Assembly (NCBI GenBank): GCA_051362555.1
Contig: CM120647.1
Coordinates: 18,204,651-18,268,650, forward strand
Direction of reading: 5' to 3'
Origin: Lingula anatina
Lineage: Eukaryota; Animalia; Brachiopoda
Length of the DNA: 64,000 nt
Of the stretch, positions 1 to 64,000 are shown in pieces. The notes under the pieces were generated by a model. It had not been told where the DNA came from. It saw only the letters and a list, made by a program, of their open reading frames with translations, and searched no databases. Numbering within the stretch: position 1 is the stretch's first letter; every line of letters begins with the position of its first letter. Both the position numbers and the translations under genes were made by a program.

Positions 1-414
1 TGCCACATGTACGTAATTGTGTATAAACCCGGTGACATTCGTTGGTATCTTTAAAATATTATGGACATTTTTTTCTCCATGGAAATCACCGTGAAACATC
101 AGATTCAAAAGGGATTCATGTTCATGTCTTTTATTTTAGTAAATGACTTCAAATATACATATCTTCACTTGTGAATATTCTGTACATCAAGTCACGATAT
201 ATGTAAATCTAATCCTTCATCAATTCAGACGCCCTGGCTTTCAACCCCCCACCCCCCACCCCCCACCCACCAGCAACGTTATGGTATATGTGATATCAGA
301 GTTGTTTGACGAAGGCTCGAAATGTCATGAATCATAATTTAAAAGGCAGAAAACATGTTTATTTCACAGGAGCCAAAGCAAATAATATTTTAACGTCATC
401 ATTAATCGTTGCAG

Positions 415-1235
415 TGTCAGATCAAGAAACCGATATTCATCATTGGACCGGCTCGCTCTGGGACGACCTTCCTTCTGAATCTACTATACGAGGATCCTGG
501 TAACACTTCACCCAGATATTACGAGACGATGCACCCTGTGGAGGAGGTGACGGTAGAGGGGAAAGAACGAAGACTTATGACCGAACAACGAGCATTGGGT
601 ATTCTCATTTTCTGTTTTTAATCCAAAAAATGGCTACATAATAAAATAAAGGTAGAGCGCTTTAGCTACTCGTACGTTGCCATCCCATTGTAAAATTTAA
701 AGAGATAATTGGCGATTGTATTGTTTTTTTTTTTTCTATCTGTAGTTCTTTAGGCTTAACGTCTAACAATTTTTAAAGATTTCGATTTTTAGGAGGAATA
801 TTTAACAAAATGTCCAATTTAAATCTTTGAATGGGGCTTGTGTCTTTTCTTTTTATCTGCTACTGTGTTTAATAATAAGGTGATTACATGTACTCAGTGT
901 GATCACTTACAATATCCGCCTTTTCCACAAATAAAAATGCCTATTGAACCGTACTAAAATGTTAGATTTATATCAAATTCTCTTGTTTTATACATAGCCG
1001 CGGTGTACAAGGAGATGCCGGAAATGAAAGCTCAGCATTATATACACGCTGACAGAGCGTACGAGTGCTACCATCTAATGGACCAAATGGGGCTGTTTAA
1101 GAACTTCCGGTTACTCACAGGAAACTTCCAGGAATACGAGGCATGGCAAATAACGCTGACCAAGGATCAAATGGTGGAAGTTTACCGATTCCATAAATTG
1201 CAAATGCAACTCATCCTTTTGGGAAGAAGCAAAGG

Positions 1236-1273
<38 letters not shown>

Positions 1274-4200
1274 TGTGTGTGTGTGCGTGTGTGTGTGTGT
1301 ATTTGTGTGAGTGTAGCCATGTGAGTGCGCAGTGGCGGATTTCGGAGGTGGGGTCAGGGGGGCTGTTTTCCCTCGATTTCTGAAAAAAATTACCTCTTGA
1401 AATTTGAATTTTGACTAGCTGAATCATAGTTCTAAACCGTACCAAATGGCACCGTTCGCCCTCTATATACCAAGAGTAGTATAAGTAAGTCGTTTTCGAC
1501 CTGCATTTTGGAACGGGGCTATATACTTTCAATGTAATTTTTTTTAGTGAACCTTGAACCTTTTACGGGGCAGTATAATTTTAATGTAATTTCTTAGTGA
1601 CCCCTGAAGCAGAAATGAGGCAAGCGAATTTTAATGACGATCATTTTAGTGTGAATGAGGGACGAGCAAATTCTAATAATGATTCAATAAAACCTAGTAG
1701 GAGTTTTTTTTTAAGAATAAATATAATTGTATAGCGAGCTAAGAAGCGTAAGGAAGGAGGTATTTCTTATGTAATTGTATAGCGAGCAAAGAAACGTAAA
1801 GGAGGGGTTTGTATGGTTATTTTTAGCTATATTTAATTTCAGGAGTTATTGGAAAAAGTTTTTGATTATTTATTTATTGAAAAGGCAATTTGGAACCCTT
1901 TTTTTCTAGAAATGCGCAGAAGAATGCGTTTGGTGCGCCCTCACCCGTCTCGTGTTTGTGAATATACAGCTGAATGCGCTAAGGCTTGCGTGAGCTAGAA
2001 ACCTCTTGAAAATACAATGCATCTAAGCGGTCTGGGCCAACCATGCAGAAAATTGATTTTGTCATTTCTGATGTCTCCTAGCTGACCCGTGATATGCTTA
2101 CAAAGGAAAGTTCTAGAATATTTTCGGGAATCATTGCAATAATTAAGACACAGAGGGAGTTTTAGAATATACTGGAACTTTGAAAAGTTTTTTTTTTTAA
2201 TATAAAAATCATAGACACCTAGGTTTCTGCACCTCACATACCGGCAATATATCAAAAGTATTATTGTATGCGCAGTGAACCTATGCAGTCTGCGCCAGCC
2301 ATGCGGTAAATTGATTTTGCTATCACTGATGTCTCTGAGCTGACCTGTGATATGTTCGCAAAGAAAAGTTCTAGAATATTTTGGGAAATATTGCAATAAG
2401 ACACAGAGGGAGTTTTAGAATATACTGGAACTGTGAAAAGTTTTTTTTTTTTTTTTGAAATATTAAAATCATAGACGCCTAGGTACATGCACTTCACATA
2501 CTGGTAACATATGAATATTATTTATTGTATGCGCAGTGCACCCAAGCAGTCTGCGCCAGCCATGCAATAAATTGATTTCATATGCTAGTACTGGCTATAT
2601 ATGAATAGTATTTGTTATACTACACACGTGCATCAGACCTAAGCGGCCTGTGCCAGCCATGCAATAAATTGATTTCATATACCTGGACTGAGAATATATC
2701 AATAGCATTTAATGTACAGGGTGTATTAGGTACTGCTTAACTCGTGTTAATACATCGTTCAAAAATTTGATCTGTAAAGACCCATTCTGCTCTGCGCTAT
2801 GCATGTGTTTTTCTCTGCACAAGCACTCTTATGAATTCTCATAAAAATATATATATATTTCGCATTTTAGAATTGTAAAATCTTATGAATTATGAAAATT
2901 GAAATCGTTACGAATATAAAACTCGAAATACGAATTCATACAATAAGTGAATTTTGGTATTTTGCATTTTTACAAAACGCAAATTTTGAATTGCACAATT
3001 TATTATTTCTTACGAATCTTATTTATTTTTCAAACGAAGTACTGTACCTCACAAAGCTTTTGATCACTACCGTGACCTTAGCCATTCGTTGTGAACATCA
3101 TCTCACATAAATCATTTTACTATGACCTATAAGTTTAATTTAGTTGTAGTATAATAGAAAATAAAATCAAACATGTAGAATTCATAACAGAAAATATAAT
3201 ATGTGTAATGTTGGTAATTGATATTTATATGAATAAAGAATGCGGAGACCTTTGTAGACTGACACGAAGAACGAAAAATGTACTGTGCTTTCTACTTCGC
3301 GTAGCAACTAAAGTGGAAGATCGTCACATGCTTCTATACACCACAATGGTGACACTTTGAATGGTACTGGTTGTATATGTTTGCTGACCAGCTTTCTGCA
3401 TTATTCGAGTAAAATGGGGACATGCCTGGACAACATTCACAATTTAAACAAAAAAATTTTCATATACATTTAAAGGTTCTTTCAAAGACTTTCTCTATGG
3501 CAATTTTTCCTTTATCCGTCAAAGCACGAGTGCCAACCCCGGCGAAATCATGTGTGAGTTCTGGCACACCTGGATATAATTTAAACATTCTTCGTACATC
3601 ATCATACTTGTACCATTGACATGATCCTTCCTCTCTCACAGTCCCCTCATTTTTAAAAGAATCAAAAACATAGACGAGTTTATTACTGTCCACTGCCAGT
3701 TGCACGGCCCATCCTGTTCCCCCATCCACCATTTTGTTCCCGACAATTTTTCCCACAGCAAAAACAGCATTGGAATTTTTCACCTGATACCAGTTACGTT
3801 GAAGTAAACGGTCAACAAAAGATTTGCCCGTGGGAAATCGTCTGCGTAGTGAAACATTGGCTTTTAACAAGTGCACATTAGAATCATTTAGTTCATTTTT
3901 ATTCAGAACTTTTCTAATACATGTCACTCCCGTTGGCCCCACCAGAATGGTTGACATACAAAGCTGGTGTGTTGACAGTTTGCTGTTGATTGAATATACT
4001 TTGAGTCAAATTTTAACTGTCGTCTGGAGATGACCCCCGTTCTTCTGCAGCTCTAAGCAGTTCTTTGTATTCGACATCCTGAGAATGAAATGAACTAGAC
4101 ATCTTCCTGTTTTTGCAGTGTGAATAAAAATGTTAACACAGCCTGGAATATGTGATGATAATCGGTTATTGCCTGGAAAAATGAATGGCCGTATGAAATG

Positions 4201-7200
4201 TTTAGCTGGAATGAAATTTCCAACGTAGACACAGAGCAATATTGTATTTACCTAGGGGAAATTATTTCCTTTAGCACGGCTGTCAGTGTGCAGAGTATTT
4301 ACTGAACGAGATAGACTTGGGATCAGCGAGACCTCCTTTGTTGTAAAGTCTCCTTATATTTTAGCGACTATAAACACTGTCAGCAACAGTAGACTTGAAT
4401 AGATGTGGTTCTGCTCGACGTGTAACATTGGAATATAAAATGCATATGCACAATAGTTTGTTGCCTGACAGGTGAAGTCAACCACGATGTCCAGCGCAGT
4501 CACAATGCGCTTAGTGAGAACCAAACACAGTGAGACTTAATGCCTCAACGGCGTCGAACGCAGTAACATCACATTGCAGTCTACGCTCGTCTAAAAAGAC
4601 CCTTCGTATTCAAACACACATAATATAAGATATTCTGTTGAGTCACGAATCTGGAATATTCCTATTATTTTCCGAATTTCAATAGAACATTCCATAACAT
4701 AATACTCAGAAAAGAGATCTGGGACATTCCTATTATCTTTTTAGCCGGTTTTAACTGGTTTTCGGATATTGTATAACCGCTTCTTAATCAACATTTCGAT
4801 AGACACGTTTTATTATACAATTAAAAAAAACATTCCATAGCATAATACTAAGAAAAAAGATCTGGAATATTCCTATTATCTTCGGAATTTCAATAGAAAA
4901 TTCCATAACATAATACTAATACTCGAATATTCCTATTATTTTCCGAATTTCAATAGAACATTCCATAAAATAATACTAAGAAAAGAGTTGAGGCACGGAT
5001 CTGGGACATTCCTATTATCTTTACAGCCGGTTTTAACCGTTATTTTATTTTATTATTATTATTTTTTTTTGAAAAAAGAAAATGTTGAGTAATTAATTTA
5101 CACTGCGTATACATATCCCGTAATTCAAAGGACACGGGCAGGCAAAATGGATCACTCAAAATTAGTGACAGTGAATTGGTCGCACATTTAGAACAGGTCA
5201 AAACCGAAAGCGACGTCCACCACTTACAAACTTTTGAAAAACAAGATTTTATTTTGCCAAAGATGGCCACTGTCTTATCGTTTAGTCACGGATATTGTTT
5301 ATTTTTTCTTTATTCAAAGGCCAAGTTTGAAATGATTTATTACATAATTATTTGAAGGAAAATTTCAAAGTCATCATGTTTTGCTGAAAGAATTACAGAG
5401 CCATTTTTTTTTTTTTTTTTTTGCCAAAGATGGCCATTGTATTATGGTTGCTATAATTCACTTCAAACATCAGTCCCCACTGTACCAGTGTTATGTACTA
5501 TGCTTGAAACAACCTGTAGGTAATTCTAATGATGACATTTCTGAGTTACGAGGTCTAAGGAATCTATTGCTCACTACTGTTTTTATCGTGTACGCTACTA
5601 CGACCAGTCCTAGGCTGATCAAAGCTCCTACGGTGCCAGTTAAACCTTCTGAAAAAATTAAAAACAAAAAAGTACGCAAATTAAGCAGTGTCATTTGTGG
5701 CTCAGCCACCGAATCATGTATGATTTAATTTATGTCAAAGTCTCTAGGTTCCACATAAGTAATTGTACTGCGTGTATTATATATATCTGATTAGTGTGAT
5801 CTACTCTTGAATTAAGTTTTACTAATCTTCACAACAAACAGTAAAGCACGCACTCGTCTCCACTGCACCATATTATGTACTGGTACTATGCGTAAAATGT
5901 CCTTGAAGTCTGCTTATGTAGGGAATTCTAATGATGACAGTTCTAAGTTACCAGGTCTAAGGGATCTATTGCTCATTATTGCTCGTTTTTATCTTGTACG
6001 CTGCCACAACTAGTCCTAGGCTGATCAAGCTCCTACGGTGATAGCTAAACCATCTGATAAAAATAGTAAAAATCAAAACATTGTATGCAAATTAAACAAT
6101 GTCATTCATGGCTCACATAAGTATTTGTACCGCTTGTATTATATATCTGATAAGTGTAAAACACGCACATTGTAGGAAACCTCTGAGTCACGAAGCTGGA
6201 ATATTCTTAAGACATAATATCTATTTTACTTATCTGGGATATTCTCTCTTTGTCAGTAGGAAAACGCAGAGTCACGGATCTGTAACATGTAGAATAATTT
6301 GGAATTATGAAAAAAATCTCCGTCTTTGCATAGAAATAATCAGACACGTCTGGGTATCATATGTTTGTCAAGCGGATTTGCAAATGTACAGAATAAATTA
6401 GTGTCTGGTACACACGCGTCTGTCAGGCGAATTTGCACATGTCAAAAGTATTTAGTGTTGAGGTGAAATGAATATTGTATTTGAACGGACAAAGCAGTCA
6501 GCTGGTATACTGCTGTTTAGCAATAATGAATGGCAAAATCTGTTTATTGACAAGGTAGAACACGGACATTTTACAATGTCATTACATCTTAGTGACACTC
6601 ACACAATGCATTATTTTTACTAACCATTTGGTCGTTCTTTTGTATCAATAAATCAGTTTATGGTTATTTATTTCAATATTTGTATGTTTAATAAGAACAT
6701 ACTTATAAACTGTGCAATTCAGTCATTGTCAACTGCACCATAGGTTGAGTTTTATGGACAGCAACTACGCGCCACAATATACTTTACAACAACAATATTT
6801 TTCTGCAAAAGGAATTTTATTCTGCTCACACGTAATACAACGAGTTGGATATGCGACCACAGTGTCCCCTGCTCTGTCTACCCTCAGTCGCTCCTTTGAA
6901 TGGCTCTGTTAGACCTACACGTCTACTTTCCTGACTATGAATGCGGCAAAACGCTACATTTTCATAATAACGAAATTAGGGTGACAGGTGGTTCATATCT
7001 CACGCCATGGTTAGATGTTTTGATCAACATTTACTTCATTATTAGAAACACTGATTCTCGACCTTCGACTTATAATTGTGATTTTCCCTGTTCTTTGATT
7101 ATCCGTATGCATTCTACAAAAAAGTGAATTTTGAATTGTAAATCTTATAAATTATGAAAACTGAAATGTTTAGAAAAATAAAGTTTAAAATACGAGTTCA

Positions 7201-10200
7201 TACAAAAAAGTGAATTTTGGCATTTTGCATTTTTACAAAACGCGAATTTTGAATTGCACAATTTATTAATACTAACGAACCTTATTTATTTTTCAAATGA
7301 AGTACTGTTCCTCACAAAGCTTTTAATCACTACCGGGACCTTCCTTATTTGCATCATCTCACATAAATCCTTTTACTAATGACCGATAAGTTTAATTAAG
7401 TTGCAGTAGAATAGAAAACAAAATCAAAGTAGATGCAGAACTCGTAACAGAAAATATAATATTTGTAATATTGATAATTGATATTTATATGAGTAAAGAA
7501 TGCAGAGACCTTTGTAAAATAGACTGACACGAAGAACGAAAATGTATTGTGGTTTCTACTTTTCGTAGCAACTAAGGTGGAAGATTACACTATCGCCACC
7601 AGCTTCTATACACCACAATGGTGACACTTTGAATAGCACTGAATGGACGGTTGTATTTGTTTGCTGACCAGCTTTTTGCGTTATTTGAGAAAAAAAGGGG
7701 GGGGGGCATGCCTGGACATGTCATGACTCCTCTTTCTTCAATCTTCCTCGTCAGGGGGACCCCCCAAAACTATGAAACGGAAAGGGACGGTAAAGGGGAA
7801 ATGGGTCTTCCTCGTCAGGGGGACCCATTTCCCCTTTATGCCCCCCCCCCCCTTTTTTTTCTCAAATAACGCAAAAAGCTGGTCAGCAAACAAATACAAC
7901 CGTCCATTCAGTGCTATTCAAAGTGTCACCATTGTGGTGTATAGAAGCTGGTGGCGATAGTGTAATCTTCCACCTTAGTTGCTACGAAAAGTAGAAACCA
8001 CAATACATTTTCGTTCTTCGTGTCAGTCTATTTTACAAAGGTCTCTGCATTCTTTACTCATATAAATATCAATTATCAATATTACAAATATTATATTTTC
8101 TGTTACGAGTTCTGCATCTACTTTGATTTTGTTTTCTATTCTACTGCAACTTAATTAAACTTATCGGTCATTAGTAAAAGGATTTATGTGAGATGATGCA
8201 AATAAGGAAGGTCCCGGTAGTGATTAAAAGCTTTGTGAGGAACAGTACTTCATTTGAAAAATAAATAAGGTTCGTTAGTATTAATAAATTGTGCAATTCA
8301 AAATTCGCGTTTTGTAAAAATGCAAAATGCCAAAATTCACTTTTTTGTATGAACTCGTATTTTAAACTTTATTTTTCTAAACATTTCAGTTTTCATAATT
8401 TATAAGATTTACAATTCAAAATTCACTTTTTTGTAGAATGCATACGGATAATCAAAGAACAGGGAAAATCACAATTATAAGTCGAAGGTCGAGAATCAGT
8501 GTTTCTAATAATGAAGTAAATGTTGATCAAAACATCTAACCATGGCGTGAGATATGAACCACCTGTCACCCTAATTTCGTTATTATGAAAATGTAGCGTT
8601 TTGCCGCATTCATAGTCAGGAAAGTAGACGTGTAGGTCTAACAGAGCCATTCAAAGGAGCGACTGAGGGTAGACAGAGCAGGGGACACTGTGGTCGCATA
8701 TCCAACTCGTTGTATTACGTGTGAGCAGAATAAAATTCCTTTTGCAGAAAAATATTGTTGTTGTAAAGTATATTGTGGCGCGTAGTTGCTGTCCATAAAA
8801 CTCAACCTATGGTGCAGTTGACAATGACTGAATTGCACAGTTTATAAGTATGTTCTTATTAAACATACAAATATTGAAATAAATAACCATAAACTGATTT
8901 ATTGATACAAAAGAACGACCAAATGGTTAGTAAAAATAATGCATTGTGTGAGTGTCACTAAGATGTAATGACATTGTAAAATGTCCGTGTTCTACCTTGT
9001 CAATAAACAGATTTTGCCATTCATTATTGCTAAACAGCAGTATACCAGCTGACTGCTTTGTCCGTTCAAATACAATATTCATTTCACCTCAACACTAAAT
9101 ACTTTTGACATGTGCAAATTCGCCTGACAGACGCGTGTGTACCAGACACTAATTTATTCTGTACATTTGCAAATCCGCTTGACAAACATATGATACCCAG
9201 ACGTGTCTGATTATTTCTATGCAAAGACGGAGATTTTTTTCATAATTCCAAATTATTCTACATGTTACAGATCCGTGACTCTGCGTTTTCCTACTGACAA
9301 AGAGAGAATATCCCAGATAAGTAAAATAGATATTATGTCTTAAGAATATTCCAGCTTCGTGACTCAGAGGTTTCCTACAATGTGCGTGTTTTACACTTAT
9401 CAGATATATAATACAAGCGGTACAAATACTTATGTGAGCCATGAATGACATTGTTTAATTTGCATACAATGTTTTGATTTTTACTATTTTTATCAGATGG
9501 TTTAGCTATCACCGTAGGAGCTTGATCAGCCTAGGACTAGTTGTGGCAGCGTACAAGATAAAAACGAGCAATAATGAGCAATAGATCCCTTAGACCTGGT
9601 AACTTAGAACTGTCATCATTAGAATTCCCTACATAAGCAGACTTCAAGGACATTTTACGCATAGTACCAGTACATAATATGGTGCAGTGGAGACGAGTGC
9701 GTGCTTTACTGTTTGTTGTGAAGATTAGTAAAACTTAATTCAAGAGTAGATCACACTAATCAGATATATATAATACACGCAGTACAATTACTTATGTGGA
9801 ACCTAGAGACTTTGACATAAATTAAATCATACATGATTCGGTGGCTGAGCCACAAATGACACTGCTTAATTTGCGTACTTTTTTGTTTTTAATTTTTTCA
9901 GAAGGTTTAACTGGCACCGTAGGAGCTTTGATCAGCCTAGGACTGGTCGTAGTAGCGTACACGATAAAAACAGTAGTGAGCAATAGATTCCTTAGACCTC
10001 GTAACTCAGAAATGTCATCATTAGAATTACCTACAGGTTGTTTCAAGCATAGTACATAACACTGGTACAGTGGGGACTGATGTTTGAAGTGAATTATAGC
10101 AACCATAATACAATGGCCATCTTTGGCAAAAAAAAAAAAAAAAAAATGGCTCTGTAATTCTTTCAGCAAAACATGATGACTTTGAAATTTTCCTTCAAAT

Positions 10201-13200
10201 AATTATGTAATAAATCATTTCAAACTTGGCCTTTGAATAAAGAAAAAATAAACAATATCCGTGACTAAACGATAAGACAGTGGCCATCTTTGGCAAAATA
10301 AAATCTTGTTTTTCAAAAGTTTGTAAGTGGTGGACGTCGCTTTCGGTTTTGACCTGTTCTAAATGTGCGACCAATTCACTGTCACTAATTTTGAGTGATC
10401 CATTTTGCCTGCCCGTGTCCTTTGAATTACGGGATATGTATACGCAGTGTAAATTAATTACTCAACATTTTCTTTTTTCAAAAAAAAATAATAATAATAA
10501 AATAAAATAACGGTTAAAACCGGCTGTAAAGATAATAGGAATGTCCCAGATCCGTGCCTCAACTCTTTTCTTAGTATTATTTTATGGAATGTTCTATTGA
10601 AATTCGGAAAATAATAGGAATATTCGAGTATTAGTATTATGTTATGGAATTTTCTATTGAAATTCCGAAGATAATAGGAATATTCCAGATCTTTTTTCTT
10701 AGTATTATGCTATGGAATGTTTTTTTTAATTGTATAATAAAACGTGTCTATCGAAATGTTGATTAAGAAGCGGTTATACAATATCCGAAAACCAGTTAAA
10801 ACCGGCTAAAAAGATAATAGGAATGTCCCAGATCTCTTTTCTGAGTATTATGTTATGGAATGTTCTATTGAAATTCGGAAAATAATAGGAATATTCCAGA
10901 TTCGTGACTCAACAGAATATCTTATATTATGTGTGTTTGAATACGAAGGGTCTTTTTAGACGAGCGTAGACTGCAATGTGATGTTACTGCGTTCGACGCC
11001 GTTGAGGCATTAAGTCTCACTGTGTTTGGTTCTCACTAAGCGCATTGTGACTGCGCTGGACATCGTGGTTGACTTCACCTGTCAGGCAACAAACTATTGT
11101 GCATATGCATTTTATATTCCAATGTTACACGTCGAGCAGAACCACATCTATTCAAGTCTACTGTTGCTGACAGTGTTTATAGTCGCTAAAATATAAGGAG
11201 ACTTTACAACAAAGGAGGTCTCGCTGATCCCAAGTCTATCTCGTTCAGTAAATACTCTGCACACTGACAGCCGTGCTAAAGGAAATAATTTCCCCTAGGT
11301 AAATACAATATTGCTCTGTGTCTACGTTGGAAATTTCATTCCAGCTAAACATTTCATACGGCCATTCATTTTTCCAGGCAATAACCGATTATCATCACAT
11401 ATTCCAGGCTGTGTTAACATTTTTATTCACACTGCAAAAACAGGAAGATGTCTAGTTCATTTCATTCTCAGGATGTCGAATACAAAGAACTGCTTAGAGC
11501 TGCAGAAGAACGGGGGTCATCTCCAGACGACAGTTAAAATTTGACTCAAAGTATATTCAATCAACAGCAAACTGTCAACACACCAGCTTTGTATGTCAAC
11601 CATTCTGGTGGGGCCAACGGGAGTGACATGTATTAGAAAAGTTCTGAATAAAAATGAACTAAATGATTCTAATGTGCACTTGTTAAAAGCCAATGTTTCA
11701 CTACGCAGACGATTTCCCACGGGCAAATCTTTTGTTGACCGTTTACTTCAACGTAACTGGTATCAGGTGAAAAATTCCAATGCTGTTTTTGCTGTGGGAA
11801 AAATTGTCGGGAACAAAATGGTGGATGGGGGAACAGGATGGGCCGTGCAACTGGCAGTGGACAGTAATAAACTCGTCTATGTTTTTGATTCTTTTAAAAA
11901 TGAGGGGACTGTGAGAGAGGAAGGATCATGTCAATGGTACAAGTATGATGATGTACGAAGAATGTTTAAATTATATCCAGGTGTGCCAGAACTCACACAT
12001 GATTTCGCCGGGGTTGGCACTCGTGCTTTGACGGATAAAGGAAAAATTGCCATAGAGAAAGTCTTTGAAAGAACCTTTAAATGTATATGAAAATTTTTTT
12101 GTTTAAATTGTGAATGTTGTCCAGGCATGTCCCCATTTTACTCGAATAATGCAGAAAGCTGGTCAGCAAACATATACAACCAGTACCATTCAAAGTGTCA
12201 CCATTGTGGTGTATAGAAGCATGTGACGATCTTCCACTTTAGTTGCTACGCGAAGTAGAAAGCACAGTACATTTTTCGTTCTTCGTGTCAGTCTACAAAG
12301 GTCTCCGCATTCTTTATTCATATAAATATCAATTACCAACATTACACATATTATATTTTCTGTTATGAATTCTACATGTTTGATTTTATTTTCTATTATA
12401 CTACAACTAAATTAAACTTATAGGTCATAGTAAAATGATTTATGTGAGATGATGTTCACAACGAATGGCTAAGGTCACGGTAGTGATCAAAAGCTTTGTG
12501 AGGTACAGTACTTCGTTTGAAAAATAAATAAGATTCGTAAGAAATAATAAATTGTGCAATTCAAAATTTGCGTTTTGTAAAAATGCAAAATACCAAAATT
12601 CACTTATTGTATGAATTCGTATTTCGAGTTTTATATTCGTAACGATTTCAATTTTCATAATTCATAAGATTTTACAATTCTAAAATGCGAAATATATATA
12701 TATTTTTATGAGAATTCATAAGAGTGCTTGTGCAGAGAAAAACACATGCATAGCGCAGAGCAGAATGGGTCTTTACAGATCAAATTTTTGAACGATGTAT
12801 TAACACGAGTTAAGCAGTACCTAATACACCCTGTACATTAAATGCTATTGATATATTCTCAGTCCAGGTATATGAAATCAATTTATTGCATGGCTGGCAC
12901 AGGCCGCTTAGGTCTGATGCACGTGTGTAGTATAACAAATACTATTCATATATAGCCAGTACTAGCATATGAAATCAATTTATTGCATGGCTGGCGCAGA
13001 CTGCTTGGGTGCACTGCGCATACAATAAATAATATTCATATGTTACCAGTATGTGAAGTGCATGTACCTAGGCGTCTATGATTTTAATATTTCAAAAAAA
13101 AAAAAAAAACTTTTCACAGTTCCAGTATATTCTAAAACTCCCTCTGTGTCTTATTGCAATATTTCCCAAAATATTCTAGAACTTTTCTTTGCGAACATAT

Positions 13201-15019
13201 CACAGGTCAGCTCAGAGACATCAGTGATAGCAAAATCAATTTACCGCATGGCTGGCGCAGACTGCATAGGTTCACTGCGCATACAATAATACTTTTGATA
13301 TATTGCCGGTATGTGAGGTGCAGAAACCTAGGTGTCTATGATTTTTATATTAAAAAAAAAACTTTTCAAAGTTCCAGTATATTCTAAAACTCCCTCTGTG
13401 TCTTAATTATTGCAATGATTCCCGAAAATATTCTAGAACTTTCCTTTGTAAGCATATCACGGGTCAGCTAGGAGACATCAGAAATGACAAAATCAATTTT
13501 CTGCATGGTTGGCCCAGACCGCTTAGATGCATTGTATTTTCAAGAGGTTTCTAGCTCACGCAAGCCTTAGCGCATTCAGCTGTATATTCACAAACACGAG
13601 ACGGGTGAGGGCGCACCAAACGCATTCTTCTGCGCATTTCTAGAAAAAAAGGGTTCCAAATTGCCTTTTCAATAAATAAATAATCAAAAACTTTTTCCAA
13701 TAACTCCTGAAATTAAATATAGCTAAAAATAACCATACAAACCCCTCCTTTACGTTTCTTTGCTCGCTATACAATTACATAAGAAATACCTCCTTCCTTA
13801 CGCTTCTTAGCTCGCTATACAATTATATTTATTCTTAAAAAAAAACTCCTACTAGGTTTTATTGAATCATTATTAGAATTTGCTCGTCCCTCATTCACAC
13901 TAAAATGATCGTCATTAAAATTCGCTTGCCTCATTTCTGCTTCAGGGGTCACTAAGAAATTACATTAAAATTATACTGCCCCGTAAAAGGTTCAAGGTTC
14001 ACTAAAAAAAATTACATTGAAAGTATATAGCCCCGTTCCAAAATGCAGGTCGAAAACGACTTACTTATACTACTACCAAGTTTTTTCATGGCCCTTCTGC
14101 GGCCCCGAATCCCAAACCACTGGGGGGTCAGCTATGTATCCCCGGATCCCCTTCAAATTATCCTGGATCCGCCCCTTGTGCGTGTGTCCTATTTGTCATA
14201 ACGTTTTCTTTTTACTTCAAGTTGAAAGTCATATAATCGTAAATGTAAGACTTTTTTATATTTTATTTTCTGTAATAACTAAAATGAAGGTTTGTCAATA
14301 AAAGGCATATTGAATTATTCTACTCTGTTTGTGTAAACCTCTGAACTCCGGTGTTAGTTCTAATACAGTCGTATTTTATTAATGATATAATGGTAAACAA
14401 AATAACATTATTAAACCAATCATGTTAATGATGGAGCAAGTCGTTAATAAAAAAACACACTGTTTGAGTATTTGTTATTTCAGATTCATTTGAAAATAAC
14501 CAACAGCTCGTTTTCAAGGAGTCCACTCATGCTATGAACCTGGAGGCAATACTGACGGTTTACCCAGACGCTCTCTTCATCAATACTTACCGTGATCCCT
14601 GCGAGGCAACGGCATCCAATATGTCTCTCTGTGAGGCCTGTATGATAAGTCTAGGGTATGAGCCAAAGGACATAGATTTAGGACTCATTGGCCAAGATAA
14701 ACTACGATGCCCGCTGGTCAACGGTGGTAATGAGATGGTGAAATTTCGAAAGAGTCACCCAGAAGAAGAACATCGATTTTGCGATGTAGATTACAAAGAT
14801 ATTGTTGGTTCTCCCATGTCTGTAGTGAAGCAAATCTACAAGTTTTTTGGTTTGAGGTTGACATCGGAAGGGGAAGCCAAGATGAGCGCCTATGTCAGAG
14901 AACATCCTCAAAACAAATATGGCCGCCATAAATACGATTTGAAGCGCTATAAGATGACAGAGGAGGAAGTGATGGAATATCTTAAAGAATATGTTGGATT
15001 TTATAAATCACGACAATAA
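415..15019 (+). CDS. Sulfotransferase (Sulfotransfer_3-like), copy 1, 5'-partial. Exons 415-598, 998-1234, 14484-15019; exon 1 lies upstream of the window
   Basis: 5'-PSB motif PIFIIGPARSGTT, 3'-PB motif TYRDP..A..S and C-terminal KYGRHKY. All junctions are GT-AG, and exon sizes 184/237/536 nt match the other three copies. Intron 3 is about 13.2 kb because of the palindromic insertion. Confidence 0.9.
1235..1312. repeat. (GT)n microsatellite beginning at the intron 3 donor
   Basis: Direct observation; equivalent runs begin at 19239, 24379 and 30999. Confidence 0.95.
2019..2690. repeat. Diverged tandem repeat in the left arm (about 260-bp unit twice, plus two shorter partial units); mirrored at about 12860-13530
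   Basis: Recurring GCCA(A/G)CCATGC..(T/A)AAATTGATTT near 2036, 2295, 2555 and 2652; GACACAGAGGGAGTTTTAGAATATACTGGAACT occurs twice. Confidence 0.85.
3460..3957 (-). CDS. 165-aa intronless phage/virus-like protein, probable SLOG (DprA/YpsA-related) fold; left-arm copy
   Basis: Motif order RNWYQVKNSNAVFAVG - VDGGTGWAVQLA - KLVYVFD - FAGVGTR - GKIAI resembles, from recall only, SLOG-like domains in bacteriophage proteins. No database search was run. Confidence 0.6.
   Translation of the reverse strand: MSTILVGPTGVTCIRKVLNKNELNDSNVHLLKANVSLRRRFPTGKSFVDRLLQRNWYQVKNSNAVFAVGKIVGNKMVDGGTGWAVQLAVDSNKLVYVFDSFKNEGTVREEGSCQWYKYDDVRRMFKLYPGVPELTHDFAGVGTRALTDKGKIAIEKVFERTFKCI
4641..5040. repeat. Cluster of about 60-75-bp imperfect repeats (ATATTCCTATTATTTTCCGAATTTCAATAGAACATTCCATAACATAATACT); mirrored at about 10510-10910
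   Basis: At least three full and two partial units are visible. Confidence 0.85.
7710..7837. other. 128-bp asymmetric spacer at the palindrome axis with a 17-bp perfect stem-loop and a 21-bp direct repeat
   Basis: Stem 7791-7807 pairs with 7822-7838, loop 14 nt; TCTTCCTCGTCAGGGGGACCC at 7742-7762 and 7806-7826. Confidence 0.9.
11593..12090 (+). CDS. 165-aa phage/virus-like probable SLOG-fold protein; right-arm copy
   Basis: Translation identical to 3460-3957 on the minus strand. Confidence 0.6.
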   Translation: MSTILVGPTGVTCIRKVLNKNELNDSNVHLLKANVSLRRRFPTGKSFVDRLLQRNWYQVKNSNAVFAVGKIVGNKMVDGGTGWAVQLAVDSNKLVYVFDSFKNEGTVREEGSCQWYKYDDVRRMFKLYPGVPELTHDFAGVGTRALTDKGKIAIEKVFERTFKCI

Positions 15020-15182
15020 TCCTAGATAGGTCCGTGAAGGATGTTCACAGCTCTAGGTAGACTTTAGTTTTGACTTAATCTGTACAATTAAGTAATATCC
15101 AGCTGGCTATATTGCGAATTCGAATTATTGATACCTTTTTTGGGATATATCTCAATGCTTCTTGTATTCAATGGCTTCTTAA

Positions 15183-15185
<3 letters not shown>

Positions 15186-15257
<72 letters not shown>
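15186..15257. repeat. (TA)n microsatellite
   Basis: Direct observation. Confidence 0.95.
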
Positions 15258-15260
<3 letters not shown>

Positions 15261-16443
15261 ATTGAACAGTTAAATTGGTAAAAGGGGAATCTTGAGAACA
15301 TTGAAGATGTGTCATTTTCAACTCCAAAATGACGCGTCCATTTGTCTCCATAGAGTGCACAGGTCATTTACAAAGGTCAAGTTCAATCGCAAAATGCCAT
15401 GAATAAGTACCAGTATATTTGGTATAAGTCCTTTAATTTGTGAGTATTTTCATCATTTTGGAAAGACAATAAGTAGCTTTGAAGAATATTTACCCAGAAA
15501 AACATCATTTAAGATCCTTTTCTAACACTGCTAGCATAGTTTTTAAAATCTGTCTAGTCAAAACAGCATGTAACCGTTGGATACAAATGATCTTCTCAGT
15601 CGTCTTAAAGTTGTTTTTTTTTTTTATTTTTACCATAGCCCTATAAGTAAACTTTGTTAATTCTTACGCATATCCTATAGGTATAGATAGGTAAAGAGCA
15701 AAAAAACTAAATTTTATTTAATGTGTACTGTGTGGGTCAATTTTTGCATAAACACTCAAAACAATCGTAAAGTCTACTTTTCCTAGATGATCTTTTTTCC
15801 AGTTTATGGCGAGGCTGGACAAAAGTTTATCAAGAGATTTGTTAATGACACTACTTTTGAGAAATTCAGCATTTTACACGGTTAGGATGTGCGAGGAGTG
15901 ACTTCTGCTGCATAAGAAAGACAGATATCGGCATAAGGAGATTATACCTGCTATAAATTACCGTTTTAACCACGCCAAACTTTTTCAAATGAAAAAAAAT
16001 TGTGTATTGATTTAGTCGTAGGTAGAAATGACCCAGGAAAATGACCAACGTTGCGAGTTTGAAACTAGCCTTCGCCAAATATTACAATAAAAAGGATAAA
16101 ATAAAGATAATGAAAAAGATTTGAAAATGAATTACTCTTAAATTCAGATGTTATGCATATTTAACACGCATAATAATAGATTTGCAGAGTCACTGCTAGT
16201 TATCCAAAGTATCGATTTTGCTTGGCTTTAACCTATTAACCTAAAAGTTTTATTTAAGATGAGTATGATATTTGAGATGTGTAAGTACACATATATACAT
16301 TTATCGTTATTTTCTGGGTCAAAGGTCAAGATTAGGGTCAAACGTGCTTTCCAGTAATAGGTCAACCACTTCGCAACACACAAAACAGCGTCTTATCAGT
16401 CCGCTTAAATACATTACTCCAGACAAACTTGAGTGTAATCACT

Positions 16444-19400
16444 ATGCCAGATTTTCAAGATCTAAACGCTTTTTGCCTCCCATATTTCCATATATTGCTG
16501 GATTGGGTGTACCGCATCGTGTTTCGAACCAGACTGAGTCCTCTCACGGAGGAAAGTCTGTGGAGAAAATTCACCATAGACGAGAGAAGAGTTATTCTGT
16601 CTGAAGACCTCACTCGTCGATGGTGGTACGAAGGATTTTGTTTAATTTTGAAGTGTTACCGCGAAGACGAAGCGTTATCTGTGGCAGGGAGGAAGGTTGT
16701 TGAAACAAGATGTACCGAAGTTCTTCAAAACAGACTCGCCATATCCAGACGTCTGGCGTCTGTTGACGTATCGAAGGTCAGTATTTAACAGAGTTCATTT
16801 GAAGTCCTTTTAATCGAATGTTTCCCCTTTAGAACAATATTGACAAAAGAATGCACAGTGAGCATCAAAATTTTAAAGGTTGCGTGTTTAATAGCGTGTG
16901 TGTCTACTGCATACTGCACTTACTGGAGGCAGCTCAGCATGCTTTCCACAACAGTTACAGGTCTGTTTTGGGGGATAATGTCCTTTTCTTCCTGAAGAGC
17001 TTCTAGTAGGCGGTTTTCATCCAGAATATGAGGGGGTAGATTCAGTGCATAGTCACGATGAAGCTGGTGGTCACCCCAGAAGGCAGAGGTTCTCCATTCA
17101 TACACATGTTCACCTTTTTTTTTCTTTGTGCTGACCTTCATGCTTGTCCTGTTAGTAAACAACGTCCTTAACACATTAACATCCTATTGTCATACGATGT
17201 CATGAATGAAAATAATCAAACACAAGCCGAAAATCTCTCATACCGTTAGCTCTCATTTTAGCTCACTTAAAATGCCATTTGCATATCAACAAAATAGCAA
17301 ATTTGGGCATTCTGGTGATAAATAGGCCTACAAACCACGTCATTCACTGACCTTTAAATCTCTAACTTAAAGAGAAAAGCAGCGGGGTGACCAGACAAAG
17401 CCTTGTGTGGTACCTACACTACACTCAAAGCAATCCGTCAGACCAGCAGGTATGTGTACTTAGGGTAAAATGTATCCTAACGCTTTTTATATTTTCTCCG
17501 TGTATGCCATAATTAGTTAGCCAATACCACAGTTATGCATTCACTATCTTATCGAAGGCTTTCGAGAAATCTGCGTATAATAGGTATATATAGTACCCCA
17601 CCTCCTTTAGAGAGAGATTTTTCCTTAATAGCATTTACTGTAAATATCTGGTCAAAGGTTGACCGTCGTGTCCTAAATCCACAAACTTCGCTAAAACAAA
17701 TACAAAAGCAACACTGACTTGAATGTCATTTTACTTCATTTTTGAGCAAATTAATAAACGATTGCTTGTAATTTTGGTAAGTATTCTGCTACACGCAATC
17801 AATAGGAATTTTTCTCAATATTTATCCTTCTGTGATATTTGCTTTTGAATGGGACAAAGCACCGCCTCCATCCATCTCTCAGGGTATATATACTCCCAGG
17901 CTAAGATTCTGTTGAACAGCAGAATGTGAAACATAAAAGGTAGTGAGTCCTGATAATACTCTACACTAATACCGTCAGCCCCAGAAACCTTTTTATTTTT
18001 CAATATTTTTACTGCATTGGTTATTTCTACCGTTTCAATTTCGTGCTGCTAATTGTGTATAAACTTGGTGACATAAGTCGATAACTTTTTAATTTTATGG
18101 ACATTTTTCCTCCGTGAAACGTCATATTCAGAGGGGATTAATGCACGTTTTTTTATTTGAGTAAATGACTTTGAATATACATATCTTCACTGGTGAATAT
18201 TCTTTACCGCAGGTCACAATATATATCTATCTGTCCCTTCATCAACTCAGACGCCCTAACTTTCAACCCCCACCCATCAACAACTTATTGTATTTGTAAT
18301 ATCAGAGCTGTTTGACGAAGGCTCAATATATGATGAATCAAAATTTAAAAGGCAGAAAACATGTTTATTTCACAGGAGCCAAAGAAAATAATATTTTAAC
18401 GCCATCATTAATCGTTGCAGTGTCAGATCAAGAAACCCATATTCATCATTGGACCGGCTCGTTCTGGGACGACATTCCTTCTGAATCTACTATACGAGGA
18501 TCCTGGTAACACTTCACCCAGATTTTACGAGACGATGCACCCCGTGGAGGAGGTGACGGTAGAGGGGAAAGAACGAAGACTTATGACCGAACAACGAGCA
18601 TTAGGTATTCTCATTTTCTGTTTTAAATCCAAAAAATGGCTACATAATAAAATAAAGGTAGAGCGCTTTAGCTACTCGTACGTTGCCATCCCATTGTAAA
18701 CTTTAAAGAGATAATTGGCGATTGTATTGTTTTTTTTTCTATCTGTAGTTCTTTAGGCTTAATGTCTAACTATTTTTAAAGATTTCGATTTTTAGGAGGA
18801 ATACTTAGCAAAATGTCCAAGTTAAATCTTTGAATGGGGCTTGTGTCTTTTCTTTTTATCTGCTTCTGTGTTTGATAATAAGGTGGATACATGTACTTAG
18901 TGTGATCATTTACAATATCCGCCTTTTTCCCAAATAAAAAATGCCTTTTCAACCGTACTTAAATGTTAGATTTATATTAAATTCTCTTGTTTTATACATA
19001 GCCGCGGTTTACGAGGAGATGCCGGAAATGAAAGCTCAGCATTACATACACGCTGAAAGAGCGTACGAGTGCTACCATCTGATGGACCAAATGGGGCTCT
19101 TTAAGAACTTCCGGTTTGTCACAGGGAACTTCCAGGAATACGAGACATGGCAAAAAACGCTGACCAAGGAACAAATGGTTGAAGTTTACCGATTCCATAA
19201 ATTGCAAGTGCAACTCATCCTTTTGGCAAGAAGCAAAGGTGTGTGCGTGTGTGTGTGTGTGTGTGTGCGTGTGTGCGTGGGCACGGGTTTGTGTTTCATT
19301 TGTCGTAGGGTATCCTTTCAACTTCAGAACCTCTACTTAAAGATGATTACTGAAACATATGTCTCGCAAAAAAGACGCTGAACTGTCTTAACTGTGAGAA

Positions 19401-20066
19401 ATGCTTTTGTGTAAATCTTTGACATACAGTCTTAGATCTTGCATGCAAAAGGTTAAACGAAATGTAGCAGCATTAAATTCTGATATCTATCAGGCTTATT
19501 ATAGAGCCAATTTAATATGTGTATTTCTAGATTCCCTGGAAAATAACCAACAGCTCGTTTTCAAGGAGTCCACGCATGCTATGAACCTGGAGGCAATACT
19601 AAAGGTTTACCCGGACGCCCTCTTCATCAATACTTACCGTGACCCCTGCGAGGCAACGGCGTCTGTAAGCTCTTTATGTGAGAACTTAATGATAAGTCTA
19701 GGATTTAAACCAAAAGACATAGATTTAGGACTCATTGGCCAAGATATGCTTCGATCCCCGCTGATCAACGGTGGAAATGAGATGGTGAAATTTCGAAAGA
19801 GTCGCCCTGAAGAAGAGCATCGATTTTGCGATATTGATTACAAAGATATTGTTGCTTCCCCCATGTCTGTAGTGCGTCAAATCTACAAGTTTTTTGGTTT
19901 GAGGTTGACATCGGAAGCGGAAGCCAAGATGAGTGCATACGTCAAGGAACATCCGCAAAACAAATATGGCCGCCATAAGTACGATTTGAAGCGATATAAG
20001 CTGACAGAAGAGGAAGTGATGGAACATCTTAAAGATTATGTCGAATTCTATAAATCACGACGTTGA
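16444..20066 (+). CDS. Sulfotransferase copy 2, complete, 429 aa. Exons 16444-16776, 18421-18604, 19002-19238, 19531-20066
   Basis: Open spliced frame of 333+184+237+536 nt with GT-AG junctions; GPARSGTT and YRDP motifs. Confidence 0.92.
17815..18030 (-). mobile_element. Degenerate LINE reverse-transcriptase fragment in intron 1 of copy 2
   Basis: KNKKVSGADGISVEYY...LFNRIL...YPERWMEAVLCPIQK matches the region just upstream of non-LTR RT domains. Confidence 0.75.
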
Positions 20067-20686
20067 GTGCCAATCGGTCATCGTGGAATATTCTAGTTAT
20101 TTAGTCTTTGTTTTTCGCGTTAGCTGTACTATAAAGCAATGCGCATTTGCGTGCACTATGTAATAGTTTAGAAAGTTGACACTTTTTGCTTTTTTCGACT
20201 ATTAAAGCCTTTTTTCATGTTCTTTGAAAACTTTTTTCCTCATACAATTTTATGCTGCTTTTTTTTAATTGGTTGTGTTTGATTGACCTAATTATAATGT
20301 TAGGTATTTAATTTTGCATATGGATAAAACAGGGCAACTTGGAAACATTGAAGAGATATCTTGGATATTGTTTGCAGGCCATTTGGGATCATTTATATAC
20401 GTCAAGGTCTTTTAAATAGGGGTCATTTATATATAGAATATGACAAGGGTAAACTGACGATATTAAGAAATAAGTTTTGAATATCAAATTAGCTCACTTC
20501 AGTTTTGTTAAAACGCTACCTCTATGGCTTTGTGGGTTTTAATTTATTCTAAATCATCAATTCATATCTTTTACTGTAATTTACTTCGAGTAAAAAGGAC
20601 TACCTCCTTCATTTAAATCGCTGCATGAATTGGACCGTCGGTGTGCTTTGATTCGATGTCTTATACCATTTTCAATTTTGATATTT

Positions 20687-20995
20687 GAATTTTATAAATC
20701 TCGACAATAATCCTAGATCGGTTCGTAAAGGATGTCCACAGGTCTAGATAGACTTTATTTTGACTTTATCTGTACAATTAAAAAATGTCCAGTTTTTTAA
20801 GTTGGCTTTTTTGCACTTTCGAATTACTGATCCCCTTTTTGGGATTCCCGTTAGAATCTTTGAAATGTTTTCATTATGTATTTTGATATATCACAATGCT
20901 TCTTGTATTCAATGGCTAGTTAATATACATATATACATATGAAGATTCAATGAAACCGGTCGGGCAAAATAACTGCTGTTCTTTATTTCTTTTTA

Positions 20996-21036
<41 letters not shown>

Positions 21037-21210
21037 CAATTGAACAGTTAATAATAATAGGTATTTAATTAAACATATTGATAAAAGGGGAGACTTGAGA
21101 ACATTGAAGATGTGTCATTTTCAACTCCAAAATGACACGTCCATTTGTCTGCATAGAGTGCACAGGTCATTTACAAAGGTTAAGTTCAATCGCAAAATGA
21201 CATGAATAAA
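20687..21210 (+). pseudogene. Orphan 3' end (last codons, stop and downstream sequence) of a copy-1-like sulfotransferase
   Basis: GAATTTTATAAATCTCGACAATAATCCTAGAT... aligns with 14996-15100, and about 21036-21210 aligns with about 15258-15405. Confidence 0.75.
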
Positions 21211-21765
21211 TTTTTTTAAACATCATTTCAGCTAACTTAAGTTCCACTTATTAAGGCATTCTAAAAGTAACCTTGTGGTTGCAATTTCCCACAAGAAAGA
21301 AATTACATTCGAATCATTGCTCGACCTGTACCCTCACTTTATACAATTTACACTTTGTATTTTGATTTGATTCAATTTAATTATTTAGAAAAATTGATAT
21401 TGACCTCCGGTAAAATAAAAAAGAAAAAGAAAAGAAAAAGAAGAGAAAGCGAAAGAATGAGCACGTTTCTCATCGGATGTTTAAAATGATATATTTACCG
21501 ACAGTCACTATAAGTAAGCCAAATAATCAACTATACCTGTCCTTAGCCTAAAAACCCACACAAATTATTCATGAGAAATTTAAGATGATAGACATATGTA
21601 CTTACGACCTTTATCTAGGGTAAACAGATCAGACAGAGTCAGACAGATCAGACAGATCGCAGACGGTCAAATGGTGCTATCTATTCATAGGTCAATAGCT
21701 TCACGACGCATCCAAGGTTACCACACATAAATTGTCAGACAGAATTCAGTGTATTTAATAATAAT

Positions 21766-24700
21766 ATGCCAGGTTTTCAAGATATATATGCGTTTTGCCT
21801 CCCATATTTCCATATTTTGCTGGACTGGGTGTACCGGGTTGTGTTTCGGACCAGACTGAGTCCTCTCACGGAGGAAAGTCTGTGGAGAAAATTCACCGTC
21901 GAGGAGCGAAGGGTTATTCTGTCAGAAGACCTCACTCGTCGATGGTGGTACGAGGGATTTTGTATTCTTTTGAAGTGTTACCGCGAAGACAAAGCGTTGT
22001 CTGTGGCAGGGAGAAAGGTTGTTGAAACAAGATGGACCGAAGTTCTTCAAAACAGACTTGCCATATCCAGACGTCTGGCATCTGTTGACATATCAAAGGT
22101 CTGTGTTTTACAATATTCGTGATCTAAGGCCCCATTCAGAGCGAGAAGAGCCGAGTGCTAGCCAGGTCGCGACTTAAATATGGCGGACCTACATGAAAGT
22201 AAGGCCGCTTAATCCTGTAATGGTCTCTCCGCCTCTCACATGCCTCCTGTCGCGTCGTCCCTGCAGGGGCACAGTAATTAAATCTCGAGATTCGACGCGA
22301 GGGGAGGCGTTTGAGAGGCGGAGAGACCATTAAAGGATTAAGCGGTCTTCTTTTCATGTAGGTCCGCCATATTTAGATTGCGGCCTAGCTAGCACTCGGC
22401 TCTTCTCGATCTGAATGGTCCCTATGCCTGGGTTCCCATCTCTTGATCGATCTAACAGGATCAGTCCATCTCCACGTGCACGGGGTCCCTCGCCAAGTTG
22501 CTTTCAGCTCATGTGGCTTATATGTCTGGGACGCCCACTAAAGCCTCAAAACGATAGTTAATTACCCCTATTAGCTTCAGAAGGCATGACAGACATCCAA
22601 GCCGCTCAAGTTAATTGCAATTAAGCGAGAATCCCCCTGGAGATAGTTTAACCCAAAGTTAGTACGATAGAGTCTGGGAATGGTCTCTTAGTTCAACATT
22701 TTTATTCGCCTTGTATTAATCCCCAATCGGGGGTACGTCGAGTAGGTAGACGGTAGGTGTTAAGACAGGAAGTACGCTAAAAATTATGTCTGGCAGGGGA
22801 CGCAGTCCCGCTGATTACGTGAATCGCACTTGGTGCCATACATTTTTGTAACAGGGTACTATAGCGCACCCTGTGGTCTGACAGCAACTCAAGTCAAGAT
22901 TGCGAGTGGGAGTGGGATGTGAGTGCGGCCCTGCACAGACAATGTTACTTAAAGAAATAACAACTCTTCGTATGAGATCCATATTCCACAATAAATGCGT
23001 TGTAAACAACAGACAGAAATATGACAGATTTCATTTTACCACCAAATAATGGTTATGGTAAATATTTTGGTAGCTGTTTTTGCCATCAGACCACGTAGAC
23101 ATTCACAGATGATTATACCTTCGTTATCATCTCTTAAGATATTAATACAAATACAAAATTTTAAGAAAACATGGACTTACTGTATATATGGTAAATTATC
23201 AAGATATTTTGGTGAAGGGTCGAAATATCATGCGTAATAATAAGATTCACCTCCACAATTAATCTCTTTCGAGTCGATTTACTACTGTTATTGATCCTTA
23301 TACACAAGACGCAGCGAAAAAGGTCTTGACGTGAAATCTTTTATCATTGAACAGTGTCAGATCAAGAAACCCATATTCATCATTGGACCGTGTCGCTCTG
23401 GGACAACTTTCCTTCTAAATCTTCTGTACCAGGATCCGAGTAATACGTCACCCAGATATTACGAGACGATGCACCCTGTGGAAGAAATTATCGTAGGAGG
23501 CAAGGAACAGAGACTTCTGACCGAACAACGAGCGTTAGGTATTCCCATCTTCTTTGTCTAAAATGTAGAAAACAAAAATAAGCTGGCCACAAAATGAAAG
23601 GAATGTTAATGTGTTAGCTATGAAGGTTCGCCATTTTGGATACATTTGGCGAAATGTCCAATTTGAAGGTTAAGCAAATACTTTTCTTATGATGCTTTGA
23701 CAACTATTTTTTATATTTTATAAATCACCACTACTAAAATACCTGAAAAATGAAAACTGGAACTATACAACGGGTTCATAGCTCGTAATTCTGTGAATGG
23801 CTTTACATAATTGCCTTGGTAATTAGGTTGAAATTTCCAGGAAATTATACTTTAGAACACAAAATGTTAACACTCATGAAGTGTAAACAAAACAATGTAT
23901 TCACTGATGGCTCAGTAAGATATTGCTCTCCCTTCATCGGCACGAATGGAATTCGCCTAATCATCTTTTAAAATGAGACTTCTGTATATCCTTTTCCTAT
24001 CTCCAGGATTTAAAAGCAAAGTGCATATATCTGCCAAGAATCCAAGAATTCTCACTTACAACATTTGCCTACACCCCCCCCCCCCTCGCAAAAAAAAATC
24101 GCTAACAATTGACTTCTATCACCCCTTCTTGTTTTATATAGCCACGGTTTACAAGGAGATGCCTGAAATGAAAACTAAGCATTACATACACGCTGACATG
24201 GCGTACGAGTGGTACCATCTGATGGACCAAATGGGGCTCTTTAAGAGCTTCCGGTTTTTCACAGGGAACTTCCAGGAATACGAGGAATGGCGAAAAACGC
24301 TGACCAAGGACCAAATGGTGGAAATTTACCGATTCCATAAATTACAAATGCAACTCATCCTTTTGGGAAGAAGCGGAGGTGTGTGTGAGCGTGTGAGTGT
24401 GTGCATGCCTGCCTGTGTGTGTGTGTATGTGTGTGTGTGTGTGTGTGTGTTTGCGTGTTCTATTTGTCGTAAAATATATATTTAACTTCAAAATCTTCCA
24501 ATCTCTACTAACAGATTTTTTAATTTCCATGACTGCTGAATCATATGTCTAACAAAAAAAGACGCTGAACTGTGTCTTAACTGTGCTAAATGCTTTTGTG
24601 TAAACCTTTGAAATGCAGTCTTAGATCGTTAACAACCGTATGCATGCATACCTGTGAATGCAAAATGTTAAACAAAATAGCAATGCAATGCTAATGTTTG

Positions 24701-25285
24701 AGCGAATTTTAAAGTAAAACATAAAATGTTAATATATGTCTAATTCTAGATTCCCTGGAAAATAACCAACAGCTCGTTTTCAAGGAGTCCTCCCATGCTA
24801 TGAACCTGGAGGCAATACTGAAGGTTTACCCGGACGCTCTCTTCATCAACACTTACCGTGATCCCTGTCAGGCAACGGCGTCTATAAGCTCCCTATGTAA
24901 ATCATATATGAGAAGTCTAGGGTTTGAGCCAAAGGACATAGATTTAGGAATTATTGGTCAAGATATGCTTCGATCCCCACTGATTAACGGTGGAAATGAG
25001 ATGGTGAAATTTCGAAAGAGTCACCCTGAAGAAGAGCATCGATTTTGCGATATTGATTACAAAGATATTGTTGGTTCTCCCATGGCTGTAGTGAGGCAAA
25101 TCTACAGGTTTTTTGGTTTGAGGTTGACATCGGAAGCGGAAGCCAAGATGAGCAGTTTTATCAGGGAACGCCCTCAAAACAAATATGGCCACCATAAGTA
25201 CGATTTGAAGCGATATAAGCTGACAGAAGAGGAAGTGATGGAACATCTTAAAGAATATGTTGAATTTTATAAATTACGACGATGA
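21766..25285 (+). CDS. Sulfotransferase copy 3, complete, 429 aa. Exons 21766-22098, 23355-23538, 24142-24378, 24750-25285
   Basis: Same exon sizes and phases as the other copies; GPCRSGTT and YRDP motifs. Confidence 0.92.
22128..22422. mobile_element. Fold-back MITE (TIRs about 120 bp) in intron 1 of copy 3
   Basis: GGCCCCATTCAGA...TCTGAATGGTCCC; absent from the equivalent intron of copy 4; core shared with 43416-43715. Confidence 0.85.
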
Positions 25286-27059
25286 GTTCCGATCGGTCAT
25301 TTTGGAATGTCCAAATTTTTAGATATATAGTCTTTATTTTTGTCTTAATCTGTACCATTCAGCAATGCGCATTTGTGTGCACGAGGTAATTGTTTAGAAA
25401 GTTGTCTCGTTTTGCGGTTTTAATTATTGTTATTGTTATTATTATTATTATTTGTAACTTTCTTTGTGAACTTTAAAACTTTTTCCTCATATCTTAAATC
25501 TTATGCTGTTTTTATTTTATTTGTTGATTAATTGATTAGCTAAATTATAATGTCAGGCATTTAATTTTGCATATGGTTAAAACAGGGCAACTTGGAAACA
25601 TTAAAGAGATGTCATGGATTCTGTTTGCAGGCCGTTTGCAGGCCATCCTTGTATATGTCGTGGTGAAACTTTTAATTAGAGGTCTGTTGTACTGAATATA
25701 AAAAGGATCAACTAACAATATTAAGAAAAAAGTTTTGAATATCAAATCAGTTCACTTCATTTTTGTTATAAATGACATTTCTATGACTTTGAGTTTTGAT
25801 GCACTGAAGAATTGTAAAAGTTATCCTATAACTGTAATTTTCGTAGGGAAAAAACATTCTCTCCGATCCTTCACTCAAATCGTTGTTTGGATTGTACTGT
25901 CGGTGTGCTTTGATTCGATGTTTTATACCATTTCAATTTTGATTTTGCTTTAATTTGATTTAAATTTGTTTTAATATATTGATTCTGGTCGAATCATGAT
26001 TTATTTAGACCGCCATATCTTTCTGACATATCAGACCGAAATATCTATAAGTATCAGTACATTGGGTACATGTCATTTTATTTGATGAGTAGTTTTATCA
26101 TTTTAGAAAGACAATAAGTAGCTTTGAAGGATATTTACCAACAGCAATATCATTTGAGGTTCTTTTATAACTCTGCTTGTATATTTTTTAATGTATCAAA
26201 TCAAAATAGCATGTAACCACAGGATACAAATGGATATCTCTGTCTTCTAGGAGGATGCTTTTTTCGGTTTTTTAAGATAACTCTAATAAGTAACTGCGTT
26301 ATTTTTTATGAGTGGTCTTTTTTAAGATTGAAGATTAAGTCCTTTGAGGGATAGGTGCAGAGCAAAACTACTGAATTTAATCTAATGTGTACTGTGCTGG
26401 TCAACTTTTGCATAAAACATGCAAAACAATCGCAGAGTTGACTTTTACTAAGTTGGCCGCCATCAATTTATGACAAAGTAACTATGGGGTAAAATAACTG
26501 ATCACATCATTTTTTAAAGTTTCCGTATCCAATAGTGCTAAGAAAGCGTCGGCACTTAGTCCAAATGAAATAATTTAGCATCTTTAAGTAACTTTATTAA
26601 AGAGACTTGATGGGGGGCCAACTTACCCCGGGGTCCAACTAGCCCCGATCTCCCCTATGACCCTGTTGAAACCCACACCACCCAAAATAACAATAGAACA
26701 GAGAAAATGAAAAAGAAGAGAAAGCGCCACGGGGCCCTGAACTGTTATGCATCTAATATTAAAATATTAGATTGACAGAAAGTCACTGCTATCCAAATTA
26801 TCGATTTTAACCTGGCCTTAGCTTAATAACCTAACTGTCTATATAAAGTACTGATCCTTGAGATGTGTAGGTGTACATGTACATGTACGTATACGCATTT
26901 ATCGGTATTATCTGGGACAAAGGTCAAGCTTAAGGTCAGGCGTGCTTCTCGTAAATAGACCTACCGCTTCGAATTAGTAACGCTTTCCATTAATAGGTCT
27001 ACCTCTTCGCATCAGTCAGCTAAATAAGAATACTCCAGACAAAACTGAGTGCAATTAAT

Positions 27060-30000
27060 ATGTCAAGTTTTCAAGATATATACGCGTTTTGCCTCCCATA
27101 TTTCCATATATTGCTGGATTGGGTGTACCGCGTTGTGTTTCGGACCAGACTGAGTCCTCTCACGGAGGAAAGTCTGTGGAGAAAATTCACCGTCGAGGAG
27201 CGAAGGGTTATTGTGTCAGAAGACCTCACTCGTCGGTGGTGGTACGAAGGATTTTGTTTACTTTTGAAGTGTTACCGCGAAGACAAAGCGTTGTCTGTGT
27301 CAGGGAGAAAGGCTGTTGAAACAAGATGGACAGAAATTCTTCAAAACAGACTTGCCATATCCAGACGTCTGGCGGCTGTTGACGTATCGAAGGTCTGTGT
27401 ATTACAATATATTTTTGCTCTAAGTTCTACATTTTTTATTCACCTTGCATGCATAGTTGACCTTTAATTGTTTATGTAGTGCAGAAGCTCGTGTGAATAC
27501 TGCTCAGCTTAAATCCAGGGTAAAGACTCTCGAACAACGAGAGGAGGTACATTATGACCCAATTTTTATATACCTGGACTACCTGTAACCAGGTCAATAC
27601 AAATGCATTGAAATACCTAAATGGTATTTTGCAGCACATGAGGAAACTGACTTATTGAACTGTAAAAAAGGGTGCGTCTGTCCCAAAATCGTAAGGCTTT
27701 ATTGTATAGGAACTAACTGTCTCAGATATTTATATTGATATGGACGTCAGGGAGTTTGAGAGAATCATTGCAACCCGATACAGGATGTCCTCACACGACC
27801 TGACAGGCCCTGCGTCTCCTTAAAGGGTCAGAAATGTATTTGTGATACCGGTGAAATCCAAGCAGTAGAACATGTTTTGTGTTTTTGTTCTGTGGCAAGC
27901 ACTATACGCAAGGACAATCCCGAGTTAGATTTTAGCACAGTAGAAAATCTATGGAGAGGCGGACCTATGCGCGATGTGTGTCATTTGATAAATGCTGTAA
28001 ACTGTTCGCTTTCCTAATGCTAACATTATGTTGTCGTTTTATTAACACATATTAAAGCTATGTTGAATCGTCCAACTTGAGTATAATTATGATTTTGTTT
28101 TTGTTACGCTGATTATATATATTAGGTATATTCTGGGGTTGTAAAAATACTTTGTACTTAGTGGAATGAATTATCTATCTAGCTATCTATTAATTCCCAA
28201 GCCGGGGGTCCGTCGAGTAGGTACACGGTAGGTGTAAAGACAGGCAGTGCGCTAAAAAAAATAAAGGACATGTCTTGCGAGGGCCGCAGTCTCCCTGATT
28301 ACTTGAAATCGCACAGGGTGCCGTACAATTTTTATTTATTATTATTATTTTTATCATTATTACTGTTATATTTACTTTTATTTTTCATCGTTTCAGTGTC
28401 AGATCAAGAAGCCAATATTCATCATTGGTCCGTGTCGCTCTGGGACGACTTTCCTCCAAGATCTTCTGTACGAGGATCCTAGGAATACTTCACCCAGATA
28501 TTACGAAACGATGCACCCAGTGGAAGATATTATCGTAGGAGGCAAGGAACAAAGAATTTTGACCGAACAACGAGCGTTAGGTATTCCCATCTTCTTTGTC
28601 TAAAAATAAGATAAAAAATAAACTGGCCACAAAATGACAAAAATAAAATAAAATAATAATACGTCTTAGCTATGAAGGTTCGACAGTTTAGATATACAAC
28701 ATTGGTCAAAAAGGTTGTCCCACCTCCAGTATCATGTGCATTTATAATCACGTCAAAGGTGAAAATTGTTATAAATAATGATTTTCAATCCAGATACCTT
28801 AACTGACATGATTAGTGGAACAGAAAATACAAACTAAAAGTGAAGAGTTCAAAATTTAATACCATTTATTCACATTTATGACATGTACTCCCTCAAATCC
28901 GAAGTTTTTCACAGAGATTAAGAAATGTCCAGTAAATTGAAAAAACACCACCAACTGTCACCAAATTTATATGCATTTAGCATTTGGGTGTTCTCGTTAA
29001 AGGCTACGTGTCTAATAGCGTTTGTGTTGCCGCGTGCTGTAATAAAGGGTACCGGAGGAGATCAGCATTGGTCAGAATTGTGCCGGAAGTGACGTCAAGT
29101 GGTGTAAGAGGTAAAGCGGAGTGGTCATTTTAAGCTGGAGGTGGATGGAAATGAAGACGTGGACTTGGAGAAAAAAAGAAGTTATTCTAACAACACGGTA
29201 AGATAACATTTCATCTTTATTCATTTGGGGCAAAGATATTGTAGAAACAATAGGTACATGATATGAAAACGTGTCACGGAACTTGAAGGTGCAAAATCGT
29301 GCTAAATTTGCAGTCAATTTGTTTTGAAACACATGCTGCATCGACCGCCAGTGCGACAAAGAGCGTAAAGGGAAAGGAATTCCCGGAAGGCTATTAATCG
29401 TTGTCATGTGGAATTTTGACATTTATATAATCTGATATGTCCGTATCCAAGTATTTTCGGGTGTTTAATGGTATGTGCTGCAATTATAATGATGTTTTAG
29501 CGTTCTTGAAGGACCTTGTGAAAACCAGGAAGTAGTTCGTAACTAACAACTGAATCGTACCGATCTACGACTGCTGTGCAAAGATGTATCTTTTTTTAAA
29601 TATTGTGACGAATTTTTAGATCTTTATATGTCCATCTGACATGAAATTCCACACATATGATCACACTAATACACCTTTTACACCGGGGTAGCCACTAATC
29701 GGTGACAAATGCCAAGACAAAGGTAACATTCTGACGGCCTCTAATCTGAGCTAAATATCACAAGTACGTGACTGGCATTTAATGGCATCTTACAAGATCT
29801 TCCCAAAAAGATGAAAAGAGAATTCAGGTGAGCCGATCAAAAAGCTGACAGGTAATTATGACTAGCTCTAAGTTACTAATAATTGACATTATTATGCAAT
29901 ACTCAGTTGGAAAAGCGATTCTGACATATCAGATTATATAAACGTCAAAATTCCACATGACAACGATTTATAGACTCCCGGGAATTCTTTTCCTTTACGC

Positions 30001-32090
30001 TCTTTGTCGCGCTGGCGGTCGATGCAGCATGTGTTTCAAAACAAATTGACGGCATATTTAGCACGATTTTGCACCTTTAAGTTCCGTGTCACGTTTTCAT
30101 ATCATGTACCTATTGTTTCTACAAGTATTCTCTGCCCCAAATGCATAAAGATAAAATGTTATCTTACAGTGTTGTTAAAATAACTTCTTTTTTCTCCAAG
30201 CCCACGTCTTCATTTCCATCCACCTCCAGCTTAAAATGACCACTCAGCTTTACCTCTTACACCACTACACGTCACTTCCGGCACAATTCTGACCAATACT
30301 GATCTCCTCCTCCTGTAGGCGACGCGGTCTGCCCTCAACAAGGGTAATAATTTTGTTTTGTAGTATATTGTCCCATTCTTCCTCAAGAGCTTCGCGGTGA
30401 TGGTCCAGATTGTTAGCTCCTTTGCATTGCACACTCCAATTGATGTCACAGATGCTTAGTAAGGTTAATAACAGGGCTCAAAGATGGTTGCTCCATCCTC
30501 CGAACATTGTGTTTCTGCAACAAATCACTCTAATCAAGTCAAAACAATATATTCGCTGATGGGTCAATAAGTTACAGCTCTCCCTTCATATGAACAGATG
30601 GAATTCGCCTAATTATCTTATTAAATGAGACTTGTGCCTTATCTTTTTAAATTTCCTACCTTCAATATTTAAAACAGAGTTATTACTTACAGCATTTGCA
30701 AAAAATGGCCTAATTAACCCTTAGAATTGACTTCTATCAATATCTTTTGTTTTATAAATAGCCACGGTGTACGAAGCGATGCCTGCACTGAAAGCTCAGC
30801 ATTACGTACACGCTGAAAGAGCGTACGAGTGCTACCATCTGATGGACCAAATGGGGCTGTTTAAGAACTTCCGGTTTATCACAGGGAACTTCCAGGAATA
30901 CGAGGCGTGGCGACAAACGCTGACCAAGGACCAAATGGTGGAAGTTTACCGATTCCATAAATTACAAATGCAACTCATTCTTTTGGCAAGAAGCAAAGGT
31001 GTGTGTGTGTGTGTGTGTGCGCGTGCGCGCGTTTGTGTGTTTTATTTGCCGTAAAAATCCTTTCAACGTCAATTCTCTCAATCTCTGCTGAAAGTTATTT
31101 TCATTTTCCATGATTACCGAAATATATGTCTTGCAAAAAAGACACGTTGAACTGTGTCTTAACTGTGTAAAATGTTTTTGTGTAAGCCTCTTAAATGCAA
31201 TCTTAGGCTCTATCCCCATAGATTTTAGATCGATCTATCCCCGCGGGGAGTCTCACTAGATTACATTCACATAATCCGACTTAAATGTCCGTCCCGCCTA
31301 CTACAAGCTGTAAGGGGGTAATTAACTTTCGTGTCCGCCCGGCTGACAGCTATTTAGCGGGAACCCCCAGGGAGTTAGGTCGATCTAACGTAGGTCGATT
31401 TAATCTATGGAAATGGGGTGTTAGATCTTTGACAACCGTATGCATGCATACCTGTGTATGCAAAATATTAAACAAAATAGCAGCGTTAAATATTGATATC
31501 TATCCGGCCTAATGATAGAGCCAAATTTTAATTCAAGCATTTGTTTAATTCAAGATTCCCTGGAAAATAACCAACAGCTCGTTTTCAAGGAGTCCTCCCA
31601 TGCTATGAACCTGGAGGTAATACTAAAGGTGTACCCGGACGCTCTCTTTATTAACACTTACCGTGACCCCTGCCAGGCAACGGCGTCTATGAGCTCTCTA
31701 TGTGAGGGCTTAATGCTAAGTCTAGGGTTTGAGCCAAAGGACATAGATTTAGGGCTCATTGGCCAAGATATGTTTCGATCCCCGCTGATCAACGGTGGAA
31801 ATGAGATGGTGAAATTTCGGAAGAGCCACCCAGAAGAAGAACATCGATTTTGCGATATAGATTACAAAGATATTGTTGGTTCTCCCATGTCTGTAGTGAG
31901 GCAAATCTACAAGTATTTTGGCTTGAGGTTGACATCGGAAGCGGAAGCGAAGATGAGCGCTTACGTCAGGGAACATCCTCAAAACAAATATGGCCGCCAT
32001 AAGTACGATTTCAAGCGATATAAGCTGACAGAAGAGGAAGTGATGGAACATTTTAAAGAATATGTTGAATTTTATAAATCACGACGTTGA
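27060..32090 (+). CDS. Sulfotransferase copy 4, complete, 429 aa. Exons 27060-27392, 28397-28580, 30762-30998, 31555-32090
   Basis: Exon 2 read by hand as CQIKKPIFIIGPCRSGTTFLQDLLYEDP...; same exon sizes and phases as the other copies. Confidence 0.92.
27448..28187 (+). mobile_element. 5'-truncated LINE 3' end in intron 1 of copy 4
   Basis: TRYRMSSHDL and KCICDTGEIQAVEHVLCFC (ORF2 C-terminal CCHC), with an (ATCT)n-like tail. Copy 3 shows the empty site at about 22712-22720. Confidence 0.75.
29054..30310. mobile_element. Non-autonomous DNA element with about 390-bp TIRs in intron 2 of copy 4
   Basis: 29054-29441 is an imperfect inverted copy of 29923-30310 (GGAGGAGATCAG...CTGATCTCCTCC). No clear TSD. 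Confidence 0.8.
31206..31420. mobile_element. PIF/Harbinger-type MITE with TTA TSD
   Basis: TTA on both sides; paralogous empty site in copy 3 (GCAGTC TTA GATCG at about 24615-24628); same family at 47762 and 62109. Confidence 0.9.
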
Positions 32091-33137
32091 GTTCCACTTG
32101 GTCATTCTGGAATATCCACATTTTTAGTTACTCTATTTTTAACTTTAATTGTACAATAAAGCAATGTGCATTTGTGTGCACGATATGATCATTTGGAGAG
32201 TTTGCTTTTTTTTTTCTTTTCGATATCGAATTGTTATTATTTCTTGTGGCTTGGATCATATAACAAAGTTCATGATTTATTGCATAGATGTTATATTGTT
32301 TTGATTGTATTTCATTCAAAAACCATTAGTCATTCAGTTAAAAAACTGAAAGAGCCACCAGTGATACACTGCCGCCGGAAAGTCACCTTACAAAAAGGCC
32401 GCATGGACCATGACCCATGCAAGAAACGTGGATTCAAATCAAAGTATTATAGATACGAAGGAGCAAGAGTATTTGGCTTACCAAAAAGAACACCCAATTT
32501 TTTATAAATCCCTACTATTAAGTTTTTCTTTTTTTCCCTTAATTTCTACGGTTTCAGAATGGCCCTCTTTAAATTTTTGGAGATTCTGAGAGGATCGGTT
32601 TTGCAATGGGAATTGCACCTTTGGGTTATAGGCCTACCGCCAATTACTACCCCAAATAAGAATCGTGCACGGGTCTTTCAACACCAAAGGATGTGCAGGC
32701 ATTCAGCCTGACGATGCTCTTGTAACAAAAGCAAAATGTAGCTGTTTTACTTTTGTTCCAAAGTACGTGATTACTATCACTAAAACGCTATGAAATATAT
32801 CAGTTTACTTGCCGTTCCCCTGACATGTGGACAAGCATTTGTTTTATTTAATTGGAAAACCACTCTCCTGCGTGCTGAAATAGATGATATGACATTTCAA
32901 CTGCCGTTAAAAAGACTTGCAGGGATCTGAAAGCACTTTGGTTAAACAGACAATCTAGTCATTCATGTAATAAATAAATCTAATAAATATTGGCATCCAT
33001 ACAGATCAACTTAATAGATATAAAAACGCCCAAGCTTTCGGTGAATGCGCCTTCGTCGGGTGACTGTACCCAGCGCCGTGATTATGATAAATCTTTTATC
33101 ATCGTTTATACGCTATACTGCTTTTGATGAACATTTA

Positions 33138-33176
<39 letters not shown>

Positions 33177-34328
33177 GGGTTTTTATGTAGAACTTATAAT
33201 TTATTAATTATCCGAGATTTACGTGCAACCGTCATCCACCCGCAGCCTTCTTTTTAGTATTCGTTTACATAAGCCGTGAATATACCAGTAGAAACCATAC
33301 AACTTGACAAACAGGTACCGGTACATATACAGAAAGAAATACGCTGATTTGAAAGCTGTTGCCAATAGTTCCATATGCATGCATATTTGATGTTTTTTAT
33401 ACTGGCATACACGACTAATGTTTAAAATCTGCAATTCCTAAGGCAGTCTACGCGTCTTGAAGACCACATTTCGTGTCATGCAGACATAAAAGAGGATTAA
33501 TGCTGCACGAGATAAGTTTTTTTTCTTAAGAATCCTTTCCCACAAACAAGTGCCAGAACCAAAGAGATTACTGAGGTAAGGATAGCCTTGAATTGCGTTG
33601 AAGTTCACAGATTGTCGAGATACTGTTAGTTGTGTAGATATCAGTTATGGTTATGTTTGTTTGTAATAAATCTCCACGATATAAATAAGTCTAAAGCCGT
33701 TAAAAGGTGCAGGCCCTTAACTACTATGTGCACCAAGACCTATAGCCAGCAACTTCAAACATTTTAATTGTGGACATTTTCCATGAGACCTTTGTGTATC
33801 GAGATCAATTTTTACTTTTACCCGATGGTTAGTTTGAACCCCCCCCCCCCACCCCCCCACCCCCAAAAAAATAAAATAAAAAAAATAAAAAAAAATAAAA
33901 AAATAAAATAAAAAAAAACAGCTTACGGGCCTGCTACATGCATAGATAATCATAATCTGGAGCTGAAACTGACAAATTCGGTTACTGTGGCATCGGCTAT
34001 TGGGTTGGCCGTCCAGGATTAATTTCAAATCAAAATCTTTATTTGACCACTCAATACAATAGGAGGATTTGATATAATCTTCTGTTCCTCTTCGTGGCTT
34101 GAAGGTGATGACAAGGAAAAAATATGACTCTAGAAATTTCAATTTCAAATAAAAAGGGAATCACATCCAAGTGGAATTCTGAATGAGACATTCTTTTTAC
34201 GATCGATTTTTGAGCGTCATCGTGTTTCTTCTGTAAAACATTACCTCCTCCACGATCATTTCAAATGTCGTAAAGCAAAGAGAGCTACGTATCTTCATTT
34301 TGAAACAAAGTTTTTTGATATGCCTTAA

Positions 34329-35453
34329 TACCCCCGTCACACTAGAAGCGAAATGAGCAAGAATGCCGTCGGAAAGACAATTCTTTGTGCGCTCCTGGAT
34401 ATTCGAAGAGCATTCTAAAAATTCCGAGTGCATTCTAAATATTTTTACCCATTCTTGTGGCATCCCGAATGTTTCTGTCATGTCAAAGACTTTCGAAGTG
34501 CATTCCAAGTGGAAATTTATCGAATGGCATTTGAACAGTATTCTAACTGCACTATGACTGCATTTTAAATATTCTCACGGCATTTCAAAGCATTCGAAAC
34601 ATTCTGATCACATTAGAGGAATATTCGAACCGACAAGTGACTTAAAGCCCCCGTCAAACTTATTCGAAATTAGTAGGAATCAAGCCGGAATTACTAAATT
34701 TAAAAATTCGTACCATATTCGGGAGAGAATTTCAAATTATCATAAAATATTACGGCTTTTATAAGAATGCCTCTGGAATACTAAGAATGCACAACGAACC
34801 CGCCTGGAATGATTCTTGCACATTCCAGGTATATTACCTCTCAAATGCAGCTCGAATGTAGTTGGAATATTGTAGTGATATTGCAATAAATTTCCTCTTG
34901 GAATGCACTTCAAAAGTTTTTGACATGACAAAAACATTCGAGCCGGCCACAAGAATGGGTAAAAATATTTGGAATGCACTCAGAATTTTTATAATATTTT
35001 TAGAATGCTCTTCGAATATCCTGGAATGCACAAATATTGTATTTCAGACGCCATTCTTAATCATTCCGCCTCTAGTGTGACGGGGATTTTATACCCCGCC
35101 AGAATGTTTCGAATGTGCCTCGGATGAGCTGAAATATTAATGTTGCCAGCAATCGAACTACACTAGTGCGCCGTTCAAAGTATATTCTAAATATTCTTAC
35201 TGCCTTCTTACAGCATTATAAATATTCCTAGTTTTCCAACTACATTCGAACTGCTTTTGAGAGCTAATGCAGTCGAAAGTGCATTCATCATTCCAGGCGA
35301 ATTCAAGCGCATTCTGAGTATTCCAACGGTACTCTTACAATAATTAAGGTCAATTTGAAATTTTTCCCCGAATGTGGTGTGAATTTTAAAAGTTCTTCGT
35401 TCAGGCTCATTCTTTTTTATTCCTGCTGATTCCTAATAAGTGTGACGGGGGTA
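34329..35453. mobile_element. Composite Harbinger-like non-autonomous element with TAA TSD
   Basis: TIR TACCCCCGTCACACT / AGTGTGACGGGGGTA with TAA on both sides; internal inverted block about 34331-34560 versus about 34860-35086. Confidence 0.8.
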
Positions 35454-35782
35454 TAAACAAGGGCCCGAGTGGTATTCGTACGTTCTGCGCACGTAACGTT
35501 GCCACAACGACGTTTGTCAAAAGAATAAGTGATAAACGATGAGACAGATATATGCAACATTATCTTCCTAGTCAGAGTGACACAAACTTAAAACATTTTT
35601 GGAAGGTGCGTCCAGGTCACTATTGTTAGCGACTAAGTACGAAGTCTCTTTTCTTTTTCTTTTACTTTTAGGACAGCCCTTTCGTTCAGTCCTGCCATGA
35701 TGAAAGTGATGTACATACGAATATCTACAATGATCCTTCTTGTATTTCTGTGTGGATATCTTCTTTCGCTGTGGAACACGTG

Positions 35783-35815
<33 letters not shown>

Positions 35816-35984
35816 CAGGGGTGGATTGAGGCCGTCTTCTGAGTCTTCCGGAAGACGGCCAGATTTTCAAGTTTACATTGACGAGTATCTTTTTTTTTTC
35901 TGTCGGAAGACGGTCAAAAATGAAGGATGGACCAATAAAGATAATTTGGAAGACTGTCAGAAAATATGTCTGGATCCGTCCCTG
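35816..35984. mobile_element. CAGGGG(C/T)GGAT-ended MITE inserted in a (TAG)n microsatellite
   Basis: CAGGGGTGGATT...GGATCCGTCCCTG, with (TAG)n on both sides (35788-35815 and 35988-36025). Confidence 0.7.
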
Positions 35985-35987
35985 CTG

Positions 35988-36026
<39 letters not shown>

Positions 36027-36534
36027 CACACATTAGAGATCTTTCGCACCTGTACGTTAAGGCGAACGACTACGTTTAGGTCATCATATTTTGCTGTCTA
36101 GTGACGTGTACACATACGGTTAGAGAGAACATTATCCGCAGCTAGATTGCTACCCGTCAATGAAAAACGGTTTGACAAATCAGCATAATTTGATGAAATC
36201 AAGCCTTTCAAAATTGATAGTTTCTCTGCTAAAATCATATTGGACATTTTATTTTTGCAATATATGTGAAACATATTGTCTCTGTTATTTGTGTCTATGT
36301 TTATGTAACCATTGAAATATAGGTTATACCCGTGAAAAAAAGCATTTTCCACTGACCACAAGGCAGTCAGGACTGGCCTTCCGCACGCGTGACTGATTGT
36401 ATTATAAGACTGTTAGGTCATCATTTTGTGAGCAGTTGTTACGAGTACACATGCCTTTATAAGTGGTCTGTAGACTAGCCGTCTGCACTTGACGCATAAC
36501 AAGCAGGATATCCGCAAGGTAAGTGCCGTTTAGT

Positions 36535-37203
36535 CACCCTGAGCTTCAGAGATAACTTGACACTAACCTCCTCACAATAGCCTATCTTCATCGTGTCAAG
36601 TTACCTCTGACGAAAATAGTTTGACCTAGTTTATATAAGCCAATCGAATCCAAGTTTCAAAAATTTTCACCAAAGTTTGATGAAAACGCTGATTAGTTGA
36701 CCGTCAATCGGTAATCCTCGGCTGATTCCGCAAGCTCCATACTAACAACAAAGTTATTGTCGAGTGCGGAGACATCCGAGTAGTGCCGAGTGCATAACCG
36801 TACACAAAGAAAGCATGGCGTCTTCTACGAGTGACTACGTAAAATAATGTGTTAAGTTATCTCTTGATTCTTTGCAAAATAAAAGTATATCGGAATTGAA
36901 ACCAGAGCAGTTTGAGGCCCTGCATCATTATCTACTGAGGGATGATGTATTTTGCGTGCTGTCCACAGGTTACGGTAAGTCCCTGATATTGAGCCTTATC
37001 TCTGATTGGTCCGGATTTGAACAAAGCGCGCTTTGACTCGTTCGCGTTCATTGGCTAGATCGTTCAATGAGTCATTGAGTGCGGGCTTTAAATTTGATTG
37101 GCGGGCGGCGGGGGCAATCGAATGTGGTCAGAGGTAACTTGACACGATGAAGATAGGCTATTGTGAAGAGGTTAGTGTCAAGTTATCTCTGAAGCTCAGG
37201 GTG
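36535..37203. mobile_element. Non-autonomous DNA transposon with about 77-bp TIRs, 8-bp TSD and a RecQ-like helicase remnant (AcademH-like)
   Basis: TIR CACCCTGAGCTTCAGAGATAACTTGACAC...; TSD CGTTTAGT at 36527-36534 and 37204-37211; 36815-36991 reads MASSTSDYVK*...LKPEQFEAL...DVFCVLSTGYGKSLI. Confidence 0.8.
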
Positions 37204-38231
37204 CGTTTAGTAAGATACTACCAGTAGCTCGATTTTCTCTTTTAGTTGACAGGACATGTCTCTTTGACCTTTAATGCAAATTTTATGAAGCCTTGTTTCG
37301 AAAGTCACATGGCGTCCTGTTTTGTGTATTTGAATAAATTAATTCTAAATTAAAGTAAGTACAGCACATCTTTCTATACATGAAATTGTCTCTAATAGCA
37401 AATATTGATTAATATTTATTATATCAGTAACAAAAACTGACGCTGCATTAATTGGTGATACGCTTATTTTTTCAGCTGAAAATTGCGACATCATGCCGCC
37501 AACTTAGAAGCGCCGTACTGATTCACCAGCAGATTGCGTCAGTTACCTGAAAGACAAGTTGGCCTTCGAGAAAGAACGCTTTGAATCAGAAAAGAAAGAG
37601 CGAGAAGCTCAAATTGAGAAAGACAAACAAATGATGGAGATGGTTGTCTTTGGTTAAAAAGAAAAACTGAATTGACATACTTAACTATAGGCTCTTGCTG
37701 CCTACAAGATACACATGGGCTGAATCTTTGTTAAAACATTAGTTTTTTATTCAAGATTTCATTTAAATAAATGTTTGCTTGCGGTATGAATTTTACATTT
37801 TACTCTTTAATTTTCCATACGCACAATGTACACGTGTACAGTTCATGCTAAATAGTCCTCCAAGGAGGGAGGATCTAGTTAAAAGTACCGACTCATCTGA
37901 TTGCCATACACACAGGTATGGCAGTTGACCAGAAGACCACCTATCAAGCAGCGCTTGGCTACAGGAGACAACAGAACTTTTTAATTCTTTCGAAAGTCCA
38001 GGAAGGTAAAGTTTCACAATAAGTTTCCGAACTCCCACTCGACGCATTCCCGCACAGAGGACATTCTCCTGTTGAATTCTTCTTCTTTGGCACTCAGATT
38101 TGCTCCTCTAAAGGGACTCAACAAATACCTTCTAACGGGGTAGGCCGGATCTCCATAAATTGCGTATGGAAGACCATTCCAAAATTACCTAACCTGTCCA
38201 ATGGCGTATGCCCTAATTTAACGTTTCTGCA

Positions 38232-39168
38232 AAAGCCTCGGCCGTACGGGCTCTTACGGGCTGTTTGCGTCCAAATTTTGCGCAGAATCTCACGTCCCAC
38301 GCAAGGCCTTCTTACGCAATTTCGAGTTCGAAGACAGCCCGTAAGCACGTACGGAGGATGTTGGACATGTCCAAAAGTTTCTACGAATAGCCTGCGAAAA
38401 GCGAGGCCGCAAGCGTAACTTGCTCCCCTCGCACGGAGTTAGCAAGAGAGACTCGCGTTATGCAAGACGCACGTCGCAAGCAATGAAGGAGCAAGTGCCC
38501 TTTGCGTGTTGAGTAAGGTGCAAGCCCTCACAACTAACGAACAAGGTCAAGAGCACACCGGGAATGCGTCGCAATTTAAATGGCATTGTCCTAGAAAATC
38601 TTGATGGTTGGATCTTAGTTACAATAATAGCTGGTGTATAAAGGCGTGCTCACGACGAACGCTTGTGTCTTTACAATGAACATCGACTATGTAACTTGTA
38701 CAACAATTTTCAAATTTTTGAAATTTTTGCTCAATTTAGTTTCTAATATGCCTCCAAAAGGCAAGAGAAAGAAGCTTACATAGTAGATAAAAGGGAGGAG
38801 GACGAAGAAAGAAGAGGAGAACAGGAAGCAAAACTGACGTACGCCGTCAGTACGTCTCCACATACGTGTGAGGCAAGTGTGAAGCAAAACTGACGCAAAA
38901 GGGCACTACTTTCGCCGCGCGTTGCATTCCCTTCGTAAGTGGTGAGTGTGTGCCACGTACACAGGAAGCAAGACAAACTAAAAAAATGAGTACGACCATC
39001 GCTCCTTGCAATTAGCGTCCCTGCCTGAAAGCACATCTCATGTGTCCCTTGCGACTCGCAAGGCAGACTTTTCTCTACCTCTACGACCTCCACGGCCTCC
39101 GCAACACCCAAAAATCGCAGGGGACGTACGATCCTGTAATCCGTGCGTCCGGTTGTGACCGAGGCTTT
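38232..39168. mobile_element. Probable Harbinger-like non-autonomous element
   Basis: AAAGCCTCGG / CCGAGGCTTT ends, CpG-rich interior, degenerate MPPKGKRKK ORF start at 38748. Confidence 0.55.
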
Positions 39169-39787
39169 ACAGCATGTGAAACATGCATCAGCCCACTGTA
39201 CAATTCGACTATCCGTAAAGGCTAGCCGGGTCTTTCTGCGAAATCACGAAAAAATAAACGTTGATCATTTTACGGTTACGGATAGCTAAATGTAGTCGGT
39301 CACCTAAACGTGCAGGTGCGAAAGCTCTCTATTATGTAGTAATAGAAGTGGAACATGAACGTTGTAGAGATAGTAGTAGTTATACATGTAGCTCTATTTT
39401 ATTGCCTTATATGGATCAAAATATATACCAAATCAGCAGATGAGAAAAAATGGCCTTACATTTAAATGATTTTTGGCATATAAATGTCTAACAGTCACTG
39501 TTTGACCTACAGTGTGACTGGTAACATCAGTGATCAAAAGGTTAGTTTATAGCCTACATCAACCGGTCCTTTCAGACTCAACAAAATAAAGCAGTCATTT
39601 TACAACATGACTCTTTTCACATAAATCTACTGTACCGAACCACAACAAAAAATGTTTTGGTAACCTTGATACTGGTCCCAAATAGCCAAGTTTTTCTCTT
39701 TTTTCGGACATTTATTCTTCTAGACCACACTTTTTTAAACGCCTTCTTACTATACATGAAGGACCCATAAGAGGACTTAATTTTCAG

Positions 39788-42700
39788 CAGCAACTGACAA
39801 TACATTTTCTTACAGACAAATTGTATACCGACCGATACGTGTACCATGGGTAAGGTCCCCAAACACAACGTCAACTGCTATAAAACAAGGCCATCAAAAG
39901 TATCCAATTATAAAACCGGCTGAAATACGGACATTAACAAGCACATCGTCATCGGACATCTACAACGTCCGCAAGTCGTCTTATGACAACACAGCAGCTG
40001 GTACCCAAACGAAGACTATTCCTTATAAGGGCCCTGGATATGTTCAAGTTGGCAGCCAACATGTAAACTATAATAACACGAAGACGGCTGATAGTACAAA
40101 AACTACCGATTCTTCAAGATCTCCAGCAAACACTTCGCAGGGTTATGGTGAACCATGCACTGGGAAAGACGCATTTAAAGGGCCCTGTGCATGTGTCAGG
40201 TTTCCCGATCACGACTTACCTGGCTCAGTGCTGTACAGTTTGCCGGGGTCTGGAAACACGTGGACACGATTTTTGTTGGAGCAGGCATCCGGTATGTTTT
40301 CTTTATCCTTTTTTGATTAGTTTTCTTTAAAGGGTGTTTTTCAATGTGGATTTAGCTGGTAAAATGAAAGACTCAGAAAAACTTTACCTGCACAATAATT
40401 GGAAGTGGAATTGTTTAGAACCGTTTAACAAGGAGACATGTTTAATGAGGAGACACGTAATCGGTTGGCCTTTGCACATAATGCTGGAGAATGCAATGAG
40501 AATCCAATGAAAATTTGAGCCTGAAAAGTGCCTTTTTTGTCAAGTAGCAAATTCTTTTTTTTAGGGGGGTCCTGACACCTTCCCCCCCCCCCCACCCCCC
40601 TTCGATTTCTGAAAAAAAAAATCACACTTATGGTGCCGTCTTGAAATTAGAATTTTGACTATAGCTGATCATATAGTTCTAAACCATACCAAATGGCGCC
40701 GTTCGCCCTCTTAAATACCAAAAATTTTCGGGGCCCGAACCCAATGCCAAGGGGGGTGGGGGTGGGGGGAGGGTGGGCTTTGCATCCGCTGACACCCTCT
40801 TCAAATAATCATGGATCCGCCCCTGTTGTCTATTTCATTTCATTTAAAAATCTTAGTCTGTTCTGTTCCATTGGATTTTATAAAATGTTAATGATATACA
40901 AATATATTTTGATCGGAAAGGGGGTGGGAGTGTAGGACAAAGGAGGTACAAACTAGGCTTAAGAGCAAGCAACTTAATCATGTTTTTTCCTTCATATAAT
41001 AATAATTATTATTTTATTATTTACACACAATAAGCCATGGTCCCTTACAGTATGCGTAACCGTGCAACATCGTCTTTTTACTTAAAATCAATAGGATAAT
41101 TCGACAGATCTAACTTCACACTTTTTACAAATAACTATATCAGCATTATCAGTCTTTTTTTTTAAACCTTTGATTCATCCCTTTTTTAACGTATGGAACA
41201 GGTTACTTCACTGGAAGCTTCTACAATGATGAAGAGCTTAAAAACGGTGGCTTTTTAGGCGAATCTAGGGCGGACAACAGGGTTTTTGCCATTAAATCTC
41301 ACAGGCTTCTCGCAAAATCGCTGAAGATGCGTATTGCAGCTAGTAATCGACCTATTGAAAAAGTCGTTGTCCTTCTACGCGACATGTACCAGGCCGCTGT
41401 CAGTGACATACAGAGACGCCTCACGAGCGGGTCTCACACTGCCACGGCGGATTTCAATACGAAAGGCAAGTTAGGAATGATCTGCGCATGCGTTACTTTG
41501 CTATGGAATGCAAACATGTACGGTGTCTTTGAGTGTTTAGCGTTTACCCTGGGACCCAAAGTATAGGACCCGAATTATCTTCTATTGCCGTGTTGTTTTA
41601 TTTAATATAGCCAGCTCTCTTTCTAAAAATCGGTAATATTTTTATTTCAATATCGTGTAAGCCTCATAAAGTCTGAAAAAGAAAGCAGTGTGAAACAACC
41701 TTTTCATTTCAATACCTTGTAAGCCTTATGAAGTCCGAAAAAAGAAAGCAATCTAAAAGAACCTATGACTTAATTAGTAATCATATAATTTGTATTTTAC
41801 TGTCCAGCAGCTGTTCAAAGCTATGTCCACAATTTGCACAGCTGGGCCAACAAAAGAACTCTGGAATGGATTTCGCAGCGGAAAATGTCCATATTCATTC
41901 TACGGTAGGTATTCCACGGTGCAACGGAAGTAGATTCTCTACCAAAAAAAGTATTTTTCCTTCTCACGAATCGTCACTCGGCCCTTCCCTGCCCTTAGAT
42001 TTGACATTGTATTCAGTTGTATTATTAAAGGGATAATAACTGTTCGTTTGGGACAAAAAATTAATTTTCCTGGAGTGAACAGCAATTTTCCCATACTTAC
42101 CTATGGTTAATGAATCCATTTCTACATTCAAAGTTAGTCCCTGTTTTTTTTTTTTTTTTCTAAAAAGTTTTTTTTTATTATAATCCCTTAAGAAATTATT
42201 GCAGAGTATAGCCATCAATGGAGGTCACGTGGTCTAAAGACATGCTTAGATATCAGAATAATAGCTATAACCGCTGTTTTTGTGATAAAACAGAATATAT
42301 TATATTTCTATGAGTTGTTCACAATGTTTTTATTGTGAAATATAGATCGTATACGAAGAGTTATTGTCCCTTTAATGAGGCATGCCATTTAGAACGTCAA
42401 GTCTTCTTGTACATTTTGTAAGGAACTATCGACGTCTGATGCTTTTATTTGCGGGGATAAAGGTTTTATTTTAGGTCTGAAGTGGGAAATAGATTTGTCG
42501 GATATGTAGACATACAAAATGTGACAAGCGCAGACCTTTTAATGTATCTTATTCTCACGTATGCACATGTAAAATGTACAGAGATAAATAGAACAGAGTA
42601 ACAATGTTACACGAATCTGCAATCGTATTCAACTTTGTAGCGCGATGAACCCTAGTAGTGGGAGTGTTGTTTATGCATGTAAACGCTATTAAGTGATAGA

Positions 42701-43369
42701 CGCAGCAATTTTTTTCTCCAAATAAAGTTTGGCTGAGGTAGTTGGCCAAATTCTTTATCGCTGCTTCATTGGAGTTTTTCATTTCGTAGGTGAATTTGTG
42801 ACTCATAGTTAACTGATATATTACTTATGATTATTACTAAAAATATCTAAAAGGTGCTAATGCTTTTTAAAATAAACCACTTAAAGGTATTATGAATCAT
42901 TATATTCATATTGGACTTAAGAATTACTGTTTTCATAAACTAAAATTTTGCAATTACTTCAAACATTCCATAAAACGTTTTTGGGCTCTTTTCTTTTTAG
43001 CACTATCAAATCACATGCAGTTTAAGTTATATATAGGATGATTGGTTTCTGTTGTTAATTTTTAGGTACGAAGCGCTGAAAAAGAACTTAACTGAAGCTT
43101 TGGGGGCCACTATGGCATTTTTACAGTTGCCTGTGAGCAAGAATCGATTGGAGTGCATCAGAAAACATTCCGAAGGGAAGTTTCATCGAAAGAGTAGCTA
43201 CCAACCGCCTTCGCATTTGTCTAAACGTATTCAAGACGCAGTGGACACAGAAGAAAATCTTCTCGAAACAACTCTGAAGGCGAGGTATAAAGCAGTGCCT
43301 CATCTTACCTTCGGGTACATTAACAGCTCTGCAAATCCAATAACAAGCCATGGAGATGCAAAGTATTAA
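39788..43369 (+). CDS. WSCD-family sulfotransferase-like protein, 5' end not located. Exons about 39788-40291, 41202-41465, 41808(or 41811)-41904, 43066-43369
   Basis: LYSLPGSGNTWTRFLLEQASG|YFTGSFY...GGFLGE...AIKSH...VVVLLRD...RYEALK...RLECI...EGKFHR, the WSCD-type sulfotransferase domain pattern, preceded by an S/T-rich stem. Splice phases are consistent if the 41466 donor is GC. Confidence 0.85.
40590..40825. mobile_element. MITE relative of the element at 1330-14177 (left end not resolved)
   Basis: Shares TCGATTTCTGAAAAAA...GAATTTTGACTA...CCAAATGGC.CCGTTCGCCCTCT and the GGATCCGCCCCTG end. Confidence 0.75.
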
Positions 43370-43415
43370 CTTCAGGAGCTAGGGGATCTCGATTTAGTTG
43401 ACATCGCACTCAATG

Positions 43416-43715
43416 ATAGCATTCACAACGAGTTGAGCCAGGCTTTACAAATCCTGGGGACTAAATATGGCGGTCGTACATGAAAGAAAAACCGCCTAAT
43501 CTTTTAATAGTCTCTCCGCCTCTCACACGCCTCCCCACACGTCGTCCCTGCGGGGGAACAGTCATTAAATCTCGGCTCCATTGGGACGACACATGGGGAG
43601 GCGTGTGAGAGGCGGAGAGACTATTAAAAGATTAGGCGGTTTTTCTTTCATGTACGTCCGCCATATTTAGTCCCCAGGATTTGTAAAGCCTGGCTCAACT
43701 CGTTGTGAATGCGAT
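43416..43715. mobile_element. Fold-back MITE (TIRs about 125 bp) just downstream of the WSCD-like stop codon
   Basis: Near-perfect inverted arms, flanked by direct repeat CAATG (43411-43415 and 43716-43720). Confidence 0.88.
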
Positions 43716-43859
43716 CAATGTTTGCTCTCTTGCATAAATGTTTATCCTCAAAATCCCATCAGAATCTGTTTATTTTAGACACCTTGTACACAAACAAACC
43801 AACACTAACGAAAGCACAGCCTCCTGCGTTGATGGGGAAAAAATAAAAGCACATATAAG

Positions 43860-44146
43860 ATTTATCATATCTGTTTGTTTATTCGTTTAAACCTGGGCAC
43901 AGCAAAAGTTGTCATTCCCTCGCTGAGGTCTACAAAACTGCATATTGACTCAAAAGAATAAATTATACATCGTTTTGTTACGTGAGAACTGATGTTGGTC
44001 GAAAGTCGCGTTCTATCAATACTACATCGTATTGACCTCCTAAGCGGTCAATGTAGATCGAGGATCAGGAGAGAAATAATTCTCTACGGACTTGACGGAT
44101 CCACAGACGGGATTCGAAGTCAGACATTAACCACTAGGCTATGCGG
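43860..44146 (-). mobile_element. Possible degenerate tRNA-derived SINE
   Basis: Minus strand has an A-box-like TAGCCTAGTGG followed by a B-box-like TTCGAATCCC with shortened spacing, and an AATAAAC-type tail near 43875. Confidence 0.4.
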
Positions 44147-44328
44147 TGTAACAGGAATGGTGGTCCGCTAGGAACCGTTGTCAGTTCCCCATTACTATGT
44201 ACATGCGACATTGGTCCCATATATTAACCCCAGTACCCCAGCTAACCCTAACCAGTAAGTATCATATGGGATAGTTATTCAAAAACTTCTTTCTCTAAAA
44301 CCTTAACTGGGCATAAGCTAGTCCATTT

Positions 44329-44359
<31 letters not shown>

Positions 44360-44550
44360 GGGGGGGGGGATTGATAATACTGAATCACAGTATATAACCT
44401 TTGTAGAGTATATTAAAATACCTGAGCTATCCCTGATTAATATACATAAACAATGCCAGATTCTTACGTACATATTTTTCTGAAATACTGGAAATTAGCT
44501 GGCATTCATTTTTTGTTCTATAGTTCATTAAAATTAGCATTTTCAAAATT

Positions 44551-44897
44551 TCAATCTCCTTGGCTGGAGTCAGATTTTTCGTAGTCCTCCTGCAGTTGTT
44601 TAAGCAATGACTGCTTCTCATCTTCTGGTAAGAAGGTGGCTCTAGCTGCATTCAGGTTCTTAAATAGAAAACAAACATCAAATAAGATATTTAAATACTG
44701 AAAGAAGCACCAATAAGTCTTAAAAGTCAACAGCTTCAATCACCGTTTTAATATGTGACAGTTTCAACAAGTCCCTATGCACCAATCACTGTATTAATCA
44801 GAATTTACTGGCTGTGTCAATAGTGGGGGACTGTTCAGGAGATTATCTTACATAATAGACAGGGTTTTAAGTTTACAATCTCTCTAAATGGTGCAGG

Positions 44898-44989
<92 letters not shown>

Positions 44990-47900
44990 TCCTGGAGAGG
45001 GGGTATCAATCTCTGAAAATGGCTCCAAGCTGAAAAGTGTAATTTATTATTTATGAAGACTTACTGCATTTCTGATCTGTTCTAGACACAGTCCAATCTT
45101 CTCCGTGCATGTCTCGTACTCTGATGAAAGGAATCCTCCAATCAGTAGTGGGTCATCTGTGTTAACTGAGAAGTCTACGCCGTCTTGCGCAAATCTGAAC
45201 AAATAAGGCAAAGTTAAGACATTCTCAAAGGCACATAAAGTTGAAAGTTTTTTTTTTACTTTTCCAAAATTAGAATTAATTTTTTTCTTCAGTTACCTTA
45301 AAAAGTTATTTTTCTGTGTTTAATATTTTCATAAAAAAATTACTGGCCTTGTTATGTTCTCCATTTTAAACCTAAAATCAGGTCTGTTTGAATAATGATA
45401 AATCATAGGTATTGTAGTACTTCACTTAATCTTTGACACATACGTAAGCCATACCTTGCCAGTCATAAAATATGTTCATGAAACATGTATGACTTTCAAT
45501 TCTTTTTTGTGTCAAAGAGGATTAAGAAAATTACTGGTCTAAAAATTTTGATCCATTTCTGGGATATAGCTCTTTTATGAAGCAAACCTGTGGTATCTTT
45601 TGACGAACATTCACATTACTTGACTTATTACCTTAAGATGGGGTGCTTTGTCCAATCAGTGCTTACAGATCCAGTCATGTGACTTGACACAGGACAAGCT
45701 TCAAAATGGACACCTTTCTCTTGCACAGCTTTATACAGAGTTTCGTCGTCGAGCACGTGATAACCATGTCCTAAACGCTGTGCATGCATGTCATAAACTG
45801 CCTGAAAATTATGAAAATTGTCAAAATTGTAACTAACATGGGCAATTTATGGGCAATTGTAGATGGTGTGCACTTTTAGTTATAAAAAAACAAAAACAAA
45901 AGCTGAGCAAAATGAATCACAAGAAAAACATCAGAGTAAAATAAGTCAAGGTTTAAAAACACATGAGAAAAGATGTACCTCTCTCACAATCTCAGCTGGT
46001 CCATTTTCCCCAGCATGGACAGTGCGACTTAACCCTAGCCTCTCTGCCTCCTACAACATTAAAAAATCACTAGTCTCATATTAAATTATCAAAATAACAG
46101 TGTGATGAGGAGCATAATTCCACAATATATCCACCTATTTAAATACCTTATGGTGCATGAGAAGGCAACTTTCATCTTCCAAATCACACGTACAGGGAGT
46201 ATTAGACTTTTATGTGACAAAAATTCAATTCTTCTGGAATTTTCCACCGCAGGCACAGTGTCCATTATGGAAGAGGGGTAACAATTTAGTTTCAAACTAC
46301 TGAAAGAAACAGTTACAATGTAGAACCTTGAGTTAAATCATCCAAAATGTGTCAGTACCTGGAATACTCTTAAATGTTCGTCGTGACTTTTGATATCTTT
46401 CAAGTCTAAATTCTCATCTCCAGCTAAATCTATGGCCACAACACCCTGGTCCTTGAACTTTAAGCACAAGTCCAAAATTTCCTGGGCCCACTCTACAAGA
46501 CAACACAAGATCCTGGACTTTACTAACAAGCTGAAGTCACCTTCTCTGGATTGTTTACAAATACAGCTGTAAAAGGCTTTCTAAAATCCAGCAATATATT
46601 ACTGTCTTATACAATTGTATCTGACATATTAATTATGTTCTAGAGGAACTATATGCCTTAGTTCTCCACGAGTCCTATTTGTGCTGTTTAGATAGACATT
46701 TAACACTGGATGTATTGATTGGGCTCCACTTATGGAATCATCTTATTGTATCATAAAGATAAGCCTGGTGTAAAAAAAGGCCTTAACAATATGCTACTAG
46801 TTTTGTCCCTCATAAGTCTTACAAAGAATGACACTTTTATGTCTATGCTGTTATCAGAAAAAAAAGTCTCCCATGCACTGTGTAACTTTACAAACAAGAT
46901 CAGATCAAGCACAATCAACTCACCTGGTCTTTCTCTCATACAGCAGAGGATGGTCTTCACCTTGATATTAAAGTCTACACACCCCTTCTTCAAACCTTTG
47001 AAAACACATATAAAGACATATGCATATTATGTCCATAAGCCACATATTTGCCATGTCTATACAATTATCCTGCAAAGTTACTTCTCTCTCCTTTAAGACC
47101 TTAAAATGATAAAAATGATTATTTTGTGAAAAAAGCCACTTAAATGTTATCCTCCTTCAAATGATGGACCTCCCCCTTCCCATTTAATTCACATTTAAAT
47201 TCATTTACATAATTGAAAAGAATCATCTACAAGATGCCACTTATGGCTTTGATAACATTTTTTCCTTCAAAAAGAATGTTTCACTGTTGAACAGGCAATC
47301 TACTAAGTAGTACATTAAATCCTATCAAACTCAGGCGTTATAGAGTCATGAACAATGTTAATGCTCTCCATAGATTTGATTACTGTTATATTTATATACC
47401 TCTGTTAACAGCCTTAACAACCTCCAGAGGTGACACATTTCCCTTCGTGTCAGCGTAGAATGGGTTCTCCATGTCGTTGGCCAGTAGATGAGGACAGTAA
47501 CGAGCTTCGCAGTAAATGATGTTATCGTTGGAGCAGTCCTCGCAAAACTCGTAGGCTACTCGTTCTATGGCCTCTAGATCCCCACTGAAAATGAAGAGTA
47601 AGAGCGCATTTTAAGTGGACTAACAGATCTGCGGATCAAATATGGCGACCCACTAAAAAGCTTGCTGCTTAATTCCCAATTGGACACTGTAAAGATTCCC
47701 AGCAGAAATTATGCAACAAGCATTCAAGTGGGCCGACCATATTTGACCTGTGGCTTTGTTAGGGTGCTTTCCCAGAGATTTAGATGGATCTAAAGATTAA
47801 GTTTTAGATCGACCTAACTCCCTGGGGGTTCACGCTAAATTGCAGTCATCTGAGCGGGCACCATAGTTAATTACCCCCTTACAGCTTTTAGTAGGCGGGA

Positions 47901-48262
47901 CGGACATTTAAGCTGGATTAGACAGTAATCTAGTGAGACTCCCCGCGGGGATAGATCGATCTAAAAATCTATGGAAATGGGGTGTTAGTCTGCTGTTCTG
48001 AATATATGCGCCAAGTGGATAGTTCCCATAATTATCAGTCCATGTTACAAATATCTGGGGGTCATTCAAATTAGGCATGCAGACGACCTCAGATTTCTAC
48101 TGACTGACCCATGATGGGTATGTGCTGATGTATGGATTACAGATACACAAGAACTCAATAGATAGATGTTTCTATTACTACAGGGTAATTACTGTGTCTT
48201 ATGAAAGGGCTGGTGGTTATGAAGTTTGAAATCATATATGTGATAAAAGGTAGAAGTTCCTG

Positions 48263-48306
<44 letters not shown>

Positions 48307-49583
48307 CAGAAAGAAGGAGGACACACATATGCATTTTCCCCTACCGACTAGTAATAATCTATTTTTTACCTATTGATTTACACCTTACCATATCACAGGC
48401 ATGTGTATTGCAAAAACTGCCAGGAACTCTGTCAGAGAACCCCTATCAGTGATAGTCAGGTGCTCTTGTAGCTCCTCAACACTGTTCCCGGGAAGACTCA
48501 TGTTTCTTCTTCTAAAAATAAAAAAAAAGATTAAAAAAATACTATTAAGAGGATCTTGGCAATGTGATCCAAAATGAAACAGATTGAAAACATATTTCAA
48601 TTTAGGTCATAATTTCAAGTCAAACTGACCAAAACTACAGACTTCTTGATGAATAGATGGATGGATAGATACTGTAGATTAAAAGATAGACTGTAGACTG
48701 ACAGACAGGCAGATAAATATATGAAAAAAATTACTTTCCCACATCCCATATTGTTGAGGCACGAACAGCTCCATCTAGGTGAACATGAAGATCAACCTGT
48801 AAAATGTAGTGTACAGCACACAATTACTAGTAATTTGAGTGCTTATTCTAAAGGTTTTTTTTTCATTTAATATTCTCATATATTGAATTAATTTGTGGCT
48901 TAATTCAGAGCAGATATGTATAATGTACACTTAGCACTTCATTGGGAAAATAAACAACCATTAAGTAAAATTATTAGGAGTTTTTAACAAAATATTAAAA
49001 CTAAAGTATGCCTTCTTTTGTTTTAGGTGTGTTACAAAAAATTAATCAATAATAAAGAAACCTGATAATTTTAAAAAAGCACAAAAAATGTCCAAAATAA
49101 AAATTTAATGCCTTTTTTTGTTTCAGGTGTGTTACAAAAAATTAATCAAACAAGAAACCTGATAATTTTTTTTTAAAGCAAAAAACGTATTTATGATACC
49201 AAAATATACAGTACAGTAGCTGTATCAGCGCGCGATGTCGGACTCAAATAAACAACTGCCGTCTTCTGTTCCTAATCAAAAGGTGTCTTTTTTCAATTTA
49301 AATCAGATATCTATAACAAATTGTCATTCAAAATAACAATCATTCCTTTGTTTACGTGACCATTTGGGGCCGTGGCTCCTCGTCCTGTACTATTTAGGTA
49401 AGACAGGCCCACTGAAAGTGTTCAATCAAAAGTCAAATCTACCGCCACGGTCTCAATTTCTCTCCGAATGCTAAATGTTAGAACGACACCCAGCTTTTAA
49501 ATTTGTATTATCACATTTTTATCTACAAATAACTTTAATCAAACAATGTCACAAACCTTCTTCATTTTTCTCCGCTGATCCAT
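44551..49583 (-). CDS. ADA: Adenosine deaminase, about 10 coding exons
   Basis: Exons read on the minus strand: MDQRRKMKK (49583-49557), VDLHVHLDGAVR (48796-48735), SLTEFL (48511-48389), ERVAYEFCED/EARYCPH (about 47584-47400), KTILCCMR, GVVAIDLAGDE, RTVHAGE, RLGHGYH/HFEACPVSS, SVNTDDP, NLNAARATFLP. Zinc-binding and catalytic motifs are present. Confidence 0.95.
44901..44989. repeat. (TA)n(TG)n compound microsatellite
   Basis: Direct observation. Confidence 0.95.
47762..47984. mobile_element. Harbinger-type MITE with TTA TSD in an ADA intron (interior inverted relative to 31206)
   Basis: Reverse-complement match to 31206-31420; TTA flanks. Confidence 0.85.
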
Positions 49584-49974
49584 GACGGGGCGTAATCTCT
49601 TTCTTCTGACAACCTCTTTGACCTCATTACGTGATCGGCACGTCGACCTCATACACGACTCAAAGCTGCCTTGCAGGTTTGTAATTTTGTCTCGATACTA
49701 TATCGACGACATCAGAAATATCCACCTCACAATATGATGCATTTTTTCTAAGTATTTTTATCATATTTAATTTATTAGTTCAATATTTATAGAAATTGTC
49801 CTGCATTCTGTAGCATTAATCCAAAAAGTTATTTTCTTATTTTAAAACTAAAGTAATGACAATAGATAGCTTCGTATGCGTCGAACTTTATCTAGGCTGG
49901 ATTAAATACGTAACCACGCAATGTGACCGCCGGCTGAAGTAGATGACCTTGAAAGGCTACTATACTCTCTTATA
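49584..49974. promoter_or_regulatory. Probable bidirectional promoter between ADA and MPV17
   Basis: Divergent start codons separated by 391 bp; several ACGT-core motifs. Function is inferred from geometry. Confidence 0.65.
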
Positions 49975-50313
49975 ATGTCAAAACTATGGCAGGCATACCT
50001 TGGTGTGTTACAGAGACATCCTTGGAAAACTCAGGCGACAACTACAGGTACCTGCGAGCGTCAGCTGAGGCTGCATGGCCACTATCATGGGGTGTTGATG
50101 AAGGCTAGCTTAAGGCGGTCGGTGCAGAATGTTGTGCACGTGGCGTAGCTCGAACTTTCTGTGATCAGCACGTCGAACTCAGACAATCCTTTGCTCTTCG
50201 TAGACTAAATGTTCTTTGTTGCCTATGTCTAGAATAAATACTGCTTTGAGGGGAGTAAAATAATCTAATTAAAAAGATGCGTTGTCATTTGGGCACATTT
50301 AGTGTGCCCCCCC

Positions 50314-50344
<31 letters not shown>

Positions 50345-53098
50345 GCACAACCACCGCCTTATATCGCTATGACCTTCAATATCTTTTTCTAAATTAAGTT
50401 GTGTGATTAATTTATCATTATTATCGTTATTTTTTTCAGGTACACTCATGGCAGCAGGAGATGTCATTGCACAAATATTCATAGAAAAGAAGAACACAGC
50501 AAATTATGACACAGTTAGGACACTACGCTTCCTTGGTTTTGGTACTCTACTTGCAGTGAGTACAATAGTTTAGGTATTTTAAACCACTGGGAATATTTAT
50601 AGATTTTTTATAGATTTTTATTCATGTCAAATTGTTTCTTACTTTCATTATTTATTTGTTTATCTTTGAACTGATGTATATCTGGTGTGTGTATGGGATG
50701 TAAAACACCAAAATTAACTAAAACTGTTTTTAGTCTCCTTCAAGGAGGTAAATGTCTTGACTACTGTACAACAAACAATTTGTGGATAAAAATTCTAATA
50801 AGTAGAAAGAAAAGCTTTGGTCTAACATTAAGCTCAGAAGATAGCCAATTTTGTTCAGTGTTAAAACTTTGTCAATCATTCTGATGATTTAAAGGAGACA
50901 AATTCTGAACTCTTCAGTCAGATTGTTATTTTAGTATTTTAATTAATTTATTACAGCAGGAACATTTTATTAGGTCAAATTGCTACTCTCCTTATTGTAT
51001 AAGATGTCATAGTGTACGTAGAAGATTTTCCTGTTTTGCACCTATTTGACTTAAATTCTTACAATGTTGGAGGGGGGTATACACCTTTCGCAAGTCGTGT
51101 CAAGCTTTTCTGTTTCATGTAATATGGATAATTGATCTACATAATGTCAGTAAAGAGTGAGAAGTGTTTTGTGTGCTTTCTGTTGCACTCAAAAGGAAGC
51201 AAAAAAGCTTCCAGTAGCTGGGAGTACACACCCCTTACTAGTAGCTGCTTGAGGAGGCTTATCATTGAGTTAATCTGATTGCATTCAGCGAGAGCCCCAG
51301 CAGGGCTGGATTGAACTACATAGAAAAATAGTTTTATGAGAAATACGCACAACACAGTGAGATAATTGTCTCAACATGATATTACCAACTGTCCCCCCCC
51401 CCTCCCCCCAATTCATTCTTTCTCTTTTACATTAAGATACTTATTTTTGCAAAAAAAGGGCCTATATCTCTTGCAAAAAGAGCCACATACCGGGGAAGCT
51501 TTTTTTTTTTTTAATAATAAATTAACTACTTATTATCTCTTAATAAATAATAATAAATAAATGATAATAAACTTTCTTTTAATAATAAATTAACAGCTTA
51601 TTATCTCCTAATTTCAGGGTCCAGTGTTGAGGACGTGGTATATGACACTAGATTTTCTCTTCAAAGGGACTAGCAAGACTGTGGCTCTGAAAAAAGTGTT
51701 TTGTGATCAAGCATTCTTTGCTCCTTCTTTTCTAACTGTTTTTATCACAACAATGGGTTGGCTGCGTGGAGACCCCTGGTCAGAGATTCAGGAAAAGGTC
51801 AAGAGAGTAAGTGTTGCATATCACAACATTGCAGTCAAAGCACTTACAGCAATAACTTATCTTTTCAATTTGGGAAAATTGAGAATTTTACAGATACTTT
51901 TTTTAATGTCATAATTTCTGTTAATTAGAACATTCCTATTGAGTGGTAGCAACAAAATTAAAAAGCAGGCTGCTATATAGTTCTATACTCTGCACTAAAA
52001 GCACCACAAATGCAATATACCAATAAAATTTTTGTGAATGTGTCAGGTGTTCCATATAACTGAGTGACAATGTGATATGTTTCTTGGGCACTGGTTGTGC
52101 TCTGAGGAGAATTAACTTTCCCAGGTTTTATGAGATTAAGACTGATGATACCAAATTTTTGCTAGAGAGGGGGGGAAGAAAGGACAAGATAAAATGATTT
52201 TGAACATTTTGTACTATGAGTAGGGCACAGTGATAGAAGAATACCCCCCCCCCCCCCTTTGGAAGGAAGAGAGGAAGTGGGGGTACTTCTAAGCTTAGGG
52301 TGTGTCATTGCCCCCTCCCCTACTCCACACCAGCTACCATTACTAAACATTGTTTTGGAAATAGACTGGGTTCATTTTTTTCATTTTTAGTGATAAACAA
52401 ACATAGTTTACTAAATAAACACACACTATTTGATATATATTCCAGTAGTTTTTTTTCTTGTGATTTAAAATACAATTTGATGCAAAAATTGTGATTGACA
52501 TCATCTTTGTGAATATTTTTCATATTTTAGGACTTCTTACCCATACTCATGGCAAATTATCAGGTCAGTAACAATCTATGACAGAGTGACAGTGCAGTTT
52601 TTTTATTTTCATTTTTTTAAGTATTCTGAAAAAATTTAAAAGTCTTATATTAAATCTGTTTGTATCACCTTTTGATTTCTCGCCTTTTATGATTTTATTG
52701 TGTTTTTCAGTTGTGGATACCAGTACAAATAAGCAATTTTTATTTTGTTCCATTTCATCACAGGTAAGTTTGTAATTGCTTAAAATTTCCACACACTTCG
52801 CTTCTTTTAATATTCTTCATTAAGATTTATCATTTCGGACACCCGCAAAAATGTTCCTTGTAACAAGAAGTGAACTAAGGAAATGTTGAAATTCACAGGA
52901 ATTTTTTAGCTGTAGAACACGCAATTCATGCCCTTCAAATGGCGTTCTGATATCACTTCTGTATCGTTCTGTTTTATGGGTTTTTGTAGGATATTAGTTG
53001 TCAATATAGTGGCTTTATTCTGGAACACATATCTGGCATGGAAATCTGAGCGAAAACTGATGGAAAATCAACCCATCGCCAACAAAGACACACAGTGA
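49975..53098 (+). CDS. MPV17: Mitochondrial inner-membrane protein Mpv17. Exons 49975-50047, 50440-50555, 51618-51806, 52531-52563, 52711-52763, 52990-53098
   Basis: MSKLWQAY...HPWKTQ..TTGTLMAAGDVIAQ...GPVLRTWY...LKKVFCDQAFFAP...NYQLWIPVQISNFYFVP..HR...VALFWNTYLAWK; all junctions are GT-AG and in phase. Confidence 0.93.
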
Positions 53099-56000
53099 AG
53101 AGGATACCGAAGCCCGGGTGACGTGAGTCGCACAGTTAGCAGGCACGCGTGCCCCCCCCCCCCCCCCCCCAGCCCCCCCCCCCTCCGGATCAGTTTCTGG
53201 ATGTAGAAAAAGGAGTGAAAAGACCCCACAATGACAGGAAGGAAAATATACCGGATCCAGGTTGGCACAACACGACCGACATGAAAACTTAACTGTTCTT
53301 AATTTGAAGGAGATGGAAAGCGGCGTGACTTTTAAGAGAAAACACAGGACTCCGAAGCGACGCTAAGGATATTTGCCATCTCAAAGATTTCGGTGTTTAA
53401 GAGTAAATTATGGAAATTTCTTTTATTTTTTTAGTTTTATGCTATATTACAAACAGTGCACTGTATGACTTAAAAAGCCACTAAAAGATATTGACTTAAA
53501 GTAAATAAAACGCTGCTTTCGATATGAACCACATTTGTCAACAGCTTATTGATTAATCTTAGAAATGTAACATAATGGCAGTCGAAAGCTGCAGACGTTT
53601 GTTTATCTCATTAGTGACCAAAAGATCTGAAATGGCTGAGAGGAAATAAACCATTGCTTTGCAAATAAAAGACATTCATCATCAGCTAGTTGGTTTATGA
53701 AAAAAAGTAAAAGTTATGTGAACACGTAGTTTACTTAAAAAAATAAAAAAAGAAAAAATATATATATATATTGTTTTTACTTCGCGCCGATTCGAAAATG
53801 TGTTACTTATTTTCAGTAAGATGTTATAATAAAAAGTTACTCGATATGTTCTGTACATCCCATCTTTACTTTGGGGGGCCGTCTATTATCAATTTGGCGG
53901 AGTAAGTTCAATTGTGAGTTTCTGGTTGTAAAATGAATTTAGTCGATTTTAACGGAGGGGTTGAGGTTCACATTAAACTTATTTATTATAAGGGTTATCC
54001 GTTGTTTGAATGATCCATTTTAATAGGCTCTCTGAGTGCTTTTATACCATAAGTTCTTACTGCATTTCGGCACATTGATTCCAATATTATAGGCCAGCAG
54101 TTCATAACTGTCTTTCAGACCAATGTAACATAGTCGACATCCTATAGTCGGCTATCTGACTTGAGTCATCAAGCCAAGCCTAAAACCGTAAGCAATGTTT
54201 TTGAAACTGGTGGCGCAACACTCAACATGTGTCCTTTGCTTTACCACGATTAGGTATCAAAGACGGCGGACCTCCAACTTCTATCAGTGGAAATAAGCTG
54301 GTTTTGTGATCTCATCGTCATGAATTTTTATTAAATCCCTGCATTGCTGCCTACGATTTATTACATTGCACAGTGGGTATAGTAAAATGTACAAAACATG
54401 TTACATAACATGCAAATTAAAGTAGAACTGTCCTTATCTTAACGTTACTCTCTGACATATGCGTTTTCTCTTTGTGGTGGGTATGTTTGCTATAGTAATA
54501 AAAATTCAGTAATAGAAATAAAAAAGCAGTAATAAAAATGATTTTCCATCCTGAGTTCCAGTTTTTATTGGAATTAACTAGCCTCTAAAATTACCATCAT
54601 GCCTTTGACAATGTAACGGCTGACGCGCGTGGCTGTCACGTTGATCGATTGATGAATCTAAAGATGACAAACGTCAGCTTGACAAGAGATACGCAATAAA
54701 GCGACTCGGAAAAAAAAAACTTTTTCTCGGCAATGGAGAAATACGAGAATTGTTCAAGATATAAATGCTCAGATATATCTTCAGAATTGCACGAATCGTG
54801 GTTTTAAATAAGCATTTTAAAACATTTTGTATGAAAAAATAATATATTTCCTAAAGCTTTAATCAATGCTGTGAAAATACCCGACTACCATTGAAGCTCC
54901 TTACCAATGTATTGTGTATTGTAAAGCTTATTTCTTAACCAAATGACGGTATTTCATTAGTATCGCCACGGGGTTGTACACGGCCTCACCCAATAAAAAT
55001 CTGTTGCGAAATATTCTGGTATAAGATAAGGAATAGCAAATATTTTCTTTGCCGTTTTGCTCGATAAGCATTTACATAAAGAAGTCATCGCTGGTTGACC
55101 ATCGGACATTCGGATAATTTTTATTCAGAGTTTAAGCACACCTAACTGATCTCGAAATTCAGCAAACAATGAAAATGGCCCAGGTTATCAAGCAGATCTG
55201 TGTTTGGATTTTTAGTTTCCACACAAAATGTTGCGTGCAAGGCTACATGCAAGGTTCACCAAGAGTTCTTATATCAGCTGAAGCGAAAAAGACACACAAA
55301 AATCCCAAATTAATCTTTTGTGATATTACAAAGTCCACAGTCAATTGTTTTGTTTTTCGCTAAACAGAGTGTGTATATGGCCTTGTGATCAGAGCTTAAC
55401 TTTATTCTAGGGTCAACAAGACGAGGGAATGTAGTTTTAAGAAGGGATATACCAGGTGCTCCCCTGGTTTACCAGAATTTAATTAGGCATTTTTCAGTTC
55501 TTTATTGGTTTGAGCGCAGTATAAATACAGGGCATAACCTAACCAAAATACTTGAAATACTGTGAAACAATAACAAGTCGAGCACGTACATTACACAGTG
55601 GCAGTTTTCATAGACATTCTTTGTTTATTTTCTATTTTTTTACACAAATAAACAGCAACAGAATTACCTATATAGATATGCATCATCATTATACTCATAT
55701 CTAAAGGATTATGAAAGCAATCGTATTGAAACCCGCCCTGCTGATTTAATTAATTAGAACGAGATAAGAATAAATCCTTTTTACTTAGAGCTTTGTACCA
55801 CCAAGAAAATTTTTAATTACCTACTGGCTGTTGTCAATTAAATTTTGTTAAGCCGATTTGTACCCGCGTGGAATACATCCGTCTTTCTCGGAATCCTCTT
55901 ATAAATATTTGCACTTGGTCGGTGGGTTTCTGCTTATTAACTTAGATTATATTTTAACTTTATTATTACTATGTACATGTATTTAAACTTAAGTATATTA

Positions 56001-56229
56001 TAATTAGTAGTGTAGTGAGCCTATAAATGTACACTCATTTCATGTGCTCAATAAATTATTATTATTAATTATTATTAATTTGAATGCACCCCAATTATTA
56101 TTATTATTATTATTTTGTTTTGTTTTGTTTTGTTTTCTAAAGACACAGAGAGAAAAGCTGCGAAGGAAGCTACTTTTAAGTTTGGGGAGGTCAAATTTCG
56201 ACAGGGGGCGTGGGGATTCCCCTAGCTTC

Positions 56230-57421
56230 GCCCCTGCCTGTCAACATCTTCATAGTTGACTTAAAAAGTGAACTCTACACAAACAACAGTGCCAAGGAAG
56301 CTGAAGGGTTAAAAGGCATTTTACATGAGGATGGCCCAGTCCTGCTCTCAAAGACAAAAGACTATTCCAAACAAACTTGAAAAATACTGTATATAATGGG
56401 AATTAAAAGTAAATGAAAATAAATCGAAAATTGTAGTATTCAGCAAGTTTGGCAGAATTGAGCCGCACACTTTTTTTGTAAATAATAGACCAACAGAAAC
56501 GGTCAAACAATACTAATGCCTGCCGGGCAGAACCTGGGCGTCTCCCATTTTACTTGGACACTGTCAAATTAATATCAAGATACAGTGAAAGGCTGAATAA
56601 CCTTCCAGAACAAAGAATTGTCAAAGAATAAACAGACAGGGCAAATAACTGGTTTTGGGCAACGTCAAATTTTGCTTTATGTATAGGGACTAAATCACTC
56701 AAATTCCACCACAACTGACAATAAAACCCACGATCACCAAAATCTAAAGAATAAAATGGCCAACAGAATAAAACCATGAAGGAGTTGCACAGAGAGGAAA
56801 ATACATGTATGGAAGCATTATGACCCCGAACCATACCTAAAATTGAATATCCCACTAACCCCCCCCCCCCCCAAAAAAAAAAAAAATTTTTTTTTGGCAA
56901 GAATGCGAATCAGTGGTCACGACTTAGAGATTGGAAGAGGGTGATACACAAACCCCAAGACACAAATGTCAGACCGAAAAAGTCACCACTGTGACAGGGT
57001 GGAACATGAGATTTCTTTCTTTCTTGAATGCAGCATTCATGAAGTTGAAACAAAATTACTGTTTGAGTCTATACTAGAGGTAAACTTGCACGATTAGTTG
57101 GACAAGGTCAGACTGCTGTTAGAAATAATAACGTAACTTTGTCCATGAATAGCTTTACGTCATCCTAAATCCGCCCTCTGCGCACTTAATCCACCCTCTG
57201 TGTAGGGTGCGACTGCTATAGCAAAATTTATAAGTAAAGGTTATGATAAAACGCAAATAATTGGTATCAAATACACAAATGATCTCATCCATTTTATCTC
57301 TTTAAAATGTATATTGTATATCGCTATATTGATTTTTTCATTTATAACAATCATTACTATTATATATAGTATATGTTATTTAAAGAGCCTTTGAATGTAA
57401 AAACATTTGTGCTTAATAAAA

Positions 57422-57460
<39 letters not shown>
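56230..57460 (+). mobile_element. Degenerate LINE 3' portion with (ATT)n tail
   Basis: LKKYCI*WELKVNENKSKIVVF...VKQY (RT C-terminal part), a CCHC-like remnant near 56985-57030, and AATAAA followed by (ATT)n at 57415-57460. Confidence 0.7.
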
Positions 57461-57463
<3 letters not shown>

Positions 57464-59459
57464 GTCATACTATCTCACATATGTGTAGTTAATGTTTTTA
57501 AAAAGAACGTAGCATAGAAAGCCTTTGATCGAAATTGAACATCCAGTGATCAAGTACCTTGATTTTCAAGACAATGAAGTAACTACAACTCGGAGACCAC
57601 GCGCCTGTTTGAAAAACGAACGACAGCCTTTACTAATTAAGAAAAAATGGCCAAGTTTTAGATTTTACAATGAAAACTAATATTTTAGATATTTAAGTTT
57701 TGGTTTTCTTATCTTTGAGTAGCTCTCGAGGTTGATTTTGGGGTTGGGTGAAATTCAAAAAAAGGTATTTAGAATTCAAAAACTGGTCTCTAGACTAATT
57801 TTTTTCAGTGGGTTCGGAGGGGGAATGCCTCGGTGATATATGTATAAGAAAATATTGTCGGGATTTCCAGGAAAATCTATGCATCATTATCTACGTAAAT
57901 ATGGCCTTCCGCAGATTGCATGCCTCTCTCATTTAGTCAGAATCTCAAGCTTGTCACTTCTGCCACCAACTTTCACACTTTGGCAAGAATGATGTGCCAC
58001 TGACATATCCCTATGCGACACTTCCACCGCTGAAAAATAAGCCCCCTCCTCACGCGGACTCGCACGTGCGACGCCACGCCGTTCCGACAGGTTCATTTCA
58101 TGCTATCTTGGAAAATCTATTAACACGATCTAGCCATGGATCCTAAAGGTATCTTAACACGTACGAGCGGTCATCATAATTACGTGCTTCCATCAATTGA
58201 ATTCATTCGACGCTGAGACGCCTCTCAGCTCTATCTCTAACGTGAATCGATTTATTTTAGTTGACTTACAGTCAGATATTTTTCAGTCATCAGAGGCCAC
58301 TGGAAACTCACATTTACCTCTGGGGCGTCAACAGTTTACAATACGAGGAGACTTTCCAGTAATCTCGGCTCTGATATACAAGATGGCATGACCCGGCATA
58401 CTGCTAGAAGCTAAATACGGTATTGGAAACGGTGCGCAATACAATATAAAACATACAATACAATACAATAAAAGTTTATTTGTAATTTAAGGCCTCTTAT
58501 AAACAATATTAAACAATATTAACAATATTTTTTCATAAGTTAACAAGTTACTATACAATATAAAAGTGTAAAAATCCAATTCCAATATTATATATAGTAG
58601 TGATTATTGACTTTGAATCTAATTCTTGATTAAAATAGACTATGAAAAAAGACAATAATATAGTAGATTCTATCATTTCTAGCTCACATTTAAAACAAAG
58701 TGTCAAACCACCCATAAATATTTAACAGAGACAAAAGATTTCTGGAGAATGATCAGACACAGATAATGCTAGCTTTGCTCACAAAATGTAAAAAGCCGAT
58801 TGATGACATGTCTGACTTCTATATATCATCAACCCAGTCTGGCTGGCGCCACAATTTCCGTTAAATATTTAAATGTCATTTTGAGCGAATTACTGTTCCA
58901 TACGGTAATTATTCGATCTTTTCAATAGGGGAAAATCGTGAATTTTGCAGATTCTGTATTTTTCAGGTCACAATTTCTAAAAATCAGAACATGTCTGTTT
59001 AGTGGTAGCAACCAAATTAAAAAGCAGGCTATTCTATAATTCTGTTCTATGCAGTAAAATCATCAAAGTGTCTATATATAGAAATATAATTTTGTGATTA
59101 TAAAATTGTGTATCTGGAAGTTTGATTATTTTTGCTTTTTGAAACGATCGAGTTATTGCCGTATTTATCGAATTTCCGCACTATATTTATCAATGACAAT
59201 TGAACCTTTAGTCGACACACGCGTCTTATAAAAATTACAACAAGCCAGGCATATGCTGTAGTTTGGGTCAGAAAATGCTTGCTAAGTATTACATGTAGGC
59301 TACCTTATCTCTCTAACCCCCCCCCCCCCCCCCCAATTCCTGAATCCTCTACACACTGCTTTTCATTTGGCGTTTTCAATGCTCATAAACGATTTAGCTC
59401 ATTTCACAAGGTAAAAAATTGTTCATCTTTCGTGGAAATATGATATTCATAAAAAATTA

Positions 59460-59675
59460 CTTCATATAATATATTCACTTGACATTAGGTACTATGCATC
59501 ATTCACAAGATATAAACTAATTTATATTATTCACAATATATGACGTCATATATATTATTCACAATATATGACGTCATGTATATTATTCTCAAGATATAAC
59601 ATAATATGATTAGTCATTCACAAGACATTACTTCATATATATTATTCGCAATATATCACATCATAAATATTAGCA
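59460..59675. repeat. AT-rich minisatellite (ATATTATTCACAATATATGACGTCAT-like, about 29 bp)
   Basis: Several imperfect units are visible. Confidence 0.75.
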
Positions 59676-60055
59676 CAATCCTTTATATATGTAACACAAC
59701 GTGTTTTATACGATATCAAAAGATAAATGAAGTCTTTTCATGACGACTAGAGTTTCTATTGCCTTTTTCTCTATTGCACTGCAGTCAGGCTATTACCTGA
59801 AACTACTGCATGTCACTAGGTGCTGGTTTTATATCTGGACAAGCTGTTTGTATCACAGAAATAATTATAGTTAATAACAGACATTCCATTATGGACCGAA
59901 CTTTTTGTCAAGAGCTTCAGATGCGGATCTCCTATTAATTAAGGAATCTCCTGTATTTTTTTTTTCGGTTATCAAAAGGCTTTACCTCTCATTGCATGCC
60001 TTTAATCCAAGACTTGGAGCTATTCTAAGAAATGCATACAAATGCATATGTTTGA

Positions 60056-60220
60056 CAGGCCTGTAGCCCGGGGTGGTGGGGGGGGGGGCGAAAGAGCCTC
60101 CCGTTTTCCTGGGAAAAGGACCCCTCTGGGTAAAATATTATCTAGATACACGATGGTTTCATGGTAAAATATCTACTTTTTCAAAAAAAAAAGAACCCCC
60201 TTTTGCTGGCTACTGGCCTG
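60056..60220. mobile_element. Short MITE with 13-bp TIRs and 5-bp TSD
   Basis: CAGGCCTGTAGCC / GGCTACTGGCCTG with TTTGA on both sides. Confidence 0.8.
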
Positions 60221-61077
60221 TTTGATTAATAGTCACACCTAATTCCTGACATTAGTATTCTACGAACAACGGACACGGGTGAGACTATCTACAGAGTTGC
60301 ATTGCTATGTTGAGGCTGTTGGTGAAGCAAATACCTTTGAAAAAAGTGTTGTGTAATATACATGTATGAGGGCGGAACAAACCTATTATTAGAGACATCT
60401 AATACAGCTGCGGTAATGATCATTCTCTACTTAAAGAACTAAGCCGTCTCATCATTTGTTGTCGGTTTGACATCTTTCTGTGGATTTCTTTTGTCTATTA
60501 TATAGATTCAAAACCAGACGCTTATGTTTACAGGTAACCCTATTCTATCCCATTTTTACTTGACACACGCAGTCTTTTGATCTAACAAAAAAACCTGTCA
60601 CGGAAGAGAACATGAAGCCTTAATGAGTAGCTTTGTGATTCTGTGTCTTAGGTATTTCAGGGAGATACTTCGCACGAATAACCCTCCCCCCCCCCCTCCC
60701 CCGATGAAAATTATTCATTCTTTTTTGCTCAATTTCCCTGCCCAATTCATGAAATTGAGGTAGTTGTACACACACAGCTTCTCCTGGGCGTCTTTAATTT
60801 TTTAATATTTATAATCATATTCATTAATATTTTGGTGTTCGGAACGAACAGTGGATGTACCTCTGTGTGCGATGCAAAGGTTTCTTTACATATCGTCTCG
60901 TTTATTTTTTTGGACAGTCTCATTTTCGCACAATATTGTCGCACTTTTCAAAAGTGCTCAAACGAAATCTTTGTTTACCATGTAATTGTTAATAGTATTC
61001 TAAAATCAGATTCAACAATGATGATAAAAATAGTTACCCACGTTGGATTGCTGGGTTGAACCTCATGCAGGGTATCT

Positions 61078-61693
61078 TCAGGTAGAAGAGGTCGTAGACT
61101 CGACGTTGACTTGGTTGCGTGAAAAAACACCGCGCAGGATAAGCTTCATTCTCTCCATCTCCGCGCGAAAAACCGCGGTGCGCCGAGAGTAGATGACCGT
61201 GTTGAAGAAGCTGTTGGAGTAAGCGATCCACACCGTGATGCCGCAGTTGACGTAGGAGCGGGTGGCGAAGATGTACAGCTTGGCCACGATGAGAGGGGTC
61301 CAACAAACGATGAGGACTCCCACCATGATGGAGACTGTTTTCAAGCCACGCATGGACTTCTTCACGCTGCCGCCGGCATCTTCGTTGTGCTGCAAGTTCT
61401 GGACCTGTTGGGCAATCATCTTCAAATGCCGGCGGGCAATCATCAGATTTGCCACATTCACGCAAATGATGATCAAGTACGCTACCACCTGGTAGCCAAA
61501 GTGGACCAGGAACATCGCTGGGAGGCCTCGCGGGATGTACGCTGGCACACATTGCTCCGTTTTCCTGTTGTAGAACCCGCCAACAAATCCTATGATCACT
61601 GTACTAAGGCCAACGATGCATGAGCCCCACAGTATCAAGACCAATGCCACGGCTCTCTTCTGGGTCATGATTTGATGGTAGTTTATATTGTAT
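61078..61693 (-). CDS. Class A (rhodopsin-like) GPCR, terminal exon (TM4-TM7); upstream exon(s) not identified
   Basis: Acceptor TTTCAG ending at 61694; four hydrophobic helices, ECL2 cysteine, TM6 CWTP, TM7 YSNSFFNTVIYS and helix 8 FR. Confidence 0.85.
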
Positions 61694-62108
61694 CTGAAAT
61701 GAAATAAATTAAAATATTCGATCTATTAATATGTAATAAAGGAAAAATATATTCGATAGAATCGATTAAAACAAGTTGAATTATGAATAAAAGTTTGTCG
61801 CAACTTTTCTGGTTGTGTCTCGAAAGTCTTTGCTTTTCCTCCTTATACGAATGCTTTTTCTGTATCTTTATTTTTAAATATCTGAAGGTATTTAGCGCGT
61901 ATTGGAAAATCGTCTCCTATCATTTTGTCTAAATATACTGCAAAGCTACTTTTATTTCCCAATCTAGATCTTGAAAACGATAAAACCCTTCAAAACAGTA
62001 TCAGGAAAAACGTAGCCTAAATTGATAGTATGGAAGACAAGCCTGGCTTAGAGATGGTTGACCATTTCTTTAAAACAATCTTTTTCAATGCAACTTAAGT
62101 GTAACTTA

Positions 62109-62291
62109 GGGCGTATTCCTAGACATTTAGATCTATCTATCCCCGTGGGGAGTCTCACTAGATTACTGTCAAATAATCTGGCTTAAATGTTCGTCCCGCC
62201 TACTACAAGCTGTAAGGGGGTAATTAAATTTCGTGCCAGCTCGGCTGACAGCTATTTTGTTTGGATCGATCTAATCTCTGGGAATGGGGTC
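62109..62291. mobile_element. Harbinger-type MITE with TTA TSD (same family as 31206)
   Basis: Shared ATCCCCG.GGGGAGTCTCACTAGATTAC...CCCGCCTACTACAAGCTGTAAGGGGGTAATTAA core; TTA flanks. Confidence 0.85.
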
Positions 62292-63461
62292 TTATTAGTA
62301 AACACCTCTTGCTGAACCAAAAGAAGTCACGCTACGTGATGAAAAAATTTTAAAAAGATGAAATTATAGAACAGGTAATACACAGCGGTATAGTTTAACA
62401 TAGTTTTTTTTTCTTTTTTATTCATGTTCTTGATGGACTAATGTCACAGACGTGCTAGAAAGGCTGGGAATATGATCACGACGTCAGTTTATCTATAGCT
62501 GGCTGGCCGTGATCGCAAACGATATATGCAACGGTGCTCTTCACGCTATCAAGACTCGTATATAATCTCAGGCGCTGAGTAGAATACAGAAAAGCTAGTA
62601 ATTACACGAGTATGTTTGAAACAAGGAGGAGGCGTGGTAATATCTTAATCTGATTGCAGTAAGCTAGAGTCCCCGCGGAGTTGGATCGATTTACGCAGAA
62701 CGACATCTTAATTGGACTGACAAACTGTAAATTTCGACGGGCCACTATCTTTGTTAGTGAAGACATGAAATTACTAAACTTATGTAAGGCATATTTTAGG
62801 CTTTTCAGATTGGCAGGTGCTGCCACGAGTGCAGAGCGCGGCGGTTTTGTTTTAATTGTACTTTTCAAACTGCCTATGACGTACATACAACCAGTGCTGT
62901 CACGTACCTGACCTTAACTTAACACTATCACTTATAATCTCGGCTGTAATGACGGTAATATATCAATATAACCCGACCAAAATTGATGCACGCACAACTT
63001 CTTTATATCAAAACCCTACTGATTCCACAATACCGCGTTCAATGCACTTCAATAAACTCTCTAGAACGTGAAAGATGATATTCCGGCATTCTTCAATAAA
63101 ACCCCTAATATCTCACCGACTGAAGAACTGAAATAAAAACCCGAGTCTAGCGTTCAGTCGTTTGTCATTAGCTGACATGAAGACACGCTAACACAATAAC
63201 CCATACACTATGGCTGGTGTTTTTGTTGAGTTCCTTGTTTGGTGAAATTAACGTAAGCAACATAGAAACTGTAGTTCTTACAAATAAGGAGAGAGTAGTT
63301 AAATAAATGTCGATCTAGGTTTTATCACAAAGTGAAAATTGAGTTTTGAGTATCTAGGAATACTGCTAAATTGCAGTGGGAAATTTCTATCCAGGCCAAA
63401 AGCTCCGACAAAACAGGGCAGAGTAGAACACCTGCTTGGAATAAGTGTTATATAGGAGTAA

Positions 63462-63463
<2 letters not shown>

Positions 63464-63527
<64 letters not shown>
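63464..63527. repeat. (TA)n microsatellite
   Basis: Direct observation. Confidence 0.95.
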
Positions 63528-63530
<3 letters not shown>

Positions 63531-64000
63531 TGCTTGAATGTTGAAATAGTACTCTAGGTATCTTTTTTATACACGCACGTTTGTGTTGCCGATATTCCTA
63601 ACCGGGAGTGGAGTCTCCTTGTTTCATGTAAATCGCAAGATTTTCTAAGAAATTGAATCTACATATTGTAAGTCCATACTGGCGGTTAGATTGACTTCAA
63701 GGGCTACTGCCACTAAAATACAGAGTGTTTCAAGATGTAGTCATTCACTGACTAACCCTCTGTCTAACAGTTATTTTTGTTCTTAAAAATATGTTTTCTT
63801 TTAGTTAAATACTTTTCTTTTATGCTATGACATTTTATTAACATTCAAATGTTGTTTCAGGCAATAGATACCTTGATCAATTCAAAATGTATGAGTAATG
63901 GGTAGTCAAAGAATATGTATATTTTAAGACACCCTCTACTACCCGTTGCGGAGCATTGTACATGTGAAAACTGGGTTGAAACCAATTGTAACTAGAAGGA

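Follow-up and report, generated by a model that had tools for sequence, protein, structure and literature searches.

A 12.6-kb element that is palindromic over its whole length, carries Maverick/Polinton ends and is one copy of a multicopy family in which core genes are not detectable was found in the window analyzed here, a stretch of 64,000 nt of Lingula anatina DNA whose first letter is position 1 of all coordinates. The element is likely to be non-autonomous, a snap-back derivative for which a putative helper Maverick would supply the copying and inserting enzymes. One terminus is doubled in inverted orientation, with nothing but a short loop between the two halves, as in snap-back forms. 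The Maverick end marks, the lack of any detectable core-gene trace and the fold-back centres in several samples therefore point to a hairpin-shaped freeloader on Maverick enzymes.

Self-comparison of the window by blastn yields a single inverted match (1475-7706 against 14074-7844, 6232 nt, 99.97%), and the palindromic element occurs once within the 64 kb. The initial annotation had described arms of about 6.24 kb with a gap of 128 bp, an inverted repeat making up about 99% of the unit and arms differing, in the stretches compared there, in homopolymer lengths alone. All of this is borne out: arms of 6235 and 6237 bp enclose the spacer 7710-7837 and account for 98.98% of the 12,600-bp unit (1475-14074), and the global alignment of the left arm with the reversed right arm is free of substitutions and shows homopolymer runs of unequal length at three places, namely T11/T10 at 2188 (13362 in the right arm) as well as A7/A8 and G10/G12 adjoining the centre. 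One perfect block comprises 5508 bp (2189-7696), and nine of the twelve homopolymer runs of at least 7 nt have the same length in both arms.

Table 1. Features of the palindromic element and its insertion site (window coordinates).
Feature	Position	Strand	Basis
Sulfotransferase-like exon preceding the element-bearing intron (open frame)	997-1234	+	frame reading
Left half of interrupted host MITE (outer boundary approximate, by eye)	1330-1474	+	relative comparison
Target site duplication (TSD), left copy, ACCAAG	1469-1474	+	flank comparison
Left arm, 6235 bp, starts with Maverick end motif AGTAGT	1475-7709	+	self-blastn, global alignment
Internal tandem duplication, 2015-2317 / 2273-2578, 83%	2015-2578	+	self-blastn
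Old direct repeat within the arm; 83% alike to its second copy, 7129-7718, which extends 9 bp into the spacer	2866-3432	+	self-blastn
Intronless SLOG/DprA-like gene, broken; stop in frame near 4020; frame lost at 3915/3917, where ~26 homologue codons are missing	3463-4102	-	homologue comparison
Further internal duplications	4651-4755 / 4922-5037; 5515-5704 / 5917-6115		self-blastn
Spacer (centre), 128 bp, template-switch scar as judged by sequence, one among several family centre forms	7710-7837	.	anatomy and run contigs
21-bp segment, direct repeat at 7806-7826; arm end in the commoner centre form	7742-7762	+	anatomy and run contigs
17-bp inverted repeat 7791-7807 / 7822-7838, 14-nt loop, hairpin inside spacer	7791-7838	.	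sequence anatomy
Right arm, 6237 bp, reverse complement of left arm, terminates in ACTACT	7838-14074	-	self-blastn, global alignment
Mirror copy of broken SLOG/DprA-like gene, identical breaks	11448-12087	+	homologue comparison
TSD, right copy, ACCAAG	14075-14080	+	flank comparison
Right half of the split host MITE, outer end approximate; the relative at ~40599-40824 is unsplit	14075-14176	+	relative comparison
Last sulfotransferase-like exon (open frame, PF13469 E 6e-16)	14485-15020	+	Pfam

Excision of the unit rejoins a MITE, as had been proposed: the left flank matches positions 40599-40721, and the right flank positions 40768-40824, of a single relative, with order and strand kept, and this unsplit relative contains one copy of the site, ACCAAA. 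Among TSD lengths of 3-11, a direct repeat is found at 6 only, namely the ACCAAG duplication annotated initially, with both copies present. Its probability by chance is ~3.6e-4 at the composition of the window, and that of Maverick-type ends is likewise ~3e-4. The element lengthens the sulfotransferase-like intron from 644 bp to 13,250 bp. Its description as a discrete mobile unit is supported by the TSD and the split MITE and, as described below, by a multicopy family and fold-back contigs.

The ends 5'-AGTAGT...ACTACT-3' and the 6-bp TSD match the Maverick definition, which in the available part of PMC8097293 reads 5'-(AGT)2//(ACT)2-3' or (AG)3//(CT)3 with a perfect 6-bp TSD. By these two features, which carry the assignment, the element is likely a Maverick/Polinton derivative. 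Ends, TSD and terminal inverted repeats (TIRs) are shared with animal Mavericks/Polintons (PMC8097293; 10.1101/2023.08.22.554363; PMC3014272; accessible parts), as are an intronless virus-like accessory gene and a size close to the bottom of the Maverick range. In contrast, Maverick TIRs measure 46-1447 bp in vertebrates or 100-1500 bp in general according to the text available, and arms of 6.2 kb around a 128-bp interior, 99% of the unit, lie outside this pattern of ~46-1500-bp TIRs around a unique interior; moreover, none of the Maverick core genes for pPolB, integrase, ATPase, protease and capsid is detected. The terminal 17-mer has five matches in viral contigs, about the chance expectation, and none of them extends.

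A transposon of another kind, Foldback-like or unknown, with Maverick-like ends by chance, would accommodate the missing polymerase, integrase, ATPase, protease and capsid traces as well as an SLOG-like cargo for which no link to Mavericks was found. Such an origin is very unlikely, given exact (AGT)2//(ACT)2 ends with a 6-bp TSD, which is the Maverick signature in the published excerpts, and a length of 12.6 kb, just short of the 12.7-24.6 kb stated there for intact vertebrate Mavericks.

The lone gene of the arms is probably SLOG/DprA-like. Its nearest match is a Lingula anatina protein, and it resembles the DprA-like phrog_768 with E 3.7e-6. The Lingula homologue matches PF12694 with E 0.19, weaker than the cut-off, PF02481 is found on 11% of the members of one Atlas cluster, and no relative with E <0.45 is present among solved structures. 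The longest stop-free frame in the element comprises 181 aa. Pfam comparison of all six read-through frames of 1475-7839 (X at stops) returned no family at E <=1, a search that heavily decayed remnants could escape, and hence no trace of pPolB, integrase, ATPase, protease or major and minor capsid proteins; eight stop-free frames gave no credible family. An apparent packaging-ATPase Walker A motif near 3940 was rejected as a wrong frame of the SLOG-like gene. The genomic context of SLOG homologues was inspected in 80 viral and 80 metagenome loci. In the 80 viral loci, similarity to the arm does not extend beyond the gene, and an inverted repeat of at least 100 bp, weak (66%), occurs in two of all 160. 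The coral-like loci have a phosphoribosyltransferase-like gene as neighbour, and in five such contigs no adjoining Maverick core gene was seen in the ORFs inspected (four of the five listed). No link between SLOG genes and Polintons emerged from the literature search.

The family was followed in contigs assembled from five of the eleven sequencing runs listed (X1, X2, X3, X7 and X9). It is multicopy in all four runs compared, with 2052-2999 contigs placed per run, many of which stem from the left-edge host MITE. The contigs are <95% to >99% alike, and a 787-bp deletion of the SLOG-like gene is common to all four runs. An opposite-strand joint, 7762 -> 7802, is present in X1, X2 and X7 (three of five runs; three samples, two studies); it was not found in the contigs of X3 and X9, where absence is no proof. 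In X1 this joint is contained in a single 137-nt contig (record 7, depth 84.8), which runs through 7714-7802 forward and then 7762-7714 backward. Five exact arm contigs of X1 have a mean depth of 158.7, an arm-to-loop ratio of 1.87, and its two arm-tip forms together amount to 2.10 times the loop depth, where contig depth is not equal to copy number and the ratio is without single-copy baseline. X9 provides only two short contigs within 7560-7900. In X3 the family is present and depth is absent over 7710-7900; therefore, not every family member need be palindromic. No read or contig was seen to cover the unit from end to end, to cross into either flank, or to display the empty site or a further insertion site.

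An assembly artefact, be it a fold-back chimeric long read, a collapsed interior or a shared consensus equalizing the arms, would be in keeping with arm differences confined to homopolymer lengths, the typical long-read error, and with the existence of many near-identical copies. It is nevertheless highly improbable: distinct flanks make up one MITE again and carry an exact 6-bp duplication, fold-back contigs from three runs turn at an identical base, with depths of 19-85, an 89-nt stretch of the window's odd centre recurs without a mismatch in X2, and of the 17 loose contig ends shown (18 in total) the single one in the spacer looks, on visual reading, like the opposite strand of the repeat inside the arm and not like new sequence. 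Thus, the fold-back contigs across runs, the arm-to-centre depth of ~2:1 in X1 and the exact window centre in one run together argue against an artefact. The window may derive from the same sample as X1 or X2.

The spacer consists of copied and inverted pieces of the common fold-back centre, with three strand switches at 5, 5 and 1-3 shared bases, and on this sequence evidence it is a template-switch scar. X2 harbors centre forms with depths of 8.8, 9.29, 11.7, 19 and 77. The form with depth 9.29 (record 14) matches 7739-7827 without difference (89 nt), across the window-specific 21-bp duplication, with 20 aligned letters beyond the 7807 junction against a bar of 31 and the other 54 letters in a repeat-skipped zone. 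The window's own centre form is thereby exact in one of four runs.

The palindrome could also have formed in the chromosome after insertion, if an ordinary non-autonomous Maverick derivative with short TIRs had broken and host repair had copied one half over the other, leaving a dead end and not a moving unit. Arms without substitutions in a family whose copies diverge by up to 10% or more would agree with this, as would the rarity of the window centre form (one of four runs, depth 9.29), the missing centre region in X3 and the seeding of large palindromic duplications by short inverted repeats at yeast breaks (PMC7999016, part available). As the source of the palindrome itself, formation in place is unlikely, however, since the identical fold-back joint recurs in three samples from two studies, the X2 centre depths of 8.8-77 fit amplification of some forms, and repair would have to halt exactly at the far terminus, sparing the TSD. 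In-place repair probably explains the last step, the spacer widening of the window copy.

A snap-back derivative dependent on a helper would arise if a polymerase turned back onto its new strand and thereby doubled one end of a Maverick derivative that had decayed before, which would provide two identical working ends. The released single strand could then fold into a 6.2-kb hairpin, corresponding to a nearly headless 'racket' of the published Polinton replication model (Fig. 4C legend, 10.64898/2026.07.28.741278), which would then be copied and inserted, with a 6-bp TSD, by protein-primed polymerase and integrase from the helper. The centre would be rearranged repeatedly by short microhomology-guided switches, here from a loop of ~40 bp to the 128-bp spacer. 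The very young age assigned initially holds for this copy and its subfamily; the family itself is older, as seen from contigs <95% to >99% alike and from a lone gene decayed identically in both arms. Similarly, the normal instability of long palindromes with short spacers had been noted, which overstates the case for a spacer of 128 bp: in the available part of PMC7999016, a 52-bp spacer causes no frequent fork stalling in eukaryotic cells and 6-kb inverted Ty elements 280 bp apart are stable in wild-type yeast. Widening of the spacer would raise the chromosomal stability of the palindrome.

Foldback (FB/Galileo) elements and MITEs are likewise non-coding, consist largely of inverted repeats and are mobilized in trans, but they have other ends and TSD lengths, are usually modular with far shorter arms and are not known to be linked to protein-primed replication. 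To our knowledge, no other eukaryotic superfamily combines (AGT)2//(ACT)2 ends with a 6-bp TSD. Hairpin or palindromic derivatives of the protein-primed linear yeast killer plasmid pGKL1, kept by a helper, were reportedly described by Kikuchi et al. in 1985. They resemble the present element as fold-back deletion forms of a protein-primed linear replicon and differ from it as cytoplasmic plasmids, not integrated and without TSD. Snapback genomes are also a known defective class of AAV, where the end of a linear DNA replicon is doubled into a self-complementary form with symmetric or asymmetric centres that depends on a helper (PMC8235507, part available). In contrast to these parvovirus genomes, which are replicated by hairpin priming and seen in virus particles, the palindromic element would be of the protein-primed type and is fixed in the germline of an animal, probably as a family of dispersed copies.

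Among the literature matches listed, no title or abstract opening describes whole-length palindromic Mavericks, where older Polinton papers may describe non-autonomous or palindromic forms, and the accessible portions of PMC5465968, 10.1101/2022.07.12.499685, PMC8502044 and 10.1101/2025.10.09.676808 contain nothing on them. Both Maverick surveys, in the parts available, began from core-gene matches and would therefore miss coreless palindromes. Such elements are invisible to surveys seeded with polymerase or integrase and are easily dropped as fold-back assembly errors; the independent contigs argue that they are real.

It is conceivable, though somewhat doubtful, that integrated snap-back satellites of a defective-interfering kind are generated by animal Mavericks as a general class, namely whole-length hairpins copied by the helper's protein-primed polymerase and outnumbering the helper, with centres recording template switches and intronic copies giving rise to kilobase dsRNA that silences the Maverick family. 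Inherited in the germline, they would be to DNA transposons what defective-interfering genomes are to viruses. For Maverick replication, the available texts offer models and apparently no observation. A family made up entirely of terminal repeats and a tiny loop is a form allowed by the racket/panhandle model, and since the centres record strand switching, this model becomes testable by observation alone. The palindromes furthermore bring near-perfect inverted sequence of several kilobases into host introns, which is likely to affect genome stability and the production of small RNAs.

Compared with itself, the window shows a single inverted match, 6232 nt long and 99.97% identical (1475–7706 against 14074–7844). 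The initial annotation had stated that, in the stretches it compared, the arms differ in homopolymer lengths alone and that the inverted repeat makes up about 99% of the unit. Both statements hold: end-to-end alignment of the arms gave no substitutions, three homopolymer length differences and a perfect block of up to 5508 bp, and the arms account for 98.98% of the 12,600-bp unit, with a spacer of 128 bp. The proposed 6-bp target-site duplication (TSD) is likewise borne out, as ACCAAG borders both ends (chance about 3.6e-4) and no other direct-repeat length fits. The flanks match consecutive parts of one relative at 40599–40824, in which the site is single, in agreement with the claim that a MITE had been split. 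The gene that carries this MITE in an intron is sulfotransferase-like (PF13469), with open exons on both sides of the intron, which measures 644 bp without the element and 13,250 bp with it. It is part of a tandem array (14–32241) of four or more such paralogues, with last exons at 14486, 19533, 24752 and 31557 and proteins 83–88% alike to the first.

Features of the palindromic element, in window coordinates
Feature	Position	Strand	Second copy	Basis
Left arm	1475-7709			self-comparison and end-to-end alignment
Right arm	7838-14074			self-comparison and end-to-end alignment
SLOG/DprA-like pseudogene, intronless, sole gene of the element	3463-4102	minus	11448-12087 (mirror copy)	
21-bp direct repeat in spacer	7742-7762		7806-7826	
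17-bp inverted repeat in spacer	7791-7807		7822-7838	

Parts of the arm are contained in 10 of 11 listed public sequencing runs, all of one organism and from four studies; five runs (X1, X2, X3, X7 and X9) were compared in detail as assembled contigs (26 of the 66 rows in one contig table were inspected). In X1, X2, X3 and X7 contigs cover 29–30 of 30 bins in likeness classes from 90 to >99%, and the arm is thus one member of a multicopy family with diverse copies. A joint between opposite strands (7762 to 7802) is present in X1, X2 and X7, which represent three samples from two studies, and was not found in the contigs of X3 or X9. In X1 a single 137-nt contig (record 7, depth 84.8) runs forward over 7714–7802 (6 other letters, 1 gap) and then backward over 7762–7714 (exact). 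Contig depth, used only as a ratio within a run and not equal to copy number, is 1.87 times that of this loop for five exact arm-interior contigs of X1 (151.5–172.3, mean 158.7), and the two alternative arm tips (88.9 and 89.5) sum to 2.10 times the loop, which are the proportions of a palindrome. The palindrome is real, on the basis of the window sequence and of short contigs that lie in the arm and centre rather than showing the whole unit, its flank junctions, the empty site or a second insertion site; that it is an artefact of assembly is very unlikely. In an alternative arm tip of X1, X2 and X7 (7643–7713), 69 bp are replaced by 35 letters, which by eye resemble the centre loop and would be one more insertion of templated sequence close to the axis.

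The unit begins with AGTAGT and ends with ACTACT. In vertebrate Mavericks 5'-(AGT)2//(ACT)2-3' is the commonest end motif, TSDs are perfect and 6 bp long, terminal inverted repeats (TIRs) measure 46–1447 bp and total lengths 12.7–24.6 kb (PMC8097293); a nematode preprint gives TIRs of 100–1500 bp (10.1101/2023.08.22.554363). The ends and the TSD of the element correspond to these, whereas its TIR size lies fourfold above the published range; assignment to a non-Maverick family is very unlikely. Translation of arm and spacer in six frames, with stops replaced by X, gave no match to Pfam families, so polymerase, integrase, ATPase, protease and capsid genes are undetectable. The pseudogene product is 82% identical over 150 aa to Lingula anatina LOC106159476, about 50% identical to coral proteins and 39–47% to the remaining, unnamed matches, and is DprA-like in PHROGs (E 3.7e-6). 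On these similarities the host is probably a species of Lingula. No link between this gene family and Mavericks was found in the homologue neighbourhoods inspected or in the literature, and Maverick membership is therefore argued from ends and TSD. Judged by its sequence, the element behaves as a Maverick derivative and is not an autonomous Maverick.

Family contigs in four of four runs show a 787-bp deletion (3453–4241) that takes out the SLOG-like gene entirely, which implies many family members without it. Corals (Porites names; P0003–P0013) have many variants of this phage/bacterial-type gene, which is also found in Lingula, and at a coral-like homologue locus (L081, 1052–4935) a phosphoribosyltransferase-like ORF lies nearby; large mobile elements may carry the gene as cargo in several marine animals.

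The lesions of the pseudogene (a stop near 4020, a frame break at 3915/3917) are the same in both arms. As these breaks and old internal duplications are common to both, doubling or homogenisation of the arms postdates the decay. Snap-back would be the simplest route: while a decayed Maverick derivative was being copied by strand displacement, the polymerase would turn onto the new strand and return to the terminus, so that both ends of the resulting molecule would be identical. According to the Polinton model the TIRs anneal, the element is excised, pPolB copies it and integration produces a new TSD (10.64898/2026.07.28.741278, legend of Fig. 4C), a scheme into which a whole-length palindrome would fit with a near-perfect stem. 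Enzymes for copying and integration would have to come from a postulated helper. Among described systems, AAV snapback genomes come closest (PMC8235507).

The centre, meaning the spacer and the equivalent turning points in family contigs, occurs in several forms. In the commoner one (X1, X2, X7) the arm continues to 7762, followed by a loop (7763–7802) and the reversed arm. The window's own centre is matched in X2 alone, where record 14 (depth 9.29) equals 7739–7827 exactly; it crosses the window-specific duplication, yet with just 20 aligned letters past the junction, and the remaining 54 of its 143 letters, in repeats skipped by alignment, would take in about 43 bp of the right arm. No depth was found at 7812–7835 in X1, X7 and X9. 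Among the 17 listed of 18 loose contig ends, a single one falls within the spacer (X2, position 7807; depth of the contig 77); by eye, 24 of 26 letters agree with the internal repeat of the arm read on its reverse strand, in either copy (about 7354–7379 or 3098–3123), which points to another fold-back with a longer loop. X2, which could be a single animal or pooled material, holds at least five centre forms (depths 8.8, 9.29, 11.7, 19 and 77).

In the order of events inferred for the window's centre, relative to the commoner form, copying would enter the returning arm for five bases, change strand and copy 7742–7762 again, switch a second time and copy 7791–7802 backwards, and at a third switch join the reversed arm at 7709. 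The three switches share 5, 5 and 1–3 bases, and would enlarge a loop of about 40 bp to 128 bp. The segment 7680–7870, arm tips included, has a far more stable fold than shuffled versions of it (z -7.96). Palindrome instability in eukaryotes falls with longer spacers, stalling being seen at 12 bp and not at 52 bp, and 6-kb Ty repeats with 280 bp between them are stable in wild-type yeast (PMC7999016). Host repair in place, by which palindromes would form without moving as such, likely explains the last widening of the window's spacer; as the general origin it is rather unlikely, since it fits less well with a centre common to several samples and with the unequal depths among centre forms.

Titles and abstract openings in the literature yielded no whole-length palindromic Maverick, and older Polinton descriptions (Kapitonov and Jurka 2006, Repbase) may include such shapes. 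None is described in the passages considered from PMC6431247 and PMC3014272, and the Maverick surveys PMC8097293 and 10.1101/2023.08.22.554363 start from core-gene matches. The element adds a probable brachiopod host, a fold-back that contigs from more than one sample support, and multiple centre forms in which successive template switches are recorded.

Other inverted-repeat elements occur in the window. A 1.26-kb foldback-like or MITE-like insertion (29054–30310) has inverted arms of 396 bp at 93%, and a 669-bp element (36535–37203) with inverted ends of 77 bp at 98.7% is probably a recent non-autonomous DNA transposon. A related palindromic MITE-like pair (22127–22423 and 43375–43756) has spacers of about 35 nt, and the nested inverted repeats at 34326–35451 are older (71–80% alike).

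Follow-up and report, generated by a model that had tools for sequence, protein, structure and literature searches.

The insertion considered here raises the question of how an element with Polinton-type ends and none of the core genes came to consist almost entirely of its own mirror image. It lies in a 64,000-nucleotide stretch of Lingula anatina DNA (the window), within an intron of a host sulfotransferase gene. The exon preceding it (994..1233, plus strand) is 99% identical to residues 172-251 of the L. anatina protein P0157, and the last exon of the same gene (14483..15016, plus strand) is 98% identical to residues 252-429. The sulfotransferase thereby identified the host, for which a GPCR search had returned no match at 1e-10. 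The insertion target was a high-copy, MITE-like host repeat, whose left part (1331..1474, plus strand, start approximate) and right part (14081..14176, plus strand) adjoin the element on either side; the flanks hence derive from a single host repeat and a single intron, each split in two, and do not mirror each other. We consider it probable that this insertion is a non-autonomous Polinton derivative folded back on itself, which the polymerase and integrase of a putative complete Polinton likely copy and insert.

The palindrome spans 1475-14074 (12,600 bp) and is composed of two inverted arms of about 6.23 kb, the left one at 1475..7709 (plus strand) and the right one, its inverted copy without substitutions, at 7838..14074 (minus strand), which enclose a spacer of 128 bp, inverted repeats making up 99% of the element. 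Alignment of both arms showed no mismatches and two one-base gaps over 6,232 aligned letters. Both gaps are located inside homopolymer runs and the inner arm end additionally features G10 versus G12, which gives three homopolymer-length differences in total. The ends AGTAGT...ACTACT and the 6-bp target-site duplication reported by the first-pass annotation were both confirmed, with the left motif (AGT)2 at 1475..1480 (plus strand), the right one at 14069..14074 (minus strand, ACTACT on the plus strand) and the flanking copies of ACCAAG at 1469..1474 and 14075..14080 (both plus strand). This motif is described in PMC8097293, according to which (AGT)2//(ACT)2 ends flanked by 6-bp duplications are the signature found most often at Maverick ends; autonomous Polintons carry either this motif or (AG)3//(CT)3. 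The duplication is a true target duplication, as an intact copy of the split host repeat (40639-40824) crosses the insertion site uninterrupted and carries the target once. Moreover, hundreds of contigs in all four DNA runs depart from the window at 1462-1465 into the uninterrupted host-repeat form. By chance, 6 bp would match directly at any one boundary with a computed probability of about 3.6e-4. The window contains AGTAGT 24 times and ACTACT 12 times, and no other pair of these sites is flanked by such a duplication. In the displayed contigs, the terminus was not joined to any other flank, and the insertion locus was not seen in an empty form.

Autonomous Polintons carry genes for pPolB, a retroviral-like integrase, an ATPase, a protease and a capsid, whereas none of these five was detected here in the reading frames or by Pfam, the reach of which ends above strongly decayed remnants. 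Pfam families at E<=1 were absent from all six read-through frames of 1475-7851 (with X at stops). The longest frame of the element comprises 181 aa from stop to stop and 165 aa from ATG. The earlier statement that no ORF longer than 165 aa resembles a core gene is accordingly in line with the lack of Pfam matches, but it overlooked that the longest frame represents the 3' part of a SLOG/DprA-like gene. This broken SLOG (DprA/cpYpsA-like) gene is located at 3463..4102 on the minus strand, its 3' part being 82% identical to the Lingula protein P0001, and shows a stop in the 5' part as well as a deletion and frame change near 3917. The gene is phage-type and the same broken copy is present in each arm, the identical mirror copy lying at 11448..12087 on the plus strand. 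In addition, the arms harbor several repeats (plus strand coordinates of the left arm), i.e., the internal repeats R1 (2866..3432) and R2 (7129..7718, extending 9 bp into the spacer), which are 83% alike, a 258-bp tandem repeat of 2.2 copies (2018..2578, mirror at 12972-13531), a 60-bp tandem repeat (4832..4984, mirror at 10571-10685) and, within 5515..6115, a 200-bp internal duplication (5515-5704 and 5917-6115, 83.5% alike). All this old decay, both the broken gene and the 83%-alike internal repeats, is equal letter for letter between the arms.

The centre of the element shows how the two arms are connected. In the window, the 128-bp spacer (7710..7837) folds into two small hairpins atop the arm stem. 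It comprises a 40-bp loop (7763..7802), the fold-back axis common to the centre forms in the runs X1, X2 and X7, and a 21-bp inner stem sequence which is present in two direct copies (7742..7762 and 7806..7826, both plus strand). At the second copy, 7791-7807 and 7822-7838 form a 17-bp hairpin, which is the trace of two template switches. Microhomologies of 2-5 bp mark the template switches from which the whole centre is pieced together, and the short-read contigs revealed at least four centre forms, again joined at microhomologies. Three of the four DNA runs (X1, X2 and X7, from two studies) contain the opposite-strand joint 7762>7802, and all four, from three studies, contain the joint 7643>7713 that is templated by the loop. 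The window junction 7807/7808 is present without differences in a 143-bp contig of X2. Contigs prove presence and not absence, which applies to the joint 7762>7802, not seen in those of X3, and to the window junction, not seen in those of X1 and X7. The window's own centre occurred in one of three DNA runs compared, at 9.3x and with the part beyond 7828 masked.

In X1, the contigs are connected as expected for the centre of a palindrome. One of 137 bp (84.8x) covers 7714-7762, passes through the loop and returns along the opposite strand as far as 7714; two further contigs (88.9x and 89.5x) lead into it, and arm pieces identical to the window reach 152-159x. In simulations, the length of 137 bp from 7714 was reproduced only by a hairpin about the 40-bp loop combined with an arm mismatch at 7744, while the window form resulted in 217 and a perfect hairpin in 100. 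As the same fold-back axis appears in three of four DNA runs and in several centre forms, the structure is neither an artefact nor the accident of one assembly. The microhomology patchwork and the recurrence of the axis in independent runs also support the template switch that the first-pass annotation had proposed as the origin of the fold-back, and a terminus with its adjacent sequence is indeed repeated as its own complement.

According to the favored explanation, a single terminus together with the 6.3 kb inward of it would once have been copied back via a turn at the 40-bp loop, resulting in a molecule in which both origins are equal, as are both ends for the integrase. The displaced single strand of such a molecule could pair along its whole length and thereby form a hairpin with a double-stranded terminus. 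The arms would stay equal because a strand broken in one arm would be completed on the other, and changes would accumulate in the loop, which alone has nothing to pair with. A palindrome with a 40-bp loop would be unstable, and template switches at short microhomologies may keep reshaping its centre so that the spacer becomes longer and asymmetric, as exemplified by the 128 bp of the window; this could happen while the element itself replicates or, once it is inserted, through repair by the host. A comparable course is known from snap-back or copy-back defective viral genomes and from adenovirus panhandle repair, in which a terminus is copied back, two equal origins result and propagation depends on a helper. 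In contrast to snap-back defective genomes, the element described here is part of an animal genome, where a target duplication flanks it, and its replication by a helper is putative.

The same palindrome might have arisen in place, a route which we regard as rather unlikely. A non-autonomous Polinton derivative with short terminal inverted repeats (TIRs) would have been inserted first, a replication fork would later have folded back at the loop, copied the left part back to the left TIR and rejoined via the identical right TIR, and the palindrome would never have moved. The centre forms would then represent alleles generated by host repair, and arm-to-arm conversion would have equalised the arms. 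The target duplication stays intact in this process and is thus compatible with both routes. Furthermore, the arm type identical to the window may, judging by depth, occupy just one locus, so that the centre forms may be alleles of one insertion; the centre in X1 reaches about 85x versus about 108x in the flank and the arm in X7 215x versus about 47x per haplotype, contig depth not being a measure of copy number. According to PMC7999016, a long palindrome is unstable if its spacer is short and gains stability with a longer spacer, which alone predicts centre variants. Nevertheless, this in-situ rearrangement, already named as an alternative in the first-pass annotation, is weakened by the finding that a diverged arm type folds back at the same loop too, i.e., one contig of X2 continues from the loop end into a diverged R-type repeat read on the opposite strand. 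Moreover, five substitutions and one gap separate the 40-bp loops of the window and X1, yet their displayed arm pieces, about 900 bp in all, agree completely (5/40 in the loop versus 0/914 in the arm, Fisher p about 1e-7; as the longest displayed, these pieces are a selected sample), which is easier to explain if the axis predates this arm lineage.

In each of the four runs, termini differing from that of the window predominate over the window type, with an insertion at 1619 accounting for depth shares of 411/581, 220/445, 116/157 and 415/415 per run, and internally deleted relatives exist, as indicated by the joints 1647>3476 and 3453>4241. Going further, it is tentatively conceivable that a snap-back satellite of a brachiopod Polinton virus is still replicating. 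The 40-bp loop would then be a hairpin turn-around kept across diverged arms, and the many low-depth centre forms of X2 would reflect ongoing replication in the form of free molecules or somatic copies instead of pooled alleles. If true, integrated palindromes would be frozen replication intermediates that reveal how Polintons are copied.

The (AGT)2...(ACT)2 ends, the 6-bp target duplication and an accessory or cargo gene near the terminus resemble Polintons/Mavericks, and these ends in the absence of core genes are the features of a non-autonomous Polinton derivative. The length of 12.6 kb is near the lower edge of the 12.7-24.6 kb given for intact vertebrate Polintons in the available part of PMC8097293, whereas the TIRs of 46-1,447 bp stated there for vertebrates compare with arms of 6.2 kb in the present case. 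Likewise, the accessible text of PMC10748475 describes TIRs of 100-1,500 bp around a unique interior, which differs from a 128-bp spacer. The corresponding supplementary table 3, as far as available, lists, on contig LFEI02000098.1 of a brachiopod assembly, a 1,188-aa pPolB2 adjoining an integrase, and this brachiopod Polinton failed the TIR filter of that study. Inverted repeats which have grown inward, with genes duplicated, are shared with butterfly polintons, the TIRs of which are about 2 kb long and contain genes (bioRxiv 10.1101/2025.02.07.637071); those elements are full-length and gene-coding, while the element of Lingula is gene-less and nearly all inverted repeat. The Nematostella Polinton-N1_NV group of Repbase reportedly also combines Polinton ends and multi-kb TIRs with a lack of replication genes, but is said to keep kilobases of unique interior, as opposed to the unpaired centre of 40-128 bp with several rearranged forms in Lingula. 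Polinton-N1A_NV possesses a capsid gene (PMC11296320, available part).

It appears improbable that this is the foldback-type element of a different DNA transposon superfamily, comparable to Galileo for P elements, and that its AGTAGT end is due to chance. Long, internally repeated TIRs are typical of foldback elements (PMC3573991 and PMC3688188, as far as accessible), and very long arms of this kind with a structurally variable centre are indeed a common feature of Galileo and the element analyzed here, the arms of which hold tandem and internal repeats. On the other hand, foldback elements and Galileo feature a P-superfamily transposase and other ends, whereas the present arms are far longer and bear Polinton ends, for which the computed chance of AGTAGT is about 3.4e-4. 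The target duplication of Galileo comprises 7 bp and that of P-type elements 7-8 bp, compared with 6 bp and no transposase in the element of Lingula. A 6-bp duplication fits Polintons and is also known for IS3EU/GingerRoot, but these possess TA..TA or sometimes TG..CA termini instead of AG..CT, and Ginger1/2 generate 4-5 bp (available part of PMC10045372). Finally, a mirror arm produced by sequencing or assembly (fold-back chimera or amplification) is hardly credible, since differences between the arms limited to homopolymer lengths, like long-read errors, and the rarity of the window's own centre in the compared runs are outweighed by non-mirrored flanks with a target duplication and by folding at the same loop in independent short-read runs, one of which includes the window's own junction.

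The element is thus real and likely mobile with the help of a putative complete Polinton. To our knowledge, nearly all that is inferred about how Polintons replicate derives from their gene content. An element that lacks genes and mirrors itself to 99%, with equal arms and a changing loop, is the expected remnant of a hairpin or panhandle replication intermediate, and this replication model becomes testable by long reads. In addition, a 12.6-kb palindrome in the intron of an apparently intact gene offers a natural case for the tolerance and remodelling of giant palindromes. Surveys that require core genes or limit the TIR length, e.g., to 2,500 bp in PMC11131425, overlook such elements, which may hence be commonly missed.

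Beyond the host, the terminal 18-mer matched metagenome contigs five times and the terminal 16-mer matched viral contigs 66 times. These 71 loci are attributable to chance, since at none of them does the adjoining sequence resemble the terminus or align with the arm. One RNA run, of which 6% was read, provided two poor reads at the centre, and Rfam gave no match in the 64-kb window. Regarding the SLOG gene, a PDB sequence search with the family profile returned nothing significant, and the accessible text and supplement of PMC8502044 make no mention of SLOG as Polinton cargo. The analysis covered 83 viral loci with SLOG relatives; 38 of the 97 long frames of these loci were scanned, which yielded tailed-phage genes and neither a protein-primed polymerase nor an integrase family among the scanned frames. 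A horizontal transfer of the SLOG gene out of Lingula was discarded as an explanation because the host itself is Lingula. In a quick tree, the SLOG piece of the window paired with P0001 (SH-aLRT 94), beside coral sequences.

The element at 1475-14074 of the window is 12,600 bp long, 99% of which is arm. Self-comparison of the window revealed a single giant inverted repeat, 1475-7706 versus 14074-7844, of 99.97% identity, with no mismatches and two one-base gaps in 6,232 aligned letters. One gap is located in a T run at 2198. The other affects an A run at the inner arm end, next to a G run that also differs between the arms (10 versus 12 letters). The arms pair exactly as far inward as 7709/7838, and the spacer between them (7710-7837) measures 128 bp. 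The termini and the 6-bp target duplication claimed in the first-pass annotation were confirmed: the element starts with AGTAGT, ends with ACTACT and is flanked on each side by ACCAAG. From base composition, the chance of a 6-bp direct match is 3.6e-4 and that of AGTAGT 3.4e-4. The window has 24 AGTAGT and 12 ACTACT sites, among which a 6-bp duplication occurs at the element's pair only, and no AGAGAG/CTCTCT pair within the window features one. Joined together, the two flanks form a MITE-like host repeat of very high copy number (1331-1474 plus 14081-14176; ends GGATCCGCCCCT). The ACCAAG repeats are a genuine target duplication, because an uninterrupted copy of this host repeat at 40639-40824 crosses the site with the target present once. 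Likewise, in all four public Lingula DNA runs (X1, X2, X3 and X7) hundreds of contigs track the left flank to 1462-1465 and then continue in the uninterrupted host-repeat form. Over 1332-1575, summed contig depth amounts to 17,000-175,000, compared to about 30-170 for the flank.

The longest open frame in the element comprises 181 aa from stop to stop. When 1475-7851 was translated through in all six frames, with stops written as X, none of the frames had a Pfam match at E<=1, and neither polymerase, integrase, ATPase, protease nor capsid was found, in agreement with the proposed absence of Polinton core genes. As an autonomous Polinton carries these genes, the element is not one. The 181-aa frame is the 3' part of a broken SLOG-type gene (left-arm copy at 3463-4102) and matches PHROG 768, DprA-like, with E 3.7e-6. 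It has 103 homologues, led by the Lingula SLOG/DprA-like protein P0001 (82%) and followed by proteins of corals and unnamed ones, both about 50% identical, and then by phage and bacterial ones. The 5' part lies in a different frame with one stop, about 26 codons are absent at the junction, and the damage is identical in both arms. The predicted model of P0001 (pLDDT 86.7) matches PDB entry 3imk (E 8e-4) as well as phage proteins, DprA-like ones among them, and in the Atlas it groups with bacterial and phage clusters that are unnamed; in one of these, PF02481 is found on 11% of members. The damaged gene is read as a putative SLOG-fold cargo whose decay would predate the latest copying of one arm from the other. 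The phage/bacterial-type SLOG family (P0001-P0041) features a patchy animal branch of Lingula, Montipora, Acropora and Dendronephthya, with many paralogues in Montipora. Older repeats within the arm comprise R1 (2866-3432) and R2 (7129-7718), about 83% identical, a 258-bp tandem, a 60-bp tandem and the pair 5515-5704/5917-6115. Because the sequence is old, as seen in the decayed gene and the ~83% repeats, and yet the arms are identical, the latter appear to have been equalised recently, or over and over.

The spacer contains a direct 21-mer repeat (7742-7762 and 7806-7826) around a 40-bp stretch, the loop, at 7763-7802, besides a 17-bp hairpin (7791-7807/7822-7838). Folded as a single strand, it is predicted to form two small hairpins atop the arm stem, with a z of -11 that is driven by the arms. 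Read by eye, the window centre would be a simple arm-loop-arm hairpin interrupted twice: past the loop, the inverted stem may have been followed for 5 bases before a switch to the stem's other orientation, and then 12 bases of the loop complement may have been copied before the right arm was joined. Contigs of public runs were compared on 600-7900 (X1, X2, X3 and X7; four samples from three studies) and on 7380-7900 (X1, X2, X7 and one RNA run); the window itself may derive from one of the four DNA runs, and X2 is possibly pooled. Three of the four DNA runs (X1 84.8x, X2 19x, X7 24.3x) contain an opposite-strand joint 7762>7802, at which contigs leave the window at the first position and resume at the second; it was not seen among the X3 contigs. 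The X1 centre contig of 137 bp runs from 7714 through the loop and back to 7714 on the opposite strand; in 88 letters, it has 6 differences and one gap relative to the window. In a k=31 simulation, the window centre gave a contig of 217 bp and a perfect hairpin about the same loop one of 100 bp; 137 bp from 7714 corresponded to a hairpin whose loop has 39 bases and whose arms mismatch at 7744, a place chosen to fit, which makes this a consistency and not a prediction. Two further X1 contigs enter the centre, one without differences (7650-7742, 88.9x) and one with 7644-7712 swapped for 35 loop-copied letters (89.5x). Window-identical arm pieces of X1 reach 152-159x, about twice the centre depth; a palindrome has a contig graph of this layout. 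All four runs contain the loop-templated joint 7643>7713, with microhomology at both switches. The window's own junction was found in X2 only, on a 143-bp contig (9.3x) with no differences over 7739-7827, the unmasked part. Another X2 contig exits the loop at its end (7807) and continues on the reverse strand of a repeat of R type, unlike R1 and R2; this amounts to a fold-back on a diverged arm, with the central part deleted. Hence, at least four centre forms have one loop in common. A second opposite-strand joint, 6658>6703 (X1 294x, X2 259x), possibly stems from relatives folding back at another, nearer axis.

Placed by eye, with the 35 templated letters and the change at 7770 as guide, 5 of the 6 letters and the gap that separate X1 from the window fall within the 40-bp loop, and further loop changes in X2 and X7 are at 7766 and 7774. 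Four X1 arm pieces among the matches listed, totalling 914 letters with a 7-letter overlap, show no differences; 12,216 further matches belong to the 600-7900 set and 88 to the 7380-7900 set. Fisher's test of 5/40 versus 0/914 gave 1e-7, a value biased upward as the pieces listed are the longest of thousands. In the pieces displayed, change is thus quicker in the loop than in the arms; the loop, being unpaired, may have a higher mutation rate, or else it predates the arm lineage now joined to it. Near the terminus (1576-1819), summed depth, which is not copy number, is 5-10x that of the flank bin (600-843), and all four runs have termini that differ from the window's by an insertion of 5 letters at 1619. 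The element belongs to a family with several internal layouts, since joint 3453>4241, skipping 3454-4240, reveals relatives without the SLOG gene (4/4 runs) and joint 1647>3476 relatives that lost 1.8 kb behind the terminus (1648-3475; 2/4 runs), whose terminus sits almost directly on the 3' end of the SLOG gene.

The element is probably a fold-back Polinton derivative copied by a helper, with arms kept by hairpins and a remodelled centre. A Polinton derivative would have folded back at the loop, gaining two equal origins and two equal integrase ends, to be copied and inserted by a helper's protein-primed polymerase and integrase. Hairpin intermediates would maintain the equality of the arms, whereas the loop could change freely, and the centre may have been remodelled to longer, asymmetric spacers during helper-driven replication or via host repair. 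Background to such a process is provided by the hairpin or racket model of Polinton replication, adenovirus panhandle repair and snap-back genomes. The snap-back defective Polinton proposed at 1469-14080 from the sequence alone is upheld in part, by the palindrome, the ends, the target duplication and one axis with several centres; the element would work like one, and its putative membership in the Polinton derivatives rests on the ends. A still-replicating snap-back satellite with the loop as turning point is a tentative possibility. Speaking against the helper-copied reading, window-identical arms fit one locus per haploid genome (X1, centre 85x versus flank 108x; X7, arm 215x versus about 47x per haplotype), and neither a second flank nor an empty allele was present among the contigs listed; therefore, the various centres may represent different alleles of the window's insertion. 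An already inserted element that folded back in place, with allelic centre forms, would likewise leave the target duplication intact and is compatible with this single-locus depth, and is considered rather unlikely.

Assembly 001039355, which enters the comparison with known elements, is presumably that of L. anatina, and non-autonomous Polintons with TIRs of several kb are reportedly recorded for Nematostella in Repbase and the genome paper's supplement. The commonest Maverick end is 5'-(AGT)2//(ACT)2-3' with 6-bp duplications; Maverick TIRs measure 46-1,447 bp, and intact elements are 12.7-24.6 kb long (PMC8097293). Polinton TIRs span 100-1,500 bp (PMC10748475 and its preprint), gene-bearing butterfly polintons have TIRs of 2 kb (preprint 10.1101/2025.02.07.637071), and Polinton-N1A_NV is named as having a capsid gene (PMC11296320). 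The Brachiopoda entry consists of one 1,188-aa pPolB2 adjoining an integrase; three versions of assembly 001039355 are listed with this one locus, and the TIR filter is False (PMC10748475, supplementary table 3). A gene-less, almost wholly palindromic Polinton is not described in the available portions of the literature searched, which lies outside most subscription journals and Repbase Reports, nor in those of PMC6431247, PMC8502044, PMC11131425 and PMC5499653. The most unstable palindromes are long, identical and short-spacered, and stability rises with longer spacers (PMC7999016). Duplications of 6 bp are made by Polinton and IS3EU/GingerRoot (PMC10045372); the latter shares this length with the element but ends in TA..TA instead of AGTAGT...ACTACT, and an origin from another superfamily is improbable. 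An artefactual palindrome is hardly credible. The palindrome, ends, target duplication, core-gene absence and old damage shared by both arms were seen directly, and independent runs show a single axis with several centres joined at microhomologies.

The L. anatina sulfotransferase P0157 shares 98-99% identity with exons at 415-600, 994-1233 and 14483-15016, and all five matches of the exon search were Lingula proteins, which identifies Lingula as the host. Both flanks of the element lie within one sulfotransferase intron, which measures 643 bp without the element, compared to 290-554 bp in paralogues. The gene belongs to a tandem array (415-32087) of at least five sulfotransferase (Sulfotransfer_3) copies, with exons 76-99% identical to P0157; it is the first copy and carries the element in its last intron. 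Exons that are probably from a WSC-type sulfotransferase, two of which had no Pfam match at 0.1, and exons of a rhodopsin-family GPCR (PF00001, E 1e-12) occupy 39781-41566 and 61078-61722. Besides, the window harbors a 1.26-kb element (29054-30310) with inverted repeats of ~396 bp, 93% alike, and aligned ends without a clear duplication, as well as a non-autonomous 669-bp element (36535-37203) with 92-bp TIRs and the 8-bp duplication CGTTTAGT, which we take to be hAT- or P-like. In addition, 22127-22423 and 43375-43756 are a related pair of small palindromic MITE-like elements with loops of 34-35 bp.

Follow-up and report, generated by a model that had tools for sequence, protein, structure and literature searches.

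What produced the hairpin and the direct repeat that occupy the axis of a long palindrome in the genome of the brachiopod Lingula anatina? The palindrome lies in a stretch of 64,000 nucleotides (hereafter the window; GenBank assembly GCA_051362555.1, contig CM120647.1, positions 18,204,651 to 18,268,650 of the forward strand), and all coordinates below count from the first letter of this stretch. An earlier note, made from the letters alone, took the two features for the product of successive short template switches that preceded the long fold-back, or else for a functional turnaround or resolution site. The analysis presented here suggests that they are probably the scar of one out-and-back template switch, made in an element that was, in all likelihood, already palindromic.

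A mirror-image element with Polinton/Maverick-type ends

The palindrome is a 12.6-kb mirror-image element, likely a non-autonomous Polinton/Maverick derivative; its parts are listed in Table 1. Its two arms differ by no substitution, and the 4 gap columns in their alignment all fall in 3 homopolymer runs. When flanking words of k = 3-11 were compared, the flanks matched exactly at k = 6 only, a match with a chance of 1 in 5120 by composition and of 4.9e-4 empirically. The end motif occurs at 52 of 51,395 positions outside the element. Elsewhere in the window, a paralogous copy of the host repeat lacks the insertion: the left flank aligns to it up to 40721 and the right flank from 40717, the overlap being the target-site duplication (TSD), present there as a single target copy. 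Taken together, the TSD, the (AGT)2//(ACT)2 ends and the empty paralogous site indicate an inserted element and not an assembly fold-back.

Mavericks have been mapped by an end motif, (AGT)2//(ACT)2 or (AG)3//(CT)3, combined with a perfect 6-bp TSD (accessible text of PMC8097293). The 5'-(AGT)2//(ACT)2-3' ends, the 6-bp TSD and the inverted-repeat ends, each of which was found in the feature tests, are the traits that the element shares with Polintons/Mavericks as portrayed in the available portions of PMC8097293, PMC10748475 and PMC4196379. Its length lies within or just below the range excerpted for that group (12.7-24.6 kb). Its inverted repeats, in contrast, measure 6.2 kb and make up 99% of its length, against 46-1,447 bp in the part of PMC8097293 available. 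Unlike an autonomous Polinton/Maverick, the element gave no Pfam match above cut-off to PolB, integrase, ATPase, protease or capsid in any of 84 stop-to-stop frames of at least 36 aa within 1475-7840; the same scan returned one weak, unrelated match (E 0.042). As 1475-7840 thus gave no match to a protein-primed PolB, a retroviral-like integrase or a capsid module, the element is not classed as an autonomous member of the group. A search of viral contigs with its terminal 18-mer gave 0 matches.

The sole recognisable gene of the element is a broken DprA-like cargo gene, which matches phrog_768 (E=3.7e-6). Its closest protein (P0001), named from Lingula anatina, is 82% identical over 150 aa; 21 homologs were found among 31 candidates, and relatives from phages and metagenomes are numerous, their identities being 35-54%. 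A phage-type gene is thus carried aboard an animal mobile element. We also sought a helper by way of this gene, comparing the left arm with 80 viral and 80 metagenome loci by BLASTN and TBLASTX, and only the cargo gene matched; no autonomous helper came to light. Besides the duplicated unit given in Table 1, the arm contains tandem and dispersed repeats at 2018-2578 (a 258-bp unit), at 4832-4984 (a 60-bp unit) and at 5515-5704 / 5917-6115 (a pair of about 200 bp). As to the host setting, a small host repeat encloses the element, apparently within the last intron of a sulfotransferase gene (PF13469) that belongs to a tandem array; this gene copy lies at about 960-1230 and 14488-15019, and its paralogs near 19000-20066, 24000-25285 and 30700-32090.

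Table 1. Positions of the element, its insertion site and the features of its axis in the window
Feature	Position	Strand	Basis or remark
Palindromic element, 12,600 bp	1475..14074	.	Self-BLAST; ends and TSD; empty paralog
Left arm, 6,235 bp	1475..7709	+	Alignment against right arm
Right arm	7838..14074	-	Self-BLAST and piecewise identities
6-bp target-site duplication, left copy	1469..1474	+	Exact match
6-bp target-site duplication, right copy	14075..14080	+	Exact match
End motif (AGT)2	1475..1480	+	Mirror (ACT)2 at 14069-14074
Paralogous host repeat without insertion	40599..40910	+	Empty site at about 40717-40722
Broken DprA-like cargo gene	3466..4102	-	One stop, one frame break; mirror 11448-12084 on +
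Internal duplicated unit, second copy	7128..7718	+	First copy 2864-3432; about 590 bp, 83% identical
G10 run after A7	7697..7706	+	Mirror is C12 at 7841-7852, then T8
Inner stretch, arm in other copies	7710..7762	+	Contigs on 7714-7762, both strands, X1/X3/X6
First copy of the direct repeat (the 21 nt of the family arm nearest the axis)	7742..7762	+	Inverted/direct-repeat search
Loop of the simpler family axis, 40 nt, varying between copies	7763..7802	+	Joint 7762/7802
5' arm of the 17-bp stem	7791..7807	+	Inverted-repeat search, piecewise identities
Right-arm remnant, 5 nt	7803..7807	+	Mirrors 7758-7762; two derived axes exit here
Probable templated inverted insert, 33 nt	7806..7838	+	Direct-repeat copy 2 (7806-7826) overlapping stem 3' arm (7822-7838)

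The hairpin and the direct repeat exceed chance

Both flagged features are present as described: the perfect 17-bp stem pairs 7791-7807 with 7822-7838, the exact 21-bp direct repeat (7742-7762 / 7806-7826) overlaps its loop, and neither can be extended. The stem does adjoin the right arm, base 7838 being both the last of the stem and the first of the arm. Of 1000 dinucleotide shuffles of 7710-7838, 0 matched the 21-nt direct repeat, the longest being 14, and 0 matched the 17-bp stem, the longest being 11. A set of 386 genuine 129-nt segments from outside the palindrome included 12 with a direct repeat of at least 21, 4 with an inverted repeat of at least 17 and 3 with both. DNA folding of the axis gave z = -3.6, with 0 of 200 shuffles folding equally well. 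These results confirm both features and place them outside what chance would produce. Another hairpin, imperfect and of pyrimidine/purine type, is predicted to pair about 7728-7744 with 7775-7789.

The surroundings of the axis had also been commented on. The start of the spacer does continue the repeat unit near 3421-3432, as proposed (7702-7718 against 3416-3432, 16 of 17 identical), and ends the duplicated unit; its contiguity with the left arm is borne out by an X1 contig that is exact over 7650-7742. The long G and C runs on either side exist (10 versus 12 nt) but are not two separate features, since they occupy mirror positions of the arms. G4Hunter scores for the run are high (1.68 and -2.52). 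A deletion driven by a G-quadruplex was set aside, the G run being kept in both arms, contrary to the pattern expected of such a deletion. Straddling the boundary between arm and spacer is a 20-mer, 7704-7723, that departs by one mismatch from a p53-type motif of two half-sites. With up to 2 mismatches allowed, this motif has 5 matches in the window, of which 7704-7723 is the best; weaker ones lie at 3418 and at its mirror, 12113.

Related copies carry several forms of the axis

We compared the axis with contigs from five of the 11 public runs listed (X1, X2, X3, X6 and X9). The matches listed comprise 21 of 29 pieces and 24 of 34 loose ends, and contig depths were not taken as copy numbers. 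Cover in X2 ends at about 7774 and X9 has none, so that neither run tests the axis and X9 is no evidence of absence; word shares are small in X8 (0.14) and in X9 (0.10).

In X1, X3 and X6, that is in 3 of the 5 runs and in two studies, we found a simple axis, in which 7762 and 7802 are joined on opposite strands with 5 ambiguous letters. Its arms reach 7762, 53 nt further than those of the window, and enclose a 40-nt loop; in record 4 of X1, for example, 7714-7802 on the plus strand is followed by 7762-7714 on the minus strand. Record 17 of X6 shows another simple axis, whose loop is not the same. This reference form is made up of contigs of related copies and is neither an ortholog nor a known allele of the locus in the window. 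Measured against it, only the last 5 bases of the inner stretch keep a mirror in the window.

The junction that makes the hairpin was found, among the matches listed, in one of the five runs, X3. A 143-nt contig of that run (depth 9.29) is exact over 7739-7827, which confirms the left junction; the assembly may itself derive from X3. The right junction, 7838/7839, is masked as repeat from 7828, its sole support being the length of the X3 contig, which would place its end at 7881 against an expected 7883. Over 7804-7827 there is no depth in X1 or X6, both of which have simple fold-back axes. The earlier note had raised the question whether other palindromic copies share the axis: the axis with the 40-nt loop is shared by X1, X3 and X6, and among the matches listed from the five runs the hairpin form occurs in X3.

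Two other derived axes were observed. Record 9 of X3 exits at 7807 and joins right-arm-like sequence through a 4-nt microhomology, near 8170 or 12427 (the placement is ambiguous). In the other form, 7644-7712 is replaced by 35 letters that derive from the loop and from the beginning of the mirror arm; this joint was found in X1 and X6, and a loose end in X3. The axis therefore rearranges repeatedly, the form in the window being accompanied by two other derived ones. Several distinct axis contigs occur within X3 and within X6; they do not include the ends of the element, and the runs may be pools. None of 5 loose ends among the matches listed (21 of 29 pieces) has the loop running into DNA outside the element.

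In the simple-axis contigs the loop differs from the window more often than the adjacent stem (7 of 40 versus 0 of 49 positions in record 4 of X1, Fisher p 0.003; 7 of 41 versus 1 of 49 in record 8 of X3, Fisher p 0.02), counts that assume that the differences fall in the loop, come from two non-independent copies and may be inflated by run-length shifts.

The hairpin and the direct repeat are probably the scar of a single out-and-back switch

Set against the simple axis, the flagged sequence resolves into copies of its neighbours. The 33-nt insert consists of 7806-7826, identical to 7742-7762, and 7827-7838, the reverse complement of 7791-7802; by the same piecewise identities, 7803-7807 is the reverse complement of 7758-7762. 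As a whole, the insert is the arm-loop junction of the family on the other strand, and it stands where 48 nt of the right arm would be, with a net loss of 18 nt. Microhomology amounts to 2 nt on its left and 1 nt on its right, lengths that carry little information. The four-point test for switch order 3-1-2-4 found the new fragment to be exactly the reverse complement of reference sequence close by, a copy that yields an inverted repeat with an inverted spacer. The direct repeat results solely from the inclusion of 21 nt of the arm in what was copied. Hence two switches account for both the hairpin and the direct repeat, and the series that had been envisaged is not called for. A simple intrastrand snap-back is ruled out by the 14-nt loop of the small hairpin, which is inverted relative to the family axis.

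The events probably ran as follows. A linear DNA derived from a Polinton would have folded back on a 5-bp inverted repeat (7758-7762 / 7803-7807) to give the simple axis, which the protein-primed polymerase and the integrase of a helper Polinton would then have propagated. Later, in one lineage, the growing strand would have come off its template 5 nt beyond the loop and, by way of the 2-nt microhomology, resumed on the opposite strand; after copying 33 nt backwards it would have returned through 1 nt to the right arm 48 nt further on, in the order 3-1-2-4. Such an exchange would have widened the asymmetric centre from 40 to 128 nt and made the palindrome less fragile; spacers are reported to lower palindrome fragility (PMC7999016, in the part available).

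The strongest argument for a fold-back that came first is provided by the 7644-7712 form: its insert passes the 5-bp repeat into the mirror arm, so that the template was already palindromic. The earlier note was thus right to invoke template switching, but the order that it gave is most likely to be reversed, related copies being fold-backs already. One observation does not fit as easily. An exit within 7803-7807 is common to two derived axes, which random damage to the centre does not predict. This shared exit is the chief argument for a fold-back that came last, or else for a preferred nick or stall site.

Setting, order and origin of the switch

We judge it slightly more likely that the switch took place while the element was free and replicating than after it had entered the chromosome. 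The chromosomal course, in which the extruded centre would have been cleaved after integration and rejoined by host end-joining with templated synthesis (of the centre-break, SD-MMEJ or polymerase theta type), is a possible one that we somewhat doubt; its probability forms part of that given to a template switch after the fold-back. It has a well-documented precedent in a 15.4-kb palindrome in mice, whose centre is rearranged in about 35% of offspring and is stabilised 25-fold by asymmetry (PMC8701086, as far as the available text goes), and which resembles the present case in its recurrent, small, symmetry-breaking rearrangements of the axis. All 3 derived axes gain asymmetry here, with 1-4 nt of microhomology, and alternative end-joining is described as making use of hairpins and loops that lie no more than 30 nt from the break (accessible part of PMC5728401). 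The mouse case, in contrast, is a chromosomal, spacer-less transgene with mostly plain deletions (93% of the rearrangements in cultured cells; PMC8701086, same portion), whereas we deal with a natural mobile element that started from a 40-nt loop and in which 2 of the 3 derived axes carry templated inserts. It is on this difference that our leaning towards the free element is based. The inverted spacer, moreover, excludes a simple intrastrand snap-back as the chromosomal route.

A bolder extension, which we put forward as unlikely but worth stating, is that palindromic Polinton satellites replicate as giant snap-back hairpins, with the 3' foot of the loop (7803-7807) as a preferred stall or nick site where the strands synthesised from the two identical ends come together. 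That Polintons replicate via single-stranded, folded intermediates, with a protein-primed polymerase, is itself a proposed model (PMC4196379, in the part accessible). If the extension were true, the shared exit, the fast-diverging loop and the inserts copied from the junction would be a natural record of Polinton replication intermediates.

The order given in the earlier note would have a non-palindromic parent stall at 7807 and make the present axis in a single event, by slipping back 64 nt, folding on the 5-bp repeat for 12 nt and jumping to 7709 to copy the whole arm, the simple axis having arisen independently out of that parent too. This is mechanically possible, with microhomologies of 2, 5 and 1 nt, and the simple axis, the axis in the window and record 9 of X3 all exit compatibly with 7805-7807. 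We nevertheless consider it improbable: it demands three switches, and the junction common in 3 of the 5 runs would have had to be created independently once more; the loose ends listed include no parent that runs on beyond the loop, and the 7644-7712 variant shows that a palindromic axis itself spawns templated inserts.

A chimera created in the library or the assembly, whether confined to the small insert or embracing the entire palindrome, is very improbable. The arms, with homopolymer-length differences and no substitutions, and the right junction, masked in the reads, are what such an artefact might leave; rejoining the host flank at a TSD for which an empty paralog exists would not be expected of it, nor would fold-back axes in 3 runs of 2 studies and a left junction that is exact in an X3 contig. 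The least credible explanation holds that the 17-bp hairpin is a signal under selection, serving the element for turnaround or resolution, for despite its stable fold (z -3.6) and its position exactly at the axis, it is fully accounted for as a copy of neighbouring sequence, 3 of the 5 runs carry palindromic axes that lack it, and the sequence 7804-7827, without depth in X1 and X6, is represented by the one X3 contig (depth 9.29).

Relation to known systems

Kapitonov and Jurka reportedly described, in 2006, a hairpin-like non-autonomous Polinton of about 11 kb from zebrafish, consisting almost entirely of inverted repeats, and are said to have attributed it to template switching during extrachromosomal synthesis. 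We know of no population of axis variants for the hairpin-like Polintons of zebrafish. A literature search by name for palindromic or non-autonomous Polintons brought up, in the text portions returned, only Tlr1 elements, a result that makes no claim of absence from print. Wholly palindromic elements are not described in the available portions of PMC6431247, PMC3014272, 10.1101/2025.02.07.637071 and 10.64898/2026.07.28.741278.

The switch itself is of a type that is already known. In the classification of Loytynoja and Goldman (2017; PMC5453318, excerpted), type 3-1-2-4 is an inter-strand class that leaves an inverted repeat around an inverted spacer, and types 3-1-2-4 / 1-3-4-2 make up 23% of human-chimp template-switch events. 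The insert resembles these in being one nearby reverse-complement fragment copied between strands. It differs from the events of PMC5453318, as far as the excerpt shows them, in that the reference is itself a giant palindrome, so that a direct repeat results as well, and in that this reference is drawn from related copies and not from an ortholog.

The flagged hairpin is an ordinary product of a short template switch and is not conserved. Its value lies in the setting: the palindromic derivative is young, and its centre has undergone at least three rewritings. Should the derived axes prove common across insertion sites, the switches would have occurred in the free element and would report on its polymerase; should they be alleles specific to the locus, they would represent a natural revision of a palindrome centre in an animal genome.

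Other features of the window

Self-BLAST of the window also revealed smaller and more diverged inverted repeats, probably MITE-like, at 29054-30310, 43411-43720, 22132-22418 and 34326-35091. An exon of a rhodopsin-family GPCR (PF00001, E=1.1e-12) lies on the minus strand at 61081-61722.
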